This document shows, piece after piece, positions 1 through 64,000 of a DNA stretch of 64,000 nucleotides (within the stretch, counting starts at the first letter, position 1; each line of letters starts with the position of its first letter). A program made the translations under genes and the position numbers. Source of the DNA: Nanobdellota archaeon. Its GTDB lineage: Archaea; Nanobdellota; Nanobdellia; Pacearchaeales; GW2011-AR1. The DNA lies in contig JBBSYL010000010.1 of assembly GCA_038045265.1 (NCBI GenBank), positions 582 through 64,581 on the forward strand, written 5' to 3'. The notes below the pieces were generated by a model. The model saw nothing but the letters and a program-made list of their open reading frames with translations. It was not told where the DNA came from and did not search any database.

Positions 1-103
1 TTTCCCGACGATGGACATTAAGGCACTCATTAAAGTTAACATCGTAAGCAAGAAAATGATATTCGGGTGATTTATAAAGCTTGTGGTGAAATGCGAAGAA
101 AAA

Positions 104-688
104 TTATCTCAATTTTTGTTCGAGCTTTTTATATCCTAAATATATCAACAAGATTAAAACAATTCCTACTGCAATCAATTTAAAATATTTATTAAGTGTT
201 GTCCAATAATCTGTTGTATAGGCTAGAGACCATAGAACTATTAAGACTCCTCCGCCCATAATTCCAGAACCGATGCCTTCCATATTCCAAAAAAATGACC
301 CTGCGATTATAGAAAGAATTGCAATAACTATTAAAATATAAAAACTATTTCTAGAATGTTTATAATTATCTGATGTAATTTCTTTGGATTCTACACATTT
401 CTGCTGATCTTCCTGACATTTCTGATATTCTGAAGAGGCGTAAACTTGATTATAACAACTTTGATTATAGGATGGTTCCCGTGGTTTTTCCGGCGCTCCA
501 AGATCAGAAGTGGAAACATTTGTGTAGCATTTATTCACCATATTTTCACATCCATATTGCGCGTAGCATTCTGAAGAGTCCACATAACCATAGGATGGCT
601 TTTCATAGACAACGTATAAACCATATGAAAAGAAAACTGTAAGCAAGACAGCTATCCCAATTGCTAAGAATGTTTTTGCTAAACTCAT
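104..688 (-). CDS. hypothetical Cys-rich membrane protein (N-terminal TM, Cys-rich extracytoplasmic segment, three C-terminal TMs)
   Basis: ORF track. Hydrophobic N-terminus, C-rich middle (CYAQYGCENMVNKCY...), hydrophobic C-terminal third. No recognisable family. Confidence 0.4.
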   Translation of the reverse strand: MSLAKTFLAIGIAVLLTVFFSYGLYVVYEKPSYGYVDSSECYAQYGCENMVNKCYTNVSTSDLGAPEKPREPSYNQSCYNQVYASSEYQKCQEDQQKCVESKEITSDNYKHSRNSFYILIVIAILSIIAGSFFWNMEGIGSGIMGGGVLIVLWSLAYTTDYWTTLNKYFKLIAVGIVLILLIYLGYKKLEQKLR

Positions 689-775
689 ACCTGCTATAAG
701 AAGACGAGTTATTTAAATGTTATTTAATAATCAGTATAATAATTCTTAAATAATCTCATCAAACTTAAAAATTAG

Positions 776-1420
776 ATGAATGAAGAGAAAAAATCTTGGA
801 GCGATTATGAACAGAACGATAAAGATAGAGAAGCACAGAAACAATTAGAATTTCATTTAAAATATGCAATGATAGTTATGCCTAATCTTTTAGCCCTTCC
901 AAGAATTAATCTTCCAAAATTGGATATATTTGTTCGTCCAATATTTTTTCCTTTCTTGATTTTAAATGAAATAGATAGAGAAGGTACAATATTAATTGAG
1001 TACTCTCAGGGCGAAGATGAGTTATGCCGATTTGAGTTAGCTCATGAAATAGGACATTTTTTCCATATGAATATTGCAAATGCACATCCTCCGGAAAGAA
1101 AAGGCAGGATAACTGAGAGAAAATACAGAATTCACAACTTCTATGAGTTTGGTGCTGAAATGTTTGCTCTTAGATATATAGAACATTTAGGAAATCTTGA
1201 GAGGTATTTACAAATAGATGAAGAATCGCATACAAAAAATTCCAGGCCTGGAAGTTCTCCTGATGTATATAGGAAAACAAGTCTATTCTATTTGTCTTTG
1301 TCTCTAGCCGAGAGAAATGGTATAACAAGATGGGCAATAACTGAGGACTACGAAGGATACAAAAAAGATATGGGAAAACATCCTCTTGCAAAACAAATTA
1401 GAGATATCGTTAATGATTAA
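776..1420 (+). CDS. putative HExxH zinc metallopeptidase-like protein (ImmA/IrrE-like?)
   Basis: Motif FELAHEIGHFFHM (HExxH) seen in translation. Family assignment is inference. Confidence 0.35.
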   Translation: MNEEKKSWSDYEQNDKDREAQKQLEFHLKYAMIVMPNLLALPRINLPKLDIFVRPIFFPFLILNEIDREGTILIEYSQGEDELCRFELAHEIGHFFHMNIANAHPPERKGRITERKYRIHNFYEFGAEMFALRYIEHLGNLERYLQIDEESHTKNSRPGSSPDVYRKTSLFYLSLSLAERNGITRWAITEDYEGYKKDMGKHPLAKQIRDIVND

Positions 1421-1421
1421 T

Positions 1422-1628
1422 TTATAGTCTAAAATTATACTTAGCTACATGAAGCTGTGAGTTAATTATTACATTCTGCTGTTTGCTCCATTCTTTATCA
1501 GATGTTGATTTCATATATTTAACCCAGAATTTTATAAAATTCCTTCTATCCTCTTCATTTGTTTCTCCAGGCTTCATAAAAATTCTTTTATTTTTTTCCA
1601 TATCCATGTTTTCTCTTCCTTTCTTCAA
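1422..1628 (-). CDS. small hypothetical protein (possibly spurious or a frameshifted tail)
   Basis: 68-aa ORF overlapping the 3' end of the upstream nucleotidyltransferase by 40 nt. No homology recognised. Confidence 0.15.
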   Translation of the reverse strand: MKKGRENMDMEKNKRIFMKPGETNEEDRRNFIKFWVKYMKSTSDKEWSKQQNVIINSQLHVAKYNFRL

Positions 1629-2199
1629 TGAGCAATTTGTATTTATTAATCTTGCTAAAGTCTATCTTATCTTTGAAGTATTCTTCTATATGCAAAGCAT
1701 CTTCCTCATCTTTCTTTGAACCTAGATAGTAGTTTTTGAAAGCTATGTGTCTCTCTAGAGAAGATATTTTTATGTCTCCTATAGAAAGCTCTACTGTAAT
1801 AAAATCGCTAAATGCTTCTTCATCCAATTTGTCCTTTGGAAACTTGACTTCAAAATTTGGGGCATAAGTGTTAATTTTTGCAAATCTTATAGCCAGTTTA
1901 TCGGTTAAATAGCTATATATTTCATTATCTTTTTCCGCATTCAAACACCAAAAATTGCTTTCTTTCAATTCTTTGTGAAGACTTGATAGCTCCTCCTTAG
2001 AAAGAGGTTTAATAAAAACATCAATATCTTCTGTGGATCTTGTTCTTCCAAGCAAAATTGATACATATCCAGAGATTACAACATATTCTGTATATTTTTC
2101 AAGTATTCTTAAAAATTCAACTGCAAATATGTCAAGTTCGCTTGGTATCCTATCAAGAATAATCTTATTGTTTTTTAATTCCATATAGTTTAAAGTCAT
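1588..2199 (-). CDS. Pol-beta superfamily nucleotidyltransferase domain protein
   Basis: Motif ISGYVSILLGRTRSTEDIDVFI (G[SY]...DxD). Start trimmed to an internal Met (2199 or 2184) because the six-frame ORF overlaps the rps2 C-terminus. Confidence 0.45.
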   Translation of the reverse strand: MTLNYMELKNNKIILDRIPSELDIFAVEFLRILEKYTEYVVISGYVSILLGRTRSTEDIDVFIKPLSKEELSSLHKELKESNFWCLNAEKDNEIYSYLTDKLAIRFAKINTYAPNFEVKFPKDKLDEEAFSDFITVELSIGDIKISSLERHIAFKNYYLGSKKDEEDALHIEEYFKDKIDFSKINKYKLLIEERKRKHGYGKK

Positions 2200-2245
2200 T
2201 GGCAATATAAATAATCTTCTGACTATTGTTCGATAGAAACAAATG

Positions 2246-3184
2246 TCATTTAGGCGGAACAAGATTATCCCAGCCATCAATGAAATCTTGAATAGGTGGA
2301 ACATCTACATGCAATTTTCTTTTTTCTACATATAATTTTGTAAGAAGATAGAAAATAATTCCAAGAGATTTTGCAGATTTATTATTTCCAGGAATTATTT
2401 GTGATATTCCTGCAGTGAAATTGTTTGTGTCACATACAGATAAAACATCTACTCCAATTCTATTTGCGTCCTGTAATGCGTTCTTATCAAGCCAAGAATC
2501 GCAGATAAATATTAAATTTGCTTCTGTAAAGTTTTCAAGATTTGTATTTGTAAGTATTCCTGAAGGATATTTCTTTGTGAAAACTCTTACTCCTGTAACT
2601 TCAGCGAATTTGTTTACTGCCTTCCAGCCAGCTTCTCTTTTACATATAAGAATAATTTCTTCTGGAGAAAACTTTGCAAGGTATTCTGCTCCTTCCTTTA
2701 ATTTATCATCTAATAAAGCAGTATTGAAAACTGCAAGACCATCAGCTCTTCTTCTATAAACGTATTTTCTCATGTCTGGAGTAATAACTCTTGTTCCCAA
2801 ATGGATTGATGATTTTAGATAATCTTCTATTGGAACTAATGTGTCTTTCTTCTCATCCTCTTCTGACCTGACCTTTTTCTTTAAATCTATATCTTTTGTT
2901 CCTTCTACTTTTCCCTCTAGTTTCTTTGCCTTTTCAAGAAGTTTTGCAAGTTTTGCTTTTCTATCGTCTCCAGCAGACTTATCTTTATCTGTTTTCTTCA
3001 CCTTCTTTTCTTTGCCCTCAATGAATTCTTCTACTTCCTTCTCTAATTTTTTCGCACCCTTCTCTACCTTTTCAACCATTTCTTCAGCATCTTTCTCTAT
3101 TTCTTTAACAGCATGTTCTACTACATGCTCTGCTTTCTCAAGGAAAGATTCTTTCTTCTTTGTTGTTTTTTTGTTCTCTGCCAT
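2246..3184 (-). CDS. rps2: 30S ribosomal protein S2 (uS2) with ~100-aa K/E-rich N-terminal extension
   Basis: C-terminal 200 aa align to uS2 (IHLGT..., DMRKYVY, VDVLSVCDTN). The N-terminus is a low-complexity K/E repeat. Confidence 0.9.
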   Translation of the reverse strand: MAENKKTTKKKESFLEKAEHVVEHAVKEIEKDAEEMVEKVEKGAKKLEKEVEEFIEGKEKKVKKTDKDKSAGDDRKAKLAKLLEKAKKLEGKVEGTKDIDLKKKVRSEEDEKKDTLVPIEDYLKSSIHLGTRVITPDMRKYVYRRRADGLAVFNTALLDDKLKEGAEYLAKFSPEEIILICKREAGWKAVNKFAEVTGVRVFTKKYPSGILTNTNLENFTEANLIFICDSWLDKNALQDANRIGVDVLSVCDTNNFTAGISQIIPGNNKSAKSLGIIFYLLTKLYVEKRKLHVDVPPIQDFIDGWDNLVPPK

Positions 3185-3318
3185 TTTTTCTTGTCCTATG
3201 TAATTTTTATATAAACAGCGCAGGGGTTTTGTCCAAGTTGTTTCAGTTGGTACCTGCTAATATCTAAAGTGATGAAGAAAGGGGTTTTTAAAGATTTGGA
3301 TTACTGCTAAATTAAATT

Positions 3319-3546
3319 TTATCCATATCTGTCTTCGTAGAAACTTGTTGCACCATAACATGATAATCTTCCTAAAGCATCGTCTCTATCCACGCCATTC
3401 TCTCCTTCAAGGGATTTTCCTCCAAATCTTATATCGCTTGCTAATTTGTCTAATTTCTTTTTATCACCCTCTGCTAATAATCTCCTTACTTCTTCTGTAT
3501 CTACCATTATTTTCCTGCAGAACTTTAGTTTAAAAATCTTCCTCAC
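3319..3546 (-). CDS. small hypothetical protein
   Basis: 75-aa ORF between the discoidin-like genes and rps2, same strand. No family recognised. Confidence 0.3.
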   Translation of the reverse strand: MRKIFKLKFCRKIMVDTEEVRRLLAEGDKKKLDKLASDIRFGGKSLEGENGVDRDDALGRLSCYGATSFYEDRYG

Positions 3547-4505
3547 CCATAACTAAACCCTGCAATCTTAAATTCAACTTCCGCGAGGTTGCCGTAATCA
3601 CGCACTCCAGATGTTTGTACAAATCTGACATATCTGGCTACTGCGATTTCTGGAAGCTTTTGTGTGATTATTCTTGGATATGTTACTTGAAAGTCTTTCA
3701 TTAGTGTGTCCCAGTCTTTTCTATTGTTGGATATTTCGATGTCCATGATTAATGGGACATCGAACTTACTGAAATACATGTCAAGAGATTTTATGCATTT
3801 CTGATTTCCTAGATCGAATTCAATCCATCTCGGATATGATTCATCTGCGTCTCCAAACCAATTACTTGAAAGGTTTTTATCAATTGCGTTTCTTGCAGGG
3901 AAATCTAAATCCTGGGAACTTGCTGTTGCAGAAATTGGAGATTCGAGAGAATAATCTCCGCATGAAACTGCAAGATTAGACATACCCGCTATTCCTCCTG
4001 ACTTTTCATTTTCTGAGACTCCTGCAAAGAAAGGAGTTCCAGGAGGAGTCGTTGTGCCTCCACCGCCTCCCGAAGGAGAAGTACATACTCCTTCAGAACA
4101 TGAGTATTCACAGGAGAATTCATCTTTTATGCTTACATTATTATTACAGTAATATTCATATAAGATTTTGTCTGTAAAGCAGGAGTCTGTGAAGTTAAGT
4201 TTTGTTCCTGTAGCAAATGTCTGGACTACTTTTCCTTTTGCGAAGTAATTTTTGCCTGAGTCTGAATCTACACATGAAGCAGTATAAGTTTTCTTGGTTT
4301 CATTTTTACTAGTTTCGTTTTTACTTGTGCTATTTACTGGGGGCTCTATTGGAGGTTCATCTCCACCATCCCCATATCCGTAACCGAGATTTTGAAAATT
4401 GAGGGAGACATGTCCGGTTGGTTTTGAAAGTGTTACTTGCAGTATTATAGCTACTATAAGAATAGCAACTAGCAGAAGAATTGTATAAATTTCTCTTTTA
4501 TTCAT
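3543..4505 (-). CDS. secreted/anchored discoidin (F5/8 type C)-like domain protein, paralog B
   Basis: N-terminal TM/signal. Cys-rich module CVDSDSGKNYF...CEYSCSEGVC. C-terminal domain with SNWFGDADESYPRWIEFDLG resembling discoidin/F5-8C. Paralog of the upstream ORF. Confidence 0.55.
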   Translation of the reverse strand: MNKREIYTILLLVAILIVAIILQVTLSKPTGHVSLNFQNLGYGYGDGGDEPPIEPPVNSTSKNETSKNETKKTYTASCVDSDSGKNYFAKGKVVQTFATGTKLNFTDSCFTDKILYEYYCNNNVSIKDEFSCEYSCSEGVCTSPSGGGGGTTTPPGTPFFAGVSENEKSGGIAGMSNLAVSCGDYSLESPISATASSQDLDFPARNAIDKNLSSNWFGDADESYPRWIEFDLGNQKCIKSLDMYFSKFDVPLIMDIEISNNRKDWDTLMKDFQVTYPRIITQKLPEIAVARYVRFVQTSGVRDYGNLAEVEFKIAGFSYG

Positions 4506-5352
4506 TTATTATTCCCTCCGGAAAGTCCGCAATATTTAACCTAATTTCTGCAAGAGTTCCAAATTCTCTCTTACCCGAAGTTTCGTAAAGTCTTATATAT
4601 CTTGCTAGAACAGTATCGGGCAATTCTACTCCTATTGTAGTAATATTCTCAAGCACTAGATCTTTCTGAAGGGTCTTCCATCTCACATTATCATTTGAAA
4701 CCTGCAAATCCAGACTTAATGGAAGATCTCTTTTGAATACATATAGATCTGCTTCCCTTATACATTTTCTCTCTCCTAAATCGAAGGCAATCCATTTAGG
4801 ATAGGATTCTGATAACTCTCCAAACCAGTGAGTGTTTGCATCAAAGTCTAAAGTATCTAATGCTGAAAAGTTTCCATAATCGCTAGAAGCAAAAGCATTT
4901 TTTGGAGTGGAAAATTTGTATTCTCCGCAGAATAGGGCTAAATCCTTTGCAATTAAAACTGAAATTTCCTCTTCTTGTGTTAAACAAATACCTTCAAAAC
5001 ATCCAAATTCACAATTTATCTGATTGGCAATGGAATTTTTGTCTTCACAGGAGTATTCCTGCAATCTTCCTGAGTCAAGACAGCTATCTGAAAAGAATTC
5101 AGTCTTGCCTGAATTATATATTATTTTAACATTCCCTTGGGAAAAATAATCTTTTCCTGAATCTGAATCTGTGCAAGATTTAGGAGAATCTTCTCCTTTT
5201 GATATTATTCTGCTACCGTTAAGGTAAATCCCTAGAACTATCAACAGAATAACTATCGCAGAGAGTGTGTAAATAAATGTTTTTTTAAATCTTTTAAAGT
5301 TTAATGGGCTTTTTCTCTCACTTTTCTTTACTGCATGAACCCTCTTTTTCAT
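4498..5352 (-). CDS. secreted/anchored discoidin (F5/8 type C)-like domain protein, paralog A
   Basis: Same architecture as 3543-4505 (CTDSDSGKDYF...; HWFGELSESYPKWIAFDLG). 8-bp overlap with the paralog. Confidence 0.55.
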   Translation of the reverse strand: MKKRVHAVKKSERKSPLNFKRFKKTFIYTLSAIVILLIVLGIYLNGSRIISKGEDSPKSCTDSDSGKDYFSQGNVKIIYNSGKTEFFSDSCLDSGRLQEYSCEDKNSIANQINCEFGCFEGICLTQEEEISVLIAKDLALFCGEYKFSTPKNAFASSDYGNFSALDTLDFDANTHWFGELSESYPKWIAFDLGERKCIREADLYVFKRDLPLSLDLQVSNDNVRWKTLQKDLVLENITTIGVELPDTVLARYIRLYETSGKREFGTLAEIRLNIADFPEGIINE

Positions 5353-5408
5353 TAGTGAAAAAATGGGAAAGTAATATATAAAGATGCCGAAAAGATGTAT
5401 AAAGAAAA

Positions 5409-5786
5409 TTAATTTTCTTCGCTACTTGCTTGATCAGCTACTTCTGTGTCTGTTTCTTCTTCATTTGCAACAAGACCAAGTTGTTCAGCGTCTTCTGCAA
5501 TTTCTTTTTCTACTTCTTTTTCCTTGGCTTCTAATTCCTCATCTGAAACTTTTTCTTCTTTAACTGCTATTAATTTCTCTTTTCTTTTTCTTGGCATAGG
5601 TCTGCTTATTGTTATTGGTAAGGTGTTTTTATTGAACTCAAGCTCTGCTATTTTGAGAGAGTCATATCTCAACTTCTCCATCTCTTCTTTTGAAATCTTA
5701 AGAAGCAATGGTGCATCCATAGCTATCTGCAAAGCACGAGCTCCAATGATTCTTGCTATTTCGTATTTTGTGAATTGGTGTTCCAT
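5409..5786 (-). CDS. rpoK: DNA-directed RNA polymerase subunit K/Rpo6 (Rpb6 homolog) with acidic C-terminal tail
   Basis: KYEIARIIGARALQIAMDAPL matches the Rpb6/RpoK signature ([21 protein letters not shown]). Downstream of rrp42 on the same strand. Confidence 0.8.
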   Translation of the reverse strand: MEHQFTKYEIARIIGARALQIAMDAPLLLKISKEEMEKLRYDSLKIAELEFNKNTLPITISRPMPRKRKEKLIAVKEEKVSDEELEAKEKEVEKEIAEDAEQLGLVANEEETDTEVADQASSEEN

Positions 5787-5798
5787 AGTGAATAGGAT

Positions 5799-6614
5799 TT
5801 ACAAAAACTTTTTAAGTCTTTCGTTAAGCTCTTTGTACTTTTCAGGGAGTATAGACATCATTTTCTCTATCTCTTCTTGAGTGAATGGTACTGGGCCTGT
5901 TTTTTGGCAGGAGTTTATCATTAGCTTTCCTGACCAGTGTGAAAGACCAAAATTAATTTTTACATCTGTGCTCTCAGCTTCCTCTCTTGTAGGGTCAAGG
6001 AAAATAGCATCTCCAAGCTTGTAGAATGTAATTGAAAGGGGCAAGCAGTCCTTTAGAACAGGGATTTGTTTTTTTGTTCTATTCTTGTAATCCGACACTC
6101 CTGATTCTTTTATACCCGGTATATTTGCATTCCTTATTGCTGCTGTCGCTGCAATGCATGCGGCATCAATTAAATTTCCATCGTCATTAATTGGATAAAG
6201 GTCTACCATAACTGTCCAGACTTTTTCTCCAGGTGTGACAACAAGTTCTTTAAGATTTATCATTCCCGACTCTCTGATTGCTCTATCAACTAATCTTGGA
6301 AGTTCTATCCCATCAAATTTTGGAGGGCCTTGCTCAAATCTTGGAGAAGCTAAAGGCAATAATTCTGCAGAAACCATAAGATTTCCTTTATCTGGTGAAT
6401 CTGGATAAGGTGCATCAAGAACCATTTTTACGCCTGCAATAACTTCAGTTTTTCCAAGCTTGACTCTTGCTGAACCTTCTGCTTTATTCGAGACATCGAA
6501 ACTTACCTCAAATTTTCTAAATTCATCTATCTTCCTTCCGTCAAATCTTTTTCCTTCTGAAAGAAGCTTTCTCATGTGATCTACAGTTATATTTGATGCG
6601 TCCATTGAACTCAT
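5799..6614 (-). CDS. rrp42: exosome complex RNase PH-like subunit Rrp42
   Basis: RNase PH fold, position after rrp41, 271 aa. N-terminus FDGRKIDEFRKFEVS. Confidence 0.85.
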   Translation of the reverse strand: MSSMDASNITVDHMRKLLSEGKRFDGRKIDEFRKFEVSFDVSNKAEGSARVKLGKTEVIAGVKMVLDAPYPDSPDKGNLMVSAELLPLASPRFEQGPPKFDGIELPRLVDRAIRESGMINLKELVVTPGEKVWTVMVDLYPINDDGNLIDAACIAATAAIRNANIPGIKESGVSDYKNRTKKQIPVLKDCLPLSITFYKLGDAIFLDPTREEAESTDVKINFGLSHWSGKLMINSCQKTGPVPFTQEEIEKMMSILPEKYKELNERLKKFL

Positions 6615-7309
6615 TGTCCTGCTACCTCCTTAAGAGCTTTTTTCTGTTCTTCATAAACTTCATTACATGCTTTATTGGCAAGTACAAGAGCTTCCTTTAT
6701 TCTCTGTGGGGGAATCTTTCCATCTAATTGAAGAAGAGTAAACTGGTCTGTGTCTGCAATTTTTGCAACAGGTATATCTGATGGTCCTTCTCCACCTTCA
6801 AAATCCTCTTCTGCTTTTGTTAGGTCAACAACTAATTCCTCATCCTGCTTACCTATAGCAACAGAGCATATTAGACTTCTCATAGGTATTCCAGCGTGTG
6901 CTAGAGCCATTGAAGCAGCATTTATTCCTGCTGTTCTTGTTCCTGCATCGGCTTGAGTTATGTAAACTTGAACGTCTATTACTGTATTTGGAAACTCTTT
7001 CAAATCTAAGACAGGCATCAAAGCGTGCTCAATCATCTTTGAAATTTCTTGAGATCTTCTGCTTGGTCCAGGTCTCTTCCTGTCATCTACTGAGAAAGAC
7101 ATCAAGTCATAATTAACTCTCAAAATAGCAGTTTCTGGATTCTGCATGTGTTGTGGATGCAAAAGTCTAGGACCATAAACTGCTGCAATTGCAATTGTGT
7201 CTCCGAATGCAAACATTGCAGAACCATCAGCATTAGGAATTATTCCTACTTTTGCTTTAATTTCTCTGAGCTCATCCACTTTTCTTCCGTCCTTTCTTTT
7301 GAATGTCAT
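6611..7309 (-). CDS. rrp41: exosome complex exonuclease Rrp41
   Basis: RKDGRKVDELREIKAKVGII..ADGSAMFAFGDTIAIAAVYGP is the Rrp41 N-terminal signature. 4-bp overlap with rrp42. Confidence 0.9.
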   Translation of the reverse strand: MTFKRKDGRKVDELREIKAKVGIIPNADGSAMFAFGDTIAIAAVYGPRLLHPQHMQNPETAILRVNYDLMSFSVDDRKRPGPSRRSQEISKMIEHALMPVLDLKEFPNTVIDVQVYITQADAGTRTAGINAASMALAHAGIPMRSLICSVAIGKQDEELVVDLTKAEEDFEGGEGPSDIPVAKIADTDQFTLLQLDGKIPPQRIKEALVLANKACNEVYEEQKKALKEVAGQ

Positions 7310-8031
7310 CAGGATAACATCTCCTCGACTTTTTCTGTCAAACCATCAACTGAGACATTTTCTGAAATGAATTCAATTATTTTTCTTGCCTTTATCTCTT
7401 CTTCTGAAGTGTTGCCTTTTATCCAAACCCAGCCATTCTGGCCAATTGTAATATTGCATTGCGTCTTTTCTTTAATCATACCAACCATGCTTCCTTCTCT
7501 GCCTATTACTCTTGGAACGGTGTTTGGGCCTATTCTAAATATGAATCCATGCTCTAATTTTCCTAGTCCTCTTGATTTTATTGATAGATCTATTCCCCTC
7601 TTATTAATTGCCCAGATCTTTGCGACTATTGTGTCTCCAATATCTAAAAATTGAGTCATTTCGCTTTTGTTTATGAAGTGGGGGCATTCTTCTATAGGTA
7701 AAAATGCAGATGATGCATAATCAATATCTAAAACCCAGCCATTAAATGTAACATTGGTAACTCTGCCTATTACAACATTATTCCTTCTTGGAATGAATGC
7801 TCCAGTTATAGCAATTACTTTTATTACTCTTCCAGCTTCCTCCGCTAGACCGAATCTTGAAGCAACAATTTCATTTCCTATACGCCTCGCACCTTCGCTT
7901 GGTAAGTAATCTTCTCCAGAAGCAATGATCTCTCCAGGTACAACTATTTTTCTCTTTTTCTGAACTGATTCAGATAATTCAACATTTTGTTCTTGGGCTT
8001 CGTGTGCCTCTGATAATTTTCTTTCCATCAT
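7309..8031 (-). CDS. rrp4: exosome RNA-binding subunit Rrp4 (S1 + KH)
   Basis: S1 domain followed by a KH domain (VIGREGSMVGMI). First gene of the rrp4-rrp41-rrp42 array. Confidence 0.85.
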   Translation of the reverse strand: MMERKLSEAHEAQEQNVELSESVQKKRKIVVPGEIIASGEDYLPSEGARRIGNEIVASRFGLAEEAGRVIKVIAITGAFIPRRNNVVIGRVTNVTFNGWVLDIDYASSAFLPIEECPHFINKSEMTQFLDIGDTIVAKIWAINKRGIDLSIKSRGLGKLEHGFIFRIGPNTVPRVIGREGSMVGMIKEKTQCNITIGQNGWVWIKGNTSEEEIKARKIIEFISENVSVDGLTEKVEEMLS

Positions 8032-8089
8032 TTTAAACAGACAAGAAGTAATGATAATTTTCCCTTGTCTCTAATCTTTAAAACTTAGA

Positions 8090-8243
8090 CAAATATTGGT
8101 TTATAAAGGTTTTGTTTCAAAACCTTTAAGTTTCATTTCTCACGAAACTTCAACTATAAAGCTTTCAGAGAAAGCTTTAACATTCACTTCTTACGAAGTT
8201 TCATGTATAAAGGTTTTGATTTAGGATAATAAACCAATATTTG
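8090..8243. repeat. ~154-bp imperfect palindrome with 15-bp perfect terminal inverted repeats (caaatattggtttat / ataaaccaatatttg) and nested hairpins
   Basis: Read directly. The left half and the reverse complement of the right half share caaatattggtttat, caaaaccttta, gaaacttc and aaagctttc. Internal palindromes are aaggttttgtttcaaaacctt and aaagctttcagagaaagcttt. Confidence 0.5.
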
Positions 8244-8245
8244 AC

Positions 8246-8488
8246 CTATCTTCTCTTTATCTTCTTTAAATTTCTAGCCAGGATGGCCTTTCTTTCCATT
8301 AATCTTGTGACTTTAATTATTCGTTTACCGGATTTACTTGGATTTCTTATTGTCTCTCCCGCTTTTGCTTTGATTATTTTACTTATTAATGTAAGGGGTA
8401 TATTTTCTCCCAACTTTATACTGAGCATTTTATGTAAGCTTCCTTTTCTGTTCTTTCTAATTGCTTTTTGAATCCAGAGTTTTTTCAT
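8246..8488 (-). CDS. small highly basic protein (possible nucleic-acid-binding or ribosomal protein)
   Basis: 80-aa K/R-rich ORF co-oriented between SBDS and the exosome operon. The antisense ORF is Phe-rich hydrophobic, as expected from AT-rich antisense. Confidence 0.35.
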   Translation of the reverse strand: MKKLWIQKAIRKNRKGSLHKMLSIKLGENIPLTLISKIIKAKAGETIRNPSKSGKRIIKVTRLMERKAILARNLKKIKRR

Positions 8489-8527
8489 TGCCTGTCAAAG
8501 AATTAAAGACTTTTATATTTTTTGAGA

Positions 8528-9205
8528 TTAAGATTTCTCTGCGAGATCTTGGCTCTGAACTGCTCCATGAGTTATCTTGTTAAGCTTGTCATAAAAATCT
8601 ATCTGCATTCCTGCAGGAATATTTAGAATACACTCCAATGCGCCATTTGCCAACCAGTCTTCTGACTCTTTATAATCTTTCAAAAGAGAATAAGTCTGAG
8701 CAGTATATTGGGCAGGGATTGTAATTTTTATTCTTTTCAAATCTATTTTTATTGGAATTACTTTTTGTAAACTCTGAACTATTCCAGAAATCTGCTGTTC
8801 AGCAGGTTTATTGTCTATGTTAATGTGGGCTTCTTTTAATGCTCTCTGAATTCTTTCTTCTGTGTAAGGTCTGCCGTGTTGGTCTGAGCAGTTTTTTATT
8901 AATATGGTTATTACTTGTTTTATTTTTGCTTCTCTTTCTGAATCTCTGAATTCTTGGGTTTTCTGAACTTCCCCTTTAGTAATTATGCGTTTTGCTATTT
9001 CATAAAAATCTGTTGTATTAAATGAATTTTCCAATTCTGCGTTTGATGCAACCATGCCTTTATTTACATCTGTAAAAACTTTTGGAACATCTACTGCGGA
9101 CATAATATCTCCCTTCCCTTCTCTAACTTTTAATGCTGCATCTAAATCTACATGGATTTCAAAATGCTTTCCATTTACCTTTATTCTTGCAACAACTTTT
9201 GCCAT
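8528..9205 (-). CDS. sdo1: ribosome maturation protein SDO1/SBDS
   Basis: MAKVVARIKVNGKHFEI... FYSH-domain N-terminus. 225 aa. Classic neighbour of the archaeal exosome superoperon. Confidence 0.85.
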   Translation of the reverse strand: MAKVVARIKVNGKHFEIHVDLDAALKVREGKGDIMSAVDVPKVFTDVNKGMVASNAELENSFNTTDFYEIAKRIITKGEVQKTQEFRDSEREAKIKQVITILIKNCSDQHGRPYTEERIQRALKEAHINIDNKPAEQQISGIVQSLQKVIPIKIDLKRIKITIPAQYTAQTYSLLKDYKESEDWLANGALECILNIPAGMQIDFYDKLNKITHGAVQSQDLAEKS

Positions 9206-9229
9206 ACCATAAAAATAAGATAGACTTAT

Positions 9230-10285
9230 TTAAAGATTTGTATGGCCAATCTTTATCTCTTTCTCTATAGCGGAAAATACTTCTTTATTCGAGAAAGTGA
9301 ATTTTTTCAGATTTTTTTCATATAATGGAATTTTTGAAACGAATTTTCTAATAATCGATTTATCAATTTTACTTGAAGAGAGACCGAAATTAGCTTTTCC
9401 AACATAAAATGCGTTGACTTCCTGTTCTGTCTGCCCAGATAGGGGAATGCATAATACTGGCTTTTTTAAGTAAATTGATTCACTTAACGTGCTCATTCCT
9501 GCGTTAGAAACAACTGCTCTACTAGAAGCTAAATCTGCTGCAAAGTCTTCAGCGCTAAAATTCTTTATTTTTAGATACTTACTTGACTTCCTAGATAATT
9601 TTCCGTAAACTATGCACTTTTGCTTTGATTTTTCTAAAACTTCAAGAATAGAATCTCCGCCTAAACTTAGGTAAACTAGAAAATGATTGCCTGCCTTTTC
9701 CTTCTGTTTCTCAACTAATTTTCTTACTACGGGCGGAACGATAATAGCATTTTTACTTAAAATTTTTGGGTGAAAGAAACTTGTAATTATTTTCTTTCTT
9801 GGAAACGGACACATCAAATGCACTATCAGTTTGTATAGCGAAACTTCGGATAAATTTTTTATTTTTCCGGCAGATGTGTCTGTTACTATGTGCTGATTAT
9901 CAAAACTTATAACAGGAATTCTGAGAATAAGTCCAGAATATGCTGTCAAAGGTTCAAAATCTGTGATAATAACTTTTGGTCTGTTTAATATGCATGAAAT
10001 AATTACTTTTAAGAAAGACAATAAAATAAGTGGTGAAATAAGAAGATTATAAAGAAAGGTTTGAATGTATTTTATTTTCCCATCTCTTGTGATAAAAGAC
10101 AAATAATTTATGCTTTTTACTTCTCCAAATTTTTTAAGATAATCTTTTGCTTTCCCGCCTGTAAAAACAGATACATCGTGGTTCTTTTTTAGTTCTCTAA
10201 TCACCTCTGCACTTCTCATCGCATGGCCTAAACCTTCTCCATTTATGCCGTAAAATATTTTCATCCCCTGATGAAGAAAGAACAT
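9230..10285 (-). CDS. GT-B glycosyltransferase (MurG-like / MJ1255-type UDP-glycosyltransferase)
   Basis: N-terminal GINGEGLGHAMRS motif typical of MurG/GT1-like enzymes. The true start may be the internal Met at 10264. Confidence 0.55.
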   Translation of the reverse strand: MFFLHQGMKIFYGINGEGLGHAMRSAEVIRELKKNHDVSVFTGGKAKDYLKKFGEVKSINYLSFITRDGKIKYIQTFLYNLLISPLILLSFLKVIISCILNRPKVIITDFEPLTAYSGLILRIPVISFDNQHIVTDTSAGKIKNLSEVSLYKLIVHLMCPFPRKKIITSFFHPKILSKNAIIVPPVVRKLVEKQKEKAGNHFLVYLSLGGDSILEVLEKSKQKCIVYGKLSRKSSKYLKIKNFSAEDFAADLASSRAVVSNAGMSTLSESIYLKKPVLCIPLSGQTEQEVNAFYVGKANFGLSSSKIDKSIIRKFVSKIPLYEKNLKKFTFSNKEVFSAIEKEIKIGHTNL

Positions 10286-10317
10286 AATTTAAATATATTG
10301 TAAAACTAGCATGATAA

Positions 10318-12174
10318 ATGAAATTTAATCATCTAAATATTGCAATCTTAATCGGGCTGGCTCTTTCGCTGTGTACTGTTTTTGCTGTTACTTTAAGTGA
10401 TGCTTGGACAATAAGAAACATATATAACGTTTTTTACTTCGCATTTCTAAACCTCACCTTGCTTTCATTCAATGCATTTTTGTTTGGAAAGAAAAGAAGC
10501 TTCATACCAGAATCTGTGAGAAAGCCATTAAGGATTACTTTTATTCTTGCTTATTCTGCTATCTACCTCATAGCAACATTTACTTATGCCACAACAGGAC
10601 AAGTTCCTAGAATACAAACTTTGATTTTCTTATATGGCATAGGCCCAATTGTTGCATCTATTGCTGTACTGGTCTTTCTAGCTCTGTGTTTTGGGTTGCT
10701 TGTATTATTTATACATAAAAAGACCTCTCTAAAAGATATCAGGGGACATACTAGCAGAAAAATTAAACTTTTGCTTATAGCAAACATTATCTTACTCTTT
10801 CTGACCATTGTAGTAAACACGCAGTTTCTACAGATAAATATCCCCTTAGGAATATGGGAAAGAGAACTTGTTGCATATGATGAAGATAGACCTGTTTTGG
10901 AAGATTTATTTAATGCTAGTTTAAAAAATGAAAAATATAACGTCGTATTTATTCTACTTGAATCTGTATCTGCTGAAAGACTTGGAGTTTATGGATATGA
11001 TAGAAATGTTACGCCTTATATGGATTCTTTAGCACAAAAAGGATTGATTTTTGAAGAAGCATACTCTACTTCAACCCATTCAGATTATGCTCAACCTGGC
11101 CTTTTATCTTCTAGATATATATTTTCCAGCAATACAAGAACAGATTACTCTCTTGGCGGATCAGTAACAAATTATAAAGGAGATGCCCCAAGAAAATTTG
11201 TTTGGGATGTCTTCAAAGAAAATGGATATAAAACTGGATACTTCTCTTCTCAGGACGATAGATGGCAGGGGATGGATGATTATCTTAATTATAAAACCCT
11301 CGACTCTGCTTCTTATTCTCTTAGCGATGGAGAAACAGATTATGGAACGGGTTTTGGAAAAAAAGATTATGATCACAAAACTGCAGATAAGGCCATAAGC
11401 TGGATGAATAATGTTTCAAAAGAGAAATTCTTTGTTTATCTTAACTTTCAGGCAACCCATTATCCAAATGTTTATCCTGAAAATATTTCATTCTTCAAAC
11501 CTGACAGCAATCCTCCTTCCGTAGTAGTTAAGGCAGACGAAGAAGGCATAAATAGATTTGACAGCTCGTTGAAATATGTTGATGAGCAAGTTGGAAGAAT
11601 ATTAAAACACCTTGAGGAAAATGGATTACAAAATAAAACTGTGGTCGTTATCACTTCGGATCATGGACACGATCTTCTAAACAGACATAATGTACAAGGG
11701 CATGGAAACAGCATATATAATGAAGAATTATTAGTTCCAGCAATAGCATTTGTTCCAGGATACAAACATACAGTTATTAAAGAAAGAGTTAGCCAGATAG
11801 ACTTTGTTCCAACCCTTATAGATTTATTTGGATATCCTATGCCTTATGAATTCCAGGGAGAGATAATGAAAAAAGGAAGACCAATTTATTTTGTTGCCCA
11901 ATCTCATAAGTATTATATTGGTCTTGTAGATAAAGAGATAAAGATAATTCTTAACATGAACACTAAACAACTTGAAGCGTATAATTTAACAGATGATAGC
12001 AGAGAGATAAAAAATATAAGATCTGTTGCAAATAATGATAAAATATTAAAGCTTCTTTTATGGAGGCATTGTCAAATAGAATATTATAAAAAAGAAAAAT
12101 GGAAGGAAAATAAGCAAGATAGATGCAATATAAACAATAATTTTAAGATCAATCCAGAGTTCAGTAAAGCTTAA
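10318..12174 (+). CDS. membrane-anchored sulfatase/LtaS-like phosphotransferase (alkaline phosphatase superfamily)
   Basis: Five N-terminal TM helices, then a sulfatase-type domain (ESVSAERLGVYGYDRNVTPYMD, ITSDHGHDL). Confidence 0.75.
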   Translation: MKFNHLNIAILIGLALSLCTVFAVTLSDAWTIRNIYNVFYFAFLNLTLLSFNAFLFGKKRSFIPESVRKPLRITFILAYSAIYLIATFTYATTGQVPRIQTLIFLYGIGPIVASIAVLVFLALCFGLLVLFIHKKTSLKDIRGHTSRKIKLLLIANIILLFLTIVVNTQFLQINIPLGIWERELVAYDEDRPVLEDLFNASLKNEKYNVVFILLESVSAERLGVYGYDRNVTPYMDSLAQKGLIFEEAYSTSTHSDYAQPGLLSSRYIFSSNTRTDYSLGGSVTNYKGDAPRKFVWDVFKENGYKTGYFSSQDDRWQGMDDYLNYKTLDSASYSLSDGETDYGTGFGKKDYDHKTADKAISWMNNVSKEKFFVYLNFQATHYPNVYPENISFFKPDSNPPSVVVKADEEGINRFDSSLKYVDEQVGRILKHLEENGLQNKTVVVITSDHGHDLLNRHNVQGHGNSIYNEELLVPAIAFVPGYKHTVIKERVSQIDFVPTLIDLFGYPMPYEFQGEIMKKGRPIYFVAQSHKYYIGLVDKEIKIILNMNTKQLEAYNLTDDSREIKNIRSVANNDKILKLLLWRHCQIEYYKKEKWKENKQDRCNINNNFKINPEFSKA

Positions 12175-12227
12175 ATACGGCAAACACAAGAAAATTCCAA
12201 CAACACGAAGAGGTTTCTAAAAAGAAA

Positions 12228-12953
12228 ATGGATATGCCAACAGAAATGCAACATCAGGCCATGGGCTATGACAGAGCCGCGACAATGTTTTCTCCTGATG
12301 GACATTTATTACAAGTAGAATATGCTGAGAAAGCTGTAAAATCTGGCAGTTCAAGTATCGGCTTGGCGTGCAAAGATGGAGTAGTTATAGTAGCTGATAG
12401 AAGAATAAGAGACAATCTTGTTGCTCCTGAATCAATGAATAAGGTTTATGAAGTTGATGAACATATTGTTGCAAGCAGTGCTGGAATATTAAGTGATGCA
12501 AGAATATTGATAGAGCAGGCACAAATATTGGCGCAACAGAATAGAATAACTTTTGATTCTCCTATAGAACCAATTTCAATAATAAAGATGATTGCCGATA
12601 AGAAACAGATGTTTACGCAATATGGAGGAGTTAGGCCGTATGGTGTTGCAATAATAGTGGCAGGAGTACATAGAGGTAAATCTCATTTGTATGCTTCAGA
12701 TATGGTTGGTAATTATCTTGCTTATAGAGCTAATGCAATTGGAGAAAATGATGAAAAGGTAAAGGAAGCACTAAGAAAAGAGTTTAATGAAAATATGACA
12801 ATTGAGGATAGTATAAAACTATCGTTGAGAATATTCAAACAAGTGCTTGACAAGAACTTTGATATAAGCAGATTTGATGTTGGGTATATTAAGATAGGAG
12901 ATGCTAAGCTTGTTAGAATGCATGGCGATGAATTGAAGAGATTTGTTAAATGA
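12228..12953 (+). CDS. psmA: proteasome subunit alpha
   Basis: YDRAATMFSPDGHLLQVEYA signature. 241 aa. Confidence 0.95.
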   Translation: MDMPTEMQHQAMGYDRAATMFSPDGHLLQVEYAEKAVKSGSSSIGLACKDGVVIVADRRIRDNLVAPESMNKVYEVDEHIVASSAGILSDARILIEQAQILAQQNRITFDSPIEPISIIKMIADKKQMFTQYGGVRPYGVAIIVAGVHRGKSHLYASDMVGNYLAYRANAIGENDEKVKEALRKEFNENMTIEDSIKLSLRIFKQVLDKNFDISRFDVGYIKIGDAKLVRMHGDELKRFVK

Positions 12954-12980
12954 AAATTTATTAGTTAATAATATAAATAG

Positions 12981-13769
12981 TTGCTTCTTTATTCTTTCAT
13001 GTATCATAAACTTACTGCTGAAGATATAAAAAAAGAGTTGGGTTTGCCTAAAAATTATAAAGTAGATGCATTTGCAATATATGGCGGGGGGGATGCTAAG
13101 AGATATAAAAGAAAGTTCTTGAGCGCTTTGGGAGATTTAAATTACAAAATAGAAAAATTACCAAATTCATTTATTAGAGAAATTTTAAGCATAAGGGTTA
13201 AAAATAAAAGAATATGGTTCGCGGTGGAATATGGTGGCGCTAGGCTCTCTGAGTATATTCACTTTGCTTCTATTTTTGGATCAAAGAAAAATATCTTAGT
13301 TGGAAAATGCGGTGGACTTCAGAAAAGCCAAACAGTTTTTGGGGTAATAGTTCCGGATTCCTCTTATTCTACTGAAAGTAGTTGTCATATGTATTTAAGA
13401 CAAAAACAAGATAATCTTTTTGAATCAGATAAAACGCTATCTGAAAGAATATTCCATAGAATGAAAAAAGAAGGGATAAAAGTCTACAGAGGGAAAACTA
13501 TTACCTGTCAAGCAATGATGGCTGAAACTTGGGAAGATGTTTTGTCTTGGAGTAGGCAAGGATTTCTAGGTGTTGAAATGGAGGCTGCCACTTTGTTTGC
13601 AGTATCGAACCATTTTAAAGTACCCGCCACCGCGATTCTCCAAATAGCAGACAATTTAATAGAAAAAGAAATAGTAAGCAGTAAAAGTTATTTGAAGAAA
13701 AAAGCCAAATTAAATCATCTTAGAAAATTTTTCCTGAAAGTTGTTTTAGATGAAATATTTAATATTTAA
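12981..13769 (+). CDS. purine nucleoside / MTA phosphorylase (PNP_UDP_1 family, DeoD-like)
   Basis: GVEMEAATLFAVSNHFKVPATAILQIADN matches the DeoD-type motif. 262 aa. Confidence 0.7.
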   Translation: MLLYSFMYHKLTAEDIKKELGLPKNYKVDAFAIYGGGDAKRYKRKFLSALGDLNYKIEKLPNSFIREILSIRVKNKRIWFAVEYGGARLSEYIHFASIFGSKKNILVGKCGGLQKSQTVFGVIVPDSSYSTESSCHMYLRQKQDNLFESDKTLSERIFHRMKKEGIKVYRGKTITCQAMMAETWEDVLSWSRQGFLGVEMEAATLFAVSNHFKVPATAILQIADNLIEKEIVSSKSYLKKKAKLNHLRKFFLKVVLDEIFNI

Positions 13770-14191
13770 GGCAGTTTAAACAATTTCCTGAAGATTATGC
13801 TTCCAACTATTGAAAATCCAATATACCACCACATCCAGACAGGGAAGAAAAATTTAACTGTCTCTAAAGGTGTATCTGTAAACGCTTTCTTCATAAATCC
13901 GAATAATAAAATTATTGGAAGGAAAGTTATTAGCATGGGTTTTAGAGAATGTTTCATCATCTCGCTAGCTAAGGGGAGCATTTCTTTATTCAATTCTAGA
14001 GCTTTTTCGTGTCTTCCTGCCTGTTGATGTTCTTTTATCTGCAGTTGAATCGCCTTTTGCTTTTCTTTTATGGCTCTCATTTTATCTTTATCAAGAACAA
14101 AATAGTTTATGAGAGAAATGAAAAATGAAATAAGTAAGGCAAATCCTATTATGCTCAAATAGGGATAACTCTGAATTAATTCATATACCAT
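13766..14191 (-). CDS. DUF106/EMC3-Oxa1-like membrane protein
   Basis: Small multi-TM protein in the conserved archaeal position downstream of secY. Family call is inference from position and hydropathy. Confidence 0.45.
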   Translation of the reverse strand: MVYELIQSYPYLSIIGFALLISFFISLINYFVLDKDKMRAIKEKQKAIQLQIKEHQQAGRHEKALELNKEMLPLASEMMKHSLKPMLITFLPIILLFGFMKKAFTDTPLETVKFFFPVWMWWYIGFSIVGSIIFRKLFKLP

Positions 14192-14240
14192 ATTGTGTGA
14201 AAGGAATAGATGTTTTTAAAGGCTATGAATTTAAATAAAA

Positions 14241-14723
14241 TTATTCATGATAGATTCTAATTAATTGAAAAGTCCCCGACTCACTCATATCTTTAAATGT
14301 ATCAACAGGTACTCTCCATTCCCCCTCATATTTTGTGCCTGCATCTGTTGATTTTCCAAAGTAATGGATTGGAGATCTATTAATTATAAAGGAATACATC
14401 TTTTCTGAATATACTTTGCAAAAGTTTATATGCTCGGGTCTTATAACTCCATTTCTTATCTCACCTATACAACCTATCTCGAAAATCAATCCTTCCAGGA
14501 TACCTTCTTTCAATTTTCTAAGAGACTCTGCATCCTGTGCAATCACGAATGGAGTTTGACTTTTTAATTCTGGTTCTGCCTTTCTGCCTTGAAAATATAA
14601 ACCTTCAAATGATACTGTTAACCCTCTGGCTTTTGCATTCCTTCTAGCTAATTCTAAAAAATAATTTTGTGCACTTTCAGAATTAATTTCTGCTACAAGC
14701 CTACGATGGGCCTCATCAATCAT
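14241..14723 (-). CDS. hypothetical protein occupying the adenylate kinase slot after secY
   Basis: 160 aa, no P-loop, no recognisable family. Positioned where adk normally sits. Confidence 0.35.
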   Translation of the reverse strand: MIDEAHRRLVAEINSESAQNYFLELARRNAKARGLTVSFEGLYFQGRKAEPELKSQTPFVIAQDAESLRKLKEGILEGLIFEIGCIGEIRNGVIRPEHINFCKVYSEKMYSFIINRSPIHYFGKSTDAGTKYEGEWRVPVDTFKDMSESGTFQLIRIYHE

Positions 14724-14775
14724 GAAAGTTAGTGTTAATTATTTACTTTTAAGTATTATTGTGATTAAAGAAGAT

Positions 14776-16176
14776 TTATCCCATGAATCTTCTTAATGCG
14801 GGATGCATGTCTACTGCGTGCTGATGAGCTATATTTTGATACATCTGGTAGGCAATCATTACTGCGAGAAGAATAGCTGTTCCAGAGGTTATGGCGCCTA
14901 GAATATCTGTTAATGCCGCTAGAACTCCAATAGCAAGACCGCCCATTATTGTTAGTGGCATAACATATCTAGATAGAACTGATTCAAGAACTCTTTCATC
15001 TTTTCTGAATCCTGGAATTTGAAGACCTGAATTGATTATCTTTTTTGCTTGGCCTGCTGCATCTGTGCCAGAAGTTTTAACCCAAAATACAGCAAATAAA
15101 GCTGAGAAAATCATATAGAAGAGTAATTGAGAAATAACTTGGACTACTTGAATACCTTGTATGCTTCCACGAATTACTGCCTGAAGAAGGTTAACACTTG
15201 TTCCACTACCCCCTATCCAGAATGCAAGACCAGAAGTTGGAACTCCTTGTGAAAATGCGCCCATAAATGTTGGATGACCAAGCCAATTCTGAAGAAGGCT
15301 TCCGAATAAAGAAACATTTGCTGCAAGAGCTGCAACCAATATAACTGGGATAGTTGAAGCATATATAAATTGCAAAGGCCATTTGACATTATATCCTCGT
15401 AATCTATCATAACTTAAAGGAATTTCAACTTTCAAACTTTGTGCCCAAACTACTAAGAGAAATATTCCTATTGTGACAAGAATTGTGAGCAATGCAAATA
15501 TTAACTCTGTTGGGGCTCCATTTATCAGTGATTGAATTATCACAAAAAATCTACCCGTACATGGATTTCCGTCAGCAAGACAGATAGAGACTGAGCCATT
15601 TTGAATATCCATAAATTGGAAGAATCCTGTGAAGACGCTTCTTGCAACTCCTGCAAGGATAAATAGGGAAACTCCTGAACCAAATCCCCATTTCTGAGTT
15701 ATTTCGTCCATATACATTATTGCTATGCCTCCAAGGATGAGCTGGAAAATAACTACTCCTGCATAGCCGGAAACTGCCTGTATTCCACCCATTAATACGA
15801 AAACTACTGATTCAAATAAAATAAAAAATAGAACTCCTATTTTTTGAATTCCTTGAAAAAGCTTTTTTCCTTCTTCAGTATGAGTATTTAGATTGAGGAT
15901 TCCTGAACCAACAAGCAATTGAAGAATGATAGATGAAGTGACGATAGGACCAATACCCAAACTGATGATGCTTCCAAAATCTGTAGCAAGAATGAGCTGG
16001 AGAAATTCGAATCTTTCAAGAAATCCGGCAGTTACTCCATAAAGTCTGACATTGGCAAGGATGAAAAAAGTAGTTAGAACGATTAGTGTCCACTTCAACT
16101 TCTCATTGAAACTGACTTTCTTTTCTACTGGGTGCTTTACCTCTGGAATATTATACAAGATGTCCTGTAATGCCAT
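14776..16176 (-). CDS. secY: preprotein translocase subunit SecY
   Basis: 466 aa, 10-TM pattern. Last gene of the ribosomal spc-like cluster after L15. Confidence 0.95.
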   Translation of the reverse strand: MALQDILYNIPEVKHPVEKKVSFNEKLKWTLIVLTTFFILANVRLYGVTAGFLERFEFLQLILATDFGSIISLGIGPIVTSSIILQLLVGSGILNLNTHTEEGKKLFQGIQKIGVLFFILFESVVFVLMGGIQAVSGYAGVVIFQLILGGIAIMYMDEITQKWGFGSGVSLFILAGVARSVFTGFFQFMDIQNGSVSICLADGNPCTGRFFVIIQSLINGAPTELIFALLTILVTIGIFLLVVWAQSLKVEIPLSYDRLRGYNVKWPLQFIYASTIPVILVAALAANVSLFGSLLQNWLGHPTFMGAFSQGVPTSGLAFWIGGSGTSVNLLQAVIRGSIQGIQVVQVISQLLFYMIFSALFAVFWVKTSGTDAAGQAKKIINSGLQIPGFRKDERVLESVLSRYVMPLTIMGGLAIGVLAALTDILGAITSGTAILLAVMIAYQMYQNIAHQHAVDMHPALRRFMG

Positions 16177-16206
16177 TTTGATGAGTAAGAAAAGAAGTTT
16201 TTAAAG

Positions 16207-16635
16207 TTAAGCTTGTGATTCTGGACTCTCAATTATAATCTCGCTTCCTGAAGATTTTATCTTATCCAGTGCAGAAGAAGAGACTGCAGATGCATTTATT
16301 TTTATCTTTGACTTAAGTTCTCCAGTTCCTAATATTTTATAACCTTTCAAATTTACTTCTTTAAGTCCTTTTGAAGAATAATTGTCCTCTATATCTCTAA
16401 GATTTATTGATTTAAGTTTTTTAGGAACGGTTCCACGCCTTAATGTTCTGCTTTTTCCGAAATATTTCTTATCCATATTCAAGATAAGTGTCTTTCTCTG
16501 ATCCGCTCTCTTTCCTGTGCCTGCCATCCCTTTTCCTCCACGATTACCTGAACCTCTAGTTCTTTCCTTTGCGCCTCTAAAAGCTGTTTGATGTGCGTGT
16601 CTTCTTCCCGACTTTCTTCTCTTTTTTACTTTCAT
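16207..16635 (-). CDS. rpl15: 50S ribosomal protein L15 (uL15)
   Basis: Gly/Arg-rich N-terminus GRGGKGMAGTGKR. Position between L30 and secY. Confidence 0.85.
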   Translation of the reverse strand: MKVKKRRKSGRRHAHQTAFRGAKERTRGSGNRGGKGMAGTGKRADQRKTLILNMDKKYFGKSRTLRRGTVPKKLKSINLRDIEDNYSSKGLKEVNLKGYKILGTGELKSKIKINASAVSSSALDKIKSSGSEIIIESPESQA

Positions 16636-17048
16636 AGCATTCTCTCCAATAATTTAAAGATCTTGTCTTTGTGATCACCTAAAACTCCTCTTTTTGTTCC
16701 GAAGTGAAGTTTAGAATCTATTCCAGACCTCGGAGGATGCAATCTGAAAAATGGCTTTATGGATAATTCATCTACCTTTCCTGTTTTCAACTCCTGAATA
16801 ACTTTTTTCGCATCTACTTTCTTTTTATCTTTAGCAATTCCTCTTGCCGAAATTAGCTTTTCAATCTGCTCTTCCGTTAACTTTCCAAAAGCGACAAAAT
16901 TTCTTAAATGGTTTAAAATGTCTAAATTTTCCTTTGTCTCCTTAAGAAGGACAGCAGAATATTTTCTTCTGAGTCTTATTCTCGACAGAGATTCCTCTAC
17001 CCTGCCCCATATATCCACATTGCCTGCAATTCTTATTACTATTATCAT
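16632..17048 (-). CDS. rpl30: 50S ribosomal protein L30 (uL30)
   Basis: Position after S5. Archaeal uL30-like sequence. Confidence 0.8.
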   Translation of the reverse strand: MIIVIRIAGNVDIWGRVEESLSRIRLRRKYSAVLLKETKENLDILNHLRNFVAFGKLTEEQIEKLISARGIAKDKKKVDAKKVIQELKTGKVDELSIKPFFRLHPPRSGIDSKLHFGTKRGVLGDHKDKIFKLLERML

Positions 17049-17848
17049 ATTTCCATTAAGTTTGTTTTATTTAGTGCGTCCATACATGCTCTTGCCAAGT
17101 TAAATGTTGTCCTGACATTACCTGAAGATTTACTGTAAACATCTTTTACTCCTGCGAGTCTTAAAATCTTTTTACACTGATCTCCTGCAACTAATCCTGT
17201 TCCCCTCGGTGCAGGTATGAACTTTATTTTCACAGAGCCGCACTTCCCTTCGACGACAAATGGAACAGTATGCGGTTCGTGTTTTCCTTCTTCCTGAGAT
17301 TCATAACCTAGAGTTATCTTTTGAAGATCTAATTTGGCTTTTCTTACTGCTTTTGCCCTAGCTGGAAGAGTTTCTTTTGCTTTTCCAAAACCAAGCCCAA
17401 CGCGGCCTTTCTTATCTCCCACTACAGCCATACATGAAAAGGTAACAACATTTCCTTCTTTTGTTTTCTTTTGAGTCTGTCTCCAGGCTCTTCTCTTTCC
17501 TCCGCCGAATTTTCCTTTCGCTTGACCTATTAAGAGAAGATCAAATTCGAGATTTATTAGTGTGTCTATAACTTCCGGCTCGAGGATTTTTCTCTTTGCT
17601 GAAAGCAATTTATCTAAATCTTTCTCTTTTCCATGTTTGACAAGTTTTCCTAGAGCAGTTTTAGGAACCCATTCCTCAAGAGATCTCCTCCTATCTTCTT
17701 TTTCCTTCTGCTCAATCCTTTCCTGTCTGGACAATCTAACTTCTTTCACTTCCTCAGAATCCTGATCTTGAATTTCCAGCTTCGCAACTTCTTCAGGTAC
17801 GGGTTCAATAAGGTCTTTTGGTTGGTTTCTTGTTTCTTTTTCAGCCAT
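17045..17848 (-). CDS. rps5: 30S ribosomal protein S5 (uS5) with acidic/K-E N-terminal extension
   Basis: EEWVPKTALGKLV and VVGDKKGRVGLGFGKAKE match uS5. Confidence 0.9.
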   Translation of the reverse strand: MAEKETRNQPKDLIEPVPEEVAKLEIQDQDSEEVKEVRLSRQERIEQKEKEDRRRSLEEWVPKTALGKLVKHGKEKDLDKLLSAKRKILEPEVIDTLINLEFDLLLIGQAKGKFGGGKRRAWRQTQKKTKEGNVVTFSCMAVVGDKKGRVGLGFGKAKETLPARAKAVRKAKLDLQKITLGYESQEEGKHEPHTVPFVVEGKCGSVKIKFIPAPRGTGLVAGDQCKKILRLAGVKDVYSKSSGNVRTTFNLARACMDALNKTNLMEI

Positions 17849-18326
17849 TTTGTATTTTCTGCTTTACTTTAGTAAAGACTTCTCCTCCTTTGCCCTTTTT
17901 AGATATTTCCTCCAATGATGGAAGTATTTCTTCTGAATGGGGGATAGAGATTCCTGCATCTAAAATTCCCTTAAGAAGTGCGTAGATTCTTGACTTTTCT
18001 ATATTTCTGTACAAACCAATATCTAGCACAGCAAATTTTACTTTTGATTTTGCAACATTACCCAGCATCAAACCTGTAAGGTAAGATGCTTGAATGCTCT
18101 TAAGGCTTCCAGATAAATCTACAGGCCATCCTTTCGAAAGAAGGGCTTTTGAAGTTAAACCATACAAAACTTTGTCCTGTGCTCCTTCACTTTCAATTAT
18201 CTGCGCAAGCATATACTGATTCGACTTTCTTATTACTAATCTGGGTTTTCCAGACTTAAGAAGATTTAATCTAAGACGATAATCTGTCTTTCCTTCTTTT
18301 CTTCTTCTTTTTAAAGTTCTAGACAT
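17841..18326 (-). CDS. rpl18: 50S ribosomal protein L18 (uL18)
   Basis: RRRKEGKTDYRLRLNLLKSGKPRLVIRKSN signature. Confidence 0.85.
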   Translation of the reverse strand: MSRTLKRRRKEGKTDYRLRLNLLKSGKPRLVIRKSNQYMLAQIIESEGAQDKVLYGLTSKALLSKGWPVDLSGSLKSIQASYLTGLMLGNVAKSKVKFAVLDIGLYRNIEKSRIYALLKGILDAGISIPHSEEILPSLEEISKKGKGGEVFTKVKQKIQNG

Positions 18327-18765
18327 TTTGACCTCCAGAGAGAGCTTGAATTCTTTCTTTAAGATGTGCTTTGCTTCTGAACATACTTGCTCTTATCTCT
18401 TTTCTTATCTGCCAGTAGAGTTCTGGCGCCATCTTTTTTCTAAATTTCAATTCCATAATATAACCTCTCAATTTTCTTGTCAACTTGATATAATTTGCTT
18501 TACTATTTTTTACCTTCTTCTTAATACTTCCTAGCCCTCTTCTTGTTTTTCTCCTCACTATTGTCTTTCTACCATTAACTTCTTTGATTAAAATTGCCTT
18601 GTCCGCAAGCAAATCTCTTATATCTTGTTTAGTTATGGCCTCTTTTATGTCTGAAAGCCTTTCTATATTGAATACTATTCTTGAAACTCCCACATGGAGT
18701 GTTTTTGCTGCAAGCATCTTTTTCTTATTAAGTTGCATCTTTTTGCCTCCTGACTCTTGGCTCAA
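18319..18765 (-). CDS. rpl19e: 50S ribosomal protein L19e
   Basis: KKMLAAKTLHVGVSRI signature and conserved position. Confidence 0.85.
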   Translation of the reverse strand: MSQESGGKKMQLNKKKMLAAKTLHVGVSRIVFNIERLSDIKEAITKQDIRDLLADKAILIKEVNGRKTIVRRKTRRGLGSIKKKVKNSKANYIKLTRKLRGYIMELKFRKKMAPELYWQIRKEIRASMFRSKAHLKERIQALSGGQNV

Positions 18766-19087
18766 GTACTTTAAGTTTTAATTCAAGAGCCTTCTTCAAA
18801 ACATCTATTTTTTTCTTCGCCCCGATTTTCGCTATAACTACAATTGAATCTTTCCCAACACTCTGCAAATCATTTACATTATAAACTAAGACTGGATTAA
18901 GGCCAAGAATCTTTCCTCTAACATTTTTCATCTTTCTAAAACCAAGTGAAGGTTGTACTGGATAGCTAAACCTTTTTCTTCTTATTTTATTATGTCTTCC
19001 TCGAGGTTTTCTCCACTTCTGAAGTTTTTTTCTTCCTCTGCCTATTCTTGAATATCTTGTTGTGTCTTGTCTGACGAATTTACGCAT
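18728..19087 (-). CDS. rpl32e: 50S ribosomal protein L32e
   Basis: RIGRGRKKLQKWRKPRGRHNK signature. Confidence 0.85.
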   Translation of the reverse strand: MRKFVRQDTTRYSRIGRGRKKLQKWRKPRGRHNKIRRKRFSYPVQPSLGFRKMKNVRGKILGLNPVLVYNVNDLQSVGKDSIVVIAKIGAKKKIDVLKKALELKLKVLEPRVRRQKDAT

Positions 19088-19628
19088 TTGAGTCTCCTCC
19101 GGCTTTTTCTGTTATGTATATACCATCTTGAAATATTCTTCTATCTCTGTTTTTCACCTTTGTTGCTCTTTCTATATTTGCTGCTGACAATCCTGCTGCT
19201 TCCTTATCTCTTGACCGTAGAATAATTTTTGTTCCTTTGATTTCTGTTTTAACTCCTGCAAAGATTTTTGCTTTTCTTGATGTTTTCTCACCCAAGAAAT
19301 TGTTTATTATGAGACTTTCTCCCTCTAACTTCAGAGTCATAGGAAAATGAACATTGCATGCTTCCAAAGTGTAGACATATTCTCTATCCAATCCTTTGAA
19401 GAGGTTCTTAAGATGTGCAACTAATGAGATTATATTTTTGTAAATATTTTTATTTCCTCTTTCTGCAGAAAGAATTATTTCTGATCCTTTGATCTCTATT
19501 TTAATTCCTGGAATGTTAACACTCTTTGAAAGAGAATTTGAACTCTTTGTACAGACAATAGAATTATCTTTCAACTCGCATACTACTCCAGAAGGAATAT
19601 CTAACTTTTCTTCTAATTTCTTTCTCAT
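19080..19628 (-). CDS. rpl6: 50S ribosomal protein L6 (uL6)
   Basis: Two-domain uL6 pattern. Position between S8 and L32e. Confidence 0.85.
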   Translation of the reverse strand: MRKKLEEKLDIPSGVVCELKDNSIVCTKSSNSLSKSVNIPGIKIEIKGSEIILSAERGNKNIYKNIISLVAHLKNLFKGLDREYVYTLEACNVHFPMTLKLEGESLIINNFLGEKTSRKAKIFAGVKTEIKGTKIILRSRDKEAAGLSAANIERATKVKNRDRRIFQDGIYITEKAGGDSNA

Positions 19629-20002
19629 TAAAAGAAATAAGCCAAAAGGCTTCCTCCCTTTCCTTTTTCTTCAGCAGTACTATTGGTCATAATGCCCTCA
19701 TTTGTTGAAACTACGAGCATTCCAAGGTTTTTTGCTGGAAGATATCTCGAAACATATTTTTCATATTCTTCCGCTTTTACTATAAATCTTGGCTTTACTG
19801 CATTGCACCCATTGAGTTTACCGAACTCTATTGCCAAATTGTTTTTATCTAGAGAATAATTTTTAACATATCCTTTAAGTTTGGCTAGTGCAAGCACTAC
19901 AAGTAAAAGCTTTGAATGTCTCTTTAAAACTAAGCTTGTTTTCCTCGCCTTTTTGGCGTTCATCATCTGGTTTAATGCGTCTGCAAGTATATCTTGGCTC
20001 AT
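19628..20002 (-). CDS. rps8: 30S ribosomal protein S8 (uS8)
   Basis: MSQDILADALNQMMNAKKARK N-terminus. Confidence 0.9.
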   Translation of the reverse strand: MSQDILADALNQMMNAKKARKTSLVLKRHSKLLLVVLALAKLKGYVKNYSLDKNNLAIEFGKLNGCNAVKPRFIVKAEEYEKYVSRYLPAKNLGMLVVSTNEGIMTNSTAEEKGKGGSLLAYFF

Positions 20003-20003
20003 G

Positions 20004-20234
20004 TTAGTTGTATTTTTTGAAACCTATTTCCTCCGCTATTTCTCTGAATGCTTGTCTGCACATATTGATTCCATATTGTTTAATGTGTCCTCCAAACTGT
20101 CCTGTTCTCTGACATCTCCTAAGTGCTTTGCCTGTTGTTCTATCCTTTGGTTTGTTGAATTTCAGAAACTTGGCGGCTTTTGCAGGCTTGTGTTTTATCT
20201 GTTTCAAAATTTTATTCCAATGGCTTGCTGTCAT
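20004..20234 (-). CDS. rps14: 30S ribosomal protein S14 type Z (uS14, zinc-binding)
   Basis: Cys pairs (RRCQRTGQ...CRQAFRE). 76 aa. Confidence 0.85.
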   Translation of the reverse strand: MTASHWNKILKQIKHKPAKAAKFLKFNKPKDRTTGKALRRCQRTGQFGGHIKQYGINMCRQAFREIAEEIGFKKYN

Positions 20235-20235
20235 T

Positions 20236-20757
20236 TTATTCTACTTCAGTCTTAAAGACTTCCCCCATGTAATTTTCGATTTCATTTTTTTGAACTTGTT
20301 GTTTTAAGGCAATATAGCCAGATTTTATTTTTTTTCTTTGAACTCTTAATCCTGGTCTGCAGAAAACAACAGTTACATTTAATCCTCTAATTCCTATATC
20401 TCTCTGATATTCTATGCCTGGTATTTCTATGTATTCTTTTATCCCGAATGAAAAATGATTATCTGCTATTTGTTTTCCTTTAAGTTTATTATCTATTGCT
20501 CCGAGCAATCTTCTTAATAATTCATTTGCTTCTTTGCCTCTAAGAGTTATTCTTGTTCCAACTTCTAAACCAGGCCTAACTCCAAAATCTGGGATCCTTT
20601 TATTTGAAGTAATTATTTGGGCTTTTCTTTTTGTTAACAATTCAAGAAGTTTTTTTGCTTTCTGGAGGTCATCCCCTACTGCGCCTGCGCTTACAACTAC
20701 TTTTTCCATTTTTATTTTTCTCATTGGATTTTCTTTCATTTGCATTTGTGCTTTCAT
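20236..20757 (-). CDS. rpl5: 50S ribosomal protein L5 (uL5)
   Basis: Conserved uL5 sequence and position. Confidence 0.9.
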   Translation of the reverse strand: MKAQMQMKENPMRKIKMEKVVVSAGAVGDDLQKAKKLLELLTKRKAQIITSNKRIPDFGVRPGLEVGTRITLRGKEANELLRRLLGAIDNKLKGKQIADNHFSFGIKEYIEIPGIEYQRDIGIRGLNVTVVFCRPGLRVQRKKIKSGYIALKQQVQKNEIENYMGEVFKTEVE

Positions 20758-21371
20758 TGTACTATAATACTCCTCATTGGAAGAGATTTTATCTCCTTGT
20801 CTATCTTTAAAACTATTAAATTTTCTTTTTTAGATTCTATTGTGCCATGCTTGCCCGCGTACTTACCTGAAAATACGAAAGCCTTTGCTCCTTTTTCGCA
20901 TGCAACGTGGGATTTTATATTTCCGTTCTTATCAAGATATACTGAATCTCCTACCCCTATTTTTTTGTCTGAAATTACGTTCGAACCGTCGTGTAAGTTG
21001 AGTTGAATTCTTCCTTTAGAAATAAGTTTTTTATTAATAACCTTGCAAATTCTTTCTTCTGCATTTGTTTCTTTTAATGAGAATTTTTTTGTTGGCTCAA
21101 CTGAGAGAACATATTTTTTATCAGCTTCAAAAATATTAAAAAGTTTTATACTTTCTTTGAAGTCTTTAACTTCCCCATGGTTTATCTTGAGTAGTTTTCT
21201 ATGAATCATGCTTTTTACTTCTCTTGCTGTGCCTGCAAGTTTGAGCATATCCCTTACTGCGAGAACAACTGGGACTGCATTATTGACATCTGATGATGCT
21301 CTTGCTATATATTTCGTTCCCTTTCTCTTGATTGGTATAAATGTTGAAACTTCTTGTCTTGTCTGATGCAT
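20754..21371 (-). CDS. rps4e: 30S ribosomal protein S4e
   Basis: Position between L24 and L5. S4e-like sequence. Confidence 0.9.
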   Translation of the reverse strand: MHQTRQEVSTFIPIKRKGTKYIARASSDVNNAVPVVLAVRDMLKLAGTAREVKSMIHRKLLKINHGEVKDFKESIKLFNIFEADKKYVLSVEPTKKFSLKETNAEERICKVINKKLISKGRIQLNLHDGSNVISDKKIGVGDSVYLDKNGNIKSHVACEKGAKAFVFSGKYAGKHGTIESKKENLIVLKIDKEIKSLPMRSIIVQ

Positions 21372-21372
21372 T

Positions 21373-21786
21373 TTATTTCTCCTTCTTGTTTGACTTTGCT
21401 TCCACAGATTTTCTGTTCAATGCTACAAGGCGTTGTCTGTCTGACTCGTTCAAAGAAATTATTTGAAGAGCTCTTGGATTGAAAGGAACACTAACTTTAG
21501 TACCGTCTCTCTTTGAAACTTGCAGTCCTTCAATGTTAACAAATGAGCGCTTGAGATTAACAGAAATTACTTTGGCTTGCTTCTTTTTGAAGCGACCGCG
21601 CATAACAAGCACTTCATCCCCTTCTCTGAGGGGAAGATTCCTCTTGCCATACTTTTGTCTTAATAATTTTGACAAATGAGAGCTTAAAAACTTATGCCTT
21701 GTATGCAATGGTGCATTATGTCTAAACTTATGCTGTTTTCTCGGCTGAATGCTTGACTTCCAAGATGTTGAGAATTTGGATTTCAT
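21373..21786 (-). CDS. rpl24: 50S ribosomal protein L24 (uL24)
   Basis: KOW motif region GDEVLVMRGRFKKKQAKV. Confidence 0.85.
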   Translation of the reverse strand: MKSKFSTSWKSSIQPRKQHKFRHNAPLHTRHKFLSSHLSKLLRQKYGKRNLPLREGDEVLVMRGRFKKKQAKVISVNLKRSFVNIEGLQVSKRDGTKVSVPFNPRALQIISLNESDRQRLVALNRKSVEAKSNKKEK

Positions 21787-22142
21787 TTTCTTACCCTCAT
21801 TGCATCTGCCAATCTTGTCATTGCAGTTTCATAGGTTCTTCCAACATGTGATTGTAATGGATCATTTATTTTTTTTGCAATTGTGCCTGCCCAAATCCAA
21901 TTATAAAGAGGAGAAATATATCTGAGTAATAATCCTCTAATTTCTTCAGCACACTCCACTGCCCTAATTGGATCTTCTCTATTCACTGCTTTTACTCCTT
22001 CTTCTGAACAATATCTCATTAATACTAAACCATCCAATAACAGACAAAATCTTTCGCTAGTTACCCCACTATTCATTACTCTAACTACTCTCTGTCTTTG
22101 TTCTTCTAGCTCCGCAGGTAATTGAATTCCACTCATCATAGT
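21783..22142 (-). CDS. hypothetical helical protein inserted between rpl14 and rpl24
   Basis: Non-low-complexity ORF exactly filling the 350-bp gap between two genes that are normally adjacent. Likely start MMSGIQ immediately after the rpl14 stop. Appears more GC-rich than neighbours by eye. Confidence 0.4.
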   Translation of the reverse strand, partial: TMMSGIQLPAELEEQRQRVVRVMNSGVTSERFCLLLDGLVLMRYCSEEGVKAVNREDPIRAVECAEEIRGLLLRYISPLYNWIWAGTIAKKINDPLQSHVGRTYETAMTRLADAMRVRK

Positions 22143-22537
22143 ACGTATTGTGCGATTTTCGCAACCTCTTTCCATCTTTCCATAACTTCCCTTGCTACTG
22201 GGCCTTTAATGAATGTTCCTTTTGGATTTCCTTTTTCATCTTTTAATAATGCACAAGCATTGTCCTCAAAGCAAACTCTTTCTCCAGTATTTCTTTTGTA
22301 AGGTTTTCTTTGTCTTATTACAATAGCTTCAAACACCTTCCCTTTCATATCTGGTTTTCCTGCTCTTACTGAAACTTTTACAAGGTCTCCAACTTTTGCA
22401 AATTGCTGTCTTCCTTTTGTGACCTTTCCATGCTTTACGCCTGCAATTCTAACAATTCTAGCTCCGGAATTGTCTGAAGCGAGCAAAGAACTTCCCACAT
22501 TTAAACCTCTAGTTACTCTAGCTGATACTGCTTTCAT
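22136..22537 (-). CDS. rpl14: 50S ribosomal protein L14 (uL14)
   Basis: Highly conserved uL14 sequence. Confidence 0.95.
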   Translation of the reverse strand: MKAVSARVTRGLNVGSSLLASDNSGARIVRIAGVKHGKVTKGRQQFAKVGDLVKVSVRAGKPDMKGKVFEAIVIRQRKPYKRNTGERVCFEDNACALLKDEKGNPKGTFIKGPVAREVMERWKEVAKIAQYVL

Positions 22538-22902
22538 TTCTTTTCCTCCAAATTCGTAGAACGAATCTTTTCAATTACAATTGCGTGAATTATCTTACTT
22601 AAAGGTCTGCATTCCTGAACTCTAACATAGTCTCCTACTTCGATATTTATTCCTGAAGGAAGGCGAGCATGAATTTTTGTTTTCTTTTTGTAAAATCTTT
22701 CATATTTTCTAATTTTAACTGTTCTTTCAAATTCTATAACTACTCTTCCTGTAAATTTTTTGACAACTATGCCCTCAAATATTCTTCCTCTTGATGGAAC
22801 TCTTTCTAAGGCTCCAACTATCGATTTAGCTTCTTCTTTCTTTACTTTTATTTTATTTTTTGTTTCCATGTTAATCTGAAATTGAGTTGTCGGCGAATCC
22901 AA
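22534..22902 (-). CDS. rps17: 30S ribosomal protein S17 (uS17)
   Basis: uS17 OB-fold sequence and position. Confidence 0.85.
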   Translation of the reverse strand: MDSPTTQFQINMETKNKIKVKKEEAKSIVGALERVPSRGRIFEGIVVKKFTGRVVIEFERTVKIRKYERFYKKKTKIHARLPSGINIEVGDYVRVQECRPLSKIIHAIVIEKIRSTNLEEKK

Positions 22903-23179
22903 GTTTTACAAGCCAGAGCCTTACTCTTCTCTTGTGGTCCCCCTGAAGTTCGATTATCCCGTCTTTGACTGTGCCTCCGCAAGCAAGCCCTTCCTTAAGT
23001 TTTTTTGCTGTTTCCTTAAGGTCTACTGTTTTATCGAAACCTGAAACAAGGGTGATTATTTTGCCGTAACGCCTTGACACCTTTGAAACAGTGATTTTTT
23101 GGTCGCTTTTAGCAATCTCTTCGAACACATCGCCTTGCGTCGGGAGGTTGGGTATCTTAAATTCTGAATCGTCTGTCAT
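22871..23179 (-). CDS. sui1: translation initiation factor SUI1 (aIF1/eIF1 family)
   Basis: GKIITLVSGF...LKEGLACGGTV...IELQGDHKRRV matches the SUI1 fold consensus. Between L29 and S17. Confidence 0.8.
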   Translation of the reverse strand: MTDDSEFKIPNLPTQGDVFEEIAKSDQKITVSKVSRRYGKIITLVSGFDKTVDLKETAKKLKEGLACGGTVKDGIIELQGDHKRRVRLWLVKLGFADNSISD

Positions 23180-23385
23180 TATCTTTTAGCCGCCACCTCC
23201 GATCGTTTTGGTTTGTTCATGAACGTTAGTATGCGCGCAACTGCCCTTTTAATCTCTTTGGTTTTTGCTTTGGCTTTATTAGCAGTTACTCCAGATTTTG
23301 TAAGCTCAAACTTCAAGTCTTTCATTTTCTGTTGCAAATCCGCATCAGGCATTTTTTCTATATCTTTAAATTTCAAGAGAGTCAT
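23179..23385 (-). CDS. rpl29: 50S ribosomal protein L29 (uL29)
   Basis: 68-aa helical protein in the conserved position after S3. Confidence 0.8.
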   Translation of the reverse strand: MTLLKFKDIEKMPDADLQQKMKDLKFELTKSGVTANKAKAKTKEIKRAVARILTFMNKPKRSEVAAKR

Positions 23386-24089
23386 TATGCTGTATCCTCC
23401 TTTGATTTCTTCCCTTTCTTAATTTTTTTCTTAACAGGTTCTTCTTTTGAAATATTTTCTTGTGCGGCAAATCTTGCTTTAAGTCCTTCTACAAGCTTTG
23501 AATCTACAACTATTCTGTCATGTATATGTGCATTAGGTGGTAATATTCTTACTTTTATTCCAACAACTCCTAGAATAGTAACTGCTTGAGATATCGCACT
23601 ATCGACAACTTTTGCTGGATCTCCTGTTTTCTTGAGATATCCTTGCGCGAATCTCCAACTCTTTGCCCTGTCACTTGGAAGTTTTCCTGAAAGAACTATT
23701 TCTGCACCGAGAGCTCCTGAGTTCATTATTTCCTGAAGCATCTTATAGGCAATCACTTTAAATTTCAGAGATCCTTGTCTTTCTAGATTTATTGCTATTT
23801 CATCGGCAACAAGTTGTGCGTCAAGCCTTGGTTGCGTTATTTCAAAGATATCTATATGTGGATTATCAAGGTTGAATCTCTTTTTTAGGACTCTTGTAAG
23901 CTCTTCTATTTTCTCTCCCTTCCTTCCTATAACTAAACCTGGTTTTGAAGTAGAAATAACAATTTTTTCTCCTATTGGGGTGTATTCTACTGAAACTCCA
24001 GAAATTCTGCCTTTACCAAGTTCATGCTTTATGTACTCTTTCACTCCCAATTCTCCTTTCTTAAACTGAACAAATTTTTTCTCATCCAT
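23385..24089 (-). CDS. rps3: 30S ribosomal protein S3 (uS3) with K-rich C-terminal tail
   Basis: KH domain and uS3 C-terminal domain. Confidence 0.9.
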   Translation of the reverse strand: MDEKKFVQFKKGELGVKEYIKHELGKGRISGVSVEYTPIGEKIVISTSKPGLVIGRKGEKIEELTRVLKKRFNLDNPHIDIFEITQPRLDAQLVADEIAINLERQGSLKFKVIAYKMLQEIMNSGALGAEIVLSGKLPSDRAKSWRFAQGYLKKTGDPAKVVDSAISQAVTILGVVGIKVRILPPNAHIHDRIVVDSKLVEGLKARFAAQENISKEEPVKKKIKKGKKSKEDTA

Positions 24090-24682
24090 TATTTTTTAAC
24101 TCCTGTAAATTCTTTAGCTTTAAGAATGACGTGCGTTCTTTTAAATCGTCCGCCCGCACCTCTTCTTGGTCTTGATGCCCAGCTTGCAGATGCAAAATAA
24201 ATTCTTGTCTTATCCAAATCTAGGCCATTGGCGATTACATTTCCTTTAAGGCCCTTAAGAACATTTATCATCATTGCTGAAACTTTTACAGGGTATCTTC
24301 CAGACATTATCTTTCCTTTTCTATGTGGTATTTCTCCCTTGAAAGGAATAGGCCTCTTAAACATTAAAACTTCCTCGAGGTTTTCTATAGCTGTATCTAT
24401 ACTCTTTCCTTTTATGAAAGAACAGATATACATGCAGTGCTTCTTTGAAGCTCTTAAACTCATCCCGCGAGCAACCGCTTCTTCCTTTTTCTTCTTTACT
24501 TCTTTCTTTTCTTCTTTTTTTGTTTCTTTCTTATCTTCTACATGCTTATTTTCGTGTTTATTTTTATCATTGGAATCTTTTGTTAATCCATCTTTGAGAT
24601 TATTATTCTTCATTGAATTTTTTATTCCATCAACTAATTCTTTCTTATCTTCTAGCTTTTGTTTTTTGCTTTCTTCAGCCAT
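24089..24682 (-). CDS. rpl22: 50S ribosomal protein L22 (uL22) with ~70-aa K/E-rich N-terminal extension
   Basis: C-terminal 125 aa are uL22-like. The N-terminus is low-complexity. Confidence 0.85.
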   Translation of the reverse strand: MAEESKKQKLEDKKELVDGIKNSMKNNNLKDGLTKDSNDKNKHENKHVEDKKETKKEEKKEVKKKKEEAVARGMSLRASKKHCMYICSFIKGKSIDTAIENLEEVLMFKRPIPFKGEIPHRKGKIMSGRYPVKVSAMMINVLKGLKGNVIANGLDLDKTRIYFASASWASRPRRGAGGRFKRTHVILKAKEFTGVKK

Positions 24683-25086
24683 TATTTTTTAACTCCTTTT
24701 GTTCCTTTAGTAGCTCCAATGCCTGCTGTACCGTGATTAACCTTTGAGCAAGTGTGCGAAAATTCTCCAAGTCTATGACCGACCATTGCAGCTTTTATTT
24801 CTATTTCCTCGAATACTTTTCCGTTGTGAATTCCTATTCTCATACCAACAAGTCTTGGAACTATTACTATATCTCTCAAATGTGTTCTTATTTTTTTATT
24901 GTTTGAAACTGCTGCTTCACATCTTCTTACAAAATTTTCTATCTTCTGAAAGTTTCTAAGGACAAATCTTCTTGGTCTTGATTTCAGATATTTTGCAAAC
25001 TCTCTTACGTCAAGATTCTTCAAATCTTCAAGATTAACTCCTCTGTAAAATACTTCCTTTGACCTAATTATTACTTGCTCAACCAT
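24682..25086 (-). CDS. rps19: 30S ribosomal protein S19 (uS19)
   Basis: Conserved uS19 sequence. Confidence 0.9.
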   Translation of the reverse strand: MVEQVIIRSKEVFYRGVNLEDLKNLDVREFAKYLKSRPRRFVLRNFQKIENFVRRCEAAVSNNKKIRTHLRDIVIVPRLVGMRIGIHNGKVFEEIEIKAAMVGHRLGEFSHTCSKVNHGTAGIGATKGTKGVKK

Positions 25087-25787
25087 TATTTTTTCTCCCG
25101 ACCAGTTCTTCTTGGCCTTATATGTCCTACTCTTGCTCCAGGAGGCGCATTTCTCTTGGCAATCTTAGGTTTAATTCTCTTACCTCTGCCTGAACCGAAT
25201 GGATGATCTATCGCATTCATCTTGACTGCAGATGTTCTCGGCCATAATTTATTTCTTGCCTTCATCTTGTACCACATCTTTCCAGCTTTAATAAATGGTT
25301 TCAGTAATCTCCCTTCTCCTGCAATAATTCCTACTGTGGCTCTGCAATCTCCAGAAATCTTAATTTCTTTTTTGCTTGGCATTAGAATTCCCACCTTGTT
25401 ATGGTCATATTTTTTATTGACTGTTGCATTTGAGCCGGCAGTTCTCATCATCTTTCCGCCGTCTCCAGGATTTATTTCTATATTATATACTTCTGTTCCA
25501 ACTGGAATATCTTTCAACATCATTATATTACCTATCTTCATGTCTCTAGAATTCACAAATATTTCTTGTCCAACTACTGCTCCAGAAAATGCAGGATTAT
25601 AAAAAATTTCATTCCCAATCATTATCTTAAGAAGTGGCGCTGTGTGGCCTGCTGAGTGAATTAATTCTATGATGCGTGCTTTTCCTTCATTTGTAGGATA
25701 TTTTATCTTATGCTGGAATGCTTTTTTTCTGACTCTATAAGTAAGCGAACCATGCCCTCTTGCCTGTGATATAATTCTCTTACCCAT
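25086..25787 (-). CDS. rpl2: 50S ribosomal protein L2 (uL2)
   Basis: Highly conserved uL2. Confidence 0.95.
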   Translation of the reverse strand: MGKRIISQARGHGSLTYRVRKKAFQHKIKYPTNEGKARIIELIHSAGHTAPLLKIMIGNEIFYNPAFSGAVVGQEIFVNSRDMKIGNIMMLKDIPVGTEVYNIEINPGDGGKMMRTAGSNATVNKKYDHNKVGILMPSKKEIKISGDCRATVGIIAGEGRLLKPFIKAGKMWYKMKARNKLWPRTSAVKMNAIDHPFGSGRGKRIKPKIAKRNAPPGARVGHIRPRRTGREKK

Positions 25788-25788
25788 T

Positions 25789-26043
25789 TTACATCATTCC
25801 TAATTTAGTTGCGACATCAATCGCAGGATATTTTTTAGTTAATTTGACGTATGTAAATTTTTTATTTTTCTTTATTAAAGTCCTTATCTTTTCAACTTTT
25901 ACTGAAAAGGTTTCTTCTACTTCTTTTTGTATTTCTGGCTTGGAAGAATTTCTTGAAGTTTCAAACAGCAAAGTATTCTCGATATCAATAAGTTTAACTG
26001 CCTTTTCTGATGTTATTGGCTTAAGCATTTTTCTCCTCCGCAA
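25789..26043 (-). CDS. rpl23: 50S ribosomal protein L23 (uL23)
   Basis: Position and sequence. Confidence 0.85.
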   Translation of the reverse strand: MRRRKMLKPITSEKAVKLIDIENTLLFETSRNSSKPEIQKEVEETFSVKVEKIRTLIKKNKKFTYVKLTKKYPAIDVATKLGMM

Positions 26044-26797
26044 TTTCTTCCATTGCTTTTTTAGTATAAAGAGTTAGTCTACCTAAAGGATAAAGATCTG
26101 AAATGAGGAGATCTGAATATGTTTTAACTTCGAATCCTTTCGCATTGACTTTTTCATCCTCTCCGGTTACTATTAAAAGTCCTGCATTGCTCTTATATTT
26201 CCTGCCCCTATTTTTGCCTTTTCCAGGTCTGACCTGTTTACTCTTTATCAAAAGTGAAAATGCCTCTCCAAACATTAATTTTACGGCTTCAATTACATTT
26301 TTAGTCTTTGCAGGGATTGATTCGATAACTTGAGAATGTGCTGGAACGTTTAGTGTAGAATATCTTTTTGCTATGTATTCTTTATTGAAAGTCGAAGCCA
26401 ATGCAGAATTCACGGCAATTACTATTTCTTTCTTGTTTATTTTTCTAATTGCATAAAGTCTCTTTGGAGGATGGGCCATTCTTCCGCCTCTTGCCTGTGA
26501 AACTTCTGCTCCAATCCAATGAAACTGAGTTCCGCGTCTCCACATTGTTTTTCTTGGAAGTCTTGCCATTCCTTTTCCATAATGTCCTTTCCACTCTTTT
26601 CTCTTATGACTTATCGTTCCAGAAGCCGAATGTCTTTTTCCTCCTTCTGGGGAAGGACCATAGACTTGTCTTTCCGAGAATTTTGCTACTTCAAAGAATT
26701 TTGCGACCATATCTTCTCTTATCTTACTGTCGAATAATGCGGGAAGAGAGAATTCAGATTTTTTCTTTCCTGATGAATCATATAATATTGCTTTCAT
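26021..26797 (-). CDS. rpl4: 50S ribosomal protein L4 (uL4)
   Basis: Position and sequence. Confidence 0.85.
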   Translation of the reverse strand: MKAILYDSSGKKKSEFSLPALFDSKIREDMVAKFFEVAKFSERQVYGPSPEGGKRHSASGTISHKRKEWKGHYGKGMARLPRKTMWRRGTQFHWIGAEVSQARGGRMAHPPKRLYAIRKINKKEIVIAVNSALASTFNKEYIAKRYSTLNVPAHSQVIESIPAKTKNVIEAVKLMFGEAFSLLIKSKQVRPGKGKNRGRKYKSNAGLLIVTGEDEKVNAKGFEVKTYSDLLISDLYPLGRLTLYTKKAMEEIAEEKNA

Positions 26798-27735
26798 GCT
26801 AATATCCCCTGAAATTCGTATTTCTTTCTTATTTGCTTTTTAGTTGGTCTGAAAGAGGGAGTAATAAGAATTTGTCTTTTCACAGGGCCCTGAACGCTAC
26901 CACCAAGAAGAATATAAGATGTTTTTATTTTTCCATAATTCTTGAAACCTTGTTCTCTGTTAATATCTTTTTCTGCTATCGTCCCCGAATGGATAAGTTT
27001 TAGATTATTTGTTATTCTTGTGAAAAACCCATACTGACCAGCCATAGGTGTTCTGAAAGTTACACGTGCAGGATGCCAAGGAGCAAGAGAGCCTGGTCGT
27101 CTTCTACCCTTCTCAGATTTATGTTGTTTAAGAGTTATTCCAAATCTTCTTACTGCTCCTGTAAATCCATAACCTGTTGTTAAACCTCTAGTATCAACAA
27201 GAGGAGAATTTGCAAAATCTTTTATAGTTATTTCCTTTCCTATAAGAGACTTAAGAAATTCAAATTTATTGTCCGCAGAAATTGCAACTTCTGAAATGTC
27301 TGGTGTCTTTTTAATAGCTGTTGAATTTGCTAGAGAGTATACTACTGCTCTAACATCTTCGTAAGAAATAGGCGCTTCTATTTTTTGAGGGCTTTTAGGC
27401 AACTTTAGTTTTTTCTTTAATTCTTTGTCTGATGAAACAATTATATCTTTGACAACCACTCCATGATTATAAAACCTTATAGAAAGAAGTTTCATTGAAG
27501 GCACCTCGAGAATGGTTACAGGAATATGAATTAACTTATTTTGAGTCATTGATTTATCTGTTAGGTCCTTGACAAGGGCAGTTGCCATAGCTGCTTTGTA
27601 GGTAATAAAACCAAGAAGATTATTTTTATCCTTGACAGATATTGTTTTCCAATTAACTCGAGGTAAGAACTTTCTAGCTCTTGATCTCGGCCAGTATTGC
27701 AGGCTTCCCTTTCTTGGTCTTGATAGTCTTGCCAT
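26794..27735 (-). CDS. rpl3: 50S ribosomal protein L3 (uL3)
   Basis: First gene of the cluster. uL3-like sequence. Confidence 0.9.
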   Translation of the reverse strand: MARLSRPRKGSLQYWPRSRARKFLPRVNWKTISVKDKNNLLGFITYKAAMATALVKDLTDKSMTQNKLIHIPVTILEVPSMKLLSIRFYNHGVVVKDIIVSSDKELKKKLKLPKSPQKIEAPISYEDVRAVVYSLANSTAIKKTPDISEVAISADNKFEFLKSLIGKEITIKDFANSPLVDTRGLTTGYGFTGAVRRFGITLKQHKSEKGRRRPGSLAPWHPARVTFRTPMAGQYGFFTRITNNLKLIHSGTIAEKDINREQGFKNYGKIKTSYILLGGSVQGPVKRQILITPSFRPTKKQIRKKYEFQGILA

Positions 27736-27896
27736 TAATTGATTTTTCTGTCAGTATTTTATATTTCATCTCAAAAGTAGTGCAACTCCCTACACTGTGT
27801 AGTTGAACAATTGTGTTATCAGCACCTTGTTCGGTATTAATTAGATTCTGATAATTCAATGATTTGGGGGGTATTTAAAGCTTTTGTGGGAAAATT

Positions 27897-27906
27897 TATA
27901 TAGGAA
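27897..27906 (+). promoter_or_regulatory. TATA-like box (aatttatata) ~20 bp upstream of the 27924 ATG, suggesting a leaderless transcript
   Basis: Seen in the divergent intergenic region between rpl3 and the 27924 ORF. Confidence 0.25.
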
Positions 27907-27923
27907 AATGATGTAAACAATTC

Positions 27924-28172
27924 ATGAGTGAACAGGATTTAGTCAGTGAAATGAAAAGATTCGAGGAAGACAGCAAATGGCTACGTGATAATGAAAATAT
28001 TCTCAGAATTAAAGGTTTATCTGGAAAGTTTGTAGCTGTTAAAAATAAGCAAATAATCGCATCCAATAAAGATGTGAATATATTGGTAAAATATGTTGAA
28101 GAAAAAGGGGAGAATCCTGCCTGTCTGGTAATAGAATTTGTTTATCCTGAAGGTACAGTAATTTTATTGTGA
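27924..28172 (+). CDS. small DUF5678-like protein (putative partner/regulator of the downstream protease)
   Basis: 82 aa with GKFVAVKNKQIIASNKD motif. Its stop overlaps the downstream start (ATGA). Confidence 0.4.
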   Translation: MSEQDLVSEMKRFEEDSKWLRDNENILRIKGLSGKFVAVKNKQIIASNKDVNILVKYVEEKGENPACLVIEFVYPEGTVILL

Positions 28173-28597
28173 TGAGAATTCCAGTTAGTGTTGAATTTTT
28201 TGGAGGAGGTATCAGACCTATGATGGATATGTCAATTAGGTGTGAAGATCCAAAGTTATTCGGATTAATAAGAGCAGTTATAGATACTGGTAGCCCTACA
28301 ACAATATTGGGAAATGCTGATGTCCAGAAGATGAGAATATCTCAGGTACAGATGGGTAAACTAATGGGTGAAGAAAAAGAAGTTAATCTTGGAGGAGCAC
28401 AGATAAGAACAAGAATACTTCCGAATGTAGAAATAAGTGTTGGAGGGTCCAAAGTTATAATTCCTGTCCAAGTTCCTGTCAAAGTAAACAAGGGTGTTCC
28501 GCCACCCACAATTTTAGGAATAGACTTTTTGGTTGCAGGTAAATTTGAATTTGTTTTTAATGCTTACAAGAGGGAAAGTTATTTGGAGAAGGAGTGA
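28169..28597 (+). CDS. retropepsin-like (clan AA) aspartic protease
   Basis: VIDTGSPTTILG (D-T/S-G catalytic motif) plus C-terminal ILGIDFL dimerisation-like motif. 142 aa. Confidence 0.6.
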   Translation: MMRIPVSVEFFGGGIRPMMDMSIRCEDPKLFGLIRAVIDTGSPTTILGNADVQKMRISQVQMGKLMGEEKEVNLGGAQIRTRILPNVEISVGGSKVIIPVQVPVKVNKGVPPPTILGIDFLVAGKFEFVFNAYKRESYLEKE

Positions 28598-28810
28598 ATT
28601 AATTATTAAATTTTATTATCTCCTTGAATTCTTCTAAACTAATTGCTCTACCACCATTTGCATTAACTCTTGATTTTCCTTAAATTTATTGTATCTTTCT
28701 ACTAATTTATTTATGCCTTCCTTGATTTGTTCTTTATCCAGCATAATAAACTTGAGAATGCGACGTATAAAAAGTTATCTCACTGCATTAGAAAATCAAA
28801 ATAGATTATA

Positions 28811-29008
28811 TTATTCAAATTCTCTTATAACCTCATTGAATTCTTCTTCTGATAATTTTCTTCCAAGCTTTTCTTCTTTTTCAATAATTGTCTGACAGAC
28901 TATACAGGGCTGTATTGCCGTAAAATTTACGTTGCAAATATTACATTTAGACAAATCTCCTTTGATGTTTTTTTCCAATATAATTATTCTATTTAATTCA
29001 CAATCCAT
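28811..29008 (-). CDS. small zinc-ribbon protein
   Basis: 65 aa with CNICN...CIVC Cys pairs. Directly downstream of the 734-aa secreted protein. Confidence 0.3.
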   Translation of the reverse strand: MDCELNRIIILEKNIKGDLSKCNICNVNFTAIQPCIVCQTIIEKEEKLGRKLSEEEFNEVIREFE

Positions 29009-29014
29009 GCAATT

Positions 29015-31219
29015 TTACCTACCGAAGAAATACTTAAGGAATGAATTAGGAGAGGGGTCTGAATCATATATTACATTTCCGAGTATGAATGAGCCCGTTA
29101 CTGGTGCTGACTCTCCTCCGCTAGTTCCACTTGTTGTTCCTGAGGATGAACCTGAACTTGTTGAACTTGAATCTCCAGAAGTTGTTCCTGAAGTTGATTG
29201 CTGAGAAGAATCTGCTGGAGGAGATTGCTGAGGAGGTTGTTGCTGTTGCTGTTCTTGAGGTGGTTGTTGATTTTGTTGAGTGTTGAAAGGAACACATCCT
29301 GAACCGCTCCATTGTTGTCCTTCAGGACAGCTTGAACCATCAGGGTTAAAACCTCCCTCTCCTTTCTGGCATCCTCCCCAAGGATCGCAATAATTTGGAG
29401 AAGGACCACAGTTTAATTTAGAACAGTCATATTTTGCAGTTCTATCTACATAATCTTTATCTCCAGGTCCTGGAGGACGATTGTATTCTTCTTTAGATTC
29501 TCCAAAGCATTTATTTCTGGCTTCATCATAGGACAATCCTTTAGTTCTTGCTTCATCTAAGCATCCATTGCCTGTTGACTTGGAAGTGTCTCTAAATCCT
29601 TCTGGACCTCTTGGTTGCCTGAAATCGTCCCTATATTCTCTTCTTTCACCTTCTCTGCATGTACATTGGCCTCCAGTAAAGTCCCACGCTACATTTTTCT
29701 CTTGACATGAGTTTGCACACTCTCTTTCTTTTTCTTTTGTTTCTCTAAACCTTTTTTCATCAAATCCTCTGCCTTCTCCATCTGGGCCTTCTCTGAAACT
29801 TGAGACGGCACCATCAAAACACTTTAATCTTTCATCTGAATCTTGTATCTGCCTGCAATCAAAGTTAAATCCTCCTCTTTGGCCTCTGCCTTCTCCATCT
29901 GGGCCTTCTCTGTCTCTGCCTAACTCATCCATTATCTTTTGGCACTTTCTTCCATCAGATGGAGATTCTCCTGTAAGCCCTGCGTCTATGCATTCTTGAG
30001 GTGCACTACTTTCAAACTCATGTCTTCCACAATCTTTAAAGTTTGTAATTCCTGCGTCTATGCATTCTTGAGGAGCTTTTATTTTGTACATTTCTCCTTC
30101 GCATTTTTCTCTTAATTCTCTCTCGCTTGTTATTCCCTTGTCTATTGCGTCTAGTAATACCTTTCTGCATTCTGGAGGAGGTCCGTCATCATCTTCGCTT
30201 CCTTCAGATATCACTAACTTCATGCATTCTATCCTTGATGTAACCTTTCTTTCTCTGCAAATTTTAGGTGCATGATTATCATATTGAGCTCCTTCAAAAT
30301 CATCTTCTATATCAGCCAAAGCTTCTTGAAGATAATCTGGAAGAACATCTTCAATGCCTTCGCTTAACTTATCGGCCTCTTCACACTTTGCTTCATCCCC
30401 TTTCTGGCATTGAGCATATAATGGGGCGACTTCAGTGCATTTGTCAGCAAATGCTTCAACACTTATATCTTGGCATTTACAATTGGTTGCATCTTTCATG
30501 CATTGAGTCATTATTCCTATAAATGCCTTAACTTCTTTTTTCTGCTCTTCTGTCAATTTTCTGTCGAGCTTTTTCTGCCAATCAGGAGAATCGTCGTCTG
30601 ATTTGCATGTTCTTGAATATTGGTCAGGGTCAAGCTTTGAAAGAGTTTCACACAATTCTTTTATTTTCCCTGCAATTTCTGCCGCAGTTCCTATCTTCTT
30701 TTCTGCTACTCTTATCTTGTTGAAATCATCTCTATATTCTGGAGGAATATCATTTATTATATCACCATATGCTTTTCTTATAACTTTTGAACGCCTTTCT
30801 GCTTCATCTTTATCCTCTGGTTTTACTTCTTTTTCAAATTTCTCAGCAGATTGTTCATATTCTGCAAGAAGCGCTTTTGCCTCTTCGTATTTTCCTTCAC
30901 TTAATAAAGTCCTTATTTCCGCCGCTCTTTCTCGGCTATATCCTTCATCATCTTTGAATATCCCGTCTACAAATCTGTCAAATTCATTTACGCTTCCTCC
31001 AGTACCTAATTCATCCCTGACTTCTTCTTCAGTTATATCTGATAAATCAGAATCCTCTTCCTCCGAAACAGCATCTTGGCTTGAAGCGTCCTGAATTTCA
31101 TCGGAAATTTCTTCAGAAGAAACAGACGTATCTGTTGAATCTTCAGCATAAACAAATGAGATGGACAATGCTAATAACATAAAAGTCAAAAACATAAAAC
31201 GCAAGCCTCTTCTTTGCAT
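29015..31219 (-). CDS. secreted acidic Cys-rich repeat protein with Q/P-rich and S/T/G-rich C-terminal linker
   Basis: Signal peptide (MQRRGLRFMFLTFMLLALSISFVYA). Internal duplicated modules (REGPDGEGRG x2, APQECIDAG[IL]T x2) are also visible as nucleotide repeats. Poly-Q/P and STG tail. Confidence 0.6.
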   Translation of the reverse strand: MQRRGLRFMFLTFMLLALSISFVYAEDSTDTSVSSEEISDEIQDASSQDAVSEEEDSDLSDITEEEVRDELGTGGSVNEFDRFVDGIFKDDEGYSRERAAEIRTLLSEGKYEEAKALLAEYEQSAEKFEKEVKPEDKDEAERRSKVIRKAYGDIINDIPPEYRDDFNKIRVAEKKIGTAAEIAGKIKELCETLSKLDPDQYSRTCKSDDDSPDWQKKLDRKLTEEQKKEVKAFIGIMTQCMKDATNCKCQDISVEAFADKCTEVAPLYAQCQKGDEAKCEEADKLSEGIEDVLPDYLQEALADIEDDFEGAQYDNHAPKICRERKVTSRIECMKLVISEGSEDDDGPPPECRKVLLDAIDKGITSERELREKCEGEMYKIKAPQECIDAGITNFKDCGRHEFESSAPQECIDAGLTGESPSDGRKCQKIMDELGRDREGPDGEGRGQRGGFNFDCRQIQDSDERLKCFDGAVSSFREGPDGEGRGFDEKRFRETKEKERECANSCQEKNVAWDFTGGQCTCREGERREYRDDFRQPRGPEGFRDTSKSTGNGCLDEARTKGLSYDEARNKCFGESKEEYNRPPGPGDKDYVDRTAKYDCSKLNCGPSPNYCDPWGGCQKGEGGFNPDGSSCPEGQQWSGSGCVPFNTQQNQQPPQEQQQQQPPQQSPPADSSQQSTSGTTSGDSSSTSSGSSSGTTSGTSGGESAPVTGSFILGNVIYDSDPSPNSFLKYFFGR

Positions 31220-31270
31220 CAGTTTTAGTATTTTAGCAAGTATATAATAGTTTTGATTTTACCATTTTAG

Positions 31271-31693
31271 TTAAGAGAAGTATTGCCTAATATCTTTATT
31301 CTCTTTCCCTTGGATAAATGAGAAAGCAAATGATAAAAACGCACCCATAGTTGTGCCCATAAAATAAATAAAACCTGTTTTGGATTTTACAAGGTTTCTT
31401 TTTCTTAATTGTGCAAGTTCAGTGAGAGCATTTGGATGAGCTTTAACATATGCAACATAATTTGAAGTTAAAGCTGACAAATCTGCTGAAGGAGGGTTTT
31501 CGTCTAACTTTGAAGATATCTCTCTTCTCATATCTCTCGCAATTATGGCTGGTTGGTTTAAATCTTCTCTTGCATCATATGTAAAATCTTTATATACTTG
31601 ATTTATTGATAATCCTGTAAGAAGAGTTCCTAAATAAAATAACTTTCTTGCTGGTGATAGTTTGATATATTGTTCTTTTAGTTGTTTTATCAT
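31271..31693 (-). CDS. hypothetical membrane protein (2 TM)
   Basis: ORF with hydrophobic N- and C-terminal segments. No family recognised. Confidence 0.3.
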   Translation of the reverse strand: MIKQLKEQYIKLSPARKLFYLGTLLTGLSINQVYKDFTYDAREDLNQPAIIARDMRREISSKLDENPPSADLSALTSNYVAYVKAHPNALTELAQLRKRNLVKSKTGFIYFMGTTMGAFLSFAFSFIQGKENKDIRQYFS

Positions 31694-31804
31694 TACATTG
31701 CCCTCACCGTTGGTGGTAATTGTGCTTGGTATTGTGTATTTCGTGATTTAAAGTAGAATCCTGATAAACTAAAAACTAATAAAACTCCACAACTTGCAAG
31801 CCCC

Positions 31805-32098
31805 TTATATTCTGGCAATAGTTAATGACTTTATGGATTGCTGATACTCTCGTTCTAATTGAGGATTTCCTTCCAAAAATTGGAAATATTCTTTAGTAGC
31901 TAATCTTGCTTCAACTGAATGCTTTTTTGCTTTTTTTATTTTACCGTATAAACGATTGGCTTCTTGAATTAGGGGAGTTCTTGATTGACTTTTTGCTTTC
32001 TCAAAATCAACTAAATTACTTCCAAGCCAAACTATGCCTGCCAAAGTGACAGCTGTACAAAAGTTTACAGGTCTCAAATATTGAGATATGTTTTTCAT
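31805..32098 (-). CDS. hypothetical small membrane protein
   Basis: 97-aa ORF with N-terminal TM, immediately downstream of pcna. Confidence 0.3.
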   Translation of the reverse strand: MKNISQYLRPVNFCTAVTLAGIVWLGSNLVDFEKAKSQSRTPLIQEANRLYGKIKKAKKHSVEARLATKEYFQFLEGNPQLEREYQQSIKSLTIARI

Positions 32099-32100
32099 TT

Positions 32101-32829
32101 TTAATCTTCCTGCTCTATTCTTGGGGCGAGGACGAATGAAAGCATAACATTTCCTGTTGGGAAGTCAAGACGCATAGGGTGGTTGTCTGAGAAGGAAATA
32201 GACACCCTAGAAGAAATTTTTGAGCCCTTTCTGAACTTATTAAGATATTCTAAGGAGAATCTAGCTTTGCTTGTGGCAGAGAATATCTCTGCTTCATCGC
32301 TTGAAAACTCTGCCTTCGCGGAGTTTAGACCAGAAGCTTCCACTATAAATTTAGTTGGTTCTGCTATAAATGTACAGGCATCTGAAACTACAAGGCAATC
32401 ATCTATAACTTCAGAGAAGGTTTCTGCATCCATCCTTATGACTGATTTGAATTCCCATTCTGGTAGATCTTTTTCTTCTGAATCTAGATCTAGAAGAGCA
32501 AGAGTAAAGTCTCTCTTTATTCTATCTTGGATTTCAAGTCTTAAGATATTATCATTTTTAATAAGTAAAAGTGCGCTTCCGGGCTTACATCTTCTTAAAA
32601 CTGCCTTTAAATTCTCAAGATTTATTCCTAAAATCTCATTTTTTTCAAGTTCAAAAATTGAAAATAGGTCTGATGGTATGCGAAAATAGACCATGGCCAC
32701 ATTTGCTGGATCTATAGCAGTAAGCATTAAACCGTCTTTATTGACCTTAAGCTTAACTTCAGTAACCAATTCAGATATTATGCCTACTATATCCGAAAAT
32801 AACTTAGGATTATCGAGTTTCAACCTCAT
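32101..32829 (-). CDS. pcn: DNA polymerase sliding clamp PCNA
   Basis: 242 aa. PCNA two-domain pattern (MRLKLDNPKLFSDIVGIISELV...). Confidence 0.9.
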   Translation of the reverse strand: MRLKLDNPKLFSDIVGIISELVTEVKLKVNKDGLMLTAIDPANVAMVYFRIPSDLFSIFELEKNEILGINLENLKAVLRRCKPGSALLLIKNDNILRLEIQDRIKRDFTLALLDLDSEEKDLPEWEFKSVIRMDAETFSEVIDDCLVVSDACTFIAEPTKFIVEASGLNSAKAEFSSDEAEIFSATSKARFSLEYLNKFRKGSKISSRVSISFSDNHPMRLDFPTGNVMLSFVLAPRIEQED

Positions 32830-32972
32830 GTTTGTTGAGATAATTAAGAGCTTTTAAGTTTTGTTGTGATTCATGATATAAAGAACCGAATACAAGAATC
32901 TGTTATTTCATTTATTTGTATCATTAATAAGGAATAAGCAAATCCTATAAAGCATAGGTTGCTGAGAAATCT

Positions 32973-34511
32973 ATGGTGAAGGAAGAAAGAATTAGGGCAA
33001 TTACTAAACTATATTATTCAAACCCTAAAGTGCAGGAGGCATTGCTTAAGTTCTCAAAAGATAGAGAAGTTGTTCCAAGATATTTTGAAGGGTTTGGGAA
33101 AAGACCAGATTCATTGCAATATAATTCAGATATAATGGGATTGGTCAATAAAGGGGCTACAAGTTTTCATGCATCGGAAGAATTGTGGGAAGATGTACTT
33201 GCAATAAATTCCGACATGACTCAAGCGGAATTTAATTTGCTTAGAAAATCATGGGACCTACTTATAGATATAGACTCTTCATTTCTTGATTGTTCCAAGA
33301 TAGCAACAGACTTAATAATAAAAGCGCTAGAGCATTTTGGGATAAAAAATTATGGAATAAAATTCTCTGGGAGCAAAGGATTCCATATAATCGTCGCTGG
33401 AAAAGCTTTTCCTGAAGAGTATAATGGGATGAAGATGAGTGAAATGTTCCCTGAATGGCCTCGAGCTATTTCAGAATATCTTATGTATTATATTAGGAGA
33501 GATTATAATATAGAAGTAGGAAAAATATTAAGCAATACTGATATTGTGGCCAGAACCGGCAATAAAGAAAAAGAAGAAAATATAATATGTAAGAAATGTG
33601 GAAGAAAAGCTCTGCGAGGAGTGGTAGCAAATTTACACTGTCCAATATGCGGATTCCAGATAAACAGAAGAGACGCAAAAACAAGCAAAAGAAAGTTGAA
33701 GTGCATTAATGCTAGATGCGCAGGAATACTTGAAAGTGGGGATGAAAAAGATTACTGGTATTGTGAATATTGCAAGCAGGATGAAGAAAGCAAAGCAAAT
33801 CTAAATTCAGAAAAAAATCCTGAATATTTCGAAAAACTTAGGGGAGAAAATGCAGAGGCAATAGCTAAACTTGATCTTATACTTGTTGCGCCTAGGCATT
33901 TGTTTAGGATGCCTTATTCTCTTCATGAAAAGACATCTCTCGCAAGCGTCGTATTAAAGAAAGAAGAAATAAAAGATTTTGAACCAAAAGACGCAGATCC
34001 TTTAAAAATCAAAATAAGAGATTATCTTCCTGAAAACGAAAAAGACGAAGCAAAAAAATTACTCTCTGCGGCGTTAGAATGGAAGAAGGGCAGGGAGCAG
34101 CAGGAAGAAGAACAAGTTAAAAAGAAGTATTTCAGCGAGACCAATTTTGAGGTGGGAAATATAGATGAAAAAGATTTCCCTAAACCGATAAAAAAACTAC
34201 TTAATGGCATAGGTGACGGCAAAAAAAGAGGATTGTTTATACTCCTTACTTTTCTTAAAAGTATAAATTATTCTCCTGAAAAGATAAATCAGCTAGTCAG
34301 AGAATGGAATAAGAAAAATGAACAACCATTAAAAGAAGGATATTTGAAAAGCCAGATAGAGTGGCATTTGAGACAGAAAAAGAAAATACTCCCTCCCAAT
34401 TATGATAATCCCTCGTTCTATAAAGATCTGGGATTGCTTGATGAAAAACCAAACGTGAAGAATCCGTTAGTTGATGCTATTAGAAAGGCGAGGAGGAAAC
34501 ATATTTCTTGA
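32973..34511 (+). CDS. priS: DNA primase catalytic subunit PriS with Zn-finger insert and C-terminal helical extension (possible PriS-PriL-CTD-like fusion)
   Basis: AEP motifs LIDIDS and FSGSKGFHII (SGxRGxH). Cys clusters CKKCGRK...CPICG, CINARC, CEYCK. 512 aa is much longer than typical PriS. Confidence 0.8.
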   Translation: MVKEERIRAITKLYYSNPKVQEALLKFSKDREVVPRYFEGFGKRPDSLQYNSDIMGLVNKGATSFHASEELWEDVLAINSDMTQAEFNLLRKSWDLLIDIDSSFLDCSKIATDLIIKALEHFGIKNYGIKFSGSKGFHIIVAGKAFPEEYNGMKMSEMFPEWPRAISEYLMYYIRRDYNIEVGKILSNTDIVARTGNKEKEENIICKKCGRKALRGVVANLHCPICGFQINRRDAKTSKRKLKCINARCAGILESGDEKDYWYCEYCKQDEESKANLNSEKNPEYFEKLRGENAEAIAKLDLILVAPRHLFRMPYSLHEKTSLASVVLKKEEIKDFEPKDADPLKIKIRDYLPENEKDEAKKLLSAALEWKKGREQQEEEQVKKKYFSETNFEVGNIDEKDFPKPIKKLLNGIGDGKKRGLFILLTFLKSINYSPEKINQLVREWNKKNEQPLKEGYLKSQIEWHLRQKKKILPPNYDNPSFYKDLGLLDEKPNVKNPLVDAIRKARRKHIS

Positions 34512-34530
34512 GAACATTTTTAAATAACTT

Positions 34531-36390
34531 ATGCGTGGCATTGGAATGAGAAAAGGGTTGATGTTGTTGGCTTTTGCTTTTGGTCTAATAGTTTTTAGCG
34601 GAATAGTTTTTGCTGCGGAAAACGACACTTCTGGAGAGAATATTGATAAGGCATATCAATGCCTTAAAGGAGAGATAGATAAAAGAACAAGTTTGAGTTT
34701 TCAGGAAGCTGTGTTTAGTACTCTTGCTCTTGGAAGTTATAAAGAAAATCTGAAAGTTATAGACAATGAAAAATACGGAAGCCAAAGTTGCTGGCCAAAA
34801 TCGGGGTGTAAGATTAAAGAAACAGGACAAGCATTACTAGCATTAGACCGTGCGGGAAGAAACACCGATCCAATTGAAAAATGGCTTCTTGGAAAGAATG
34901 GAACTGCGGATGATTTATCTTGGTTCCTTGAAATAGATATTAGAAATCAGCAAGTAGCTACATGTAGTATAAAATATAAGGGATTGACAGGAAATGTACA
35001 GATTGGTGCAGATTCCAAAATTTCTGGAAGCGCAGGCTCATGCCTTAGTATTTCTGATTCAGATTATCTTCTTAAGATAAGGGAGAGTTGCCTTGGAGAA
35101 GAGTTTGCAATTTCGTGTAATCAGGACTTTGTAACTACGCTGATTTATCAGAAGACAAGAGGAGATAATAAAGATTGCCTTGGAGAAAACAACATAACTT
35201 GTTTCGTTTCTGGAGAGACTCATGCAGCCTCTTCTTTAGGAACAACTGTTGAAAAGATAAAGGCTTCTTGCTTTAAGTCTGGAGGGAGATGCGATTATGA
35301 GGGAAGTTTATGGGCTGCCATTGCACTAGCAAAAACAGGGAATAATATTGACATATTTGCACCATATTTGCTTGCACTTGCCGAGGATTCGGGAAGATAT
35401 TTCCCAGAAGCATTCTTACTTTCCTTAATTGGGGATGATGATTCATTTGATTCTGTAATACAACAGAGAAAGCAAGGCCAATTTTGGGAAATTCAGGGAA
35501 GCCCATACAATAGATTTTACGATACCGCTTTAGGATTGCTTGGTCTCAACTCTAGGTCTGGAAGTACAGAAGTTGAGGCAACACAAAGTTATCTTCTTGG
35601 AATACAAACCAGGGAGGGATGTTGGAATAATAATAATATTAGAGATACTGCATTTTTACTTTATACTGGATGGCAGAAATCTTCTGGGGGTGGTGGAAGT
35701 GGAGGAAGTAGCGCATTATGTGAAGAAGCAGGATTTTCATGCGAAAGATTAAGCGAGTGCCAGGCGATTGGAGGAAGTACTAAAGAAAATTTTGAGTGCA
35801 CTGGAGTAGGAATATGCTGTTCACTAGAGGTTCCTAAGACAAGTTGTGAAGCAGAAGGAGGAGCGGTTTGTTCGGGAAATACAGAGTGCGATGGAAGAAC
35901 ATTCGAAGCAAGTAGTGGACAGGCTTGTTGTTTGGGGGCATGCATACCAACAGTAGTTGAGAATATATGTGAGGATAGTATTGGAGGAACGTGCAGATTT
36001 TCGTGTGAAGGGAAAGAGAGTGCGACGAGCGACAGTTGTGGATTAGATGCAGGAAGCATATGTTGTGTTAAGGAGAAAAGTAGTGGAGGTTCTGGAATGG
36101 TGTGGATAATCATTTTGATAATACTGATAATTATAATAGCACTCGCAATTTTGTACAGACATAAAATACAATTGTGGTGGCACTCAAGAAAGGGAGATTT
36201 CAAGAGCAGACCTGTTGTGAAGCCTGGAATACCTCCTGCAGGAACTTATAGGCCAATGCAAATGAGGCCAATGTTTGGAGCTAGACCTATGCAAGGTCAA
36301 CAACCTGCAAGAAGACCCGCGCCTGCAAGATCAGAAAGAGAAAGTGAATTAGATGATACCCTAAAGAAATTAAGAGATATGAGTAAGTAA
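34531..36390 (+). CDS. type I membrane surface protein with terpene-cyclase/prenyltransferase-like alpha/alpha-toroid repeats, Cys-rich stalk, TM anchor and proline-rich cytoplasmic tail
   Basis: Signal peptide. QW-like motifs (RKQGQFWEI, QTREGCWNN). Gly linker. CC-containing modules (CCSLE..., ACCLGACIP, SICCVKE). TM (VWIIILIILIIIIALAILY). Tail RPMQMRPMFGARPMQGQQPARRPAPAR. Confidence 0.55.
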   Translation: MRGIGMRKGLMLLAFAFGLIVFSGIVFAAENDTSGENIDKAYQCLKGEIDKRTSLSFQEAVFSTLALGSYKENLKVIDNEKYGSQSCWPKSGCKIKETGQALLALDRAGRNTDPIEKWLLGKNGTADDLSWFLEIDIRNQQVATCSIKYKGLTGNVQIGADSKISGSAGSCLSISDSDYLLKIRESCLGEEFAISCNQDFVTTLIYQKTRGDNKDCLGENNITCFVSGETHAASSLGTTVEKIKASCFKSGGRCDYEGSLWAAIALAKTGNNIDIFAPYLLALAEDSGRYFPEAFLLSLIGDDDSFDSVIQQRKQGQFWEIQGSPYNRFYDTALGLLGLNSRSGSTEVEATQSYLLGIQTREGCWNNNNIRDTAFLLYTGWQKSSGGGGSGGSSALCEEAGFSCERLSECQAIGGSTKENFECTGVGICCSLEVPKTSCEAEGGAVCSGNTECDGRTFEASSGQACCLGACIPTVVENICEDSIGGTCRFSCEGKESATSDSCGLDAGSICCVKEKSSGGSGMVWIIILIILIIIIALAILYRHKIQLWWHSRKGDFKSRPVVKPGIPPAGTYRPMQMRPMFGARPMQGQQPARRPAPARSERESELDDTLKKLRDMSK

Positions 36391-36431
36391 AACAGAATTA
36401 TATTTATATAATACAAATTGTTGTAAAAGGT

Positions 36432-37622
36432 ATGAAAAAGATGAATCTAATTAAGATATTTGTTGCGTTTTTAGTCTTTATATCTCTATTTTCTATGAGC
36501 ATTAGTGCGCTTTCTTTAGATATGAAAGAAAGTTATCAACCTAGAGAAACTATGATTGTTGAAATAACTGGAAATATTTTGTCTCCAATAAATCTTGAAG
36601 ATATTGAGTTCAAGAGAAAAAATGTCATTGTTCCATTAAACTATGATGTTAAGGTTCTTGGAGAGAGGCATTTTATATGGGCTGTTGCGCCTTTGAATGA
36701 AAGCAATTACACTCTTGTGCTTAAAAAAGTGGATACAACTGTAAATGGAGTAAGAGAAGAGACAAGTTATGAAAAGAACTTTAGCATATACGGAAATATA
36801 ACTTCCTATAGTGTAACTCCTGGCTTTATCTTAACTAATAAAGAGAATTTTACTGTAGAAGTTTTCCTGTATGAAGATGAAAAAAAGGTTGTTAGTATAG
36901 ACTTTCCGGAAGTTCATGAAGTGACTTTAAGACCTGGAAAGAATGAACTTAAATTTAAAGTCGACTCTGTTTTCGGAAGCGTTTTCAGAGAGATACATCT
37001 TGGGTATTATACACTTCCTGCGTACATATCGGGAACAGCAAGGAATAAATATGAAGCGCAAGACAAACATCTTGCATTTGAGCCTGCAACTTTTTACAAA
37101 GAAATTGAGATTGACAGAACAGTTGAATATACCATTATCATAAGGAATAGATATAATGAAACAATAGAAGATATTTCCTTGAATTATAATGAAGATTTAT
37201 TTACAATTACTGAAGATTCAAGATTTGCTTTGGATCCTGGAGAAAGCAGAGAATTTATTGTTAAAACGAATGATCCTGTGAAAGAAGACTTAAGAGAATT
37301 CATATATGCAAGATCTGACGATATAGAAATTACAATGCCTATTGAGATATTGATAAAAAGAATAGATGAACAGACTGGAGAGAACTTGCTTTACTGCGAG
37401 GAAATCCCTGGAATGATTTGTACAGAAAGTGAAGAATGTGTGGGGGAGAGCGAAAATTCCATACAGGGTGCTTGTTGTTTGGGAATATGTGAGAAAAAAG
37501 AAACAGAAAGCGGAAGCAAGGGATTAATTGGGTGGTTTCTCGCAGGTATAATTATTATAGGTCTGGTTGTCATGTTTTTCAAGTATAGGAAATCAAATGC
37601 ACCAATAGAAGAAAAGAAGTAA
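36432..37622 (+). CDS. type I membrane surface protein with juxtamembrane Cys motif
   Basis: Signal peptide. Motif GACCLGICE shared with the upstream protein (QACCLGACIP). C-terminal TM. Confidence 0.5.
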   Translation: MKKMNLIKIFVAFLVFISLFSMSISALSLDMKESYQPRETMIVEITGNILSPINLEDIEFKRKNVIVPLNYDVKVLGERHFIWAVAPLNESNYTLVLKKVDTTVNGVREETSYEKNFSIYGNITSYSVTPGFILTNKENFTVEVFLYEDEKKVVSIDFPEVHEVTLRPGKNELKFKVDSVFGSVFREIHLGYYTLPAYISGTARNKYEAQDKHLAFEPATFYKEIEIDRTVEYTIIIRNRYNETIEDISLNYNEDLFTITEDSRFALDPGESREFIVKTNDPVKEDLREFIYARSDDIEITMPIEILIKRIDEQTGENLLYCEEIPGMICTESEECVGESENSIQGACCLGICEKKETESGSKGLIGWFLAGIIIIGLVVMFFKYRKSNAPIEEKK

Positions 37623-37629
37623 ATTATGG

Positions 37630-38136
37630 TTAATGTTTAGATTTCTTCTTTTTTTGTTTCTTTGATGATTTTTCTAAAACTTTATTTTCTGGCTGTGATG
37701 CATTCTGCTGTTGCCTAAATAACTGAGGTTCATAAGTTACCAAGCGTTTTGCTAGGAAATCTCTTTCTGCAACGACATTTTTTGCAAGGGCATCATAACT
37801 GTGAAGTCTCTGAACTAATTGGTTAATTGCCTGCGTAAGTTCTTCATTCTTAACTTTCAAATTTTCGGGGTAAGTAATTTCAAAATTGGAGGGCATATAC
37901 TTAAATGCTATAAAAAATAAAAGATCTATTGATGCTACTTCCAAGTCTATTTCTGAAAAAGTAGTATAAAGATCTTTGGAATCCTTGACTGGAATGGGAT
38001 CATTAATTTTCTTCGAAACTATTACAACTCCTTTTTCCTTAGAAAGTTGTTCAATTAGATTATTCATGGCGGCAGTTACATTCTCAGGAGGTCTTCCAAG
38101 TATTTCTAGAATAATTGAGAGCTTAATATTTTCCAT
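37630..38136 (-). CDS. hypothetical cytoplasmic protein with poly-K tail
   Basis: 168-aa ORF. No family recognised. Confidence 0.35.
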   Translation of the reverse strand: MENIKLSIILEILGRPPENVTAAMNNLIEQLSKEKGVVIVSKKINDPIPVKDSKDLYTTFSEIDLEVASIDLLFFIAFKYMPSNFEITYPENLKVKNEELTQAINQLVQRLHSYDALAKNVVAERDFLAKRLVTYEPQLFRQQQNASQPENKVLEKSSKKQKKKKSKH

Positions 38137-38170
38137 GAAAGAGATTATAACAATATCTTTTTAAAACTAT

Positions 38171-38911
38171 TTAAAGTCGCTTTCTAGAAAGAAAAATTAT
38201 AACAATTATACAGAAAGCAGCAAAGGCATAGGAAATCCACAAACGCATTCTTGCCTCTTTAGAAGTAAAAGTCAGGGTTTTGGCTTCTTTTTTCTCAGAA
38301 TTTTTTGAGTTTAGTAAGATTACTCCATTGTCTTCCTCTTGCTCGGGAGTTTTTTGTGTACTAACTTCTCTTGTTGAATTGGGGCTTGGTAAAACAACAT
38401 TGTCTTCCGGATTTCCTGCAGATCCCTCATTAGAACCTTGATCTTCTTCTGTTTCCTGAGAGGTCTCCTCCTCAGAAACATTGGAGGGAGGGTTAAAAAC
38501 TGAATTTTCTCCACAAGAATTTTCTGAATTCTTAGTTTCTTGCTCAAAAACCCAGGCTTCATTGCAGAAGTTCCAGGTCAAATTATCATTCTTTGCGTCG
38601 TCTAGGCTTGAAGTTTGGTGAACTATGCCGGAAGCATTTTTTATATAAATGACCGCATCTGAATTGTCTATCCATTGCTTTTCAAGTTGAACGATAAGAT
38701 ATCTCTCTATGTTTCCTGAGAGATTTATTATATCTCCGTCTTCATTTTCTAAGAAATAAGCGTTTAGATTTACTGTAAATTCGGAATAAAGTTCTATCCA
38801 TTCTTCTCCAGAATCTGCGCCTGGGGGATTAGATTCTACTTCTGAAATTATTAATGCATTTGCAAATGAAATAAAAAAGATAAAAATAAAGCTAATAGCC
38901 GTAGCTTTCAT
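38171..38911 (-). CDS. secreted lamin-tail-domain (LTD) protein with C-terminal TM anchor
   Basis: Signal peptide MKATAISFIFIFFISFANA. LTD motif ISEVESNPPGADSGEEWIELYS. C-terminal hydrophobic anchor. Start trimmed from 39013 to the internal Met at 38911. Confidence 0.6.
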   Translation of the reverse strand: MKATAISFIFIFFISFANALIISEVESNPPGADSGEEWIELYSEFTVNLNAYFLENEDGDIINLSGNIERYLIVQLEKQWIDNSDAVIYIKNASGIVHQTSSLDDAKNDNLTWNFCNEAWVFEQETKNSENSCGENSVFNPPSNVSEEETSQETEEDQGSNEGSAGNPEDNVVLPSPNSTREVSTQKTPEQEEDNGVILLNSKNSEKKEAKTLTFTSKEARMRLWISYAFAAFCIIVIIFLSRKRL

Positions 38912-39635
38912 GAAATACAATATTATTTTCAGAGTCGAATAGATAAATGGTGTCTCGGTCATTATTCCATATGCTTGTTTTGGAGTTCCAAAATATATCT
39001 GTTCTATTGTCATTTCCGCTTCCTGAGTGCAGATTCACCTCGGAATCTAGAAGAATATTAAACTTATATTGTTTTCTGCTTTCGTCTTTTAATATCCATC
39101 CTGAAAGATTAAATGGATTGCATATATTTTTAATTCTGACCATTTCTTCTTCTTCAGATACTTCAACATTTAAACATCCTGAATAATTTGAACTTTTCCA
39201 TATGCCTTTATTCCATTTAACTGCTTCCTTTTCTGCTTTGTCAAAGGCTTCAAGTTCTGACTCTTCCACAAGGAATTTTGAAGCTAAACCTAAAGAGACA
39301 AGTTCTAAATTAAGATATTTTTCATCTTGGGAATAAAGTCTAGCTAGAGTCCGACCATATTTTTCTATGCCTTGTTTCTCAATATAAATATTTTCCTTTT
39401 CATAAATTTTTAGGTAATTAAGGGATTTTATATAAAGGGGGGAAGATTTTTCCGGGGAATTTATATTTACTAACCTTACAATTCTTCCGTCTTCTAACTC
39501 TAATGTGTCTCCATCTATAACTCTTGCTAAAATAACTGATTCTAACTCTCTTTCAGACTCTGAGAAAATGAAAAAGATATTGGAAATTAATACAGTTAAT
39601 GCTAGAGCTATTAAAAAGGATATTTTCTTATTCAA
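38892..39635 (-). CDS. secreted thermonuclease (SNase-like) fused to a lamin-tail domain
   Basis: RVIDGDTLELEDGRIVRLVNINSPEK...YGRTLARLY (SNase catalytic region). C-terminal NPFNLSGWILKDES LTD-like. N-terminal TM/signal. Confidence 0.75.
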   Translation of the reverse strand: MNKKISFLIALALTVLISNIFFIFSESERELESVILARVIDGDTLELEDGRIVRLVNINSPEKSSPLYIKSLNYLKIYEKENIYIEKQGIEKYGRTLARLYSQDEKYLNLELVSLGLASKFLVEESELEAFDKAEKEAVKWNKGIWKSSNYSGCLNVEVSEEEEMVRIKNICNPFNLSGWILKDESRKQYKFNILLDSEVNLHSGSGNDNRTDIFWNSKTSIWNNDRDTIYLFDSENNIVFHESYGY

Positions 39636-40104
39636 TTTTTAATATGTGTGGGTTTACTTTTAATGAAGAGATAAATTTTCTTAAATCGACCTTATGTATT
39701 TCAAGAGTAGATGTATTTATGTTTGGATGAAAACCTGCAATATCTGCGTTCCAAACAACTTCATCAATAATTAAATTTACATCTTTTGCGTAAATCATGG
39801 CAAATATTGAGACTGAACCGGGAGATACGTTTAGATGAAACTTCAGTTCTTCTGGAGAAGCAAAGTGCAGTTTTCCCACATTAAATTCTTTTCTCAAAGA
39901 CTTTATATCTGCTCTTTTATATGCCTCCATAGCAATGAGGTAAAATTTATTTTTGTCATCCTTTAAAAAAAGGCACTTACAATGCAGACCAGGGATGTTG
40001 TTTTTTACTTTAAGAGATTCTTCAACAGTAAAAACTGCTGGATGCTTATGCTCTATAAATTTTATTTTATTTTTCTCTAAAAAGTCAAATAGTGTTTTGT
40101 CCAT
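39628..40104 (-). CDS. ybaK: YbaK/ProX-type aminoacyl-tRNA deacylase
   Basis: 158 aa. CKCLFLKDDKNKFYLIAM and SPGSVSIF match the YbaK editing domain. Confidence 0.8.
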   Translation of the reverse strand: MDKTLFDFLEKNKIKFIEHKHPAVFTVEESLKVKNNIPGLHCKCLFLKDDKNKFYLIAMEAYKRADIKSLRKEFNVGKLHFASPEELKFHLNVSPGSVSIFAMIYAKDVNLIIDEVVWNADIAGFHPNINTSTLEIHKVDLRKFISSLKVNPHILKIE

Positions 40105-40176
40105 GAGATATATATCTATAAATCAGTTATATAATCTCTGTGCTCCCTACAGACATATATAATCTTTTTGCCAAGA

Positions 40177-40187
40177 TTTATATAAAG
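40177..40187 (+). promoter_or_regulatory. TATA-like box (tttatataaag) ~20-30 bp upstream of trxB ATG
   Basis: AT-rich divergent intergenic region with several TATA-like elements. Confidence 0.25.
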
Positions 40188-40205
40188 ATATAATCAATAA
40201 AAAAG

Positions 40206-41165
40206 ATGGATGAAAATGAATTTGATTTTATAATAATTGGTGCTGGAGTTGCAGGATTGTCTGCTTCAATGTATGGCGCCAGACTTGGTATGAAAACACT
40301 TTGCCTGGGAGCAACTTTCAGCTCAGAACTTGCAGTAGGGGGAGTCATAACAACAACAAATATTGTAGAAAATTATCCAGGTTTTATCAAACTAAGCGGA
40401 AGTGAACTTGCGGAAGCAATTGAAAAACATGCCAGAAGCTATGATATGGTAACAATAAGGAATGAAAAAGTGGAAAGAGTCGGTGGAAAATTCGGTAAGT
40501 TTTCTATAGAAACTAAAAAAAATAGATACTCTGGAAAAACAATTTTGTTTTCTACAGGAACAAAATGGAAAAAACTAGAAGTTTCAGGAAGCAAGGAATT
40601 TGAGAATAAAGGCGTTGCGTATTGTGCATTGTGTGATGCTCCTCTTTTCAAAAATAAAATAGTTGGTCTTGTCGGAGGTAGTGATAGCGCTGCTAAAGAT
40701 GCACTAGTATTGACAGAACACGCAAAAAAAGTTTATATAATATACCGTGGAGAAAAAATCCATCCGGAAATAATCAATATGAAAAGGGTAGAGGAAAAGA
40801 TAAAACAAAGAAAAATAGAAATCATAAATAATACTAATGTCGTTGAAATAAAGGGAGGGGAATTTTTGGAAAAGGTTGTTTTGGATAGACCTTTTAATGG
40901 AAAAAAAGAGCTAGAGCTGCAGGGATTGTTCATAGCTATAGGACATATAGCATTAACAGAGTTAGCAGAAAAAATTGGAGTGAAACTTGATGAAAAAAAA
41001 GAAATTGTAATTAACCATAAGACAAGTGAAACAAACATAATGGGTGTGTTTGCTGCAGGAGACTGCACGGACAAGCCATTTAAACAGGCAATAACTGGTG
41101 TTGCTGATGGATGTACTGCAGCCTATAGCGCTTTCGAATTAATAACAAAAGACCAAATAGGCTAA
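40206..41165 (+). CDS. trxB: thioredoxin-disulfide reductase
   Basis: FAD motif IIGAGVAGLSA. Redox CALCD. NADPH motif GGSDSAAKDA. GVFAAGDC. Confidence 0.85.
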   Translation: MDENEFDFIIIGAGVAGLSASMYGARLGMKTLCLGATFSSELAVGGVITTTNIVENYPGFIKLSGSELAEAIEKHARSYDMVTIRNEKVERVGGKFGKFSIETKKNRYSGKTILFSTGTKWKKLEVSGSKEFENKGVAYCALCDAPLFKNKIVGLVGGSDSAAKDALVLTEHAKKVYIIYRGEKIHPEIINMKRVEEKIKQRKIEIINNTNVVEIKGGEFLEKVVLDRPFNGKKELELQGLFIAIGHIALTELAEKIGVKLDEKKEIVINHKTSETNIMGVFAAGDCTDKPFKQAITGVADGCTAAYSAFELITKDQIG

Positions 41166-41170
41166 TCAAA

Positions 41171-41345
41171 AAAACGATGTGCCACTCCACCTTAAAAGGT
41201 GGAGTTTGAAGAGGCACTCGTTTCATCAAGGACGTAAGTCCTTGAATGCCATCAAGAATTGAAAATTCTTGAGGTTAGGATGTTCAAGATGCAACCTCAT
41301 CTTAAAAGATGAGGTTTTCTGTCAAGCATCTTGACATAAAACTTA
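41171..41345. ncRNA. candidate structured ncRNA or multi-hairpin element in the trxB-pilin spacer
   Basis: At least five perfect or near-perfect stem-loops in ~175 nt (ctccacctt/aaggtggag; caaggac/gtccttg; caagaatt/aattcttg; aacctcatctt/aagatgaggtt; tgtcaag/cttgaca). An outer stem aaacgatgtgcc/ggcactcgttt encloses the first. No ORF. Confidence 0.25.
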
Positions 41346-41380
41346 ATTAAGTTTTTAAAGTCGGATAGGTTTTAAGCTGA

Positions 41381-41863
41381 ATGAAGAGAAAAGGTTTATC
41401 TCCCGTTATTGCTACTGTCCTCCTTATTGCAATAGTGTTGCTTTTAGCGGCAATCATTTTCTTATGGGCGCGGGGCCTTCTTACTGAAAGAAATCAAAAA
41501 TTTGATGAACCTGTAGAAAATGCATGCGGAGATGTAAACTTCGAAGCTGAAGCATATTTTGATTCTGATAAATACACTTTAGGGGTAGTCAACAAAGGAA
41601 CCGTCCCAATATATAGTATAGAACTTAAAATAAGAAGAGATGGTGCGATAAGAGATCTTAAGGTATTATCTTTGGAAGATGGAAAATATGGTACAATAAG
41701 ATCTGGGGAATCTAAGCTTATAGATTTAGGAAATGAGGGGGATATTGAAGTAGGGGATGAGCTTGAAGTTATACCAATAATACTTGGGCAGAAAGGAGGA
41801 GTCAAAACACCTTTCCCATGTGAATCTGATCAGGGTCAGAGAATTAATATAAAATCAGAGTGA
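41381..41863 (+). CDS. archaeal type IV pilin (class III signal peptide, Pilin_N/DUF361-like)
   Basis: MKRKGLSPVIATVLLIAIVLLL matches the archaeal pilin N-terminal consensus. Confidence 0.7.
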   Translation: MKRKGLSPVIATVLLIAIVLLLAAIIFLWARGLLTERNQKFDEPVENACGDVNFEAEAYFDSDKYTLGVVNKGTVPIYSIELKIRRDGAIRDLKVLSLEDGKYGTIRSGESKLIDLGNEGDIEVGDELEVIPIILGQKGGVKTPFPCESDQGQRINIKSE

Positions 41864-41864
41864 A

Positions 41865-42365
41865 ATGGAAAGAAAAGGATTATCTGCTATTGTTGCAACT
41901 GTTATGATTATAGCTTTGACAGTCGCCGCTGCAGGGATAATAGCTAAATTTGCGATACCTTTTGTCAAAGGAGGCTTAGAAAGTAGTACAGAATGTGTGG
42001 ATTATCAAGAATATTTTAAATTTGATGAATCTCTTGGATTTAACTGTTTTGAACCAGATGAAAACTTAATTCTCTCTGTAAGGGCCAGCAATAATGTGGG
42101 GGGCGATGATAAGATTAAGGGTTTTAATCTTGTTCTATTTGGAGACGGTTTTTCTAAAGTTATTTCTTTAGAGAATAATTTGCAGATAAATGATTTAACA
42201 ATGTACTCTGGAAACGTAATAGAAATTCCTTCTCCTGGAGAAACATTTAGTTATAATTATACCGAAAGAGGAATTTATAATTTTGCAGAATTGTTTCCTG
42301 TATTGAAAACGGGAAAGGTATGCGAAAGAAGGTCTGATAGAATTTCCCTCAGGAGATGCGGATGA
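41865..42365 (+). CDS. archaeal type IV pilin
   Basis: MERKGLSAIVATVMIIALTVAAAG class III signal peptide. Confidence 0.7.
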   Translation: MERKGLSAIVATVMIIALTVAAAGIIAKFAIPFVKGGLESSTECVDYQEYFKFDESLGFNCFEPDENLILSVRASNNVGGDDKIKGFNLVLFGDGFSKVISLENNLQINDLTMYSGNVIEIPSPGETFSYNYTERGIYNFAELFPVLKTGKVCERRSDRISLRRCG

Positions 42366-42907
42366 CGAGAAGAGGGCAGGTTTGGATAGAGACTGTGCTT
42401 TATACTTTGATAGGGCTTGCACTGATTGGAATGGTGTTGGCATTTGCTCTTCCAAAAATAAATCAAACAAGAGATGAAATAATAGTAGATCAGACCATAG
42501 AATCCTTGAAAGAGCTGGATAACTTGATAAATGGTGTTGCTGATCAGGGCCCTGGAAACAGGAGAACGTATGAAATAGGCATCAAAAGAGGTAGCTTAAC
42601 CTTTAATTCTGAAGAAGATATAATTGAATTCAGAATAAAAGACTTGGCGGACCTTTACTCTGAAGAAGGTATAGAAATAGAAAATGGGAGAGTAAAAATA
42701 CTGTCCTCTTCCGGACAAAAGGACAAAGAAATTCTTCTTTCTCTAGACTATGAAAATAAAATAAACATTAGCTATGCTGGAAGAGATGAAATTAAGGAAT
42801 TTAGTGCGGCTCCAATACCATATAAACTTTCTGTAACCAATGAAAGACAAGTTGTCGGAGAGCTCGTTAATATAAATATAGAGGCCATATCTGGAAGCTC
42901 CAATTAA
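42356..42907 (+). CDS. type IV pilin-like protein (bacterial-like RG/QxxxE N-terminus)
   Basis: MRMTRRGQVWIETVLYTLIGLALIG, with Glu at +5 after the putative cleavage site. Confidence 0.6.
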   Translation: MRMTRRGQVWIETVLYTLIGLALIGMVLAFALPKINQTRDEIIVDQTIESLKELDNLINGVADQGPGNRRTYEIGIKRGSLTFNSEEDIIEFRIKDLADLYSEEGIEIENGRVKILSSSGQKDKEILLSLDYENKINISYAGRDEIKEFSAAPIPYKLSVTNERQVVGELVNINIEAISGSSN

Positions 42908-42944
42908 CGGCATAATTTAAATAGATAATTGCATAAACAATGTT

Positions 42945-44471
42945 ATGGACCTTGTCATAAATCTCAAACCTCCCATACCTGCTCTTCCAAGAGTAACAGA
43001 CAAAAGTAAGGTAGATATTAGATATGTTTTGATTGCCCCCTACGCTGTAGCCCATATATATTGGGATGAAAAAACTTCTGAATTAGTTTATGAACTTGAA
43101 GAGCCCTTGCTTAACGAGCCAGAAAAGGCTATACTTGACAAGATTGAAGAAGGAATGCTCGAACTCATAAATGTTAATGTGGCTGTTGAGAAGACTTTAG
43201 AAGCAACAACAAATTATATAGACAAAACTGCAAGGCTTTTGATTGACGAATTTAATATAAAAATGTCTGAAGAGGGCTATCAAAAAATATTTTATTATCT
43301 TTACAGAGATTTTATTGGCTTAAATGAGATAGAACCCATCCTTAATGATTATTATATAGAAGATATAGAATGTAATGGTGTTGGAACAAGTGTGTATGTT
43401 ATACACAGAATATATAGGAATCTAAGAACAAATATACTTTATTCTGATGTAGATAAACTCGCAAATTTTGTTGAGAAGCTTGCGCAAAGGACTGGAAGAT
43501 ATATTTCCTATGCCCAGCCCCTACTAGATGGCAGTCTACCAGATGGAAGTAGAGTCAATGCAAGTTACACAAAAGATGTTACCTCTAAAGGTCCAACTTT
43601 TACAATACGTAAATTTACAAAAGTTCCTTGGACACCAATACAACTTATTGGACTTGGAACTGTGAGTCCCGAGATGCTTGCTTATTTCTGGATACTTCTC
43701 GAATACAAGTCTAGTTTTATGATAACTGGAGGTACTGGAACTGGTAAGACAACATTGCTTAATGCACTTGCCTTCTTCATTCCTCCCGAAGCGAGAGTTG
43801 TTAGTATTGAAGACACAAGAGAAATAAATTTGCCAAGAGAAAACTGGCTTCCAGCAGTTGCAAGACCAAGCATCGGAATAGGAAATGTTGGTGAAGTAGA
43901 TCTTTTCTCCCTATTGAAAAGCTCATTCAGACAGAATCCGGACTATTTAATAGTGGGAGAAGTAAGAGGAAAAGAAGCTTATGTCTTATTCCAAGGAATG
44001 GCTTCTGGTCATGCCTCTTTGAGTACAATGCACGCCGATTCTGTAGAGACATTGATAAGAAGGTTACAAACACCTCCGATAGAACTTCCGCCGAGCCTTG
44101 TTAACACATTAGACTGTGTTGCAGTAATAAGTCATGGATTGGTTAATAATAGGGATATAAGAAAAGTCAGAGAGATTGTTGAAATTATAAATGTAAATAA
44201 TGACGGTACAGCGATGGTTAATACTCCAATGGTTTGGGATCCAGCAAAAAATGTATTTTACTTCAAAAAGCAAAGCAAAGTCTTTGAGAAAATTGCATTA
44301 AAGCATGGAGTAGCACTTGAAAAAATAAGGAGGGAACTTCTTGCAAGAAGTAAACTCCTTTATGAATTATATAGGAATAAAATATTTGATTTTTATGAAG
44401 TAGGAAAAATAATCAATGAGTATTATAAAAATCCTGCAGAGGTCCTTACAAAATACGATATAAAAGAGTAA
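42945..44471 (+). CDS. type IV pilus/secretion ATPase (FlaI/ArlI/TadA/PilB family)
   Basis: Walker A GGTGTGKTTLLNAL. Walker B DYLIVGEVRGKEA. His box GHASLSTMHAD. Confidence 0.85.
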   Translation: MDLVINLKPPIPALPRVTDKSKVDIRYVLIAPYAVAHIYWDEKTSELVYELEEPLLNEPEKAILDKIEEGMLELINVNVAVEKTLEATTNYIDKTARLLIDEFNIKMSEEGYQKIFYYLYRDFIGLNEIEPILNDYYIEDIECNGVGTSVYVIHRIYRNLRTNILYSDVDKLANFVEKLAQRTGRYISYAQPLLDGSLPDGSRVNASYTKDVTSKGPTFTIRKFTKVPWTPIQLIGLGTVSPEMLAYFWILLEYKSSFMITGGTGTGKTTLLNALAFFIPPEARVVSIEDTREINLPRENWLPAVARPSIGIGNVGEVDLFSLLKSSFRQNPDYLIVGEVRGKEAYVLFQGMASGHASLSTMHADSVETLIRRLQTPPIELPPSLVNTLDCVAVISHGLVNNRDIRKVREIVEIINVNNDGTAMVNTPMVWDPAKNVFYFKKQSKVFEKIALKHGVALEKIRRELLARSKLLYELYRNKIFDFYEVGKIINEYYKNPAEVLTKYDIKE

Positions 44472-44513
44472 GGTCTATGAAAACTATATAAATATGGTGT
44501 CTAATTTATATTA

Positions 44514-44675
44514 ATGGAAAAAGAGGATGTAATATCGCTTGCTCACCTCCTGTCTGCTATGAAAGATTCTGCTATAAAGCTTGAAGAAGCGGTGAAAAAG
44601 AAAGATGCTGAAAAAATTACTGAAATAAAAAGAGAAATACTCAGATTTCAAAAAGACGTAGAGAGGGTTATATGA
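44514..44675 (+). CDS. small 53-aa helical protein translationally coupled (ATGA) to the platform gene
   Basis: Hand-translated as MEKEDVISLAHLLSAMKDSAIKLEEAVKKKDAEKITEIKREILRFQKDVERVI. Below the ORF-track size cutoff. Confidence 0.3.
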   Translation: MEKEDVISLAHLLSAMKDSAIKLEEAVKKKDAEKITEIKREILRFQKDVERVI

Positions 44676-45967
44676 TAGAGGAACTTTTGAAAAATATAGA
44701 TAATGAAATAGACATACTTAAGGAAATAGCCTTGTATAATAATAAATTATCTGAAGCGAATCAGCGAGAGAGAAAAATACTTCTTGCGGCAATAAGCTCC
44801 TTGAGAGAAGGAATAAGAATATTAAATGCTTCCGTTCCGAAAATAATGCAGGGTATATCTTTGGCTAAGAAATTGCCTGGAAAACACGAAAGCGGTTTGG
44901 AAAGAATATCTTTTAAGAGAAATGAAAAGGGAATGGATGCTGTCTTAAGAAGCGAAGATAAAGAAAGATTCTTATCTGAACTAAGAATAAATAACGAGGC
45001 GCTGGAAAAGTTGGGGGGAGAAAAACAAGAACAAGAAGTATCTTATGCCAAATTCAAAGGTTCAAACTTTTATCTTAAAGCATCAAATAGAATGTTTGTC
45101 GGACTTGCCAGAAACATGATAAAGCGGGGAAAATTCAAAACACTTGCTACGACCCTTAAAAAATCAAATTTAGACATTTTATTTGAAAGCTATGTTTCTG
45201 CAATTTTCTTTACAACTTTTCTTGCTGTATGCTTTTCGGCCGTACTCTATGTCCTTCTTATATTCTTAGACTTCAGTGTGAGCGCGCCATTTATTCAAAT
45301 ATATTCTGATACACATTTGAAAAGAGTAGGAAGCTTAATATGGGTGCCTTTGATCATTCCAATTCTTTTCTTTCTAGGTTCTTATTTCTACCCTTCAACT
45401 GAGAGGGGGAGTATAGAAAGAAGAATAGATCAAGAGCTCCCATTTGCTGTCGTCCATATGAGCGCAATATCCGGCTCCGGGATAGAACCAACCAGCATCT
45501 TTAAGATAATTGTTCTTGGAAAAGAATATCCTTATCTTAAGAAAGAAGTAAGAAAAATCCTTAATCAAATAAATCTTTATGGTTATGACCTGGTTACCGC
45601 ACTTAACAATGTTGCCAAAAATTCACCAAGCAAGAAACTGTCTGAGTTGCTTTCTGGGATGGCTTCTACAATAACTTCTGGGGGGAGCCTATCTAATTTC
45701 TTTGAAAAAAGAGCTGAAACATTATTGCTTAATTATAGACTCGAAAGAGAAAAATTCACCAAATCTGCTGAAACTTTCATGGACCTCTATATAACTGTGG
45801 TAATCGTAGCGCCCATGATCCTCCTACTTATTTTCATACTTCTCTCGATAAGCGAGTTTGGGCCAAGTATCTCTCCAGGATATATTGCATTTATGATAAT
45901 TGCTATAATCACTTTAATCAATATTATATTCCTTGGAATAATTCATATTAAACAACCTGCATACTAA
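44672..45967 (+). CDS. pilus assembly platform protein (TadC/FlaJ/T2SS-F-like), part 1
   Basis: Cytoplasmic N-domain followed by multiple TM helices. Adjacent to the ATPase. Confidence 0.65.
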   Translation: MIEELLKNIDNEIDILKEIALYNNKLSEANQRERKILLAAISSLREGIRILNASVPKIMQGISLAKKLPGKHESGLERISFKRNEKGMDAVLRSEDKERFLSELRINNEALEKLGGEKQEQEVSYAKFKGSNFYLKASNRMFVGLARNMIKRGKFKTLATTLKKSNLDILFESYVSAIFFTTFLAVCFSAVLYVLLIFLDFSVSAPFIQIYSDTHLKRVGSLIWVPLIIPILFFLGSYFYPSTERGSIERRIDQELPFAVVHMSAISGSGIEPTSIFKIIVLGKEYPYLKKEVRKILNQINLYGYDLVTALNNVAKNSPSKKLSELLSGMASTITSGGSLSNFFEKRAETLLLNYRLEREKFTKSAETFMDLYITVVIVAPMILLLIFILLSISEFGPSISPGYIAFMIIAIITLINIIFLGIIHIKQPAY

Positions 45968-45968
45968 A

Positions 45969-46823
45969 ATGAAAATAAAAAAAGTTCACTGGATAGGAAT
46001 TGGATTCGGCTTAATACTCATAGTCGCAGGTTTAATCTTTTTTCTTAGTAATGAAGAAAAAAACTTGCTATTCTTTATAATCGGATTGGGAATAACTGTA
46101 GGAATACTTCCATTTATTGTGGATGTAATTGTTCAAAACAAGAAAGCGCAGGAGATAAATGAAATGTTTCTTGAATTTTCTAGAAATCTCGCTGAAAGTG
46201 TTGCAACAGGGACACCTATAAGTAAGAGCATAATTAATTTGAGTAGAAGGAATTATGGCCCTCTAACAGAACACATAGAAAAGTTGGGCAATCAAATTTC
46301 ACTTGGAATTCCTCTAAGTAAAGCTTTATTTATTTTTGCAAGAGATGTAGATAATAATGTTATAAGTAGAGCAGTCTCCCTTATGAGTGAAGCAGAAAAG
46401 GCAGGCGGAGAGATTGCCGCGATATTAAATTCTGTTTCTCTATCTATAGCCGAGATAGAAAAGTTGAAGAGTGAAAGAAAAGCAGCCATATCTGGCCTAA
46501 TAGTTCAAGGATATATAATATTCTTTATATTTATTGGCATAATGCTTATAATGGAATTTAAAATTTTGCCTTTAGCTTTGCAGATAGATACGTTGAGCGG
46601 ATTAAGCCATGGATCTGTAAGTGCTACCGCATCGCCAGGTCAAGGCAATGCAGGGGAATCACTGCCCAATCTGTTTCTCTATCTATTGCTTGTTCAGGGA
46701 TTCTTTACAGGATTTGCAATAGGGAAACTGGCCGAGGGTTCTTTAAAGGCGGGAATAAAGCATTCTTTCATAATGATCGTATCTGCTCTGCTTATTTCTA
46801 CGGGAGTCAGGGCATTTATTTAG
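45969..46823 (+). CDS. pilus assembly platform protein (TadB/FlaJ/T2SS-F-like), part 2
   Basis: N-terminal TM, soluble helical domain, C-terminal TMs. The platform appears split into two genes. Confidence 0.55.
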   Translation: MKIKKVHWIGIGFGLILIVAGLIFFLSNEEKNLLFFIIGLGITVGILPFIVDVIVQNKKAQEINEMFLEFSRNLAESVATGTPISKSIINLSRRNYGPLTEHIEKLGNQISLGIPLSKALFIFARDVDNNVISRAVSLMSEAEKAGGEIAAILNSVSLSIAEIEKLKSERKAAISGLIVQGYIIFFIFIGIMLIMEFKILPLALQIDTLSGLSHGSVSATASPGQGNAGESLPNLFLYLLLVQGFFTGFAIGKLAEGSLKAGIKHSFIMIVSALLISTGVRAFI

Positions 46824-47571
46824 TTACAAGGTAAAATAACTCATTATCCGATCTAAAAATTTTAAACTTGTATTCGAGTCTTGAAAGCATTTTTTCAAAC
46901 CAAGTCCTGTTTGGAAACTCCATCTTTTTACCCGAGATCTTTCTTGTTGGGAAACTAACTAGGATAAATTTGCACTTTACAATTTTTATTATTTTTTCAG
47001 CAAGTTTATGGCCTTTCTTTTCTATTATATCTAAAACCTTAAAGATTAAAACCAAATCTACTGTGGGCAAGGAATTATCTATTTTTCTTAAGTCGTATAT
47101 AAATGTTTTTCCTCTTATTTTATTTTCTTCGAAAAAGGAAGATACTAAAGAAAGATCTGAACTATTTATATCGGAGGCATAATATTGTATTTCTGGTTTT
47201 GCTAGTGCGATAGGATTGAGTCCACATCCCAGATCAAGTATAGAAGAAATCTGCAGGGAGTCAATTATCTTTTTAAGTTCTGGATAGAAATTGGCCCTTT
47301 CTGATGTAGAAAGGTGGTTCTTAAGAATATTGTCCTTGTTTCCAGATATGTCTGAAGATTTCCTGAATCTTCCAATATAACTCCTAAGATTATGTCTTAT
47401 CTCTTTTATGAGGACCTTTTTGTCTTTCTGGTTTAAATCTTCAAAATTTATTTTTTTGTTCTGCATAGATTCTGTAAGTAAGACCCTTACAAAATCTGAA
47501 TCTGCTCCAGATAACTCTTTCTTTTTCTTTATTTCAAAAATAAATTCATCAATTTTATCCATGCTTTTCAT
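46816..47571 (-). CDS. FmrO/ArmA-family 16S rRNA (guanine-N7) methyltransferase homolog
   Basis: HLSTSERANFY...SSILDLGCGLNPIAL...VDLVLIFKVL...LVSFPTRKISGKKMEF aligns with the ArmA/RmtB pattern (H.ST.ER ... SSILDFGCGFNPLAL ... FPIKSLSGKEKG), compared with ArmA as recalled from memory. Confidence 0.55.
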   Translation of the reverse strand: MKSMDKIDEFIFEIKKKKELSGADSDFVRVLLTESMQNKKINFEDLNQKDKKVLIKEIRHNLRSYIGRFRKSSDISGNKDNILKNHLSTSERANFYPELKKIIDSLQISSILDLGCGLNPIALAKPEIQYYASDINSSDLSLVSSFFEENKIRGKTFIYDLRKIDNSLPTVDLVLIFKVLDIIEKKGHKLAEKIIKIVKCKFILVSFPTRKISGKKMEFPNRTWFEKMLSRLEYKFKIFRSDNELFYLVTK

Positions 47572-47621
47572 TTAATAAATAGCATGAGAAGTTATATAAA
47601 TTTACTATTCCAGAGTCTTCC

Positions 47622-48317
47622 ATGAAAAGGAGAGGTTTAGCTCATTTAGAAATAGTACTTGCATTTGTTCTATTTATTGGAGTTATAGGATTTGGATTTT
47701 ATTTTCTTGGACACAGCAATAAAGTAAATTTAGTTGAGAAAAATTTAGATTATATCGAGAGAGAGATAAAAAAAGACCTTACGTCTGAAGCTTCAGCACA
47801 AAGTTTAAAGATCAATACAAGAACGGGAAATTCATTTGCTGTTGAGCTAACCAAGGAAAGTGGAGAGAATTTTGCAGTAGAAAATTCCTCAGGAGATGTG
47901 ATAAATTCGAAATTTGACAATGGGATTTTATATTTTGATGCACAAAGCGGAGATATTTATACAATAAGAAAAAGCTTAGATATAAATGAGATAAATGATT
48001 TTTCAGGGAGTCTACCTGCACATGATGAAAATAATTACAAGCTCGGGCCAGAAATAGAATCAAGTGTATATTCTGAAGAAAAAGCTCTTGGACTTAATGA
48101 AAGCTATTATAATAATTATGGAACTCTTCTTGAGAGATATGGTATAGGAAACAGGGTCAATTTTGGATTTCAAATAATTTTTGAGGGAGATGGAAGAATA
48201 ACTGCTGAAAGCGAAGTGCCTGAAAGTTATGAAATATTTTTAAGAAGTGAGAGGGCCGAATTTTTAAGAAGCGGGGGAGAATTGGAATTTGCGGAGGTAA
48301 TAGTTAAGGTATGGTAA
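47622..48317 (+). CDS. type IV pilin-like protein
   Basis: MKRRGLAHLEIVLAFVLFIGVIG (RG, then Glu at +5). Confidence 0.55.
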   Translation: MKRRGLAHLEIVLAFVLFIGVIGFGFYFLGHSNKVNLVEKNLDYIEREIKKDLTSEASAQSLKINTRTGNSFAVELTKESGENFAVENSSGDVINSKFDNGILYFDAQSGDIYTIRKSLDINEINDFSGSLPAHDENNYKLGPEIESSVYSEEKALGLNESYYNNYGTLLERYGIGNRVNFGFQIIFEGDGRITAESEVPESYEIFLRSERAEFLRSGGELEFAEVIVKVW

Positions 48318-48721
48318 ATAAAAGAGGACTGCTTAGAATAATTGAAGTCATGATAGCCTCCCTTATAATTATCTCTTCTGTGCTTATCGTAGTTACAAAT
48401 AGAGACATAGGAAAAAGAGAAAATTTATGCTCTGAAATTCCAAATCTCTTAGAAGAGCTAGGTAAAAACAGAGATATAAGAGAGCAGATATTAACTGACG
48501 ACGCAAGCGGAGCTAATAGCTTCCTAAGAGAGAGGATAAATAATCCTGCCTACTTATTTGAATTTAAGATATGCGAAGTTGATGATATTTGTACTAGCAA
48601 TCAAGTAACTGCACAAGATTCAAATGTATGCGCTGGAGAGAGGATTATAAGTGCAAATGCCCAACAACAAAGTGGGTTTAATCCCAAGAAAGTAAAATTA
48701 TTTCTCTTTAAATACGGATAA
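48311..48721 (+). CDS. type IV pilin-like protein
   Basis: MVNKRGLLRIIEVMIASLIIISSVLIVV. Confidence 0.55.
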   Translation: MVNKRGLLRIIEVMIASLIIISSVLIVVTNRDIGKRENLCSEIPNLLEELGKNRDIREQILTDDASGANSFLRERINNPAYLFEFKICEVDDICTSNQVTAQDSNVCAGERIISANAQQQSGFNPKKVKLFLFKYG

Positions 48722-48753
48722 ATACTAACAATCTTTATAAAGTTCTTTAGTGT

Positions 48754-51700
48754 TTGAGAGATATGAAAAAGGCGAAGAGATTAATTAGATATTTTATTGT
48801 TATTATTGCTATTTTTTCTTTCTTATTTTCTATTAATTTTGTTGGTGCAGTTACTGCTGGAGATATATTAATTGTTGGGTATTCTGGAGGTTCAGGGCAA
48901 ATTGAGGGACTTACAAAAGTTGTGGATGGACAATATACTTATACTGTTCCTGCTGGAGTTACTCAAATTAAGGTTCAGCTCTGGGGGGCGGGCGGTGGAG
49001 GAGGGGCGGGAGGAACTGGGAGCTTAGGAAGTAGTGGAAATCTTGAGGGCGGAGGTGGAGGCGCATATGGCGAAGTTATTTTAGATGTTTCTAGTTCACA
49101 AACATATAATGTAGCTGTTGGAGCTGGAGGGAATGGTGTAGGATATAACTTACAAACTCCCCCTACTTCAGGAGGCAATTCTGTTTTTGGAACATATTAT
49201 GCAAATGGTGGGAGTGCTGGCGCTGTTATACCTAATGGTTGGAATTCGCATCCCGGAGGAACCGGAAGCGGAGGAACATTCAATACTCCTATTGGAACGA
49301 ATGGGGGGAGTGGTGGCTCGATAGGGGCGGTAAATGGTTGTGGTAGTGGAGGAGCAGGAGGCGTAGCTCCTGGAGGGAATGGAGCTCAAGCTGGCCCAAG
49401 TGCGGGGGCTGGTGGAGGAGCTTCTGGAGGAGGTGCGGAATATGCAGGGAATGGGGGAGCGGGAGGCAATTGCGTACTCGCACAAAGTGGTCAGAACATC
49501 CCAGGAGGGAATGGATTTTTGTATGGAGGTGGAGGAGGAAGTAGTGGAGTGACTACTCTTGCTGTAGGAAATGGAGGGAAGGGTGCAGAAGGACAGGTGA
49601 AAATAACTTATCTTTCTGTTGGGAGCCAAGGAAGTCAAACAGTTCAACCTACTTCCGGTTTGTGCGTACCTAATCAAACAATTATTTCATTATATCAAGA
49701 AAGCAATTCTCATGGAGCGATTTATAACCAAACATTCAATGATGTAAATGCTGGAATTGGTGTATGTTATGATAAAATTTTTGGATTCAATTATACTGGA
49801 GATACAAATCCTCAAAGATGTGGAGCCGAGAATGCAAATTCTGTTGTTAAAGTGATTAGCAAGAATAATGCACATGTAGAAGATAAATCTTTGAATAATT
49901 ATCCATATAGTTTATGCTATGGTGATTTGAATTGTAAACTTGAAGATAAAACATACACCCCATCTGCAAATGAGAGAGCAGTACTTTACTTATCATCCAA
50001 TACAAACGCACATGTATCTAGCACGGCAGGATATGATTTTATTGTTTATTGCACAAGCAACAATGGGCCTGTGCCTGGAACTGGAGAAATTATTTCTGCA
50101 GAATGGAAAGATGAATTTGAAAATAATTTGGCAGTGGATGAAAATGGAAATAATAAAAGCAATGTAAATTCTACCGTAAAATTAGTTGCTAAAACTACTT
50201 TTATAAATACTGAAATTACATTTGATATAAAAGAAGAAGATACTGGCTTACCTGATGCAAATATAAGAACTGGAGCAATAGCATTGAAAGCGACTACAAA
50301 TGGTGAGGGAATTGCTTCTATAAGCTGGCTCATAAATGACACTGACATGACTAAAGCAGGAGTAGGGCCTGCAGAATTTTATTTCACTGCAAGCGTGTTT
50401 GAAGAGAGTAAACAGAGCGGTATTTTGCTGACAAGCAAAACTCCTACGCCTCCTGAAAAAGAAATTGAAATTGAGATAGCTGGAATAAAAGATAAGGGGT
50501 TGTACTTTACAGGAGTGCCTGTTGAGATAAGTTATGTGCTTAGAAAGCCTAGTCAGGGAAGAGGATTAGAGTTAACCTGGAAAATAATTGAAGACAATTA
50601 TGAAAGTGATGATTTGACTTTCGATTATACTTTCCAAAATCCTGGGCAGAAGACAATTCATCTTACTGCAACAAATTCTTTTGGAGGAAGAGCAGAAAGG
50701 CAGGTAAGTGTCCTTGCAATAGGAGATAATGGTATATTTGCATTTATAGATAATCCGAGATTTAATGAAGTTTTGCCTGTAAGCAGTGACAATGTAAGAG
50801 TATTATATAATGCAAGCGGGAGCTACGTCGTAAATAGTACATATGATAAAACTCAATGTTTAGACATTTTGGCAAGAGGAAGATTAGTCTGTCTTGCCGG
50901 AAGATGCCCTAACGCTGTTGGAAACCCTCCAGCTGGATGCAGTGCACTAGTTGAAGAGAATAATAAAGGATATGAAAATCTTAATTTCACTTGGACAAGA
51001 TATGGAAAAAGTTCAATAAATACCTTTTCAAGATTTGGTTTGAAGCAGGATTACACCATATTTGGAAACAGCGAGTATTCTAATAAATTAAATGACAGAG
51101 CGTTTAAACTTGTCCTTAATTATACCAACGAGAGTGAAGATTTAAGTCTTCAACAGGAATTTATGAGAAATTATACTATTGGGCAATGCATCAATGATGG
51201 AAGGGGATTTGTTAAAATAGATAGTAAAGGAAATGTACTGAAAGTATTGGAAACAACTAACAAGAATAGTGGGGATTTTGACCCTAATGCGTGCAGGGCA
51301 GTTAGTGGAATAGTCTGCTGTCCAACAGGACATTTATGTGGAGCAAATGGATGTTATATTCCTGCTTCTACACCAGATATAGTAGAAGACTTGCCTGGAT
51401 GCTCAAGATATAGAACAGAACTGGCGTGTCTTGACGCTGTAGAAACAACTAATGCCTGCAGTGATGGAGGTTTGACTGCCGCTACCTCATGTCAATGGGT
51501 TGAGCAAACAGGAGGAAGTGGAGAATGCAAGGAGTATACTAGTATAATTGAGACGAGCAATGGGGCGGTGGCAGGAACATGCGTACAAGGCGTGAGAAAT
51601 CTTACCTCATGTGTTAATGGATTCAATAAGATAAAAATAGACACCACGTATACTGGAGGAAGTAATCCTGCAAATAGTTGTTTAAGTGAGGATGACTGCA

Positions 51701-51855
51701 AGAATAAAGCTGGAGAATTTACAGTACCATGTGGAAGGCCTGCGTTTGAATTGCCTTTCTTTGGAATAGAGCAACTATTAAGTGCACTTCTGATAATAGC
51801 TATAATCTATTCAATTTTAATTAAGACTAGATATATACCTAAAAAGAGAAAATAA
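48754..51855 (+). CDS. giant (1033 aa) cell-surface protein with ~300-aa glycine-rich domain, Cys-rich modules and C-terminal TM anchor
   Basis: N-terminal hydrophobic segment. VQLWGAGGGGGAGG...GGGGGAYGE poly-Gly blocks. Many paired Cys. C-terminal LLSALLIIAIIYSILIKTRYIPKKRK. Confidence 0.6.
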   Translation: MRDMKKAKRLIRYFIVIIAIFSFLFSINFVGAVTAGDILIVGYSGGSGQIEGLTKVVDGQYTYTVPAGVTQIKVQLWGAGGGGGAGGTGSLGSSGNLEGGGGGAYGEVILDVSSSQTYNVAVGAGGNGVGYNLQTPPTSGGNSVFGTYYANGGSAGAVIPNGWNSHPGGTGSGGTFNTPIGTNGGSGGSIGAVNGCGSGGAGGVAPGGNGAQAGPSAGAGGGASGGGAEYAGNGGAGGNCVLAQSGQNIPGGNGFLYGGGGGSSGVTTLAVGNGGKGAEGQVKITYLSVGSQGSQTVQPTSGLCVPNQTIISLYQESNSHGAIYNQTFNDVNAGIGVCYDKIFGFNYTGDTNPQRCGAENANSVVKVISKNNAHVEDKSLNNYPYSLCYGDLNCKLEDKTYTPSANERAVLYLSSNTNAHVSSTAGYDFIVYCTSNNGPVPGTGEIISAEWKDEFENNLAVDENGNNKSNVNSTVKLVAKTTFINTEITFDIKEEDTGLPDANIRTGAIALKATTNGEGIASISWLINDTDMTKAGVGPAEFYFTASVFEESKQSGILLTSKTPTPPEKEIEIEIAGIKDKGLYFTGVPVEISYVLRKPSQGRGLELTWKIIEDNYESDDLTFDYTFQNPGQKTIHLTATNSFGGRAERQVSVLAIGDNGIFAFIDNPRFNEVLPVSSDNVRVLYNASGSYVVNSTYDKTQCLDILARGRLVCLAGRCPNAVGNPPAGCSALVEENNKGYENLNFTWTRYGKSSINTFSRFGLKQDYTIFGNSEYSNKLNDRAFKLVLNYTNESEDLSLQQEFMRNYTIGQCINDGRGFVKIDSKGNVLKVLETTNKNSGDFDPNACRAVSGIVCCPTGHLCGANGCYIPASTPDIVEDLPGCSRYRTELACLDAVETTNACSDGGLTAATSCQWVEQTGGSGECKEYTSIIETSNGAVAGTCVQGVRNLTSCVNGFNKIKIDTTYTGGSNPANSCLSEDDCKNKAGEFTVPCGRPAFELPFFGIEQLLSALLIIAIIYSILIKTRYIPKKRK

Positions 51856-51898
51856 AATCGGGCGGTATATTTTTAAAATACCTTTCACTTGGGAATGT

Positions 51899-54571
51899 AT
51901 GAGAAGAGGTTTGATTTTGTTGTCCCTTGTAATTGTGGCGATATTATTGATAAGCCCCGCATTAGCTAATGTAAAGATTCAGTCTGAAAATCTTAAAAGA
52001 TTATACTCTGGAGGAGATACCATCACAGGTATAATCAAAGTGAACATTACAAATGAGCCTGCAAACAATCAGGTTGTAACTAATTTTAAGGGGAATATAA
52101 CTTTAATAGAGCTCATAAGAGCAAATAATCTTGCTGAAGGAATCAATTATAATTGTAGTATCTATGGATGCAATGCAGGTTATGAAGACGAGGGGAGTGT
52201 CAATACACTCTCTGTTGATTCTTCTTCTGCTGAATTTGTAGGCTTCAAACTTAATAGAGCAGATAGAATTGATAGTTTAGATGTGGTAATTTCAAGCGAC
52301 TCTGGCCCTTCGTGTTCCCCCCAGTTAAGTATTGATGTACTTGGAAAAGAAGAGTATAGATTACATAATACTAATTACACGAGTGAGAGGTGCGGTTCTA
52401 AGAATTACGGATGCTTTGATCTTTCAAGAGCAGACAAAAAAGTTGAAATAGGCTCTGAGGGAGTATGTGAGCAAATGGAATTGTGGCCAGCTCCAGCTTA
52501 TGAGATCAGTGCAAAAATTACAAACAGCACAGGCACTACTGGAATAATAAAAGCTGAACTACTTGATGAGCAAGGAGGAGTTTATGGGGCTGTTGGAGAG
52601 TGTGAAATGCCTCTACAAAAAGAAAGCGTTGAAGAACTAAAATGTACAATAGGCAATCCAATCATGGAGCGAAAAAATTATACAGTATGTATTTCAGCAA
52701 GCGGAGGAAACTATAAGATAAATGCTGAAGACTCTGGAAGAATATGCGGTTCTGCTAGGACAAATCTAGGATTTGGATTCAGCTTTGATTATGAAGTATC
52801 TGCACAGGCATTAGAATATGATGAAGTAAATTTTTCCTTAAACGATGCGTTCGGAAGAGCTTATGGCGGGCTGGAGATTGGGCAAATTGCAGACGATTAT
52901 TTGAATGAAATCTATGGAGGAAATTGTTCTGATGGATGTTATATTCCTCTTTTAATAACAAGCAACTTGGACCAAAATATAGACTTTTCAAGACCTAAAG
53001 CTGAGTACTTTTTCCAAGGCAACAAATTAAGTGAAGAGACATTTTATTCTCTTGAAAAGAAAGATGCTGTAATAAATGCAAAAAATATGGAGCTCGATTT
53101 GGAAAAGGCCGAATTTACAATACCTCTTAACTCAAGTGAAAATAAATTAAGAATATTTGTTGGGGGAAGCAAGATCTATAATGATATAGCAATAAACATA
53201 ACTAAGGGTTTTGATTTTGACATAATCCCTAAGTTTGCTTTGATAGGCATACAAACTGAATATTCTATTCTTACAAATGACAATATAAGTAAAACAGAAT
53301 GGAAGTTTGGAAATTCTGCTGTAAAACAAAGCAATGGAAAAAGCATTACAAATAGAATAGATGAAGGGGGTGAATATACTCTTGAAGTAAAGGCGACAAA
53401 TACTCGCGGAGCTGTAAGTATTAAAAACATTAAAGTAATTGTTGGGGATCCTGAGGAATCTTTAAAACAATTGATAAATCAATCAGAAACAGGAATAAAA
53501 AAGATAGAAGAATATCTAAATACGCTTCCTCAATGGGCAAAGAGCAAGATATCTGAAAAAATTGAACTTGAAAAACTAAAAAGCGAAGTGATTACCGTGA
53601 AAAATGTTGACAATGCAGGAGATGAAAACAAGACTATTGCATTAATAGATAGAATTAGCGCTTTAAATATTCCAATTTCCATAAAAGAATCTGATAAGGG
53701 TAGTTTGCCATTAGCTTTAGGATTCTCAAATATAAATACAAAATATATAGAAAAAATCTCTGCCTCTGAAATATCTGATGCACAGAGAGAAGAATTTACT
53801 AATAATCTCCTTTTCTGGATAGATGAAAATTATGCTCCCTTAGTAGAGTTTAAAGTTATAGAAAAAAATACTGCCTCCGGGCCGGAACCATTAGTTACAC
53901 AAATTTCAGTTACTCTGAATAAGAAGAAAGAAGAGCTAAGTGAGTCTTATTTGATTATAGATTATCCAATTGAAAATATTTATTTTGCTGAAGATTATGG
54001 TGCTATCGAAATAGTATCTGACGAAACAAGCACAGGCACTTACATTCTTGCAAATGAGGAAAATAAAATAGAGTTTATGGTAAGTGGAAAAGTTGAATTC
54101 TCTGAGCTCGGAATGTATATCTCTCCAGTTGTTAGCGATATTGGGAGTTATGCAAATATTGATTTTGAAAAAAAGCAATTCCCTGCTGGTCTTTTAACCT
54201 TCTGGGTTGCTATATTAATTATATGTGCGCTTGTTGTTTATATAATACTTCAAGAATGGTATAAGAGGCATTATGAAAATTACCTCTTTAGAAATAAAGA
54301 TGATCTATATAATTTGATGAATTTTATATATAATACTAGAAAAGGAAGCATAACTGAACAGGAGATGAAGAAAAAGCTTCTAAGCAATGGGTGGAGTGGA
54401 GAACAGATCTCATATACTGCCAAGAAACTTGATGGGAAAAGAACAGGGATGTTTGAAATACCTATTTTCAGGTTCTTTGAACAGAAAAAAATAAAAGAAG
54501 AAATGGAAAAGAGACAGAATATAGGAAATAGAAGCGGAAGATTTATTAAAAGACCGAATTTAGGTGTATAA
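51899..54571 (+). CDS. large (890 aa) surface protein with RRG-type N-terminus, Ig/PKD-like repeats, C-terminal TM and ~110-aa cytoplasmic tail
   Basis: MRRGLILLSLVIVAILLISPALA. C-terminal TM WVAILIICALVVYIIL followed by a charged tail. Stop overlaps the GTPase start. Confidence 0.6.
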   Translation: MRRGLILLSLVIVAILLISPALANVKIQSENLKRLYSGGDTITGIIKVNITNEPANNQVVTNFKGNITLIELIRANNLAEGINYNCSIYGCNAGYEDEGSVNTLSVDSSSAEFVGFKLNRADRIDSLDVVISSDSGPSCSPQLSIDVLGKEEYRLHNTNYTSERCGSKNYGCFDLSRADKKVEIGSEGVCEQMELWPAPAYEISAKITNSTGTTGIIKAELLDEQGGVYGAVGECEMPLQKESVEELKCTIGNPIMERKNYTVCISASGGNYKINAEDSGRICGSARTNLGFGFSFDYEVSAQALEYDEVNFSLNDAFGRAYGGLEIGQIADDYLNEIYGGNCSDGCYIPLLITSNLDQNIDFSRPKAEYFFQGNKLSEETFYSLEKKDAVINAKNMELDLEKAEFTIPLNSSENKLRIFVGGSKIYNDIAINITKGFDFDIIPKFALIGIQTEYSILTNDNISKTEWKFGNSAVKQSNGKSITNRIDEGGEYTLEVKATNTRGAVSIKNIKVIVGDPEESLKQLINQSETGIKKIEEYLNTLPQWAKSKISEKIELEKLKSEVITVKNVDNAGDENKTIALIDRISALNIPISIKESDKGSLPLALGFSNINTKYIEKISASEISDAQREEFTNNLLFWIDENYAPLVEFKVIEKNTASGPEPLVTQISVTLNKKKEELSESYLIIDYPIENIYFAEDYGAIEIVSDETSTGTYILANEENKIEFMVSGKVEFSELGMYISPVVSDIGSYANIDFEKKQFPAGLLTFWVAILIICALVVYIILQEWYKRHYENYLFRNKDDLYNLMNFIYNTRKGSITEQEMKKKLLSNGWSGEQISYTAKKLDGKRTGMFEIPIFRFFEQKKIKEEMEKRQNIGNRSGRFIKRPNLGV

Positions 54572-55209
54572 TGTTAAGGATTATAAAAAAGTTTTCTAAA
54601 AGAATACTTGCAACTCTTTTTGGAAGAAAAGATAACATAAAAATAGGTTTTTATGGTCCTCCTAATGCTGGGAAGACTAGTTTAGCAAATAAAATATGTA
54701 AAGACTGGACTGGGGAAGAGATAGGAGTAGTAAGTAAAATACCTCACGAGACAAGGCATGTGCAGTTTAAGGAAAAAGTAGAGATAAAACATAAGGGGAA
54801 AGTGCTTATGTTCAAAATGGTCGATACTCCTGGAATAGCCACTAAGATAGACTATGAGGAATTTATAAAATTCGGAGTTAAGAAGAAAGATGCTAAGAAA
54901 AGAGCTAAGGAAGCAACTCAGGGAATTATAGAGTCAATACAGTGGCTTGATGATATGGATGCAGTTATAGTAGTTATTGATGCTTCTGAAAATCCTTACT
55001 CGCAAGTGAATATTACAATAATAGGAAATCTTGTTGCAAGAAAAATTCCTCTCCTGATAGTTGCAAATAAAATAGATTTGAAGAAAGCGAATATGAAGAA
55101 AGTTGAAAATGCATTTCCAGAATATGAGGTTGTGGGAATAAGTGCAAAAGAAGGAATTAACATGGATGATTTTTACGAAGCCTTATTCAGGCTGGCAAAA
55201 AAAGCATAA
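54571..55209 (+). CDS. small Ras-like GTPase
   Basis: G1 GPPNAGKTS, G3 DTPG, G4 ANKID. Confidence 0.75.
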   Translation: MLRIIKKFSKRILATLFGRKDNIKIGFYGPPNAGKTSLANKICKDWTGEEIGVVSKIPHETRHVQFKEKVEIKHKGKVLMFKMVDTPGIATKIDYEEFIKFGVKKKDAKKRAKEATQGIIESIQWLDDMDAVIVVIDASENPYSQVNITIIGNLVARKIPLLIVANKIDLKKANMKKVENAFPEYEVVGISAKEGINMDDFYEALFRLAKKA

Positions 55210-55210
55210 A

Positions 55211-55603
55211 ATGATAAAAAAGAGCAAGTTTAAAGGATTAAGCCTGCATGTAATACCCTATTCTGAAATTCGAGACTTGAGTATAGGGGAGAGAGTGAAG
55301 AAAGTTTTGAAACTTATTTTGGGGAGCAGAATAGTTATAATTCAAGGAAGATTAAGGCCAGAAGAAGAAGCAAGATTGATAGAGGATACTATGGCTATGG
55401 TCGAACATATTAAAAATTTTAAAGGAATAGAATTGGCAGTCATAGAACCTAATATGAAAGAGGAAAATTTACTTATAAGAATGAAGCATGGACTTGCTAA
55501 GAGGCTTGTTGGAGAAAGTAGCGCCCTTACAATAATAGGCCCTAGCTCTCTAGTCAAAGAAATAAAGAAAGATCCAAAAAAAATGGAAGTATTACTTGGT
55601 TAA
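55211..55603 (+). CDS. DUF2073-like protein (GTPase partner)
   Basis: Start adjusted to the ATG just after the GTPase stop. Family assignment is from recollection of the conserved archaeal GTPase/DUF2073/Zn-ribbon trio. Confidence 0.35.
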   Translation: MIKKSKFKGLSLHVIPYSEIRDLSIGERVKKVLKLILGSRIVIIQGRLRPEEEARLIEDTMAMVEHIKNFKGIELAVIEPNMKEENLLIRMKHGLAKRLVGESSALTIIGPSSLVKEIKKDPKKMEVLLG

Positions 55604-56167
55604 TTAACTTCCATTTTTGTGTAAAGGAAAATCTTTTGTTTCTATCTGAAAGTTATCATTTTTATGAATTTTAAATATTACTTTAAAATCTTCAGATTTG
55701 CTTATCTTTGTAAAAAGATAAAGTATTTTAGTGATACATGCCATGGAAAATTTTGAATAAGGCTTTGAATCTAGCTCATCCTTAATCTTTTTTATCTCTT
55801 CTGAAAAACCCTCCTCCCAATTTATTATAGCTTTATTCATTACTCCGATAAGATAATTCTCATCTAGATCTAATTTATGAGCTAACTCGTCTCGGACATC
55901 GTTTAAAGCCTTTAGTGTTTTAAATTCTGTATCACTAATTAAACTTTGTTCTTCTAGATATTTTAATCTGTTCATATGCTCTTTAAATTTTTTATTTTTT
56001 GAATATCCGTAATTAATATTAAATAATTTTAAGGAAATATACTCAGCATAAATTGCTAATAAAAGAATTACTTCTCTCCCAAAGTAAGATAAATTTAGTG
56101 TATTTATATCAGCGATTAGGCTATGAATCTTGTGTAGATCTGTCTCTTCTTCCATATAAAAAGACAA
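55604..56167 (-). CDS. hypothetical helical protein with R-x4-H motif (possible HEPN-like)
   Basis: 187 aa. RDELAH seen mid-protein. Opposite strand, inserted between the DUF2073-like and Zn-ribbon genes. Confidence 0.35.
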   Translation of the reverse strand: MSFYMEEETDLHKIHSLIADINTLNLSYFGREVILLLAIYAEYISLKLFNINYGYSKNKKFKEHMNRLKYLEEQSLISDTEFKTLKALNDVRDELAHKLDLDENYLIGVMNKAIINWEEGFSEEIKKIKDELDSKPYSKFSMACITKILYLFTKISKSEDFKVIFKIHKNDNFQIETKDFPLHKNGS

Positions 56168-56206
56168 TAATTAGCTTATATAAATCTTTATTAACCTTTT
56201 AACTTA

Positions 56207-56587
56207 TTGAAGTTTATGCCCTATAGATGTGTTCATTGCAATAAAATTTTTGAAGATGGCTCTGATGAGGTGCTTAATGGATGTTCTAGTTGTCACAGCA
56301 AGTTTTTCTTTTATATAAAAAAGGAAAAGCTACCCGAAATACTTAAGAGTGGTATTGCGGAGATGGAACTTAGCTCGAATGAAAAGGATCAAATAGAAAA
56401 GGATGTAAGAGAAATCACAGGCATAGAAAATGAAGAAACCCCAGTATTTCTTGACTTTGAAAGTGTTAAAATAGTTAAGCCTGGAAAGTACTTGATAGAC
56501 ATATCTAAGCTTTTCTCTTTTGATAAACCTCGAGTGTATAAGCTAGAAGATGGAAAGTATATTGTAGATTTAAATGTGGGAAATTAA
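56207..56587 (+). CDS. Zn-ribbon protein (DUF2072-like)
   Basis: N-terminal CVHCNK...CSSCHSKF Cys4 ribbon. 126 aa. Confidence 0.5.
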   Translation: MKFMPYRCVHCNKIFEDGSDEVLNGCSSCHSKFFFYIKKEKLPEILKSGIAEMELSSNEKDQIEKDVREITGIENEETPVFLDFESVKIVKPGKYLIDISKLFSFDKPRVYKLEDGKYIVDLNVGN

Positions 56588-56626
56588 TAAGGAATAGTTT
56601 AAAAGTAATTTATTCTTATAAGAAGC

Positions 56627-57847
56627 ATGGGCGAGAAAGAGTTTAAGGTCTTGAATGCTAAAGTAAAAACTATGGTAGCCTTATTAAAGGATGCTATAAG
56701 GAAAGAAAAAATTAAGGCAGACCTATTTATTGGGGGGAGCTTTGCTAAAGGCACATTGCTGGAAAAGGAGAAATATGATGTGGATCTATATGTAAGATTT
56801 GAGAAGAAAAGTAAAAATATATCTTCTTCTTTAAGCAAAATAGTAAAAAGAGCATTTGGAAAGAGGGCAATTAAGATACACGGAAGCAGGGATTATTTTC
56901 AGATAAATGTTGGTGAAAATCTTGTAATTGAAATAATACCAGTTCTGAAAATAAGAAATCCAAAAGAAGCAGAAAACGTCACAGATTTAAGTTATTTTCA
57001 TGTTAATTATGTGAAAAACAAAATAAATGAAAAATTAAGGCGGGAAATTCTATTAGCGAAAAAATTCTGCCATGCGCAAAATGTGTATGGGGCAGAATCA
57101 TACGTAAGAGGATTTTCTGGATACGCATTAGAATGTTTAATAATTTATTATAAATCCTTTGAAAAAATGTTGAAAGAACTTTTAAAAGTAGAAGAAAAAG
57201 TTATTATTGATCCCGCGAAGCATTATAAGAAAAAAGAGGAGATATTAAGAGAATTAAACGGAGGGAAATTGAAAAGCCCTGTTGTCTTTATAGACCCCAC
57301 ATTTAAGGAAAGGAACGTTTTAGGCGCATTATCTGTAGAGACATTTGAGAAATTTAAAGAAGCGGGGAGAAAATATCTAAAAAACAAAAATGAAAAATTC
57401 TTTAAAAAAGAAGAAATAAATTATGAAAAATTAAAGGAAAAATTAAAAGAAAGAGAAGAGTTTGTGAAAATAAGATTGACAACAAACAAGCAGGAAGGAG
57501 ATATTGCAGGAAGCAAACTGCTTAAGGGATTTAATTATGTGAAAAATTCTTTAGGAAAGTATTTTGATGTTCTTAATTCTGGGTTTGAATATAAATCGGG
57601 AAACAATGGAGAAGGATGGATAATCGTTAAACCGAAAAACGAGATAATAATTAGAGGTCCTCCGATATCAATGAAGAAACATGCTGAAAAGTTTAAGAAA
57701 ATGCATAAAAACTTCTATGAAGAAGAAGGAACCTTATATTCTGAATTTGAAATGCTTCAGACAGCAAGACAATTCCTAAAAGAATTTTCAAAGAAAAATA
57801 AGAAACAATTAACAGAGATGGATATAATTAATGTTGAAGTAAATTAA
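56627..57847 (+). CDS. cca: CCA-adding tRNA nucleotidyltransferase (archaeal class I)
   Basis: GGSFAKGTLLEKEKYDVDLYV (G[SG]xAKGTxL...DxD). 406 aa. Confidence 0.8.
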   Translation: MGEKEFKVLNAKVKTMVALLKDAIRKEKIKADLFIGGSFAKGTLLEKEKYDVDLYVRFEKKSKNISSSLSKIVKRAFGKRAIKIHGSRDYFQINVGENLVIEIIPVLKIRNPKEAENVTDLSYFHVNYVKNKINEKLRREILLAKKFCHAQNVYGAESYVRGFSGYALECLIIYYKSFEKMLKELLKVEEKVIIDPAKHYKKKEEILRELNGGKLKSPVVFIDPTFKERNVLGALSVETFEKFKEAGRKYLKNKNEKFFKKEEINYEKLKEKLKEREEFVKIRLTTNKQEGDIAGSKLLKGFNYVKNSLGKYFDVLNSGFEYKSGNNGEGWIIVKPKNEIIIRGPPISMKKHAEKFKKMHKNFYEEEGTLYSEFEMLQTARQFLKEFSKKNKKQLTEMDIINVEVN

Positions 57848-58160
57848 AATTATGCCTAAGTTTATCTCTTTCTCTTTCATTAGCAATTTTATTCAAGGAG
57901 TTCAAAAGACCTAATAAACCTACTAGGCCTGTAATTCCAAACTCTGCTGATGTATGATAAATATCTTCATTCGCCCTATAATGTGCTTCACAATTATTAA
58001 TACTGCCTGATCTTCTGCATTCCATACTATGCGCCATTCTATTGGCAAATATCTGTTTATCACCATACCACCTAGATAATCCGCTCACATGCGATAAAAT
58101 AGGTAAAGCTAATGTGGCTATTGCAATTCCAGCATATTTTTTTATATTTTTCATCTTCAA
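57828..58160 (-). CDS. small hypothetical membrane protein
   Basis: 110 aa, two hydrophobic segments. Convergent 20-bp overlap with cca. Confidence 0.3.
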   Translation of the reverse strand: MKMKNIKKYAGIAIATLALPILSHVSGLSRWYGDKQIFANRMAHSMECRRSGSINNCEAHYRANEDIYHTSAEFGITGLVGLLGLLNSLNKIANERERDKLRHNFNLLQH

Positions 58161-58933
58161 TTCTTCAAACTCTTTTCAACAATACTATGAAGTGATTGCG
58201 TGAAGAAATCTGAGTTAAGCCAGATGGCCATTTCTTCTTCTGAACTTTCAGGAGTAATCATTAATAGGGCTTGAGTCTTATCTGACATGAAAAATCTTGC
58301 AGGAGAATCCAAGGCTCTTGCCTTTATTCCATGTTTAAGTGAAAGTTTCTTAACTTTTTCAGGTTCTCCAGATAAAGCAATTTTTACTTTAATATTATTT
58401 TTAGCAAGTTTTTCCAAAGCTGGAATTAAAACTCTTGACTTATCTTCAAAGTCAAGTGCTGATGTACATATCATTACTTCTTTTTTAGAACTTTCAACTA
58501 ATTCTCTAAGCTTTGAAAGTATATTTGATCTTCCTTTTACTGATCCTGTTATCTCATGTGATTTAATAGGATTTATTCCAGTTGTATGCAACTGCTCTAG
58601 TTCTGTGTATTCTGAAGTTGTTTTTAGATTAGACAATGAGTTTACCTTTTCATTGGCTGTCTGAAGGGTTTCTGACTTCATCTTTTCAATAACTTCTGTT
58701 GGCTTTACTGCGATGTACTTCACAGGTTTTCCAATTTTAACTATCGCAAATCCACGTTTTTCCAAGGATTCTAATACATCATAAGTTCTTGACCTTGGTA
58801 CATTTGAAATCTCTGCGATTTCTCCAGCTGATGCAATACCTTTTGAAAGCAAGGCAAGCCAGACTTTAGTCTCATAAATATTAAGATTAAAGTATTCCTT
58901 TACTCTCTTTACCAATTCTGGTTTAATTATCAT
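58157..58933 (-). CDS. TrmB-family transcriptional regulator
   Basis: N-terminal wHTH YETKVWLALLSKGIASAGEIAEISNVPRSRTYDVLESLEKRGF. Confidence 0.75.
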   Translation of the reverse strand: MIIKPELVKRVKEYFNLNIYETKVWLALLSKGIASAGEIAEISNVPRSRTYDVLESLEKRGFAIVKIGKPVKYIAVKPTEVIEKMKSETLQTANEKVNSLSNLKTTSEYTELEQLHTTGINPIKSHEITGSVKGRSNILSKLRELVESSKKEVMICTSALDFEDKSRVLIPALEKLAKNNIKVKIALSGEPEKVKKLSLKHGIKARALDSPARFFMSDKTQALLMITPESSEEEMAIWLNSDFFTQSLHSIVEKSLKN

Positions 58934-58997
58934 GTATCAGTGATAAAAAAAGGGTATATAAATCTTTCTACTTTGTTGTAACTTCTAGGTGACACGA

Positions 58998-59915
58998 TTA
59001 TATGAGATATGCTATGGCCAAGGCTACAAAGCACCCAACGCTTATGAAAGGTAAGGCTGGATAGAACTTTCCTTTTTCTGATTTGTATAATAAAAAGGCC
59101 AAGGCTATGGTTGCTCCTATTGAAACTAACAAAGAAGCGAACAGGCCTAAAGAATTAAGAACTGTGCCTGCGAGAATAATTGGAAATACTATATCTCCCC
59201 CGCCTAAAATTGCGACACTTACTTTTACTTCTTTCTTTTTTCCAGATTTCTCTGCTTCTTTAAGCAATAATTTGTCTTTCTTTGATAAGTAGGGAACAAA
59301 GAATCCTGAGAAGACTTTAACCTTATTTATCTGGTAATGTGCCATTTTTTGCATAAACTTTGCATGCCATACTGCATACATATCATATGCGGAGAATATT
59401 ATGAAGAGCAGGACAGCTGTGCCCACATTAAGTAATGGAACAAATATTGCCGCTATTCCAGGATAAATTAATAGTTCAGTCAAGTTATGAACTATAATGT
59501 TTCTTCTGAAAACTTTGAAGTAAGCGAGGATTAAAGCGACACCTAAAACAATTAGAGAGGCATAGGGGAAAGTTTTGAAAGGGGCAAATAAAGAGACAGC
59601 TATTGCAATTATGACTACAATAAAGAACCATATTCGAAGAAGCAACTCTGCTTTAAAGCGCATCAAAAAAATTATGGCAATTATTGCTATAATAAAGGCA
59701 AAAACAATCGACCAGAGATTTTTAGTTTTGGAAGTTTCTTGCGGAGGTTCTAATCCATAAGGCAGACCATGACTTGTGATATTTATTATTGTCTCGTTGT
59801 CTAGTTGTATTGGAATTATCTCTGGCTTGTATAAATTAAGAACAAATATCCCCACTAGTTGAGCAATAAGAAATAGAACTAATAGAATCGCTGTAACTTT
59901 AATGGAATGTTTCAT
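58998..59915 (-). CDS. presenilin/signal-peptide-peptidase homolog (A22 intramembrane aspartyl protease)
   Basis: Polytopic. YD (FSAYDMY), GxGD (ILGGGDIV) and PAL (FYPALPF) motifs in the expected order and spacing. Confidence 0.75.
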   Translation of the reverse strand: MKHSIKVTAILLVLFLIAQLVGIFVLNLYKPEIIPIQLDNETIINITSHGLPYGLEPPQETSKTKNLWSIVFAFIIAIIAIIFLMRFKAELLLRIWFFIVVIIAIAVSLFAPFKTFPYASLIVLGVALILAYFKVFRRNIIVHNLTELLIYPGIAAIFVPLLNVGTAVLLFIIFSAYDMYAVWHAKFMQKMAHYQINKVKVFSGFFVPYLSKKDKLLLKEAEKSGKKKEVKVSVAILGGGDIVFPIILAGTVLNSLGLFASLLVSIGATIALAFLLYKSEKGKFYPALPFISVGCFVALAIAYLI

Positions 59916-59947
59916 AGAGAAATTTATGAAAGGAAGTTTTTAAGGGT

Positions 59948-61828
59948 TTACTTTAATCTAACAGTCTCAAGATTTCTAGGAACAATTGTTTCTGCTCTGT
60001 TAAGTTTATACAAAGTAGAAGCAAGGTCTAGAGATTTAGAAACTTCTCCGTGGTTTATTAAAATCTTCTTTGGTTTTGGAATCATCCTATTTACATATTG
60101 CAATAATTCTCCTCTTCCTGAATGTCCTGAAAGCCCGTATATTAAAGCTGTTTCCATTTTTATAACAACATTATGGCCGTCAATAGATACTTCTCCAGCT
60201 CCTTCCTGAATCTTTCTACCAGCAGAGCCCGGACCCTGATAAGATGAAAGTATTAGAAGATTATTAGGATTATCTGCAAGATTTTTGAAATATTCAACGG
60301 ATGCTCCACCAGTAAGCATTCCAGATGTTGCGATAATAATACAGGAACCTCCCTCTATGACTTCTTTTCTCTCTGTTGGGGAGCCTACGCGTTTGAAAAT
60401 ATCTGAAAGAAATGGGTTGTTATCTTGGAATATTTGGTTTCTGACTGAGGCCGCTAAATAATCTGGATAAGCTGTATGAATTGCATTAATATCCCATATC
60501 ATCCCATCAATATATACTGGAATTTTTGGTAGAAATCCTGTTCTAATTGCTTCTTCTACACGAAGCATCGTCTCTTGTGCGTGACCGGTTCCTAGTTCTG
60601 GAAGCAAGACTTTTCCACCCCTCTCTATCGCTTTCTTGACTAGGACTAAGAATTTTTCATCAATTTCTTTTCTTGGGGGTAAAATATCATCTTTTCCCCC
60701 ATATGTGGATTCTATCATTAAAGTTTCAACTCTTGGAAAATGGTTCACTGCTGGATCAAGGATACTTGTTTTTCTATAATTTGTATCTGCGCCATAAACC
60801 AGATTGTGAAGCCCATTTCCAATGTTTATATGGGTTTGTGCTGAACCAAAAGTATGGCCTGCGTTGTAGAATGTTATTCTTATATCTGGGGTTATATCGG
60901 TGACTTCTCCATAACCTAACGTGATAGAATGTCTTACCATCTCTTTAACATCTTCTGCCTTATATAGTGGATGCGTCGCCTGTTTATATGCTACCCCTAT
61001 TAAATCTAGACACATTAAGGCACCTATATCTCTGGTTGGCTCAGTCATATAAACTGGCCCCTTATATCCCATTTTGTAAAGATAAGGAACAAGACCTATG
61101 TGATCTAAGTGCGCATGTGAAACTATCACTGCATCTATTGAATTTATGTCTCCTATTTCTGCTATGTTGAGATAAGGAAATCTCTCTGGTCCTTCCTGAA
61201 CTGCTACGTTTATCCCGCAATCCATTAAAATTTTCGAGTTCGGGGTATGTAAAAGAATACAGGAACGTCCAACTTGCCTTCCTCCGCCAAGATATGTAAC
61301 CCTTATCCACAAATCCATTTTTTCTGAGCTCCAATCTGTATAAATTTTCTTTCCTATTTCATTAAGGAATTTTCTTCTATATGTATTATTCGCGTAGAGT
61401 ACAGAACGAATTTTTTCTGTTATTTTAGAAGGAATGGAGGGAGATCTTTGCACAGATGGAGACCAGAATGTTGATCTTCTTATATCTGAGAGTAAAGAAC
61501 CTTGTTTGCCTATAACTAAGCCAGGTTTTTTAGCTTCTATTATTACACTTGATCTTTGTACATCAAAAATAACATTTGTTATCTCCGCTTCTTCTGAAAT
61601 TAGTGCTCGTATTGTCTTTTCCGTTTCTGCTTCAGGAGCAAGAATGCTCTTATCTGCTCTTAGCTCTATTCTTTTCTTTATTCTATTTACTGCTTTTTTT
61701 ATCTCTTCTTCTCCTTCTCTGAAAAATTCTTTATCTTCTGTGTATAGGACTATATTTGCGCCTTCAAAAGTAGCATCGCTTATTTTGCGAGATAGTTCGT
61801 CCTTTATGTTTTTTAAGATGTCTGCCAT
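59948..61828 (-). CDS. fttA: aCPSF1/FttA (KH + metallo-beta-lactamase + beta-CASP ribonuclease)
   Basis: 626 aa. N-terminal KH modules. VSHAHLDHIG (HxHxDH). Confidence 0.9.
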   Translation of the reverse strand: MADILKNIKDELSRKISDATFEGANIVLYTEDKEFFREGEEEIKKAVNRIKKRIELRADKSILAPEAETEKTIRALISEEAEITNVIFDVQRSSVIIEAKKPGLVIGKQGSLLSDIRRSTFWSPSVQRSPSIPSKITEKIRSVLYANNTYRRKFLNEIGKKIYTDWSSEKMDLWIRVTYLGGGRQVGRSCILLHTPNSKILMDCGINVAVQEGPERFPYLNIAEIGDINSIDAVIVSHAHLDHIGLVPYLYKMGYKGPVYMTEPTRDIGALMCLDLIGVAYKQATHPLYKAEDVKEMVRHSITLGYGEVTDITPDIRITFYNAGHTFGSAQTHINIGNGLHNLVYGADTNYRKTSILDPAVNHFPRVETLMIESTYGGKDDILPPRKEIDEKFLVLVKKAIERGGKVLLPELGTGHAQETMLRVEEAIRTGFLPKIPVYIDGMIWDINAIHTAYPDYLAASVRNQIFQDNNPFLSDIFKRVGSPTERKEVIEGGSCIIIATSGMLTGGASVEYFKNLADNPNNLLILSSYQGPGSAGRKIQEGAGEVSIDGHNVVIKMETALIYGLSGHSGRGELLQYVNRMIPKPKKILINHGEVSKSLDLASTLYKLNRAETIVPRNLETVRLK

Positions 61829-61855
61829 GTTTAGATTAAATAAATGAATGTGAAA

Positions 61856-62509
61856 TTATTTGTATTGTGGTAGAATTTCCTCAGAAACTGCGTGAGTTAT
61901 TCCAGATTTTGTTATTGTAAAAACATCAATACCGTTGCCGGATGCTGTATCTCTTTGTGTAGATGATTTTATACATTCTTTTGCCAACTCTATTCCTTCT
62001 TTTATTGATAACCCTTCTTTATACTGTCTTTCCAATAAACCGATTACAAAAAGCATTCCGCTTCCTGTTGCATCATAATCTTTTATCAACCTTATATCTC
62101 CTGCTGGAGAAATAGCATATATTTCAAATGTTCCATCTTCATTAAATCCTCCACAAATGCTTCCTACAATATTTGGAATCATTGCGGGGGTCCTTATGTT
62201 TCTATAAACAGACATTGCAATGAGATTTGCAGCCTCTCTAACACTTGGCCTTGACTTGGACCTCAATTCTTTTAATCTTAGTTCTGCCGCAATTACTTTT
62301 GAAAGAAGTATAGCATCCGAAGCATTGCCGGCAAGAGACATAAGCATGTAATCATTAAGCTGTCTTATTTTTCTTATCGCTTTATCTACAACTAATCCTC
62401 CACCAGATGAAGCACGCCTATCTGAAGCTATTATCACACCATCCTTGCAGGTAATTCCCACTAAAGTGGTGCCCATTTTTATTACGTTGCCTTTAATCTC
62501 TTGATCCAT
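61856..62509 (-). CDS. psmB: proteasome subunit beta
   Basis: Propeptide then GTTLVGITCKDGVIIASDRRAS (Thr1 nucleophile). Confidence 0.9.
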   Translation of the reverse strand: MDQEIKGNVIKMGTTLVGITCKDGVIIASDRRASSGGGLVVDKAIRKIRQLNDYMLMSLAGNASDAILLSKVIAAELRLKELRSKSRPSVREAANLIAMSVYRNIRTPAMIPNIVGSICGGFNEDGTFEIYAISPAGDIRLIKDYDATGSGMLFVIGLLERQYKEGLSIKEGIELAKECIKSSTQRDTASGNGIDVFTITKSGITHAVSEEILPQYK

Positions 62510-62539
62510 AGAATAAACCTCTATTTCTAGATAGGCAAA

Positions 62540-64000
62540 TTATATTATATCAGTATTTAAGTTTTTTGGTATGCTTATATCTCTTTTCCCTGCCCTTGAA
62601 ACTCCTTCTAATTTTCTGACTTCAATAAGCTCGTCGACAAAACTTTCTATCTTTGTTTCATGGCTGACTATTATAAGTTGTCTAACATCTAATTGCTCTA
62701 AAACGTCCCTTATTTTATCAACTTGTGCTTCTGAAAAGCCCTCTGTAGGCTCATCAAGAATAATAATGTCTTTTGTTCTAATAGTGCTATGCACTGAATT
62801 TATTGTTTGATTTAAAGCTAACCTATATGCTAGGGCAATAGCAGTTCTTTCGCCTCCCGATATGAATGAATAATCCATTTCAACCCCATCTAATATTATT
62901 AGGGGCGTAAAATTTTCATCCAGCTGAACCTCAAAGGAATCTCCAGCAAGCATATGGAACCAGCTGTTGAAAAATCTTGAAAATTCTTCTCTAAGCTTTA
63001 TCATAACTTGCCTTTCTATTAGATCTATGATTGCAGAGAACTGAGTTGAAAGCCAGCCAGACAATTCATGCAAAGAATTTAGTTTTATCCTTGAGAATTC
63101 TTTTTTCTCTATTGAATTTTCCAGCTCCTTAACTCTTATATTTGACAATTCAAGCTCTTTATTTGACTCCGCAAGAGTTATTTCTGCTCTTTTCTCTTCA
63201 ATTAGTGCTAATTTTAGCTCTGTGGTTTTTTTAAGGTGGATATTTTGAAAGGGTGCAAGTTTAAGCGATTGTTCTTTAAGACCAGAAATATGCTGGTTAA
63301 GCAAAGCTATATCTTTCTGCAGAGATTTTTTTAAATCCTGTATTTTTTGTGTTCTTGCCATGGCTTTTTCAATAAAAGAGAACTTGGAACGGGCTATTTC
63401 CAATTCAGATTTCTTTAACTCTAGAATTGATAGTCTTTCTTTTATTGTGGTTATCGCTTCATTGATTCTTTTGCTTTCTTCTTCTTTCTCCTGCTTCTGC
63501 TTTTTTGCTGAAACAATGTTCTTATCCATTTCTAAAGAGATATTATGCTTATGCGCATGAGGAACATCTTGGAGACACATGGGGCACATTTCTATAGAGA
63601 AAACCCTCTCCTTATTTTGAGCAAGTTCTTTTACTTTACTTTCAATAGAATTTAGAGAAGCAAGCGAGCTTAGAAACTGGGAGTTTAGCTTTTCAAGATT
63701 TTCTTTTTCATTGTTCATTTCACCAATTATCTCTAAATATTCTTTCTCGTCAAATTTCTTCCCAGGATTAGACAAGGTTTCTAATGCTTCCTCTTCTTCT
63801 TTTGATAACAACATTATGTTTTCCGTTTTAGAACCTATCATCATTTTTGTCTTCTCAATTTCTATTTCTATCTGTTCTTTTTCCTGTATCTTCTCTGCTA
63901 TCTTATCCAACTCCATTTCTATAACTTTTCTTAGTTCAACTTTCTTCCTTATCTCTTCTCTATTCTCTTTTATTCTTGCGTTTAAAATTTCTATTTTTGA
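62540..64000 (-). CDS. rad50: DNA double-strand break repair ATPase Rad50 (C-terminal part; N-terminus beyond window end)
   Basis: Zinc hook CPMC within coiled coil. ABC signature FISGGERTA. Walker B/D-loop IIILDEPTEGF. The frame stays open through position 64000. Confidence 0.8.
   Translation of the reverse strand, partial: SKIEILNARIKENREEIRKKVELRKVIEMELDKIAEKIQEKEQIEIEIEKTKMMIGSKTENIMLLSKEEEEALETLSNPGKKFDEKEYLEIIGEMNNEKENLEKLNSQFLSSLASLNSIESKVKELAQNKERVFSIEMCPMCLQDVPHAHKHNISLEMDKNIVSAKKQKQEKEEESKRINEAITTIKERLSILELKKSELEIARSKFSFIEKAMARTQKIQDLKKSLQKDIALLNQHISGLKEQSLKLAPFQNIHLKKTTELKLALIEEKRAEITLAESNKELELSNIRVKELENSIEKKEFSRIKLNSLHELSGWLSTQFSAIIDLIERQVMIKLREEFSRFFNSWFHMLAGDSFEVQLDENFTPLIILDGVEMDYSFISGGERTAIALAYRLALNQTINSVHSTIRTKDIIILDEPTEGFSEAQVDKIRDVLEQLDVRQLIIVSHETKIESFVDELIEVRKLEGVSRAGKRDISIPKNLNTDII

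Follow-up and report, generated by a model that had tools for sequence, protein, structure and literature searches.

Some small dispersed repeats, such as the Correia elements of Neisseria, carry or create promoters, and others, such as the BOX elements of the pneumococcus, are built of sub-units that can be repeated in tandem. REP/BIME sequences number in the hundreds and come with a RAYT, and the ends of IS200/IS605 elements share one hairpin type. Prokaryotic MITEs have been reviewed (PMC10969869). Short promoter-bearing sequences that closely resemble one another upstream of unrelated genes are described in reports on the intergenic repeats of halovirus HF2 (PMC8707807) and on prokaryotic promoter reuse (PMC3575422). 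In Pyrococcus furiosus, dRNA-seq has revealed bidirectional promoters in which BREs stand on both sides of a single TATA box; the archaeal start site lies ~25 nt after the TATA box, and sense and antisense starts are ~50 nt apart (PMC6640164).

The locus described here lies in a 64,000-nucleotide stretch of DNA from a DPANN archaeon, which we call the window; the same DNA also occurs on an 87-kb contig from the Hainich H51 groundwater well. DPANN archaea cannot be grown on their own, and to our knowledge their promoters, non-coding elements and mobile DNA are almost uncharted. The initial annotation of the window had placed a 154-bp imperfect palindrome upstream of the exosome operon, and Pfam matches to Rrp4, Rrp41 and Rrp42 downstream confirm that position. 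We consider that the palindrome is probably the promoter of this operon preceded by two head-to-tail modules of a repeat family that is prone to gain and loss and that regenerates promoters, apparently an undescribed kind of promoter-copying repeat. Each module has the layout T - hp1 - T'(inverted) - loop - T, in which T is a BRE/TATA box, hp1 is a first hairpin, and T', loop and T together form a second, hp2.

In how it works, the module appears most like the small non-autonomous dispersed repeats (MITE, REP, Correia, BOX) and the repeats that carry promoters. It shares with MITEs and other small non-autonomous repeats that it is short, non-coding, intergenic and strongly self-complementary, is scattered over unrelated loci, varies in presence among close relatives and lies between short direct repeats. 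Unlike MITE, Correia and BOX elements, it has no terminal inverted repeats (TIRs), its flanking repeat of 6-17 nt is the host promoter itself, one of its hairpins consists of the host promoter plus an inverted copy, and it is a low-copy sequence of a DPANN host with no known partner transposase. hp1 is an extragenic, ~27-nt imperfect hairpin with 9 bp in two covarying stems and conserved unpaired bases, as in REP/BIME, and these are the features expected for a structure recognised in single-stranded DNA, such as those of REP/BIME and IS200/IS605 (Y1/HUH transposases); unlike REP, the module has no GTAG-type signature, no RAYT/TnpA nearby and a far lower copy number. In a manner compatible with IS200/IS605 derivatives, it apparently inserts after a fixed short sequence (TTTATA), seems to be lost seamlessly and often lies just past stop codons, but its hp1 and hp2 are unrelated to each other. 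It is therefore neither a MITE, for want of TIRs, nor a REP, given its low copy number and the absence of a RAYT from the fetched loci, nor an IS200/IS605 derivative, given its dissimilar hairpins.

Like mobile promoters, the module is a closely similar sequence with a functional-looking archaeal promoter before unrelated genes, whereas the available parts of those reports (PMC8707807, PMC3575422) describe no two-hairpin layout, inverted promoter duplication or TATA-precise filled and empty sites. Like the bidirectional BRE-TATA-BRE promoters, hp2 is a back-to-back BRE/TATA pair, and the ~52-nt spacing of the TATA boxes in our array is near the ~50-nt spacing of their starts; unlike them, it comprises two complete inverted BRE/TATA copies in a perfect hairpin and is joined by a second conserved hairpin, and the unit as a whole is indel-polymorphic. 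In our literature search, no two-hairpin modules set into TATA boxes turned up for DPANN archaea.

The palindrome upstream of the exosome operon

Along the minus strand lie, in order, SBDS, ORF80, the palindrome element (8243..8090), Rrp4, Rrp41, Rrp42 and RpoK (Table 1); SBDS has a short hp2-type hairpin in its own promoter, at 9255..9231. For comparison we took 80 related Rrp4 loci, with 58-73% identity at the protein level, from the species representatives of GTDB; none of these loci has a homologue of ORF80. The ORF80 gene, whose stop codon lies 2 nt before the array, is nevertheless a member of a real family with 36 homologues, and other members have virus- or mobile-element-like surroundings. 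A travelling cassette of ORF80 plus element was rejected because the ORF80 homologues at two other loci (L105, L106) have no module after them. A 42-aa plus-strand ORF within the element, with no Pfam match, was treated as spurious.

Table 1 Features of the palindrome and of the genes around it (positions in the window)
Feature	Position	Strand	Description
SBDS	9205..8528	-	
ORF80	8246..8488	-	lineage-specific, K/R-rich, 80 aa; inserted between SBDS and Rrp4
b'	8229..8243	-	CAAATATTGGTTTAT; perfect inverted copy of 15 nt (3' half of the Rrp4 TATA box plus the next 10 nt)
T1	8206..8219	-	distal BRE/TATA-like box, TCAAAACCTTTATA
U1 hp1	8180..8206	-	ACAT-GAA-ACTTC-GTAA-GAAGT-GA-ATGT; covariance-model match 8213..8171, 63-68 bits
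U1 hp2	8157..8179	-	TAAAGCTTTC-tct-GAAAGCTTTA
Middle box	8166..8155	-	BRE/TATA-like, GAAAGCTTTATA; 3' arm of U1 hp2 plus TA; doubles as T1 of U2
U2 hp1	8129..8155	-	AGTT-GAA-GTTTC-GTGA-GAAAT-GA-AACT; covariance-model match 8162..8120, 60-67 bits
U2 hp2	8104..8128	-	TAAAGGTTTTG-aaa-CAAAACCTTTA; 3' arm, putative Rrp4 promoter; 5' arm, perfect inverted copy of its BRE/TATA box
T2	8096..8117	-	AAACAAAACCTTTATAAACCAA; putative native BRE/TATA promoter of the Rrp4-Rrp41-Rrp42(-RpoK) operon
b	8090..8104	-	ATAAACCAATATTTG; partner of b'; 3' part of the TATA box and the stretch up to the expected transcription start
U3 remnant	8072..8109	-	T2, then TTAAAGATTAG 26 nt on; module-like spacing, without hp1
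Rrp4 5'-UTR hairpin	8039..8070	-	AGACAAG..ATTATCATTA..CTTGTCT; conserved; outside the palindrome, in the same promoter/leader region
Rrp4	8031..7309	-	
Rrp41		-	
Rrp42		-	
RpoK		-	

The symmetry reported at the outset is real: the 15-nt outer arms are 100% complementary and 124 nt apart, and the two nested hairpins, which read TAAAGGTTTTG-ttt-CAAAACCTTTA and TAAAGCTTTC-aga-GAAAGCTTTA on the plus strand, are perfect. An inner inverted pair (8117-8128 / 8208-8219) matches at 12 of 12 positions. A tandem direct repeat of 51 nt (8120-8165 vs 8171-8216, 78% identity), overlooked in the initial annotation, is the key to the element. Folding was compared with shuffled controls, as the initial annotation had suggested: the energy of the 164-nt region is -55.6 kcal/mol (z = -10.6) for the minus strand and -50.2 kcal/mol (z = -8.6) for the plus strand, and none of 200 dinucleotide shuffles folded as well. 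The pattern TAAAGSTTT-N2-8-AAASCTTTA occurs twice here and not once in shuffles. Three further assemblies contain the element at 100% identity and a fourth differs only outside it, so it is not an assembly artefact.

As a 154-bp unit, the palindrome has only itself for a match. BLASTN-short and nhmmer searches of the window and the 80 related Rrp4 loci returned the self-match alone; a search of the window for the 15-bp TIR with up to 2 mismatches gave one extra match, at chance level; a search of the window for the X-box found no further copy (chance level); and the flanks (..cttaga before the unit, acctat.. after it) contain no target-site duplication. Rfam gave no match at gathering score in the 64 kb, only chance-level matches (E > 1) in 7900-8600 and none in the related loci that carry modules, and tRNA scans found nothing.

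Upstream of Rrp4 the relatives share a strongly conserved box (..RAAAnnTTTWWAAACC..), whose consensus lies ~85-95 nt and whose range is ~66-101 nt before the ATG, followed by the conserved leader hairpin, for which an ungapped register test failed across relatives owing to varying bulge positions. A promoter PWM built from 58 of these related boxes scores 8117..8096 (-) at 17.9 bits, the third best site in the 64 kb (training median 20.8, minimum 8.4), and the TATA box there lies ~75 nt before the Rrp4 ATG, within the 66-101 nt of the relatives. Conservation and position thus suggest that 8117..8096 (-) is the native BRE/TATA promoter of the exosome operon, and hence that this native box and the sequence just after it make up both the right arm of the proximal hairpin and the 15-bp 'TIR' on the right. 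The same PWM gives no match to hp1, by which we rejected hp1 as a degenerate promoter copy. Hairpins like hp2 are absent from the other strong promoters of the window.

We favour reading the whole palindrome as a composite, with the minus-strand order b' - T1 - hp1 - [Tc' loop Tc] - hp1 - [T' loop T2] - b. TTTATA boxes recur at 8211, 8160 and 8107, with periods of 51 and 53 nt, and T (CAAAACCTTTATA) is present at 8218..8206 and 8114..8102 with an inverted copy at 8128..8118. T1 and the proximal box T2 are identical at 13 of 13 core bases and form a 13-nt direct repeat flanking the two-module insert; T1 scores only 6.3 bits with the promoter PWM. In U1 hp1, unpaired GAA/GA separates an outer stem of 4 bp from an inner one of 5 bp, which is capped by a GNRA loop; U2 hp1 is its paralogue with compensatory changes. 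From T2 on, the U3 remnant gives a weak covariance-model match (18-22 bits, E 0.03-5). The perfect 15-nt pair b'/b falls outside the module model: b' begins 2 nt after the ORF80 stop, is unique here and has no equivalent at any other module locus. By way of speculation, b' may be a remnant of an earlier promoter hairpin whose TATA box received the modules.

A dispersed two-hairpin module

Scanning of metagenomes with a pattern from the repeated unit gave four informative loci, all with a ~65-nt module in the same order: a TTTATA box, hp1, and a TTAAAG that opens hp2, whose 3' arm plus TA(A) makes up a BRE/TATA box at promoter distance from the next gene. Across copies, the recurring module is ~52-65 nt long, starts with ..TTTATA-hp1, ends with ..AATCTTTATA, and comprises two hairpins and no terminal inverted repeats. 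Covariance models built from 5, then 11 copies, when run over the 64-kb window with filters off, matched two strong copies (8213..8171 and 8162..8120, 60-68 bits) and, where the promoter itself lies, a weak remnant, with no further match. Together with the occurrence of the family elsewhere, this identifies the window element as two tandem modules. None of the 80 related Rrp4 loci has a module by covariance model, whereas further copies are present in L081, L084/86, L085, L089, L090 (two), L091, L092, L094 and L097, Pacearchaeota-like contigs in which the genes that follow encode RFC-S, an L41e-like 38-aa protein, an intron-containing tRNA and membrane proteins.

These modules form a low-copy, dispersed family in Pacearchaeota/Woesearchaeota-like DPANN archaea, known from ~12 non-redundant copies on metagenomic contigs. 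The initial check of copy number therefore had a divided outcome, in that the 154-bp unit stands alone in the window and the 80 loci and its inner module has related copies elsewhere. There is one locus, of two tandem copies, in our 64 kb, and there are 2-3 loci per ~20 kb near RFC-S in other genomes; in L084, two copies lie at a distance of 1.5 kb. Every copy is intergenic. The box directly 5' of hp1 is of the TTATA type in 10 of the 11 aligned copies (TTTATA in nine, CTTATA in the second L090 copy, L090b), and a co-oriented gene ends 2-70 nt upstream in five of seven site types. The L41e copies lie between divergent genes, and convergent genes flank one copy (L089 16626-16683), which has no gene to promote.

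No transposase, recombinase or autonomous element is linked to the module in ~1.6 Mb of fetched loci. Pfam annotations of these loci include no Y1 transposase domain, and the IS6-like and TnpB genes among them (including the TnpB locus L106) have no hp1-like ends. Three scans of viral contigs produced 103 loose-pattern matches, of which 80 were fetched and tested with the covariance model and none passed.

Covariation supports the base pairing of hp1. In 11 non-redundant copies, 97% of cells are paired and six of the nine pairs change on both sides, in 28 such cells; covariation scores 0.74, compared with 0.24 for shuffles (0/500 reach 0.74), and slid controls show zero double changes. Among the unpaired bases, G12, A13, A14 and A30 never vary, and 10 of 11 copies have G29. 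Because these purines form a direct and not an inverted repeat, they favour a folded single strand (RNA or single-stranded DNA) with gene-sense polarity and argue against a dimeric protein site on duplex DNA. One class of copies (A-type) has its GNRA loop on the gene-sense strand; G-U wobbles, with one per strand, are uninformative for strand assignment. Readings of hp1 as a K-turn, a BHB or guanidine-II were set aside on inspection since loop and bulge geometry do not fit, and so was an integron attC, there being no RYYYAAC/GTTRRRY cores by inspection and no integrase.

hp2-type hairpins with arms of at least 10 nt number 19 in 846 kb against 0.3 expected. Promoter-embedding hairpins thus show a 60-fold enrichment across the clade, and they are found at housekeeping genes; among related Rrp4 promoters, 3 of 61 have one (0.06 expected). 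Every hp2 stem consists of Watson-Crick pairs alone, without a single G-U in ~64 bp, which looks like DNA-level templating or palindrome correction and not RNA-level drift.

Filled and empty sites at orthologous promoters

Using RFC-S as a handle, we compared orthologous loci from ten genomes and found that its promoter is polymorphic for the module. It is filled in L086, L091 and L090 and empty, with conserved flanks, in L089 and L099, where the site reads ..caacaatatttata followed directly by atcaatttt..; TTTATA occurs once when the site is empty and at both ends of the insert when it is filled. It is likewise filled in L097 and empty in L095 and L096 (96% nucleotide identity in RFC-S). The L097 insert is 65 nt long and lies between 17-nt direct repeats (GTATACAAATCTTTATA), and the 5' arm of its hp2 is an inverted copy of the same promoter. 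The direct repeats around the module are thus of variable length, 6-17 nt of TATA/BRE box (TTTATA in L086 vs L089, 17 nt in L097, 13 nt in the window), and the repeat is the promoter itself. At two independent loci the 3' arm of hp2 is the plain promoter of the empty-site relatives, so it is the 5' arm that is the newly made, perfect 10-15-nt inverted copy.

The L41e promoter shows a wider range of states, with full modules in L090, L092 and L094, hp2 only in L091, decayed tandem copies in L086 and none in L089, L099 or L095-97. Copies with decayed hp1 are found in L084b, at L41e in L086 and in L097. On the RFC-S tree, filled and empty states are interspersed and require at least three gain or loss events. 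The L086 RFC-S copy has an A-type hp1 whose 22-nt core is one base off that of L081, and its orthologues in L091 and L090 are of the B-type; such differing types at orthologous sites point to exchange between copies or re-insertion. The RFC-S states can also be read, without true transposition, as one ancient gain followed by several deletions.

Possible mechanism, alternatives and implications

In the reading that we favour, a module sits exactly in a TATA box and restores a complete promoter where its 3' end lies, which would keep the downstream gene expressed; at a given promoter it is gained, swapped, decayed and precisely lost. As for the mechanism, we propose that it acts at the DNA level and spreads into consensus TATA boxes or grows out of them, perhaps by way of single-stranded hairpins, with hp1 nucleating fold-back or template-switch copying of the promoter; the invariant unpaired GAA..GA might alternatively be recognised by a hairpin-binding enzyme. 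Each insertion would regenerate the TTTATA target, and a tandem pair such as ours is therefore expected, as is precise loss given the flanking direct repeats, by recombination between the flanking T repeats. With the promoter preserved, the effect on the host is likely neutral to mildly useful. At the exosome locus, what would separate Rrp4 from the newly inserted ORF80 is a dyad-symmetric block that adds two TATA-like boxes, spaced at a ~52-nt period. Under the standard geometry (PMC6640164), the start predicted for T1 would fall beyond hp1, and each TATA box of the array would stand near the start predicted for its neighbour; probably only one of these boxes is productively occupied at a time.

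The alternative to which we give most weight, although we think it unlikely, is a host cis-regulatory or insulator module kept by selection in situ and not by mobility, with hp1 as a protein-binding hairpin (in read-through RNA, or in single-stranded DNA of the open complex) and hp2 sequestering the promoter; it would end or stabilise the 3' end of the upstream mRNA and define or boost the next promoter in very short spacers. The invariant GAA..GA and the covariation of both stems, seen also between orthologous copies, could reflect such host-level selection, and the gene-sense GNRA loops of A-type copies, the co-oriented gene ends just upstream at most site types, the copy between convergent genes and the clade-wide enrichment of promoter-embedding hairpins, housekeeping genes included, all agree with it. 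It accords poorly with the absence of the module from the 80 orthologous Rrp4 loci, its repeated loss at RFC-S and L41e, the persistence of decayed hp1 copies and the position of the L41e copies between divergent genes. Nor would hp1 be transcribed from T1, as it lies between T1 and the start site under the published geometry (PMC6640164), and neither hp2, free of G-U, nor hp1 bears an RNA-strand signature. The initial suggestion of a structured RNA is neither shown nor excluded: the pairing of hp1 is strongly supported by covariation, while there is no Rfam family, hp1 stands between TATA box and expected start, and the perfect arms of hp2 look like DNA-level templating.

The remaining candidates fare worse. 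Archaeal regulators often bind dyads near BRE/TATA, and our palindromes lie directly upstream of the promoter and overlap it, as an exosome-specific operator or upstream activating site for a dimeric transcription factor (on duplex DNA or a cruciform) would; yet the 80 related Rrp4 promoters do without the element, the module recurs at RFC-S, L41e, tRNA and membrane-protein genes, its stems covary, its GAA..GA is a direct repeat, the opposite of a dimeric site, and the window holds no other X-box copy. This distribution largely refutes the cruciform operator of the initial annotation, which we consider quite improbable. More improbable still is a classical 154-bp MITE with 15-bp TIRs inserted upstream of Rrp4: the perfect inverted repeats, typical size, intergenic position and mobile-element flavour of the neighbouring ORF80 invite that reading, but target-site duplication is absent, the TIR has no further copy in the window save the chance-level match, the right 'TIR' is conserved native promoter plus downstream sequence, the whole unit has no homologue in the window or the 80 related loci, and what recurs elsewhere is the inner 52-65-nt module without TIRs. 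The MITE-like proposal nevertheless comes nearest in spirit among the four initial candidates, in that this inner module is one of a dispersed family whose sites vary by insertion and deletion. A replication origin with ORB-like dyads around an AT-rich stretch we hold to be next to impossible. The region is intergenic, AT-rich and rich in dyad-symmetric repeats, and hp1 may bear some loose resemblance to mini-ORB dyads; against it, GC skew follows the gene strand, several promoters per genome carry the module, with two copies at 1.5-kb spacing in L084, and the 17 ORFs scanned with Pfam between 776 and 16176 include no Orc1/Cdc6 family, those identified being exosome, ribosomal, proteasome or SecY.

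Going beyond the composite of promoter and modules that we prefer, we suggest, with more doubt than conviction, that the family represents an as yet undescribed archaeal class of mini-element that homes to TATA boxes, in which hp1 nucleates, or is recognised for, a single-strand reaction laying down inverted and direct copies of the local BRE/TATA. Such an element would always carry a working promoter suited to its host gene, re-insert in tandem and excise seamlessly. The same architecture could alternatively be a host-encoded promoter switch or insulator, with T' pairing with T1 or T2.

For annotators, the locus is a caution against taking dyads of this kind for origins, operators or classical MITEs. 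With its covariation-supported stems and invariant purine loop, hp1 offers a biochemically testable handle, as a protein-binding site or a folding nucleus. If our reading of the modules is correct, they would constitute a new route by which archaeal promoters are duplicated, moved and rewired, and would account for the odd 'palindromes' flagged before housekeeping genes.

Leader of the exosome operon, SBDS promoter and inserted gene

The Rrp4 5' leader contains a hairpin in which the complementarity of the stem arms is kept despite variation in the sequence of the arms themselves; these enclose a conserved loop motif, ATTAC(R/T)ATTA, in 41 of the 68 loci, and a second ATTACAATTAC-like copy occurs directly at the Rrp4 start codon in 27/68. 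The hairpin has no Rfam match and, for the exosome operon of Pace/Woesearchaeota, is a candidate for a new cis-regulatory leader. Farther upstream, the promoter hairpin of SBDS in the window lies ~25 nt before the SBDS start, which is probably leaderless, and similar hairpins also precede SBDS in three related loci (L040, L066, L077).

Insertion of ORF80 at the SBDS-Rrp4 junction is confined to this lineage, and the ORF80 family is conserved, with 36 homologues. Family members elsewhere lie amid numerous tiny ORFs, together with a NUMOD3 protein (L105) or TnpB (L106), a setting that suggests a viral or mobile-element origin. The distance between SBDS and Rrp4 is as short as 35 nt and as long as 3187 nt among the related Rrp4 loci (L001-L080), which makes this point of the exosome superoperon a hot spot for gene insertion.

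Features of the window and of related loci (L001-L080, Rrp4 loci from GTDB species representatives; other L numbers, further related DPANN loci or, for L105 and L106, loci with ORF80 homologues)
Feature	Position	Strand	Description
Rrp4 5' leader hairpin	window 8039-8070	minus	conserved; L001-L080 counterpart at ~-50 to -15 from Rrp4 ATG
ORF80	window 8246-8488	minus	80 aa, K/R-rich; between SBDS and Rrp4
SBDS promoter hairpin	window 9231-9255	minus	TAAAGATT-ggccataca-AATCTTTA; promoter lies within hairpin
tRNA gene with ~120-nt intron	L084 6329-~6510 (= L086 ~8484-8665)		acceptor GCCCCTG...CGGGGGCA
L41e-like gene, uncalled	L086 9705-9821		38 aa (MKRSSRRWKKKGQMRWKWQRKRLKKEKHRRKMHRMRSV)
HerA/DUF87-like ATPase gene with intein	L089 13548-15968; L090 13721-16327		downstream of RFC
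Third-class first hairpin	L095 ~13760-13821, ~18092-18154; L021 ~6266-6317		TTCAAATC-TTTG-GATTTGAA, then TGGGY

Genes overlooked or interrupted in related contigs

Neither ARAGORN nor Rfam detects the intron-containing tRNA of L084/L086. Because both overlook it, and the 64-kb window yields zero detectable tRNA or Rfam matches, intron-containing tRNAs may be hidden in the window too. The two-hairpin promoter module has a second hot spot at the L41e-like gene, which is conserved directly upstream of RFC-S in L086, L089, L090, L092, L094-L097 and L099. The intein of the HerA/DUF87-like ATPase has a LAGLIDADG domain and is present in two relatives (L089, L090), being absent from the others.

Architecture of the promoter module

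A third class of first hairpin takes the place of hp1, the first hairpin of the module, within an identical T - hairpin - T' - loop - T arrangement, where T is the BRE/TATA box and T' its inverted copy. Genes downstream of these modules in L095 and L021 encode a HerA-like protein, an unknown protein and RpoK. The arrangement thus extends more widely than the sequence of hp1.

Follow-up and report, generated by a model that had tools for sequence, protein, structure and literature searches.

A Small, Probably Coupled Reading Frame Between uL14 and uL24 in the Ribosomal Superoperon of a Pacearchaeota-Type Archaeon

The S10-spc superoperon of an uncultured Pacearchaeota-type DPANN archaeon, labelled Nanoarchaeota archaeon at NCBI, carries, between uL14 and uL24, an open reading frame of 118 codons, here called ORFX. 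Judged from its sequence and from related operons, ORFX is probably a genuine translated accessory gene that stands outside the ribosomal core and rides in the operon as a passenger. The stretch of DNA analysed (the window) comprises 64,000 nucleotides, and the features relevant to ORFX are as follows.

22136..22537, minus strand: uL14 (rpl14), 133 aa, upstream neighbour of ORFX (Pfam Ribosomal_L14, E 7.1e-33)
21783..22139, minus strand: ORFX, 118 codons (118 aa), NCBI hypothetical protein AABW80_01275
21373..21786, minus strand: uL24 (rpl24), 137 aa, downstream neighbour of ORFX (Pfam Ribosomal_L26, E 3.3e-22; KOW, E 4e-6)
22140..22175, minus strand: in-frame 5' extension of the maximal ORF, 12 codons within uL14
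22136..22139, minus strand: ATGA overlap of the ORFX ATG (22139-22137) and the uL14 TGA (22138-22136), context CT-ATGA-TG
21783..21786, minus strand: ATGA overlap of the uL24 ATG (21786-21784) and the ORFX TGA (21785-21783)
21794..21798, minus strand: GAGGG Shine-Dalgarno (SD)-like motif for uL24, within the last ORFX codons, 8 nt upstream of the uL24 ATG
22871-23179: SUI1 (aIF1) gene in the window

The ORFX gene and its probable coupling to uL14 and uL24

On the minus strand uL14 and uL24 are separated by 349 nt, and a single same-strand ORF fills the whole gap, much as an earlier note on this DNA had described it (a gap of about 350 bp, exactly filled). The maximal ORF spans 21783-22175 (130 aa) and the likely gene 21783-22139 (118 aa). 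Its start is likely the ATG at 22139-22137 rather than 22175, and the NCBI gene call, which begins at 22139, agrees with the 118-aa ORFX. The extension at 22140..22175 probably does not belong to the translated ORFX, because relatives have the same alternative-frame extension over the conserved 3' end of uL14 and the NCBI start lies at 22139. The earlier note had put the start after the uL14 stop, but the ORFX ATG overlaps the uL14 TGA; the 4-nt overlap with the uL24 start, which it had also reported, is present as ATGA. The geometry at the uL14/ORFX overlap is that of a termination-reinitiation coupling site, and it may be used as such. Like ORFX, many related inserts have this -4 start, overlapping the upstream stop.

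By its coding signal, we take ORFX to be a real gene. The chance of a 118-codon open frame was roughly estimated at about 2e-4, with stops expected at about 7% per codon at the local base composition. In-frame codon usage scored 0.277 nat per codon, at the 40th percentile among the 70 window genes, and the five other reading frames all scored below the ORFX frame. The GC content of ORFX is 0.359 (GC3 0.20), compared with 0.347 +/- 0.028 for the window genes, 0.378 for uL14 and 0.379 for uL24, so that the higher GC suspected from the first reading did not hold up. In both codon usage and GC, ORFX is typical of the window genes; a foreign origin was considered and rejected, as both are host-like. 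The ORFX-bearing DNA was identical in independent assemblies from three sequencing runs, and all four ORFX copies are identical, so that population variation gave no dN/dS for ORFX itself.

We searched the region for signals other than coding. No convincing promoter or terminator of its own was found for ORFX, nor any terminator-like site on its coding strand, in a scan for bacterial-type signals that an internal archaeal promoter could escape. A TTTATAAT stretch lies inside ORFX about 120 nt upstream of uL24. No Rfam match at E<=1 was obtained in 21000-23000; a cis-regulatory RNA or ribosomal protein leader in the gap was rejected, since Rfam gave no match and the coding signal accounts for the gap. 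Repeat scans agreed with the earlier description of the ORF as non-repetitive, and no convincing tandem repeat or target-site duplication was seen at ORFX. A near-repeat of 15 nt pairs AAAATGAAATCCAAA at the start of uL24 with AAAAGGAAATCCAAA within uL14; its copies do not bracket the insert, and the match is probably due to chance. The proposal of a novel gene co-expressed with ribosomal proteins is supported by the gap filling, the codon usage and the coupling geometry, with co-transcription as the probable mode.

Related inserts and the predicted product

The canonical order, with L14 and L24 adjacent, has been described for a DPANN genome (PMC10833476). We compared the junction, as the earlier note had proposed, in 33 dereplicated related Pacearchaeota-type operons (given L-numbers, such as L018). 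They were collected by their uL24 similarity and form neither a random nor a phylogenetically controlled sample. Different small coupled ORFs occupied the uL14-uL24 junction in 13 of the 33 operons, and in the other 20 it was empty, with a 4-nt uL14/uL24 overlap. Inserts were also found at the S17-L14 (8/31) and S14-S8 (5/26) junctions, and 18 of 33 operons had at least one insert at some junction. In nearly all occupied gaps there was a single same-strand ORF, spaced -4 or +1 from each neighbour, and in nearly all related inserts a GGAGG-like motif preceded the ATG of the next gene by 6-10 nt. In near relatives, whose ribosomal protein genes are 85-96% identical at the DNA level, the junction was empty or held an unrelated ORF.

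The Pacearchaeota-type inserts encode 65-142 aa, mostly helical, and no Pfam domain was found in the 26 that were scanned. L017 and L020 have a 36-aa mini-ORF in a uL14-uL24 gap of 103 nt; this gap was considered as a decayed ORFX and rejected, as nothing beyond the SD region could be aligned. The opening 11 nt of the L029 insert are those that begin uL24 in the empty allele, as though the insert had entered just past the start codon, bringing a new SD motif and ATG. ORFX exemplifies a habit of this lineage, which fills the junctions of an otherwise ultra-conserved ribosomal operon with small genes that evolve rapidly and come and go. A full-text search of the literature returned no description of such ribosomal-operon junction inserts, and this habit seems to be undescribed so far.

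ORFX had no family match in Pfam, NCBIfam, PHROG, PADLOC or PDB sequences; the best PADLOC match (Cas2e, E 0.016, 13 bits) was judged to be noise. A word-indexed search of 5.8 billion proteins and an exhaustive phmmer search of 1.8 billion representatives gave ORFX itself as the only genuine match, which upholds the earlier statement that it has no recognisable family. A match to a fungal NACHT/WD40 repeat protein in single-sequence searches was spurious. No relatives were found on IMG/VR contigs, and neither the rest of the window nor the retrieved loci contained paralogues. Orphan status is expected here, because the nearest uL24 among the 5.8 billion proteins is at most 75% identical.

More sensitive comparison suggests that ORFX has weak but significant homology to inserts in other lineages, a conclusion that leans partly on shared position. 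BLASTP of ORFX against the L018 insert gave E 7e-4. A profile built without ORFX scored it at 9.8 bits, a value reached by 0 of 5000 and 1 of 3000 composition-preserving shuffles, and hhalign of ORFX against the insert family gave E 4e-4 with a probability of only 34%. The L053 insert scored 11.8 bits against the family profile (0 of 3000 shuffles), the L056 insert matched that of L053 at E 1.3e-6, and the L041 insert, at S4e-L5, matched the L018 group of the uL14-uL24 junction at E 1e-7. The helical family of the uL14-uL24 junction comprises L018/P0004, P0005, P0006, L041/P0003, L053 and L056, in addition to ORFX, which scores above the null against the profile, sits in a coupled same-strand ribosomal protein junction and has the family shape (about 115-140 aa, all-helical, a capping box after helix 1). 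No single profile covered all uL14-uL24 inserts: those of L004, L005, L022, L025 and L029 fell below significance and may be either unrelated to the family or diverged past recognition. The earlier note had allowed for a chance ORF conserved in no relative, but homologues of weak yet significant similarity do stand at the same junction in other lineages.

The inserts evolve fast. For the L018, L051 and L052 inserts dN/dS was 0.28-0.84, compared with 0.01-0.06 for their uL14, and non-synonymous evolution in the family was 10-60 times faster than in uL14. The L051-L052 pair gave 0.28 (17 synonymous and 22 non-synonymous differences over 73.7 and 304.3 sites), and an ortholog pair of the sister subfamily gave 0.84, compatible with near-neutrality. 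The syntenic L053 and L056 inserts are 24% identical, while their flanks are 73-95% identical.

With a 5-sequence alignment, AF2 modelled ORFX as a four-helix bundle (helices 9-24, 29-53, 57-84 and 86-116), with pLDDT rising from 57.8 to 76.8 once four putative homologues were added. This structure prediction, also proposed in the earlier note, matched no known fold: Foldseek gave no fold match, and the best hit in BFVD had E 0.84. The product is thus modelled as a soluble antiparallel four-helix, TPR/MIT-like bundle of about 13-14 kDa. Its pI is 8.5, and that of the family 5.2-9.1, compared with 9.6-11.8 for the ribosomal proteins of the operon. Conserved in the family are a G-x-[IT]-S-E helix-capping box after helix 1 (GVTSE in ORFX, residues 25-29; degenerate in the L053 insert, GYIKPE) and hydrophobic positions, and ORFX has no catalytic motif. 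ORFX most likely works through binding to a partner and not as an enzyme, a conclusion drawn solely from the lack of catalytic features.

Weighing the explanations

ORFX is probably not a structural ribosomal protein. It had no match to a ribosomal protein family in Pfam, NCBIfam or PDB, and none was found for any of the 8 family members; the junction is empty in 20/33 operons, including close relatives of carriers, and the composition is not strongly basic. When the 8-sequence family profile was compared with PDB, the best matches were to S20 of Thermus thermophilus (E 0.015-0.04), and a bS20 chain was in the Foldseek list for the ORFX model (rank 42, E 3.2). Identity with bS20 was rejected because no member matched Pfam Ribosomal_S20p, S20 of other species was absent from the PDB matches, and the family is not basic. 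bS20 is a three-helix bundle, and an approximate E. coli S20 sequence gave an hhalign probability of 0.6% against the family profile. We treat the likeness as a chance resemblance of helical hairpins.

The earlier note had offered a ribosome- or translation-associated function or a selfish insertion into a highly expressed operon. An insertion riding the operon is favoured over a ribosome component because the junction is empty in 20/33 operons, the family pI is near neutral and non-synonymous evolution is fast; the label "selfish" is not supported, since ORFX lacks nuclease and recombinase domains, terminal repeats and a foreign composition.

As such a passenger, ORFX would probably be transcribed with the operon, as the lack of detected bacterial-type signals of its own suggests. 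Ribosomes ending uL14 at its TGA would reinitiate at the overlapping ATG of ORFX, which would have taken over the coupled start used by uL24 in relatives with an empty junction. The 3' end of ORFX supplies a new GAGGG motif and a second ATGA overlap, a geometry by which uL24 would stay translationally coupled. The product would bind a partner without catalysis. Members of the family were found at junctions of the ribosomal operon alone (mainly uL14-uL24, once S4e-L5 and possibly S17-L14), where they are gained, lost and relocated over short evolutionary times. Position plausibly aids persistence, as the essential uL24 would lose its coupling through any nonsense mutation in ORFX or any deletion that is imprecise; recombination between the flanking ATGA(A) microhomologies could excise the insert precisely.

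Alternatively, ORFX may encode a lineage-specific factor that binds the ribosome or a nascent ribosomal protein and sits beside its client gene for stoichiometric co-expression; we consider this possible but unlikely. Candidates would be a dedicated uL14/uL24 escort, or an anti-association or hibernation factor at the uL14 surface, where aIF6 (in archaea and eukaryotes) and RsfS (in bacteria) act. Dedicated ribosomal protein chaperones of eukaryotes, such as Acl4, are helical-repeat proteins, and the predicted TPR/MIT-like bundle would be a typical protein-binding fold. Recurrence of a weakly conserved family at exactly the uL14-uL24 junction in several divergent lineages, the tight translational coupling of the inserts and some purifying selection (0.28 for L051 and L052) also argue for such a factor. 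However, 20/33 related operons, some of them from very close relatives of carriers, would lack it, one family member sits at S4e-L5 instead, and divergence is extremely fast. The family is neither acidic, as ribosomal protein escorts usually are, nor basic like rRNA binders, and no known ribosome factor matches it in sequence or fold.

A translated but functionless spacer, kept open because ribosomes must reach the coupled start of uL24, with a product selected merely to be harmless (soluble and foldable), seems to us rather improbable. The dN/dS values of up to 0.84, the 24% identity of the syntenic L053 and L056 copies between well-conserved flanks, and presence/absence polymorphism among close relatives would all be expected of it; the mini-ORF of L017 and L020 resembles a minimal spacer, and the SD motif and ATGA of the next gene determine which residues stand at the C-terminus. 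It accords poorly with a frame-specific codon usage as strong as in bona fide genes, with the purifying selection indicated for L051-L052, and with a capping box and helix pattern conserved across lineages and a confident helical-bundle model. A 350-nt ORF without use, sitting in the operon that a streamlined genome expresses most highly, should also carry a cost.

A broader reading, which we consider doubtful, is that the S10-spc junctions of Pacearchaeota-type DPANN form an unrecognised flexible pool of hypervariable small-protein families, exchanged between junctions and genomes through start-codon capture and coupling, and acting on the ribosome or on neighbouring ribosomal proteins. Possible roles would be uL14/uL24 escorts or silencing factors, or ribosome-directed weapons and shields in symbiont-host-virus conflict; if so, ribosome composition or regulation would be strain-specific in these archaea.

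We consider it very improbable that the inserts are mobile or selfish elements still active, or cargo of a conflict. Such cassettes would move from junction to junction and from genome to genome, either in a homing-like way or by recombination across conserved ribosomal protein flanks, and would encode arms-race proteins (antiviral, anti-defence or host-interaction factors). The same family does occur at different junctions (L041 at S4e-L5 and L018 at uL14-uL24; L029 at S4e-L5 and L022 at uL14-uL24), unrelated inserts share one junction in near-identical backgrounds, the L029 insert opens with 11 nt of the empty-allele uL24 and protein evolution is very fast, but neither ORFX nor any of the 26 Pacearchaeota-type inserts has the domain of a nuclease, recombinase or transposase, ORFX is not surrounded by inverted or direct terminal repeats (its ends share the ATGA tetranucleotide alone), GC and codon usage are host-like, and there are no PADLOC or PHROG matches, IMG/VR relatives or paralogues in the window or loci.

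Significance and comparison with known systems

Few gene arrangements in biology are as conserved as the S10-spc cluster, a routine phylogenetic marker block for uncultured lineages. In one large DPANN clade, over half of the operons sampled have small, fast-evolving genes at their junctions, exactly coupled and coming and going; such genes would point to a niche not expected of streamlined genomes, whether for the birth of genes or for accessory cargo. They would offer a natural system for studying how insertions keep the translational coupling of essential genes, and would flag abundant, probably highly expressed proteins without assigned function in poorly understood episymbionts. They would also caution that "hypothetical" calls within marker operons are not annotation noise. 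Should the partner of ORFX prove to be the ribosome, ORFX would be a lineage-specific translation factor.

The archaeal S10-spc cluster natively embeds aIF1/SUI1 and the RNase P component Rpp29 between uL29 and uS17, and secY, adk and cmk at its end. Like these genes, ORFX is co-oriented, tightly packed and probably co-transcribed with ribosomal protein genes. They are conserved across archaea and belong to known families, whereas ORFX occurs in one sampled lineage, has no family and occupies a junction that is mostly empty in relatives.

Like phage morons, ORFX is a small, dispensable and fast-evolving ORF between conserved essential genes, with variable presence among close relatives. Morons usually come with a promoter and a terminator and are distinct in composition, whereas ORFX has no detected promoter or terminator, is compositionally host-like and lies in a cellular ribosomal operon rather than in a phage. 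The free-standing homing endonuclease genes of T4-like phages (seg and mob) also lie between conserved genes and are patchily distributed, but no GIY-YIG, HNH or LAGLIDADG domain is present in any of the 26 Pacearchaeota-type inserts. With orphan small proteins ORFX shares its short length, its high evolutionary rate and its lack of homologues in standard searches; unlike typical orphans, it occupies an unusually fixed and constrained genomic niche, with remote relatives in that same niche.

ORFX and its place in the ribosomal superoperon

The window's ribosomal superoperon occupies the minus strand between uL3 (about 27735) and uL15/SecY (about 14776), with gene spacings of -8 to +1 nt throughout. 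Its sole extra element is one ORF, ORFX, between uL14 and uL24, genes that are canonically adjacent, a DPANN genome included (PMC10833476).

Features of the uL14-uL24 region
22136-22537, minus strand: uL14 (Pfam E 7e-33)
21783-22175, minus strand: maximal ORF, 130 aa, whose first 12 codons read the conserved uL14 3' end in another frame
21783-22139, minus strand: ORFX, 118 aa, starting at 22139, exactly the NCBI gene call AABW80_01275
21794-21798, minus strand: GAGGG motif within the final ORFX codons, 8 nt 5' of the uL24 ATG
21373-21786, minus strand: uL24 (Pfam E 3e-22)

The ATG start of ORFX (22139-22137) is superposed on the TGA stop of uL14 in the context GTA CTA TGA TGA GTG, and its own TGA stop (21785-21783) overlaps the ATG of uL24. 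With stops making up about 7% of random codons at this base composition, we estimate p near 2e-4 for a 118-codon open frame. A frame-specific codon-usage score, trained on 70 other window genes, gave ORFX 0.277/0.331 nat per codon compared with a gene mean of 0.287 +/- 0.059 (40th percentile), and its five other frames all scored below the coding frame. The earlier note had suggested a higher GC content; at 0.359 (GC3 0.20) ORFX is near the window gene mean of 0.347 +/- 0.028, so this claim is unsupported. Three independent runs yielded assemblies of this DNA with zero differences. No Rfam family matched at ORFX, neither tandem nor flanking repeats were found there, and no terminator-like site was found on its coding strand. 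ORFX is with high confidence a real coding gene, host-adapted and exactly coupled on both sides, and a non-coding spacer with an ORF open by chance is in effect excluded.

ORFX itself is already known as an annotated protein, labelled 'hypothetical protein AABW80_01275, MAG Nanoarchaeota archaeon' at NCBI. That it has no recognisable family, as the note also said, was borne out by searches of Pfam, NCBIfam, PHROG, PADLOC and PDB sequences, all without a match. A search of 5.8 billion proteins and HMMER run exhaustively on 1.84 billion representatives each returned only ORFX itself and one spurious repeat protein. However telling this may appear, the closest uL24 in the 5.8-billion-protein collection is 75% identical or less; the lineage thus has no sampled close relative, and the orphan status is less telling than it looks.

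Two other observations concern the same operon. At 22534-23385 the uS17 ORF as listed has a TTG start and a 32-nt overlap with SUI1; its start is more likely at an ATG 11 codons downstream. Here aIF1/SUI1 lies between uL29 and uS17 and the RNase P component Rpp29 (RNP1) is absent, unlike in the DPANN genome GW2011_AR10, which has Rpp29 at that place (PMC10833476). Logan contigs L001 and L002, independent assemblies of the window's organism, both start at the same base in uL14 (window about 22241), a shared break that may reflect strain heterogeneity or an upstream repeat.

Coupled small ORFs at the operon junctions of the clade

From genomes and metagenomes we retrieved some 50 loci that surround uL24 homologues, together with the neighbourhoods of the closest uL24 proteins, and mapped their r-protein genes. 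Dereplication left 33 Pacearchaeota/Woesearchaeota-type operons. uL14 and uL24 overlapped by 4 nt or lay a few nt apart in 20/33, and were separated by 100-760 nt in 13/33.

Operons with an occupied junction
uL14>uL24: 13/33
S17>L14: 8/31
S14>S8: 5/26
L22>S3: 3/21
L5>S14: 3/28
L24>S4e: 2/32
S4e>L5: 2/30
S3>L29, L29>SUI1 and SUI1>S17: 0

At least one junction was expanded in 18 of the 33 operons, and uL14>uL24 is the hot spot. Nearly all expanded gaps were filled by a single same-strand ORF (occasionally by two) of 65-142 aa, spaced by -4 or +1 at both ends. Within their last codons these ORFs carry a GGAGG-like motif, 6-10 nt ahead of the next start codon, and this motif explains their recurrent '...GG..' and '...AA' C-termini. 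A Pfam scan of 26 Pacearchaeota-type inserts found a domain in none. Coupled junction ORFs are a clade-wide pattern, sporadic at junctions other than uL14>uL24 too, and ORFX is one case of a general habit of the clade. A literature search found no description of such inserts, and the habit is apparently undescribed.

Some loci had other arrangements. In a distant archaeal lineage (L045:2644-2991, contig Ga0180438_10000017, GC about 58%, uL14 44% identical) the slot of ORFX is taken by a translation-related gene of known family, a 115-aa tRNA-binding domain protein (PF01588, E 1.4e-23) coupled to the uL14 stop. Pacearchaeota genome RIFOXYC1_FULL_38_15 has tandem paralogous Cys-motif small ORFs, ...[DN]GICTCG[YF]..., at uL24>S4e (L005:3461-3658 and 3639-3878, E 4e-14). 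Nanoarchaeota H32-bin054 has an 876-nt S17>uL14 expansion (L010:1673-2544) with two ORFs, 102 aa and 188 aa long and weakly paralogous (phmmer E 1.8e-5), in which segments of hydrophobic, membrane-like character were seen by eye. On a Jordarchaeia QC4 contig the uL14-uL24-S4e block stands in tandem, two copies within 3 kb (L016:1216-2574 and 2584-3996), so that either these three r-protein genes are truly duplicated or the repeat is an artefact of assembly or curation. In two metagenome loci whose uL24 is among the closest (72-79% identical), uL14>uL24 holds just a 36-codon ORF (L017:107-217, L020:928-1038) that overlaps its neighbour by ATGA on either side; it has no detectable similarity to ORFX and may be either a spacer of minimal size or what is left of a larger insert.

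Relatives of ORFX and turnover of the inserts

The 129-aa uL14>uL24 insert of locus L018 matched ORFX (BLASTP E 7e-4; common ...ELE..R......G[LV][IT]SERF...). The 130-aa insert of L041, clearly homologous to the L018 group (phmmer E 1e-7), is nonetheless positioned at S4e>L5; it shares with ORFX a segment I[WY][AG]G..AK[KS]IN[DP] missing from the L018 group. A profile of these three recovered two further L018-type orthologues, P0005 and P0006, both between uL14 and uL24. Against a profile built without it, ORFX scored 9.8 bits, attained by 0/5000 and 1/3000 composition-preserving shuffles; hhalign gave E 4e-4 and probability 34%. The 119-aa uL14>uL24 insert of L053, one of the window's closest uL24 relatives, scored 11.8 bits (0/3000 shuffles) and is matched by the 142-aa insert of L056 (E 1.3e-6). 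In L054 the first uL14>uL24 ORF and the S17>L14 ORF matched marginally to significantly. By these comparisons ORFX appears weakly homologous to some junction ORFs and probably belongs to a family of L018/L041/L053-type inserts. The inserts of L004, L005, L022, L025 and L029 were below significance and may be unrelated.

Junction ORFs evolve very fast and vary in presence among near relatives. The orthologous inserts of L018, L051 and L052 had dN/dS of 0.28-0.84, compared with 0.01-0.06 for their uL14; their frame is intact and the single indel is a multiple of three. The syntenic L053 and L056 inserts are 24% identical between flanking r-proteins of 73-95% (uL14 95%, uL24 74%); an ORFX orthologue in the nearest relatives is therefore expected at or beyond the twilight zone. 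Among genus-level relatives whose r-protein genes share 85-96% DNA identity, uL14>uL24 is empty in L024 and L027 and holds unrelated inserts in L022 and L029. The L022 insert (355-609) is homologous to the S4e>L5 insert of L029 (4063-4341; E 6e-6), which suggests relocation. A second family of about 100 aa (MQTLQTQTG...) occupies S14>S8 in several related operons (L022:2424-2741, L024:4878-5207, L029:5129-5443, L041:3752-4045; phmmer 1e-15 to 1e-27); it is better conserved, yet has 56-66% DNA identity compared with 85-96% for its flanks. The uL14>uL24 insert of L029 opens with the first 11 nt of the empty-allele uL24 (ATGAAAAACGA), with the real uL24 downstream of a new SD and ATG. This single observation is suggestive of insertion just 3' of the uL24 start codon.

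Predicted protein and possible role

AF2 gave a pLDDT of 57.8 for ORFX alone, and of 76.8 (pTM 0.66) with four putative homologues, predicting helices at 9-24, 29-53, 57-84 and 86-116. With negative GRAVY, the family's proteins are soluble; their pI of 5.2-9.1 compares with 9.6-11.8 for the operon's r-proteins. Conserved family positions are a helix-capping box and hydrophobic core positions, with no catalytic signature seen among them, and the role of ORFX may be binding instead of catalysis.

The top PDB match of an 8-sequence family profile was Thermus bS20 (E 0.015). This identity was rejected: no other species' S20 was among the PDB matches, no family member matched the Pfam S20p model, and E. 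coli S20 had an hhalign probability of 0.6%.

We consider ORFX rather likely to be a non-core accessory passenger protein. It would be co-transcribed with the operon and translated by reinitiation at the uL14 stop, and its internal SD motif would serve uL24. Such a gene would be dispensable; its persistence may be helped by the cost of uncoupling uL24, and precise loss could occur via the flanking ATGA(A) microhomology. A lineage-specific ribosome-associated factor or escort is unlikely. Somewhat less likely still is a translated spacer ORF without function, and an actively mobile or conflict cassette is very improbable.

The novelty lies in the context, with a fast-evolving family inside a wider class of coupled small ORFs at the junctions of the most conserved operon known. 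The pattern is surprising for genome organisation in archaea and lends itself to testing with meta-omics data that already exist. In kind, it belongs with accessory or orphan genes that lie within conserved operons.

Follow-up and report, generated by a model that had tools for sequence, protein, structure and literature searches.

The primase large subunit PriL carries a [4Fe-4S] cluster that is highly conserved in archaea and eukaryotes, and the role of this cluster is disputed, with views divided between a structural element and a redox switch that works via DNA charge transport. Experiments in vitro have suggested that catalysis does not need the cluster, both in the Sulfolobus PriSLX complex (Holzer 2017, as cited in PMC10250227) and in Cys mutants of NEQ395 (PMC10250227). 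NEQ395 is the biochemically characterised monomeric primase of Nanoarchaeum equitans, a protein of 393 aa whose [4Fe-4S] ligands are C289, C364, C376 and C384 and whose linker helix (residues 251-280) is accompanied by a protease-sensitive hinge; in the R301, R303 and F306 mutants initiation is abolished and extension is kept (Schneider et al. 2023, PMC10250227). The fusion of PriS and PriL into one chain was recognised in N. equitans (Iyer 2005, as cited in PMC3914693), was extended to the Nanohaloarchaea and Parvarchaeota (Raymann 2014, PMC3914693), and was later shown to be a synapomorphy that the Undinarchaeota share with DPANN cluster 2, the canonical priS and priL pair being found in cluster 1 (Dombrowski 2020, PMC7414124). 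The same family has been used as a marker of the 'Nanostetteria', Pacearchaea included (bioRxiv 10.64898/2026.06.17.729505). The protein described here shares both gene family and taxonomic setting with these published primases. The proposal, made earlier from the DNA letters, of the fusion as a mark of the lineage is correct and was already in print in these three sources; since the fusion is a published trait of DPANN cluster 2 and the Undinarchaeota, a fused primase is not in itself a new finding.

The window, that is, the whole 64-kb stretch of DNA that we analysed, is ordinary archaeal chromosome (~35% G+C), with a ribosomal-protein cluster and the genes for SecY, FttA/aCPSF1 and the CCA-adding enzyme. 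Its primase gene (Table 1) is a complete ORF, whose coordinates and length the sequence-only reading had given exactly, with a G+C content of 0.348 against 0.347 for the window. The identical protein is the NCBI entry 'hypothetical protein AABW80_01370 [Nanoarchaeota archaeon]' and has more than 3383 homologs, so the ORF is not a product of chance, and the bare label 'hypothetical protein' in the source record indicates that annotation pipelines missed the primase. Relatives are named 'rubredoxin', 'DUF1610 Zn-ribbon protein' or 'primase C-terminal domain-containing protein', an inconsistency that points to systematic under-annotation of the family. The best 120 homologs, of 495-569 aa and 58-68% identity, come from Pacearchaeota, Nanoarchaeota or unnamed-archaeon MAGs, and a scan of GTDB species representatives found a relative encoded in at least 577 genomes. 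Our family alignment contains 77 sequences (76 species-representative loci plus the window protein); the AlphaFold model was built from a 63-sequence alignment and has a mean pLDDT of 83.8.

Table 1. Position of the primase gene, of the parts of its product and of the neighbouring PCNA gene in the window
Feature	Position (nt)	Strand	Details
PCNA sliding clamp, 242 aa	32101..32829	-	Pfam PCNA_N E=1e-13, PCNA_C E=1e-11; NCBIfam sliding clamp E=2e-48
Divergent spacer, 143 bp	32830..32972	.	73% A+T; between PCNA and primase
Primase gene	32973..34511	+	Complete ORF, ATG start, 512 aa + stop
PriS/AEP core, N-terminal part (res 1-186)	32973..33530	+	Pfam DNA_primase_S and invariant residues
Motif I LLIDID (D99, D101)	33258-33275	+	Invariant
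Motif II SGSKGFH (S132, K135, H138)	33366-33386	+	Invariant
Lineage-specific insert (res ~187-296)	33531..33860	+	Between AEP motifs II and III
Putative ribbon 1, C206/C209/C223/C226	about 33582-33671	+	Net charge +10
Putative ribbon 2, C244/C249/C264/C267	about 33696-33782	+	Conserved Cys
PriS core, C-terminal part (res 297-345)	33861..34007	+	Motif III D301 and nucleotide-binding block
Linker helix (res 361-389)	34053..34139	+	AlphaFold model
PriL-CTD-like helical domain (res 396-512)	34158..34508	+	Pfam DNA_primase_lrg and hhalign
Initiation motif K417-K418-R419-G-L-F422	34221-34238	+	Conserved
Former Fe-S ligand positions P405, Y477, L489, K492	34185-34187, 34401-34403, 34437-34439, 34446-34448	+	Aligned to 4-Cys relatives

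The catalytic core is that of a PriS-type AEP. It matches Pfam DNA_primase_S (PF01896) with 30 bits (cut-off 26.8), the PriS part of the family reaches eukaryotic Pri1 in a profile search (E~3e-8), and the full-length AlphaFold model resembles AEP primase catalytic subunits in structure searches, with Foldseek E values of 3e-6 to 5e-4 for human Pri1, the PriS of P. abyssi, P. furiosus and S. solfataricus, Prim-PolC and LigD-pol. Motif I has the form hhhDhD, motif II the form sxH and motif III the form hD (LD301L), as is characteristic of AEPs with their RRM-like catalytic fold. The catalytic motifs had been described as intact, and the family agrees: LLIDID, SGSKGFH, D301, H309 and R312 persist throughout, D99, D101, S132, K135, H138, D301, H309 and R312 being invariant in 63 homologs. 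The nucleotide-binding block RHLFRMPYSLHEKT (H309, R312, H318) aligns with the block NHLLKSPFSVHPKTG of eukaryotic Pri1. Judged by their spacing, H58, D87/D89, S119, K122 and H125 of NEQ395 correspond to H66 (in the N-terminal PriS part), D99/D101, S132, K135 and H138 of the window protein, and D194-H202-R205 to D301-H309-R312 with identical spacing; by this correspondence, all the catalytic residues that were mutated in NEQ395 are matched by invariant ones here.

Beyond the core the chain is helical, as had been proposed for a C-terminal region of ~150 aa. The AlphaFold model has six helices there (361-389, 404-410, 417-430, 435-447, 455-467 and 498-511), the first of which is the linker helix, followed by a hinge of low confidence at 385-393 (pLDDT <50); helix and hinge are analogous to those of NEQ395. 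Residues 345-512 by themselves score 23.7 bits on Pfam DNA_primase_lrg (PF04104), for which the cut-off is 22.4, and 26 of 30 family members match this profile (best E 4e-7). The match covers only profile positions 57-171 of 266, and the PriL N-terminal domain is absent. When the C-terminal domain (CTD) was compared with that of monomeric primases carrying four Cys in this region (the 4-Cys relatives), hhalign returned a probability of 100% and E=2.8e-49. A profile of the 4-Cys relatives in turn reached the solved P. abyssi PriL 9f26_B (E=3.1e-9) over a span that includes the Fe-S ligand motifs; it alone did so, PriL being reached among the PDB sequences neither by a single-sequence search nor by the family profile. 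Together with the linker helix, the DNA_primase_lrg and hhalign matches uphold the earlier suggestion that a PriL-CTD-like bundle is fused to PriS. The structural comparison proposed at that time gave PriX, a Fe-S-free paralogue of the PriL-CTD, as the best Foldseek match in the PDB, although weakly (E~1). PriCT (PF08708/PF08707) gave no significant match: two of the 30 members hit PriCT_1, at best with E=0.018. The protein thus has the monomeric PriS-PriL architecture (a single ORF, a long helix and a CTD above the PF04104 cut-off) and not the canonical one of PriL: it is fused to PriS and lacks both the PriL N-terminal domain and the cluster ligands. Among the residues of the initiation motif, K418 and R419 never vary, K or R fills position 417 throughout, and 71 of the 77 sequences keep F422.

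The likeness to the PriL-CTD therefore stands as far as the fold is concerned, but the Fe-S ligands of canonical PriL-CTD and of NEQ395 are missing, which had gone unnoticed. No Cys is found beyond residue 267, and the whole CTD is Cys-free. In the 4-Cys relatives, which are 43-48% identical to the window protein, Cys occupy the positions of P405, Y477, L489 and K492, with a spacing of ~72/12/7-8 (75/12/8 in NEQ395). Like the window protein, 62 of the 77 sampled family members lack the four-Cys [4Fe-4S] ligand set; the CTD contains no Cys in 50 sequences, one in 12, two in one, four in 13 and five in one, and in all 14 with at least four these align to positions 405, 477, 489 and 492. An exhaustive HMMER search with the C-terminal profile gave 426 clusters (50% identity) at E<=1e-3, and among their best 150 representatives, which we inspected, ~91 have the four-ligand set and ~48 have none of it. 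The ligands are uniformly absent from the clade of the window protein, comprising all sampled loci with at least 49% identity.

Because the four Cys of the relatives align with the [4Fe-4S] ligands of P. abyssi PriL, the ligands were lost in this clade. In the motif skeleton shared with canonical PriL-CTD, such as that of P. abyssi, FPPC(I/V)K..LKG corresponds to FPKPIKKLLNG in the window protein, and PPNCD...C.PD..CK..RNP to LPPNYDN...GLLDEKPNVKNP. The presence of four Cys in canonical PriL, NEQ395 and PolpTN2 indicates that the ancestral state was cluster-bearing, and the finding of Cys-less CTDs also in nine short, insert-less primases argues for more than one loss. It thus appears from the alignments that the ligands were lost more than once in the family while the initiation motif was retained. 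An estimate of ~20 independent losses, drawn from a rough midpoint-rooted NJ tree, was discarded as unreliable, and we limit the claim to more than one. Where the Cys are missing, Y or F stands at position 477 and mostly L or I at 489, suggesting a hydrophobic replacement of the cluster. With P405, Y477, L489 and K492 in place of the ligands, the CTD of the window protein is most likely cluster-free and would fold around an aromatic/aliphatic core. In the searchable open-access literature we found no statement of a large ligand-less subgroup.

Some family members stand out by their size or setting. Some monomeric primases are ~900-1000 aa long, among them P0135 (1019 aa) and P0141 (960 aa) and, by length, P0158, P0177, P0197 and P0260; in P0135 and P0141, the two that were checked, the length is due to an intein with a LAGLIDADG homing endonuclease inside the PriS part. 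Many other representatives are barely more than a PriL-like CTD (for example P0121, 279 aa; P0123, 254 aa; P0126, 204 aa; P0127, 155 aa), and these may be contig-end fragments or true split primase genes. Split primase genes have reportedly been found in Nanosalina J07AB43. A 4-Cys monomeric primase is also carried by a 2-kb contig (JAFCCB010000068.1) from a bin labelled 'Candidatus Dojkabacteria bacterium' (CPR); the contig is most likely mis-binned DPANN, and similar cases have been reported (bioRxiv 10.64898/2026.06.17.729505).

The second departure from the described enzymes lies between motifs II and III. These are 163 aa apart in the window protein and 69 in NEQ395, a difference of ~94 residues, and judged by this spacing the extra length of the protein is mainly this insert. 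Each of its eight Cys is kept in 72-77 of the 77 sequences, and the entire insert is absent from relatives of 420-450 aa. The sequence-only reading had counted three Cys clusters in the protein; there are in fact four pairs (206/209, 223/226, 244/249 and 264/267), which make two four-Cys units, and the one further Cys, C107, is not conserved. The AlphaFold model predicts beta-hairpins at 204-233 and 252-268 that bear insert Cys, and the zinc-ribbon families L37e, DUF1610 and HVO_2753 match the insert weakly, below threshold. Sequence and model together suggest that the eight Cys form two zinc-ribbon-like units, with zinc as the presumed metal. We found no description of such an insert in the searchable open-access literature.

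With two sets of four conserved Cys in the insert, and with the Cys-less CTD of this clade always accompanied by some other metal site, one may ask whether the insert, or half of it, binds an Fe-S cluster that has moved out of the PriL-like domain and into PriS. We give this only a small chance. The insert occurs with both four-ligand and ligand-less CTDs: at least 24 relatives have the eight-Cys insert and retain all four C-terminal ligands, and the nine short forms have a Cys-less CTD without any insert. Insert and ligands thus vary independently, which argues against a relocated cluster site, and the CxxC...CxxC spacing on beta-hairpins, with the weak L37e, DUF1610 and Zn_ribbon matches, is typical of a zinc ribbon.

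The gene had been described as divergent from PCNA, and the clamp gene indeed lies 143 bp away on the opposite strand. This arrangement recurs in 70 of the 72 loci for which upstream sequence was available, with a median spacer of 143 bp, and by eye TATA-like elements appear to lie ~25 nt upstream of both start codons in the spacer. Within 14000-58000 of the window, cumulative GC skew falls to a sharp, V-shaped minimum in the spacer region (~32000-33000); nearly all genes between 14 and 32 kb are encoded on the - strand, and nearly all between 33 and 57 kb on the + strand. As AT skew flips together with gene orientation, the minimum looks like a coding-strand effect. We rejected the spacer as a replication origin on these grounds and because it has only 143 bp and only chance-level repeats, none of them origin-like or ORB-like; the scanned ORFs of the window included no orc1/cdc6.

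Several other genes in the window drew our attention. Directly 3' of the primase, 34531-36390 (+) and 36432-37622 (+) encode large predicted secreted or membrane-anchored proteins for which no Pfam match was found; in both, the terminal part is rich in Cys and contains the common motif 'ACCLG(A/I)C', after which come a hydrophobic helix and a basic tail, and the former has additional repeated C-x-C-rich modules. On the other side, 29015-31219 (-) encodes a secreted-looking protein of 734 aa with acidic low-complexity N-terminal repeats and many Cys, 'APQECIDAG(I/L)T' and 'REGPDGEGRG' repeat units and a Q/P/S/T-rich tail. A T2SSE-type ATPase gene followed by two genes for T2SSF-type membrane proteins (42945-46823, +) forms an archaeal type-IV pilus or archaellum-like cluster. 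At 3543-5352 (-), adjoining the ribosomal protein S2 gene, are two paralogous genes in tandem, whose products (320 and 284 aa) both carry an F5/8 type C (discoidin, carbohydrate-binding) domain at the C-terminus.

The presence of a relative in at least 577 genomes, the synteny with PCNA, the window-like G+C content and the lack of a second copy in the window all support a cellular status for the gene. A six-frame HMM scan of the 64 kb found neither a second primase nor a second copy of the CTD, and no PriL family match was obtained with Pfam for 20 of the 21 other window ORFs of at least 280 aa (that at 29015-31219 being excluded), in line with the initial remark that no PriL gene is adjacent. 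Our inspection covered 64 kb of the genome, and extra AEP paralogues are common among archaea, so we considered whether the fused protein could be an accessory or repair AEP while a canonical, Fe-S-bearing PriS/PriL pair does the replicative priming. This is very unlikely. Surveys place the fused primase in DPANN cluster 2 and the canonical pair in cluster 1 (PMC7414124; bioRxiv 10.64898/2026.06.17.729505), the best 150 of the 426 clusters found with the C-terminal profile resemble the monomeric primase family or its fragments, and the gene is paired with PCNA.

That the CTD is instead a PriCT/PriX-type bundle acquired separately, as in the primase-polymerases of plasmids and viruses, which would make this a mobile-element primase, is very unlikely: against the PriX and PriCT_1 matches given above, a weak PHROG primase match and a proposed mobile-element origin of the ancestral monomeric primase (bioRxiv 10.64898/2026.06.17.729505) stand the continuous homology with 4-Cys relatives whose ligand motifs align to P. 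abyssi PriL, the DNA_primase_lrg matches in 26 of 30 members, a gene that is single-copy in the window, PCNA-syntenic and similar in composition to its surroundings, and, among viral structures (BFVD), generic AEP matches that are no closer than the cellular primases.

We therefore put at about 0.88 the probability that this is the gene for a Pacearchaeota-type DPANN archaeon's cellular replicative primase, as a PriS-helix-hinge-PriL-CTD chain that is most likely cluster-free and has a putative double zinc-ribbon insert; we infer its enzymatic activity, its metal content and its standing as the sole primase from these comparisons. By homology with NEQ395, D99, D101 and D301 would hold the catalytic metals and H66, S132, K135, H138, H309 and R312 would bind the incoming NTP. 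The CTD would swing onto the active site, where the helix with K417, R419 and F422 could hold the initiating nucleotide or the 5' end of the primer; the nucleotide held in this way would enable formation of the first dinucleotide, and the CTD would later set a limit on primer length. Ribbon 1 of the insert, which is strongly basic, probably contacts the template DNA. Primases of this family prime in a sequence-specific manner, and the insert with its two putative zinc ribbons is a candidate for a module that recognises the template.

A wider proposal is that a whole clade of Pacearchaeota-type DPANN (hundreds of species, free-living or episymbiotic) replicates its chromosome with a cluster-free primase, the ligand set having been given up as a whole, probably on several occasions, with strict retention of the initiation motif; we judge this to be slightly better than an even bet. 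If true, it would be natural in vivo evidence that cellular priming can do without the PriL cluster, which is otherwise near-universal, and it would supply a cluster-free, oxygen-insensitive minimal model primase. Naturally cluster-free primases would be easier to handle aerobically, and with their cluster-bearing sisters at 43-48% identity they would make a matched pair in which the contribution of the cluster could be tested in vivo and in vitro. The fused primase is textbook for DPANN and only confirms the lineage; what is of use is the PriL-like domain without Cys. The fusion itself being known, the loss of the ligands and the putative zinc-ribbon insert appear to be the novelties at the level of sequence.

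Compared with the described systems, the window protein differs from canonical PriL, a separate subunit of ~390 aa, in having neither its N-terminal PriS-binding domain nor its four Cys ligands. PolpTN2, from the Thermococcus nautilus plasmid pTN2, is also a single-chain PriS-PriL fusion; unlike the window protein it is plasmid-encoded, has ~920 aa, contains the PriL N-terminal domain and retains the four Cys (PMC3973330), and as it reportedly has no sequence similarity with the DPANN fusions, it seems to have arisen independently. In Sulfolobus solfataricus, PriX (PDB 4wyh, 5of3) is a PriL-CTD-like helix bundle that serves primer initiation without an Fe-S cluster, as the CTD described here presumably does. 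PriX is, however, a separate third subunit beside a cluster-bearing PriL, whereas our CTD forms one chain with PriS and seems to be the sole PriL-like module, and its sequence continuity with the 4-Cys relatives indicates loss of the ligands in situ and not acquisition of PriX. The closest likeness is to NEQ395, in which one chain likewise comprises a PriS core, a PriL-CTD and the long helix that links them, and in which R301, R303 and F306 stand at the same offsets from C289 (+12, +14 and +17) as K417, R419 and F422 from the first ligand position here. NEQ395 does so in 393 aa and with a cluster, the window protein in 512 aa, with P, Y, L and K at the ligand positions and a putative double zinc-ribbon insert; by analogy, it most likely works as NEQ395 does, without the cluster.

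Follow-up and report, generated by a model that had tools for sequence, protein, structure and literature searches.

Do two overlapping genes, one for a nuclease and one for a second surface protein, work together and, if so, on what? We addressed this question for a gene pair in 64 kb of a Nanoarchaeota (Pace/Woesearchaeota-type) groundwater genome, from a tiny, uncultivated archaeon of the DPANN group. This whole stretch is referred to as the window. In the list of open reading frames, both genes appear at the coordinates given in the earlier note, on the minus strand. ORF1 (38892–39635) encodes a membrane-anchored nuclease of 247 aa, with a staphylococcal nuclease (SNase) domain and a lamin-tail domain (LTD). 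It has a TTG start and its stop codon is at 38892–38894. ORF2 (38171–38911, stop codon at 38171–38173) encodes a stalked LTD surface protein of 246 aa with a type I membrane anchor. The end of ORF1 and the start of ORF2 share 20 nt (38892–38911, minus strand; ..cATGAAAGCTACGGCTATTAG). A 280 aa version of ORF2 (38171–39013) is the longest open reading frame. We rejected it as an over-extension since public gene callers and NCBI begin the protein, at 246 aa, with the ATG at 38911 (MKATAISF...). A protein identical to ORF1 is listed by NCBI as 'thermonuclease family protein [Nanoarchaeota archaeon]'. There are more than 120 ORF1 homologues of the same length, and the ORF2 profile matches 285 cluster representatives at E≤1e-30. 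Hence, both are real genes.

ORF1 residues 31–150 (39186–39545, minus strand) form the catalytic domain, an OB-fold of the staphylococcal nuclease type, as judged from Pfam, alignment and Foldseek. The Pfam SNase match (PF00565; E 1.3e-12) scored 48.5 bits, the cut-off being 21. It spans residues 53–147 and positions 2–106 of the 107 in the profile. Scores against the NCBIfam equivalog models NucI and EcnA were far under their cut-offs. Hence, ORF1 was assigned to the SNase family only. Within this thermonuclease family (PF00565; YncB, YokF, NucI), the S. aureus enzyme shares about 30% identity with ORF1. The AlphaFold model of ORF1 (pLDDT 91.3) comprises a helix (residues 3–25), the OB-fold domain and a beta-sandwich (residues 155–245). 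Foldseek matched this model to S. aureus nuclease structures with E 1.6e-9, TM 0.78–0.82 and an rmsd of 2.0 Å. Equivalents of S. aureus Asp19, Asp21, Arg35, Glu43, Tyr85 and Arg87 are kept, and D41, D43, R54, E62, Y93 and R95 of ORF1 do not vary in any of the 81 orthologues. Briefly, R54, E62 and R95 align with catalytic Arg35, Glu43 and Arg87, and D43 is the counterpart of the Ca2+ ligand Asp21. The catalytic residues, on which the earlier note had called for a check, are thus retained.

The metal site is altered. In S. aureus nuclease, the Ca2+ ligands are the side chains of Asp21 and Asp40 and the backbone of Thr41. ORF1 has only part of this set, with Asn59 in place of Asp40. The same substitution occurs in all 30 independently retrieved homologues, and in 81 of 81 loci recovered by a scan whose pattern partly required NIN. 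Asn is able to ligate metal. Hence, the change lowers, rather than abolishes, our expectation of activity. From the alignment, ORF1 may differ from the S. aureus enzyme in metal dependence or activity, Asp40 being Asn. Literature searches for the kinetics of Asp40 substitutions gave nothing usable. ORF1 also has shorter loops and a slightly acidic nuclease domain, whereas S. aureus nuclease has a basic pI. Finally, the S. aureus protein is released, while ORF1 is fused to an LTD and anchored in the membrane.

This LTD, a beta-sandwich, occupies ORF1 residues 153–247 (38895–39179, minus strand). The match to Pfam LTD (PF00932; residues 162–240, E 1.2e-8) is marginal (35.8 bits, cut-off 34.3), and a precomputed PF00932 hit is found in most ORF1 homologues. 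The modelled strands cover residues 155–245 with pLDDT above 90. Cys154, Cys172 and the C-terminal YGY are invariant. With both domains above their Pfam cut-offs, the proposal that ORF1 combines an anchor, an SNase domain and an LTD stands.

The anchor is formed by ORF1 residues 1–25 (39561–39635, minus strand), consisting of MNKK and a 21-residue hydrophobic helix. It was recognised from the model helix and from the hydrophobicity window. Near the N-terminus, the 19-residue Kyte-Doolittle window reached the membrane threshold (≥1.6) in 80 of 81 orthologues. The signal-peptidase -3/-1 pattern is not conserved in the ORF1 family; position -3 is bulky and K, N, Q or H occupies -1 in 11 of 30 orthologues. 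No lipobox is present, residues 1–30 being free of cysteine. The helix is probably an uncleaved signal anchor, with the N-terminus inside and the enzyme outside.

ORF2 has a different arrangement. The -3/-1 pattern marks residues 1–19 (38855–38911, minus strand) as a cleavable Sec signal peptide, cut between ..FANA and LIISEV. All 44 relatives have A, S or G at position -1, and 43 of them have V, S, A, I or T at -3. Residues 20–135 (SEVESNPPGADSGEEWIELYS...; 38507–38854, minus strand) form a divergent acidic LTD ectodomain, assigned by the family profile and the model. In this ectodomain Cys116 is invariant and Cys133 nearly so. A disordered acidic stalk follows (residues 136–216; 38264–38506, minus strand), rich in E, S, N and T, with N-glycosylation sequons, pLDDT below 50 and a net charge of -11. 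Residues 217–246 (38174–38263, minus strand) provide a membrane helix and a basic tail (..SRKRL), supported by the modelled helix and by hhalign. In the ORF2 model, a confident beta-sandwich at 20–130 (pLDDT ~90) precedes disorder at 136–216 and a C-terminal helix at 218–244. Searches of NCBIfam for an archaeosortase or rhombosortase signal in ORF2 gave no hit at E≤0.1, and no PGF or GG motif precedes the C-terminal helix (..KEARMRLWISYAF..). The C-terminus is a plain membrane anchor, not a PGF-CTERM or GlyGly-CTERM sorting signal. The extracytoplasmic topology proposed for both proteins is therefore backed by the hydrophobic window of ORF1, by the residues at -1 in ORF2 and by the ORF2 C-terminal helix followed by RKL. 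Both ectodomains have conserved cysteine pairs, which we counted toward the same topology.

Recognition of the ORF2 ectodomain as an LTD depended on its family. A single-sequence search with ORF2 returned only itself, and the family was recovered after an alignment was built from the neighbours of ORF1 orthologues. A word-indexed search placed 68 proteins in this family. The Pfam LTD score of ORF2 itself is sub-threshold (17.7 bits against 34.3, E 0.0048, profile positions 6–70 of 109). LTD is the sole Pfam family matched by its relatives, at 20–34.4 bits and over as much as positions 3–104 of 109; the best relative reaches 34.4 bits and others 26–32 bits. The ORF2-family profile (positions 20–133) also aligns with residues 462–588 of P0190 and 446–569 of P0314. 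Both are multi-LTD proteins, and Pfam LTDs at the aligned residues score 163 and 80 bits, respectively. Hence, by its family profile, the ectodomain appears homologous to canonical LTDs, with its own score under the cut-off. The earlier description of ORF2 as signal peptide, LTD and transmembrane helix was borne out by the cleavage pattern, the C-terminal helix and the family profile; the LTD score of ORF2 itself did not support it. Foldseek placed the lamin Ig-fold among the top matches to the ORF2 model, at E>1e-3. Against PDB sequences, the family profile gave noise on the anchor helix only.

Neither at full length nor by domain did profile-profile comparison match the ORF2 family significantly to the ORF1 family. 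The top local alignment (E 0.056) does place the three LTD motifs in matching order. Two other explanations for ORF2 were rejected. The pair is not a single frameshifted gene; at the end of ORF1 the LTD is complete and the invariant YGY is present, and a canonical signal peptide begins ORF2 in all relatives. Its cleavable signal peptide likewise speaks against ORF2 as a barstar- or Nin-type nuclease inhibitor in the cytoplasm.

Among characterised proteins, the closest studied relative of ORF1 is Hvo_1477 of Haloferax volcanii, a lipobox-SNase-LTD protein whose deletion diminishes growth on extracellular DNA. Like ORF1, it is an archaeal surface-attached protein with an SNase domain followed by an LTD. 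Its lipobox contrasts with the cysteine-free transmembrane anchor of ORF1. Haloarchaeal plasmid homologues, annotated as 'lamin tail domain-containing protein', share about 25% identity over 83–99% of ORF1. Two aligned examples retain Asp at the Asp40 position (GIDTPE/GVDTPE), whereas the DPANN clade always has NINxPE. The LTD of these homologues carries an N-terminal 'NDEYV' loop that the ORF1 LTD lacks, and the LLD-equivalent loop of ORF1 differs. ExeM and Xds, of Shewanella and Vibrio, are also extracytoplasmic LTD nucleases that have a membrane anchor and stay at the membrane. However, their catalytic domain is Exo_endo_phos rather than SNase. Furthermore, they hold LTD, nuclease and a C-terminal GlyGly-CTERM anchor in one 871 aa polypeptide. 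In the pair described here, an LTD with a C-terminal anchor is a separate protein (ORF2) and the nuclease has an N-terminal anchor of its own. According to a later summary of Mans et al. (2004), prokaryotic LTDs (PF00932) are attached to membrane-associated or secreted hydrolases, and association with membranes or membrane-associated structures is suggested as their role. ORF2 differs from such proteins in that its stalk carries one LTD only, which is very acidic, and in having no enzymatic domain.

On balance, we favour surface breakdown of nucleic acid by ORF1, with ORF2 as an accessory or structural partner, and consider this full explanation reasonably probable. Briefly, the N-terminal helix would fix ORF1 in the cytoplasmic membrane, leaving the enzyme on the outer side. 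The SNase domain, with its altered metal site (Asn59 where S. aureus has Asp40), would use the Arg54/Glu62/Arg95 triad and a divalent metal to hydrolyse extracellular DNA or RNA. The ORF1 LTD would be an accessory beta-sandwich. From the 20-nt overlap, we infer that ORF2 is made from the ORF1 transcript. It would then be exported, relieved of its signal peptide and tethered by its C-terminal helix, presenting a very acidic LTD at the tip of a disordered stalk of about 80 residues. In this position ORF2 might serve the nuclease as an accessory or structural partner, for example in positioning, in cation binding or in contact with another surface. At the cell surface, the pair would degrade nucleic acid from the environment or from a host and so supply nucleotides and phosphate to the organism, whose lineage reportedly depends on scavenging.

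The main alternative is that gene order is merely frozen. ORF2 would then be a surface or adhesion protein with no relation to the nuclease, which would act alone. To assess this, the neighbourhood has to be considered. Upstream, a gene for a YbaK/tRNA-editing domain (39628–40104, minus strand; Pfam tRNA_edit E 8.9e-27) overlaps the ORF1 start by 8 nt. The two genes probably share a transcript, which does not imply a functional link. YbaK is kept upstream of the nuclease gene in 63 of 80 loci, and a DUF192 gene takes its place in other lineages. Downstream, 34 nt past ORF2, lies an MJ0538-family gene (37630–38136, minus strand; precomputed Pfam PF27325). This gene, of unknown function, follows in 68 of 80 loci. 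In most of the 80 genomes, synteny extends over a 15-kb block (pilus genes, TrxR, YbaK, SNase, partner, MJ0538, p396, p619). Short overlaps of a few nt between unrelated genes are usual in this compact genome; ORF1 is overlapped by the clearly unrelated YbaK gene too, and synteny covers the block as a whole. Hence, adjacency alone is weak evidence of joint function. The window also contains a SecY gene, which fits the topology proposed for the two proteins, and no tRNA gene was found in its 64 kb.

Comparison across genomes provides evidence for and against frozen gene order. A partner with a homologous membrane-anchor module directly follows and overlaps the nuclease gene in 73 of 80 species genomes. 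The other 7, scored as partner-less, comprise 3 clearly without a partner, 1 probably without, 2 with a stub of signal peptide plus helix and 1 cut by a contig end. One partner gene has no adjacent nuclease. Consistent with independent action, haloarchaeal SNase-LTD genes stand alone, with no overlapping downstream partner, in the two plasmid loci examined, for which gene tables are incomplete. Conversely, the nuclease and partner remain adjacent where both flanks have changed, with DUF192 replacing YbaK and two genes inserted before MJ0538. Viewed from the partner side, an SNase gene is immediately upstream in 3 of 4 loci despite different flanking genes. In most loci, the partner starts within the last codons of the nuclease gene. 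The chosen starts in related loci lie 11–74 nt upstream of the nuclease stop, and an ATG at -20 and/or -11, within the YGY-stop codons, occurs in 40 of 73 loci. There is also a weak sign in the ORF1 LTD, which groups by partner type slightly more than the SNase domain does (difference of 0.011 in identity; permutation p 0.003, with phylogeny ignored). We conclude that frozen gene order is unlikely.

A bolder and rather speculative reading is that archaea of the Pacearchaeota/Woesearchaeota type have a conserved two-protein surface machine. It would comprise a membrane-proximal SNase-LTD nuclease and a translationally coupled stalked partner, whose exchangeable tip would set where or on what the enzyme acts (a host envelope, for instance, or one particular polymer). 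In such a machine the tip would be the acidic LTD in roughly one species in six and a different domain, type B, in the rest. Briefly, the partner ectodomain is an LTD in 12 of 73 cases and this unannotated type B domain in 61, and type B ectodomains matched no Pfam family. The two partner types are nonetheless related through their anchors. Their hhalign match (probability 98.6%, E 6e-16, 56 columns) covers ORF2 residues 188–246, and the shared module opens with an ILLN motif near residue 198, within the stalk. LTD-type partners are scattered over the neighbour-joining tree of the nuclease. This suggests that tips were exchanged repeatedly, although the tree is star-like, poorly resolved and unable to prove it. 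If the reading is true, the partner would act as a modular subunit for targeting or regulation, of a sort so far undescribed among SNase-family enzymes.

The earlier note proposed a capture-and-degrade pair, in which the stalked LTD of ORF2 binds extracellular DNA and hands it to a membrane-proximal nuclease. The lamin Ig-fold tail reportedly binds DNA. In the models, the ORF2 LTD would sit at the far end of a long and flexible stalk and the nuclease domain about 6 residues from its anchor. P0314 joins an ORF2-type LTD to an Exo_endo_phos nuclease. However, the ORF2 ectodomain has a net charge of -18 and a pI of 4.05, and all 44 relatives are acidic (-8 to -22). Such a charge speaks against DNA capture by this LTD; together with the acidic stalk it would repel DNA unless bridged by cations. 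ORF2 is probably not a DNA-binding receptor. Nor is the second LTD a conserved trait of the pair, being absent from the 61 type B partners. ExeM, the only LTD nuclease from which the domain has been deleted, is informative on both sides. Without its LTD the enzyme degraded DNA more slowly in vitro, but breakdown of extracellular DNA in vivo did not require the domain. We consider capture by ORF2 quite improbable. Least probable of all is a role in cell-cell interaction or defence instead of nutrition. A fast-evolving, exchangeable tip would recognise a host or competitor surface, and foreign nucleic acid there, such as DNA of a host, a virus or a biofilm, would be the target of the nuclease. 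The swapping of tips between two unrelated domains, the scatter of LTD-type partners over the nuclease tree, the position of the module beside a type IV pilus-like cluster and further secreted proteins rich in cysteine, and the action of ExeM-type surface nucleases in biofilms would fit. However, the nuclease tree is poorly resolved, and partner ectodomains (39–58% identity) are about as conserved as nuclease domains (47–62%), showing no hint of unusual diversification.

Surface breakdown of nucleic acid by ORF1, aided by ORF2, thus remains our preferred reading. Its use for scavenging, as the earlier note suggested, is plausible. It agrees with the Hvo_1477 phenotype and with a published proposal that DPANN archaea use extracellular DNA through pili and nucleases, so for DPANN the interpretation is already in print. 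The PNP-family gene cited in its favour does exist in the window (12981–13769, plus strand; PNP_UDP_1 E 1.2e-18). However, it is 25 kb from the pair and encodes only a distant member of the superfamily, so that neither position nor family supports the supposed link. No transporter or nucleotidase genes were found near the pair. Literature searches for thermonuclease with Woesearchaeota returned no paper, and those for lamin-tail with DPANN returned irrelevant hits only.

The nuclease is ordinary and already annotated; its conserved partner is undescribed and modestly interesting. The general idea being published and the nuclease annotated, the leads that follow leave current understanding unchanged. 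They can nevertheless be tested: an invariant Asp-to-Asn change at a metal ligand, a switch from lipid to helix as the anchor, and a stalked partner with an exchangeable tip. DPANN archaea are thought to scavenge building blocks, and their acquisition of nucleotides is largely inferred. ORF1 is a widespread and well-conserved candidate for the first step, the cutting of extracellular nucleic acid at the cell surface, and this candidate has an experimentally studied relative in Haloferax.

The ORF list and the sequence agree on two minus-strand genes, which overlap each other by 20 nt. ORF1, the nuclease gene, runs from 39635 to 38892 (minus strand) and encodes 247 aa from a TTG start. This start is right, since orthologues share the beginning M-[NQK]-[KR]-K there and NCBI holds an identical 247-aa protein. 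ORF2, the partner gene, runs from an ATG at 38911 (MKATAISFIFIFFISFANA...) to 38171 (minus strand) and encodes 246 aa; public gene callers and NCBI make the same call. A start at 39013, giving the longest frame, was rejected because the extra stretch is another frame of the ORF1 lamin-tail domain (LTD) region. Identical copies of both proteins occur on Hainich groundwater metagenome contigs (72-87 kb). The partner start falls within the last codons of the nuclease gene. In 40 of 73 loci, an ATG lies at -20 and/or -11, inside the invariant Y-G-Y-stop codons. At 38892-38911, and at the same junction in loci L005-L084, nuclease Tyr-Gly-Tyr-stop is written TAT GGN TAT TAG. In the partner frame this reads ATG-G..-ATT-AG (Met-Ala/Val-Ile-Ser), the signal-peptide start in many loci. 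Hence, the invariance of Y-G-Y may reflect dual coding in addition to protein function.

ORF1 exceeded the Pfam cut-offs for both SNase (48.5 bits; cut-off 21) and LTD (35.8 bits; cut-off 34.3), so the domain assignment of the earlier note held. In the AlphaFold model (pLDDT 91.3, pTM 0.80), an N-terminal helix (3-25) is joined by a short linker of low confidence to an OB-fold domain, which is followed by a beta-sandwich (155-245). Using Foldseek, the first domain superposed on S. aureus nuclease with TM ~0.8, an rmsd of 2.0 A and ~30% identity. In sequence alignment, Asp21, Arg35, Glu43, Tyr85 and Arg87 of the S. aureus enzyme correspond to D43, R54, E62, Y93 and R95, all invariant across 81 orthologues. 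The Ca2+ ligand Asp40 is replaced by Asn59, inside an invariant N-I-N-x-P-E-K motif. Asn occupies this position in 30 homologues retrieved without any pattern and in all 81 loci, a set for which one of the two gathering scan patterns required NIN. The change is clade-specific, because two haloarchaeal SNase-LTD homologues keep the usual GIDTPE or GVDTPE. Substitutions of Asp40 in the S. aureus enzyme lower activity without abolishing it. We expect the ORF1 nuclease to be active, though its metal site is modified.

Both proteins have features of surface proteins. The ORF1 N-terminus has two or three basic residues followed by ~21 hydrophobic residues; in 80 of 81 orthologues, hydropathy over a 19-residue window is above the Kyte-Doolittle threshold for membrane segments. 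No conserved signal-peptidase site was found at the end of this stretch in 30 sequences; position -3 is bulky, and -1 is K, N, Q or H in 11 of the 30. Hence, we read the N-terminus as an uncleaved signal anchor, which would hold the enzyme only about six residues off the membrane. There is no lipobox, since the hydrophobic region has no cysteine. The ORF2 family is predicted to begin with a classic cleavable signal peptide: the h-region is short, -1 is A, S or G in 44 of 44 sequences and -3 is small or aliphatic in 43 of 44. Beyond it, the ORF2 model shows a confident beta-sandwich (20-130), a disordered segment (136-216) where pLDDT is below 50, E, S, N and T abound and N-glycosylation sequons occur, and a helix (218-244) followed by RKRL. 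Cys154 and Cys172 are invariant in the ORF1 LTD; in the ORF2 ectodomain Cys116 is invariant and Cys133 at least 90% conserved. This pattern fits extracytoplasmic domains.

The LTD that the earlier note assigned to ORF2 was recovered through relatives, but not from ORF2's own Pfam LTD score (17.7 bits; cut-off 34.3). A single-sequence search with ORF2 matched only itself. We defined the family by reading genes downstream of ORF1 orthologues and searching with that alignment. Among the 68 proteins retrieved in this way are some to which NCBI gives the name "lamin tail domain-containing protein". The sole Pfam family matched by ORF2 relatives was LTD (20-34.4 bits, up to positions 3-104 of 109). 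When 1.84 billion cluster representatives were searched with the family profile, 6319 proteins matched at E<=0.001, and 285 did so at E<=1e-30. In some multi-domain matches, the matched residues were those of canonical Pfam LTDs, as in P0190 (four LTDs; Pfam LTD 163 bits at the match) and P0314 (an Exo_endo_phos nuclease with two LTDs; 80 bits). Lamin tails were among the top structural matches for the ectodomain, though with E above 0.01, which is only suggestive. Direct comparison of the ORF2 family with the ORF1 LTD gave no significant match. We conclude from transitive homology that the ORF2 ectodomain is a divergent LTD.

Scanning one genome per species gave 100 relatives of ORF1, of which 80 were kept, every one from Nanoarchaeota/Woesearchaeota/Pacearchaeota-type MAGs. 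The gene directly downstream was classified using HMMs built from parts of the partner. An LTD-type partner, like ORF2, was present in only 12 of the 80 genomes. In 61 the partner was type B, with a signal peptide, a different ~100-residue domain, an acidic linker and an anchor. Hence, the second LTD, taken by the earlier note as a feature of the pair, is the minority state. No partner domain was found in seven genomes. The contig end cuts one locus (L043), and a signal-peptide-plus-helix stub remains in two (L074, L081). In three (L052, L072, L080) the MJ0538 gene follows the nuclease gene at once, as it probably does in L009, where 457 nt of contig is left. The type B ectodomain (L007, L010, L012 and another 58 loci) carries a conserved pair of cysteines and the pattern ..DVKIF..SEIY..WKS..YY..FP..IC.RLRK..C..; it matched no Pfam family and rides the same stalk and anchor as the LTD type. 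The C-terminal module common to both types comprises a K-I-x-L-N motif, a juxtamembrane segment, a helix and RKL. These modules are clearly homologous (hhalign probability 98.6%, E 6e-16), while the ectodomains do not align. Hence, what is conserved is a nuclease plus an anchored, stalked partner whose tip is exchangeable. LTD-type partners are scattered across the nuclease tree, which is poorly resolved.

Two observations weigh against giving the adjacency meaning. In most of the 80 genomes, synteny covers the whole block, from the pilus genes through thioredoxin reductase, YbaK, the nuclease, its partner and MJ0538 to two secreted cysteine-rich proteins. Small overlaps between unrelated genes are also the rule here; YbaK and ORF1 overlap by 8 nt. 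In its favour, an SNase gene lay immediately upstream, overlapping by 26-59 nt, in three of four loci found from ORF2 relatives on other contigs. These three (L087, L088, L089; about 1870-2340), from a sister lineage, have a DUF192 gene in place of YbaK, and two opposite-strand genes, one with a faint Peptidase_M64 match, between partner and MJ0538. In the fourth (L090), a Hjc-like gene is in front and no SNase gene was found within the 3-kb flanks examined. The nuclease-partner link is strong, not obligate.

The MJ0538-family protein (PF27325; 37630-38136, minus strand) has a lysine-rich tail and no signal peptide. Its gene follows the partner in 68 of 80 loci, and also the L090 partner. Proteins of 619 and 396 aa (34531-36390 and 36432-37622, plus strand) are syntenic with the nuclease operon in at least 54 of 80 genomes; each has a signal peptide at the N-terminus and a membrane helix at the C-terminus, as well as cysteine-rich segments, and matches no Pfam family significantly. 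An archaeal type IV pilus-like cluster (41381-46823, plus strand) adjoins the operon divergently. Its products are a T2SSE-family ATPase of 508 aa, a pair of T2SSF membrane proteins and three small proteins whose signal peptides are of class III type (MKRKGLSPVIATVLLI.., MERKGLSAIVATV.., MRMTRRGQVWIETVLY..). Of the related loci with sufficient flank, most likewise have homologues of the pilins and the ATPase upstream on the opposite strand. Elsewhere, the window (G+C ~34%) carries archaeal housekeeping genes for exosome subunits, proteasome, SecY, ribosomal proteins, PCNA, a primase-like protein and FttA. Adjacent overlapping genes at 3543-4505 and 4498-5352 (minus strand) each encode a C-terminal F5/8 type C (discoidin, carbohydrate-binding) domain. 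A sulfatase-family gene (10318-12174, plus strand; 618 aa; Pfam Sulfatase E 3e-48, residues 208-506) adjoins a family-1 glycosyltransferase gene (9230-10285). Very large proteins of 1033 and 890 aa (48754-51855 and 51899-54571, plus strand) matched no NCBIfam family; the former has a precomputed Gly_rich_2 match, the latter no Pfam family.

ORF1 is already annotated, as "MAG: thermonuclease family protein [Nanoarchaeota archaeon]", and ORF2 is named "hypothetical protein". ORF1 belongs to the thermonuclease family but has one defining metal ligand changed. Hvo_1477, a Haloferax volcanii SNase-LTD protein, shares its architecture but differs in anchor type. Unlike the DPANN pair, the haloarchaeal SNase-LTD gene stands alone in two plasmid loci inspected. 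One, on a Halocatena salina plasmid (L085), lies near genes for an excalibur calcium-binding-domain protein, an HNH endonuclease and a restriction endonuclease (1551-1826, 4004-4534), a context different from the DPANN operon. In the literature searched, no paper described the nuclease of the ORF1 clade or its partner. Hence, the partner, conserved but exchangeable at its tip, is probably unreported so far; it is an observation on gene neighbourhoods.

The earlier note read the two proteins as a pair for capturing and degrading extracellular DNA. The ORF2 ectodomain has a net charge of -18 and a pI of 4.05; the family median is -14, with none above -8, and the ORF2 stalk is acidic as well. This is not a proteome-wide bias, because the median pI of proteins encoded in the window is 6.4. 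With domain and stalk both polyanionic, ORF2 is a poor candidate for direct DNA binding, unless divalent cations form a bridge. In Shewanella ExeM, the sole LTD nuclease from which the domain has been removed, the LTD was not needed to degrade extracellular DNA in vivo, while activity in vitro fell; the authors considered either membrane association or a contribution to catalysis. DNA capture by the ORF2 LTD is thus disfavoured. The partner is probably accessory, with positioning, cation binding or contact with another surface as candidate roles.

The analysis shows which domains are present, that the catalytic residues and the gene pairing are conserved, and which folds are predicted; the most likely mechanism goes beyond this. 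ORF1 and ORF2 would be co-transcribed with YbaK and MJ0538. Both products would be inserted Sec-dependently: ORF1 would become a type II membrane protein, and ORF2, once its signal peptide is cleaved, one of type I. At the membrane surface, ORF1 would then hydrolyse DNA or RNA from outside the cell in a metal-dependent manner. Enzymes of the micrococcal nuclease family yield 3'-phosphorylated mono- and oligonucleotides, and the products may be used for salvage. The PNP-family gene cited by the earlier note is present but adds little. It encodes a distant PNP_UDP_1 superfamily member (12981-13769, plus strand; TTG start; 262 aa), matched over residues 99-227 only, 25 kb from the nuclease within an exosome/proteasome gene neighbourhood. 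It fell far under every NCBIfam cut-off for DeoD-type PNP, AMP nucleosidase and MTA/SAH nucleosidase (62 bits against 230 or more for DeoD-type models). The nutritional reading draws on two precedents: Hvo_1477, with the same SNase-LTD order, is needed for normal growth on DNA, and DPANN archaea have been proposed to take up and degrade extracellular DNA. By analogy, the pair may serve in scavenging.
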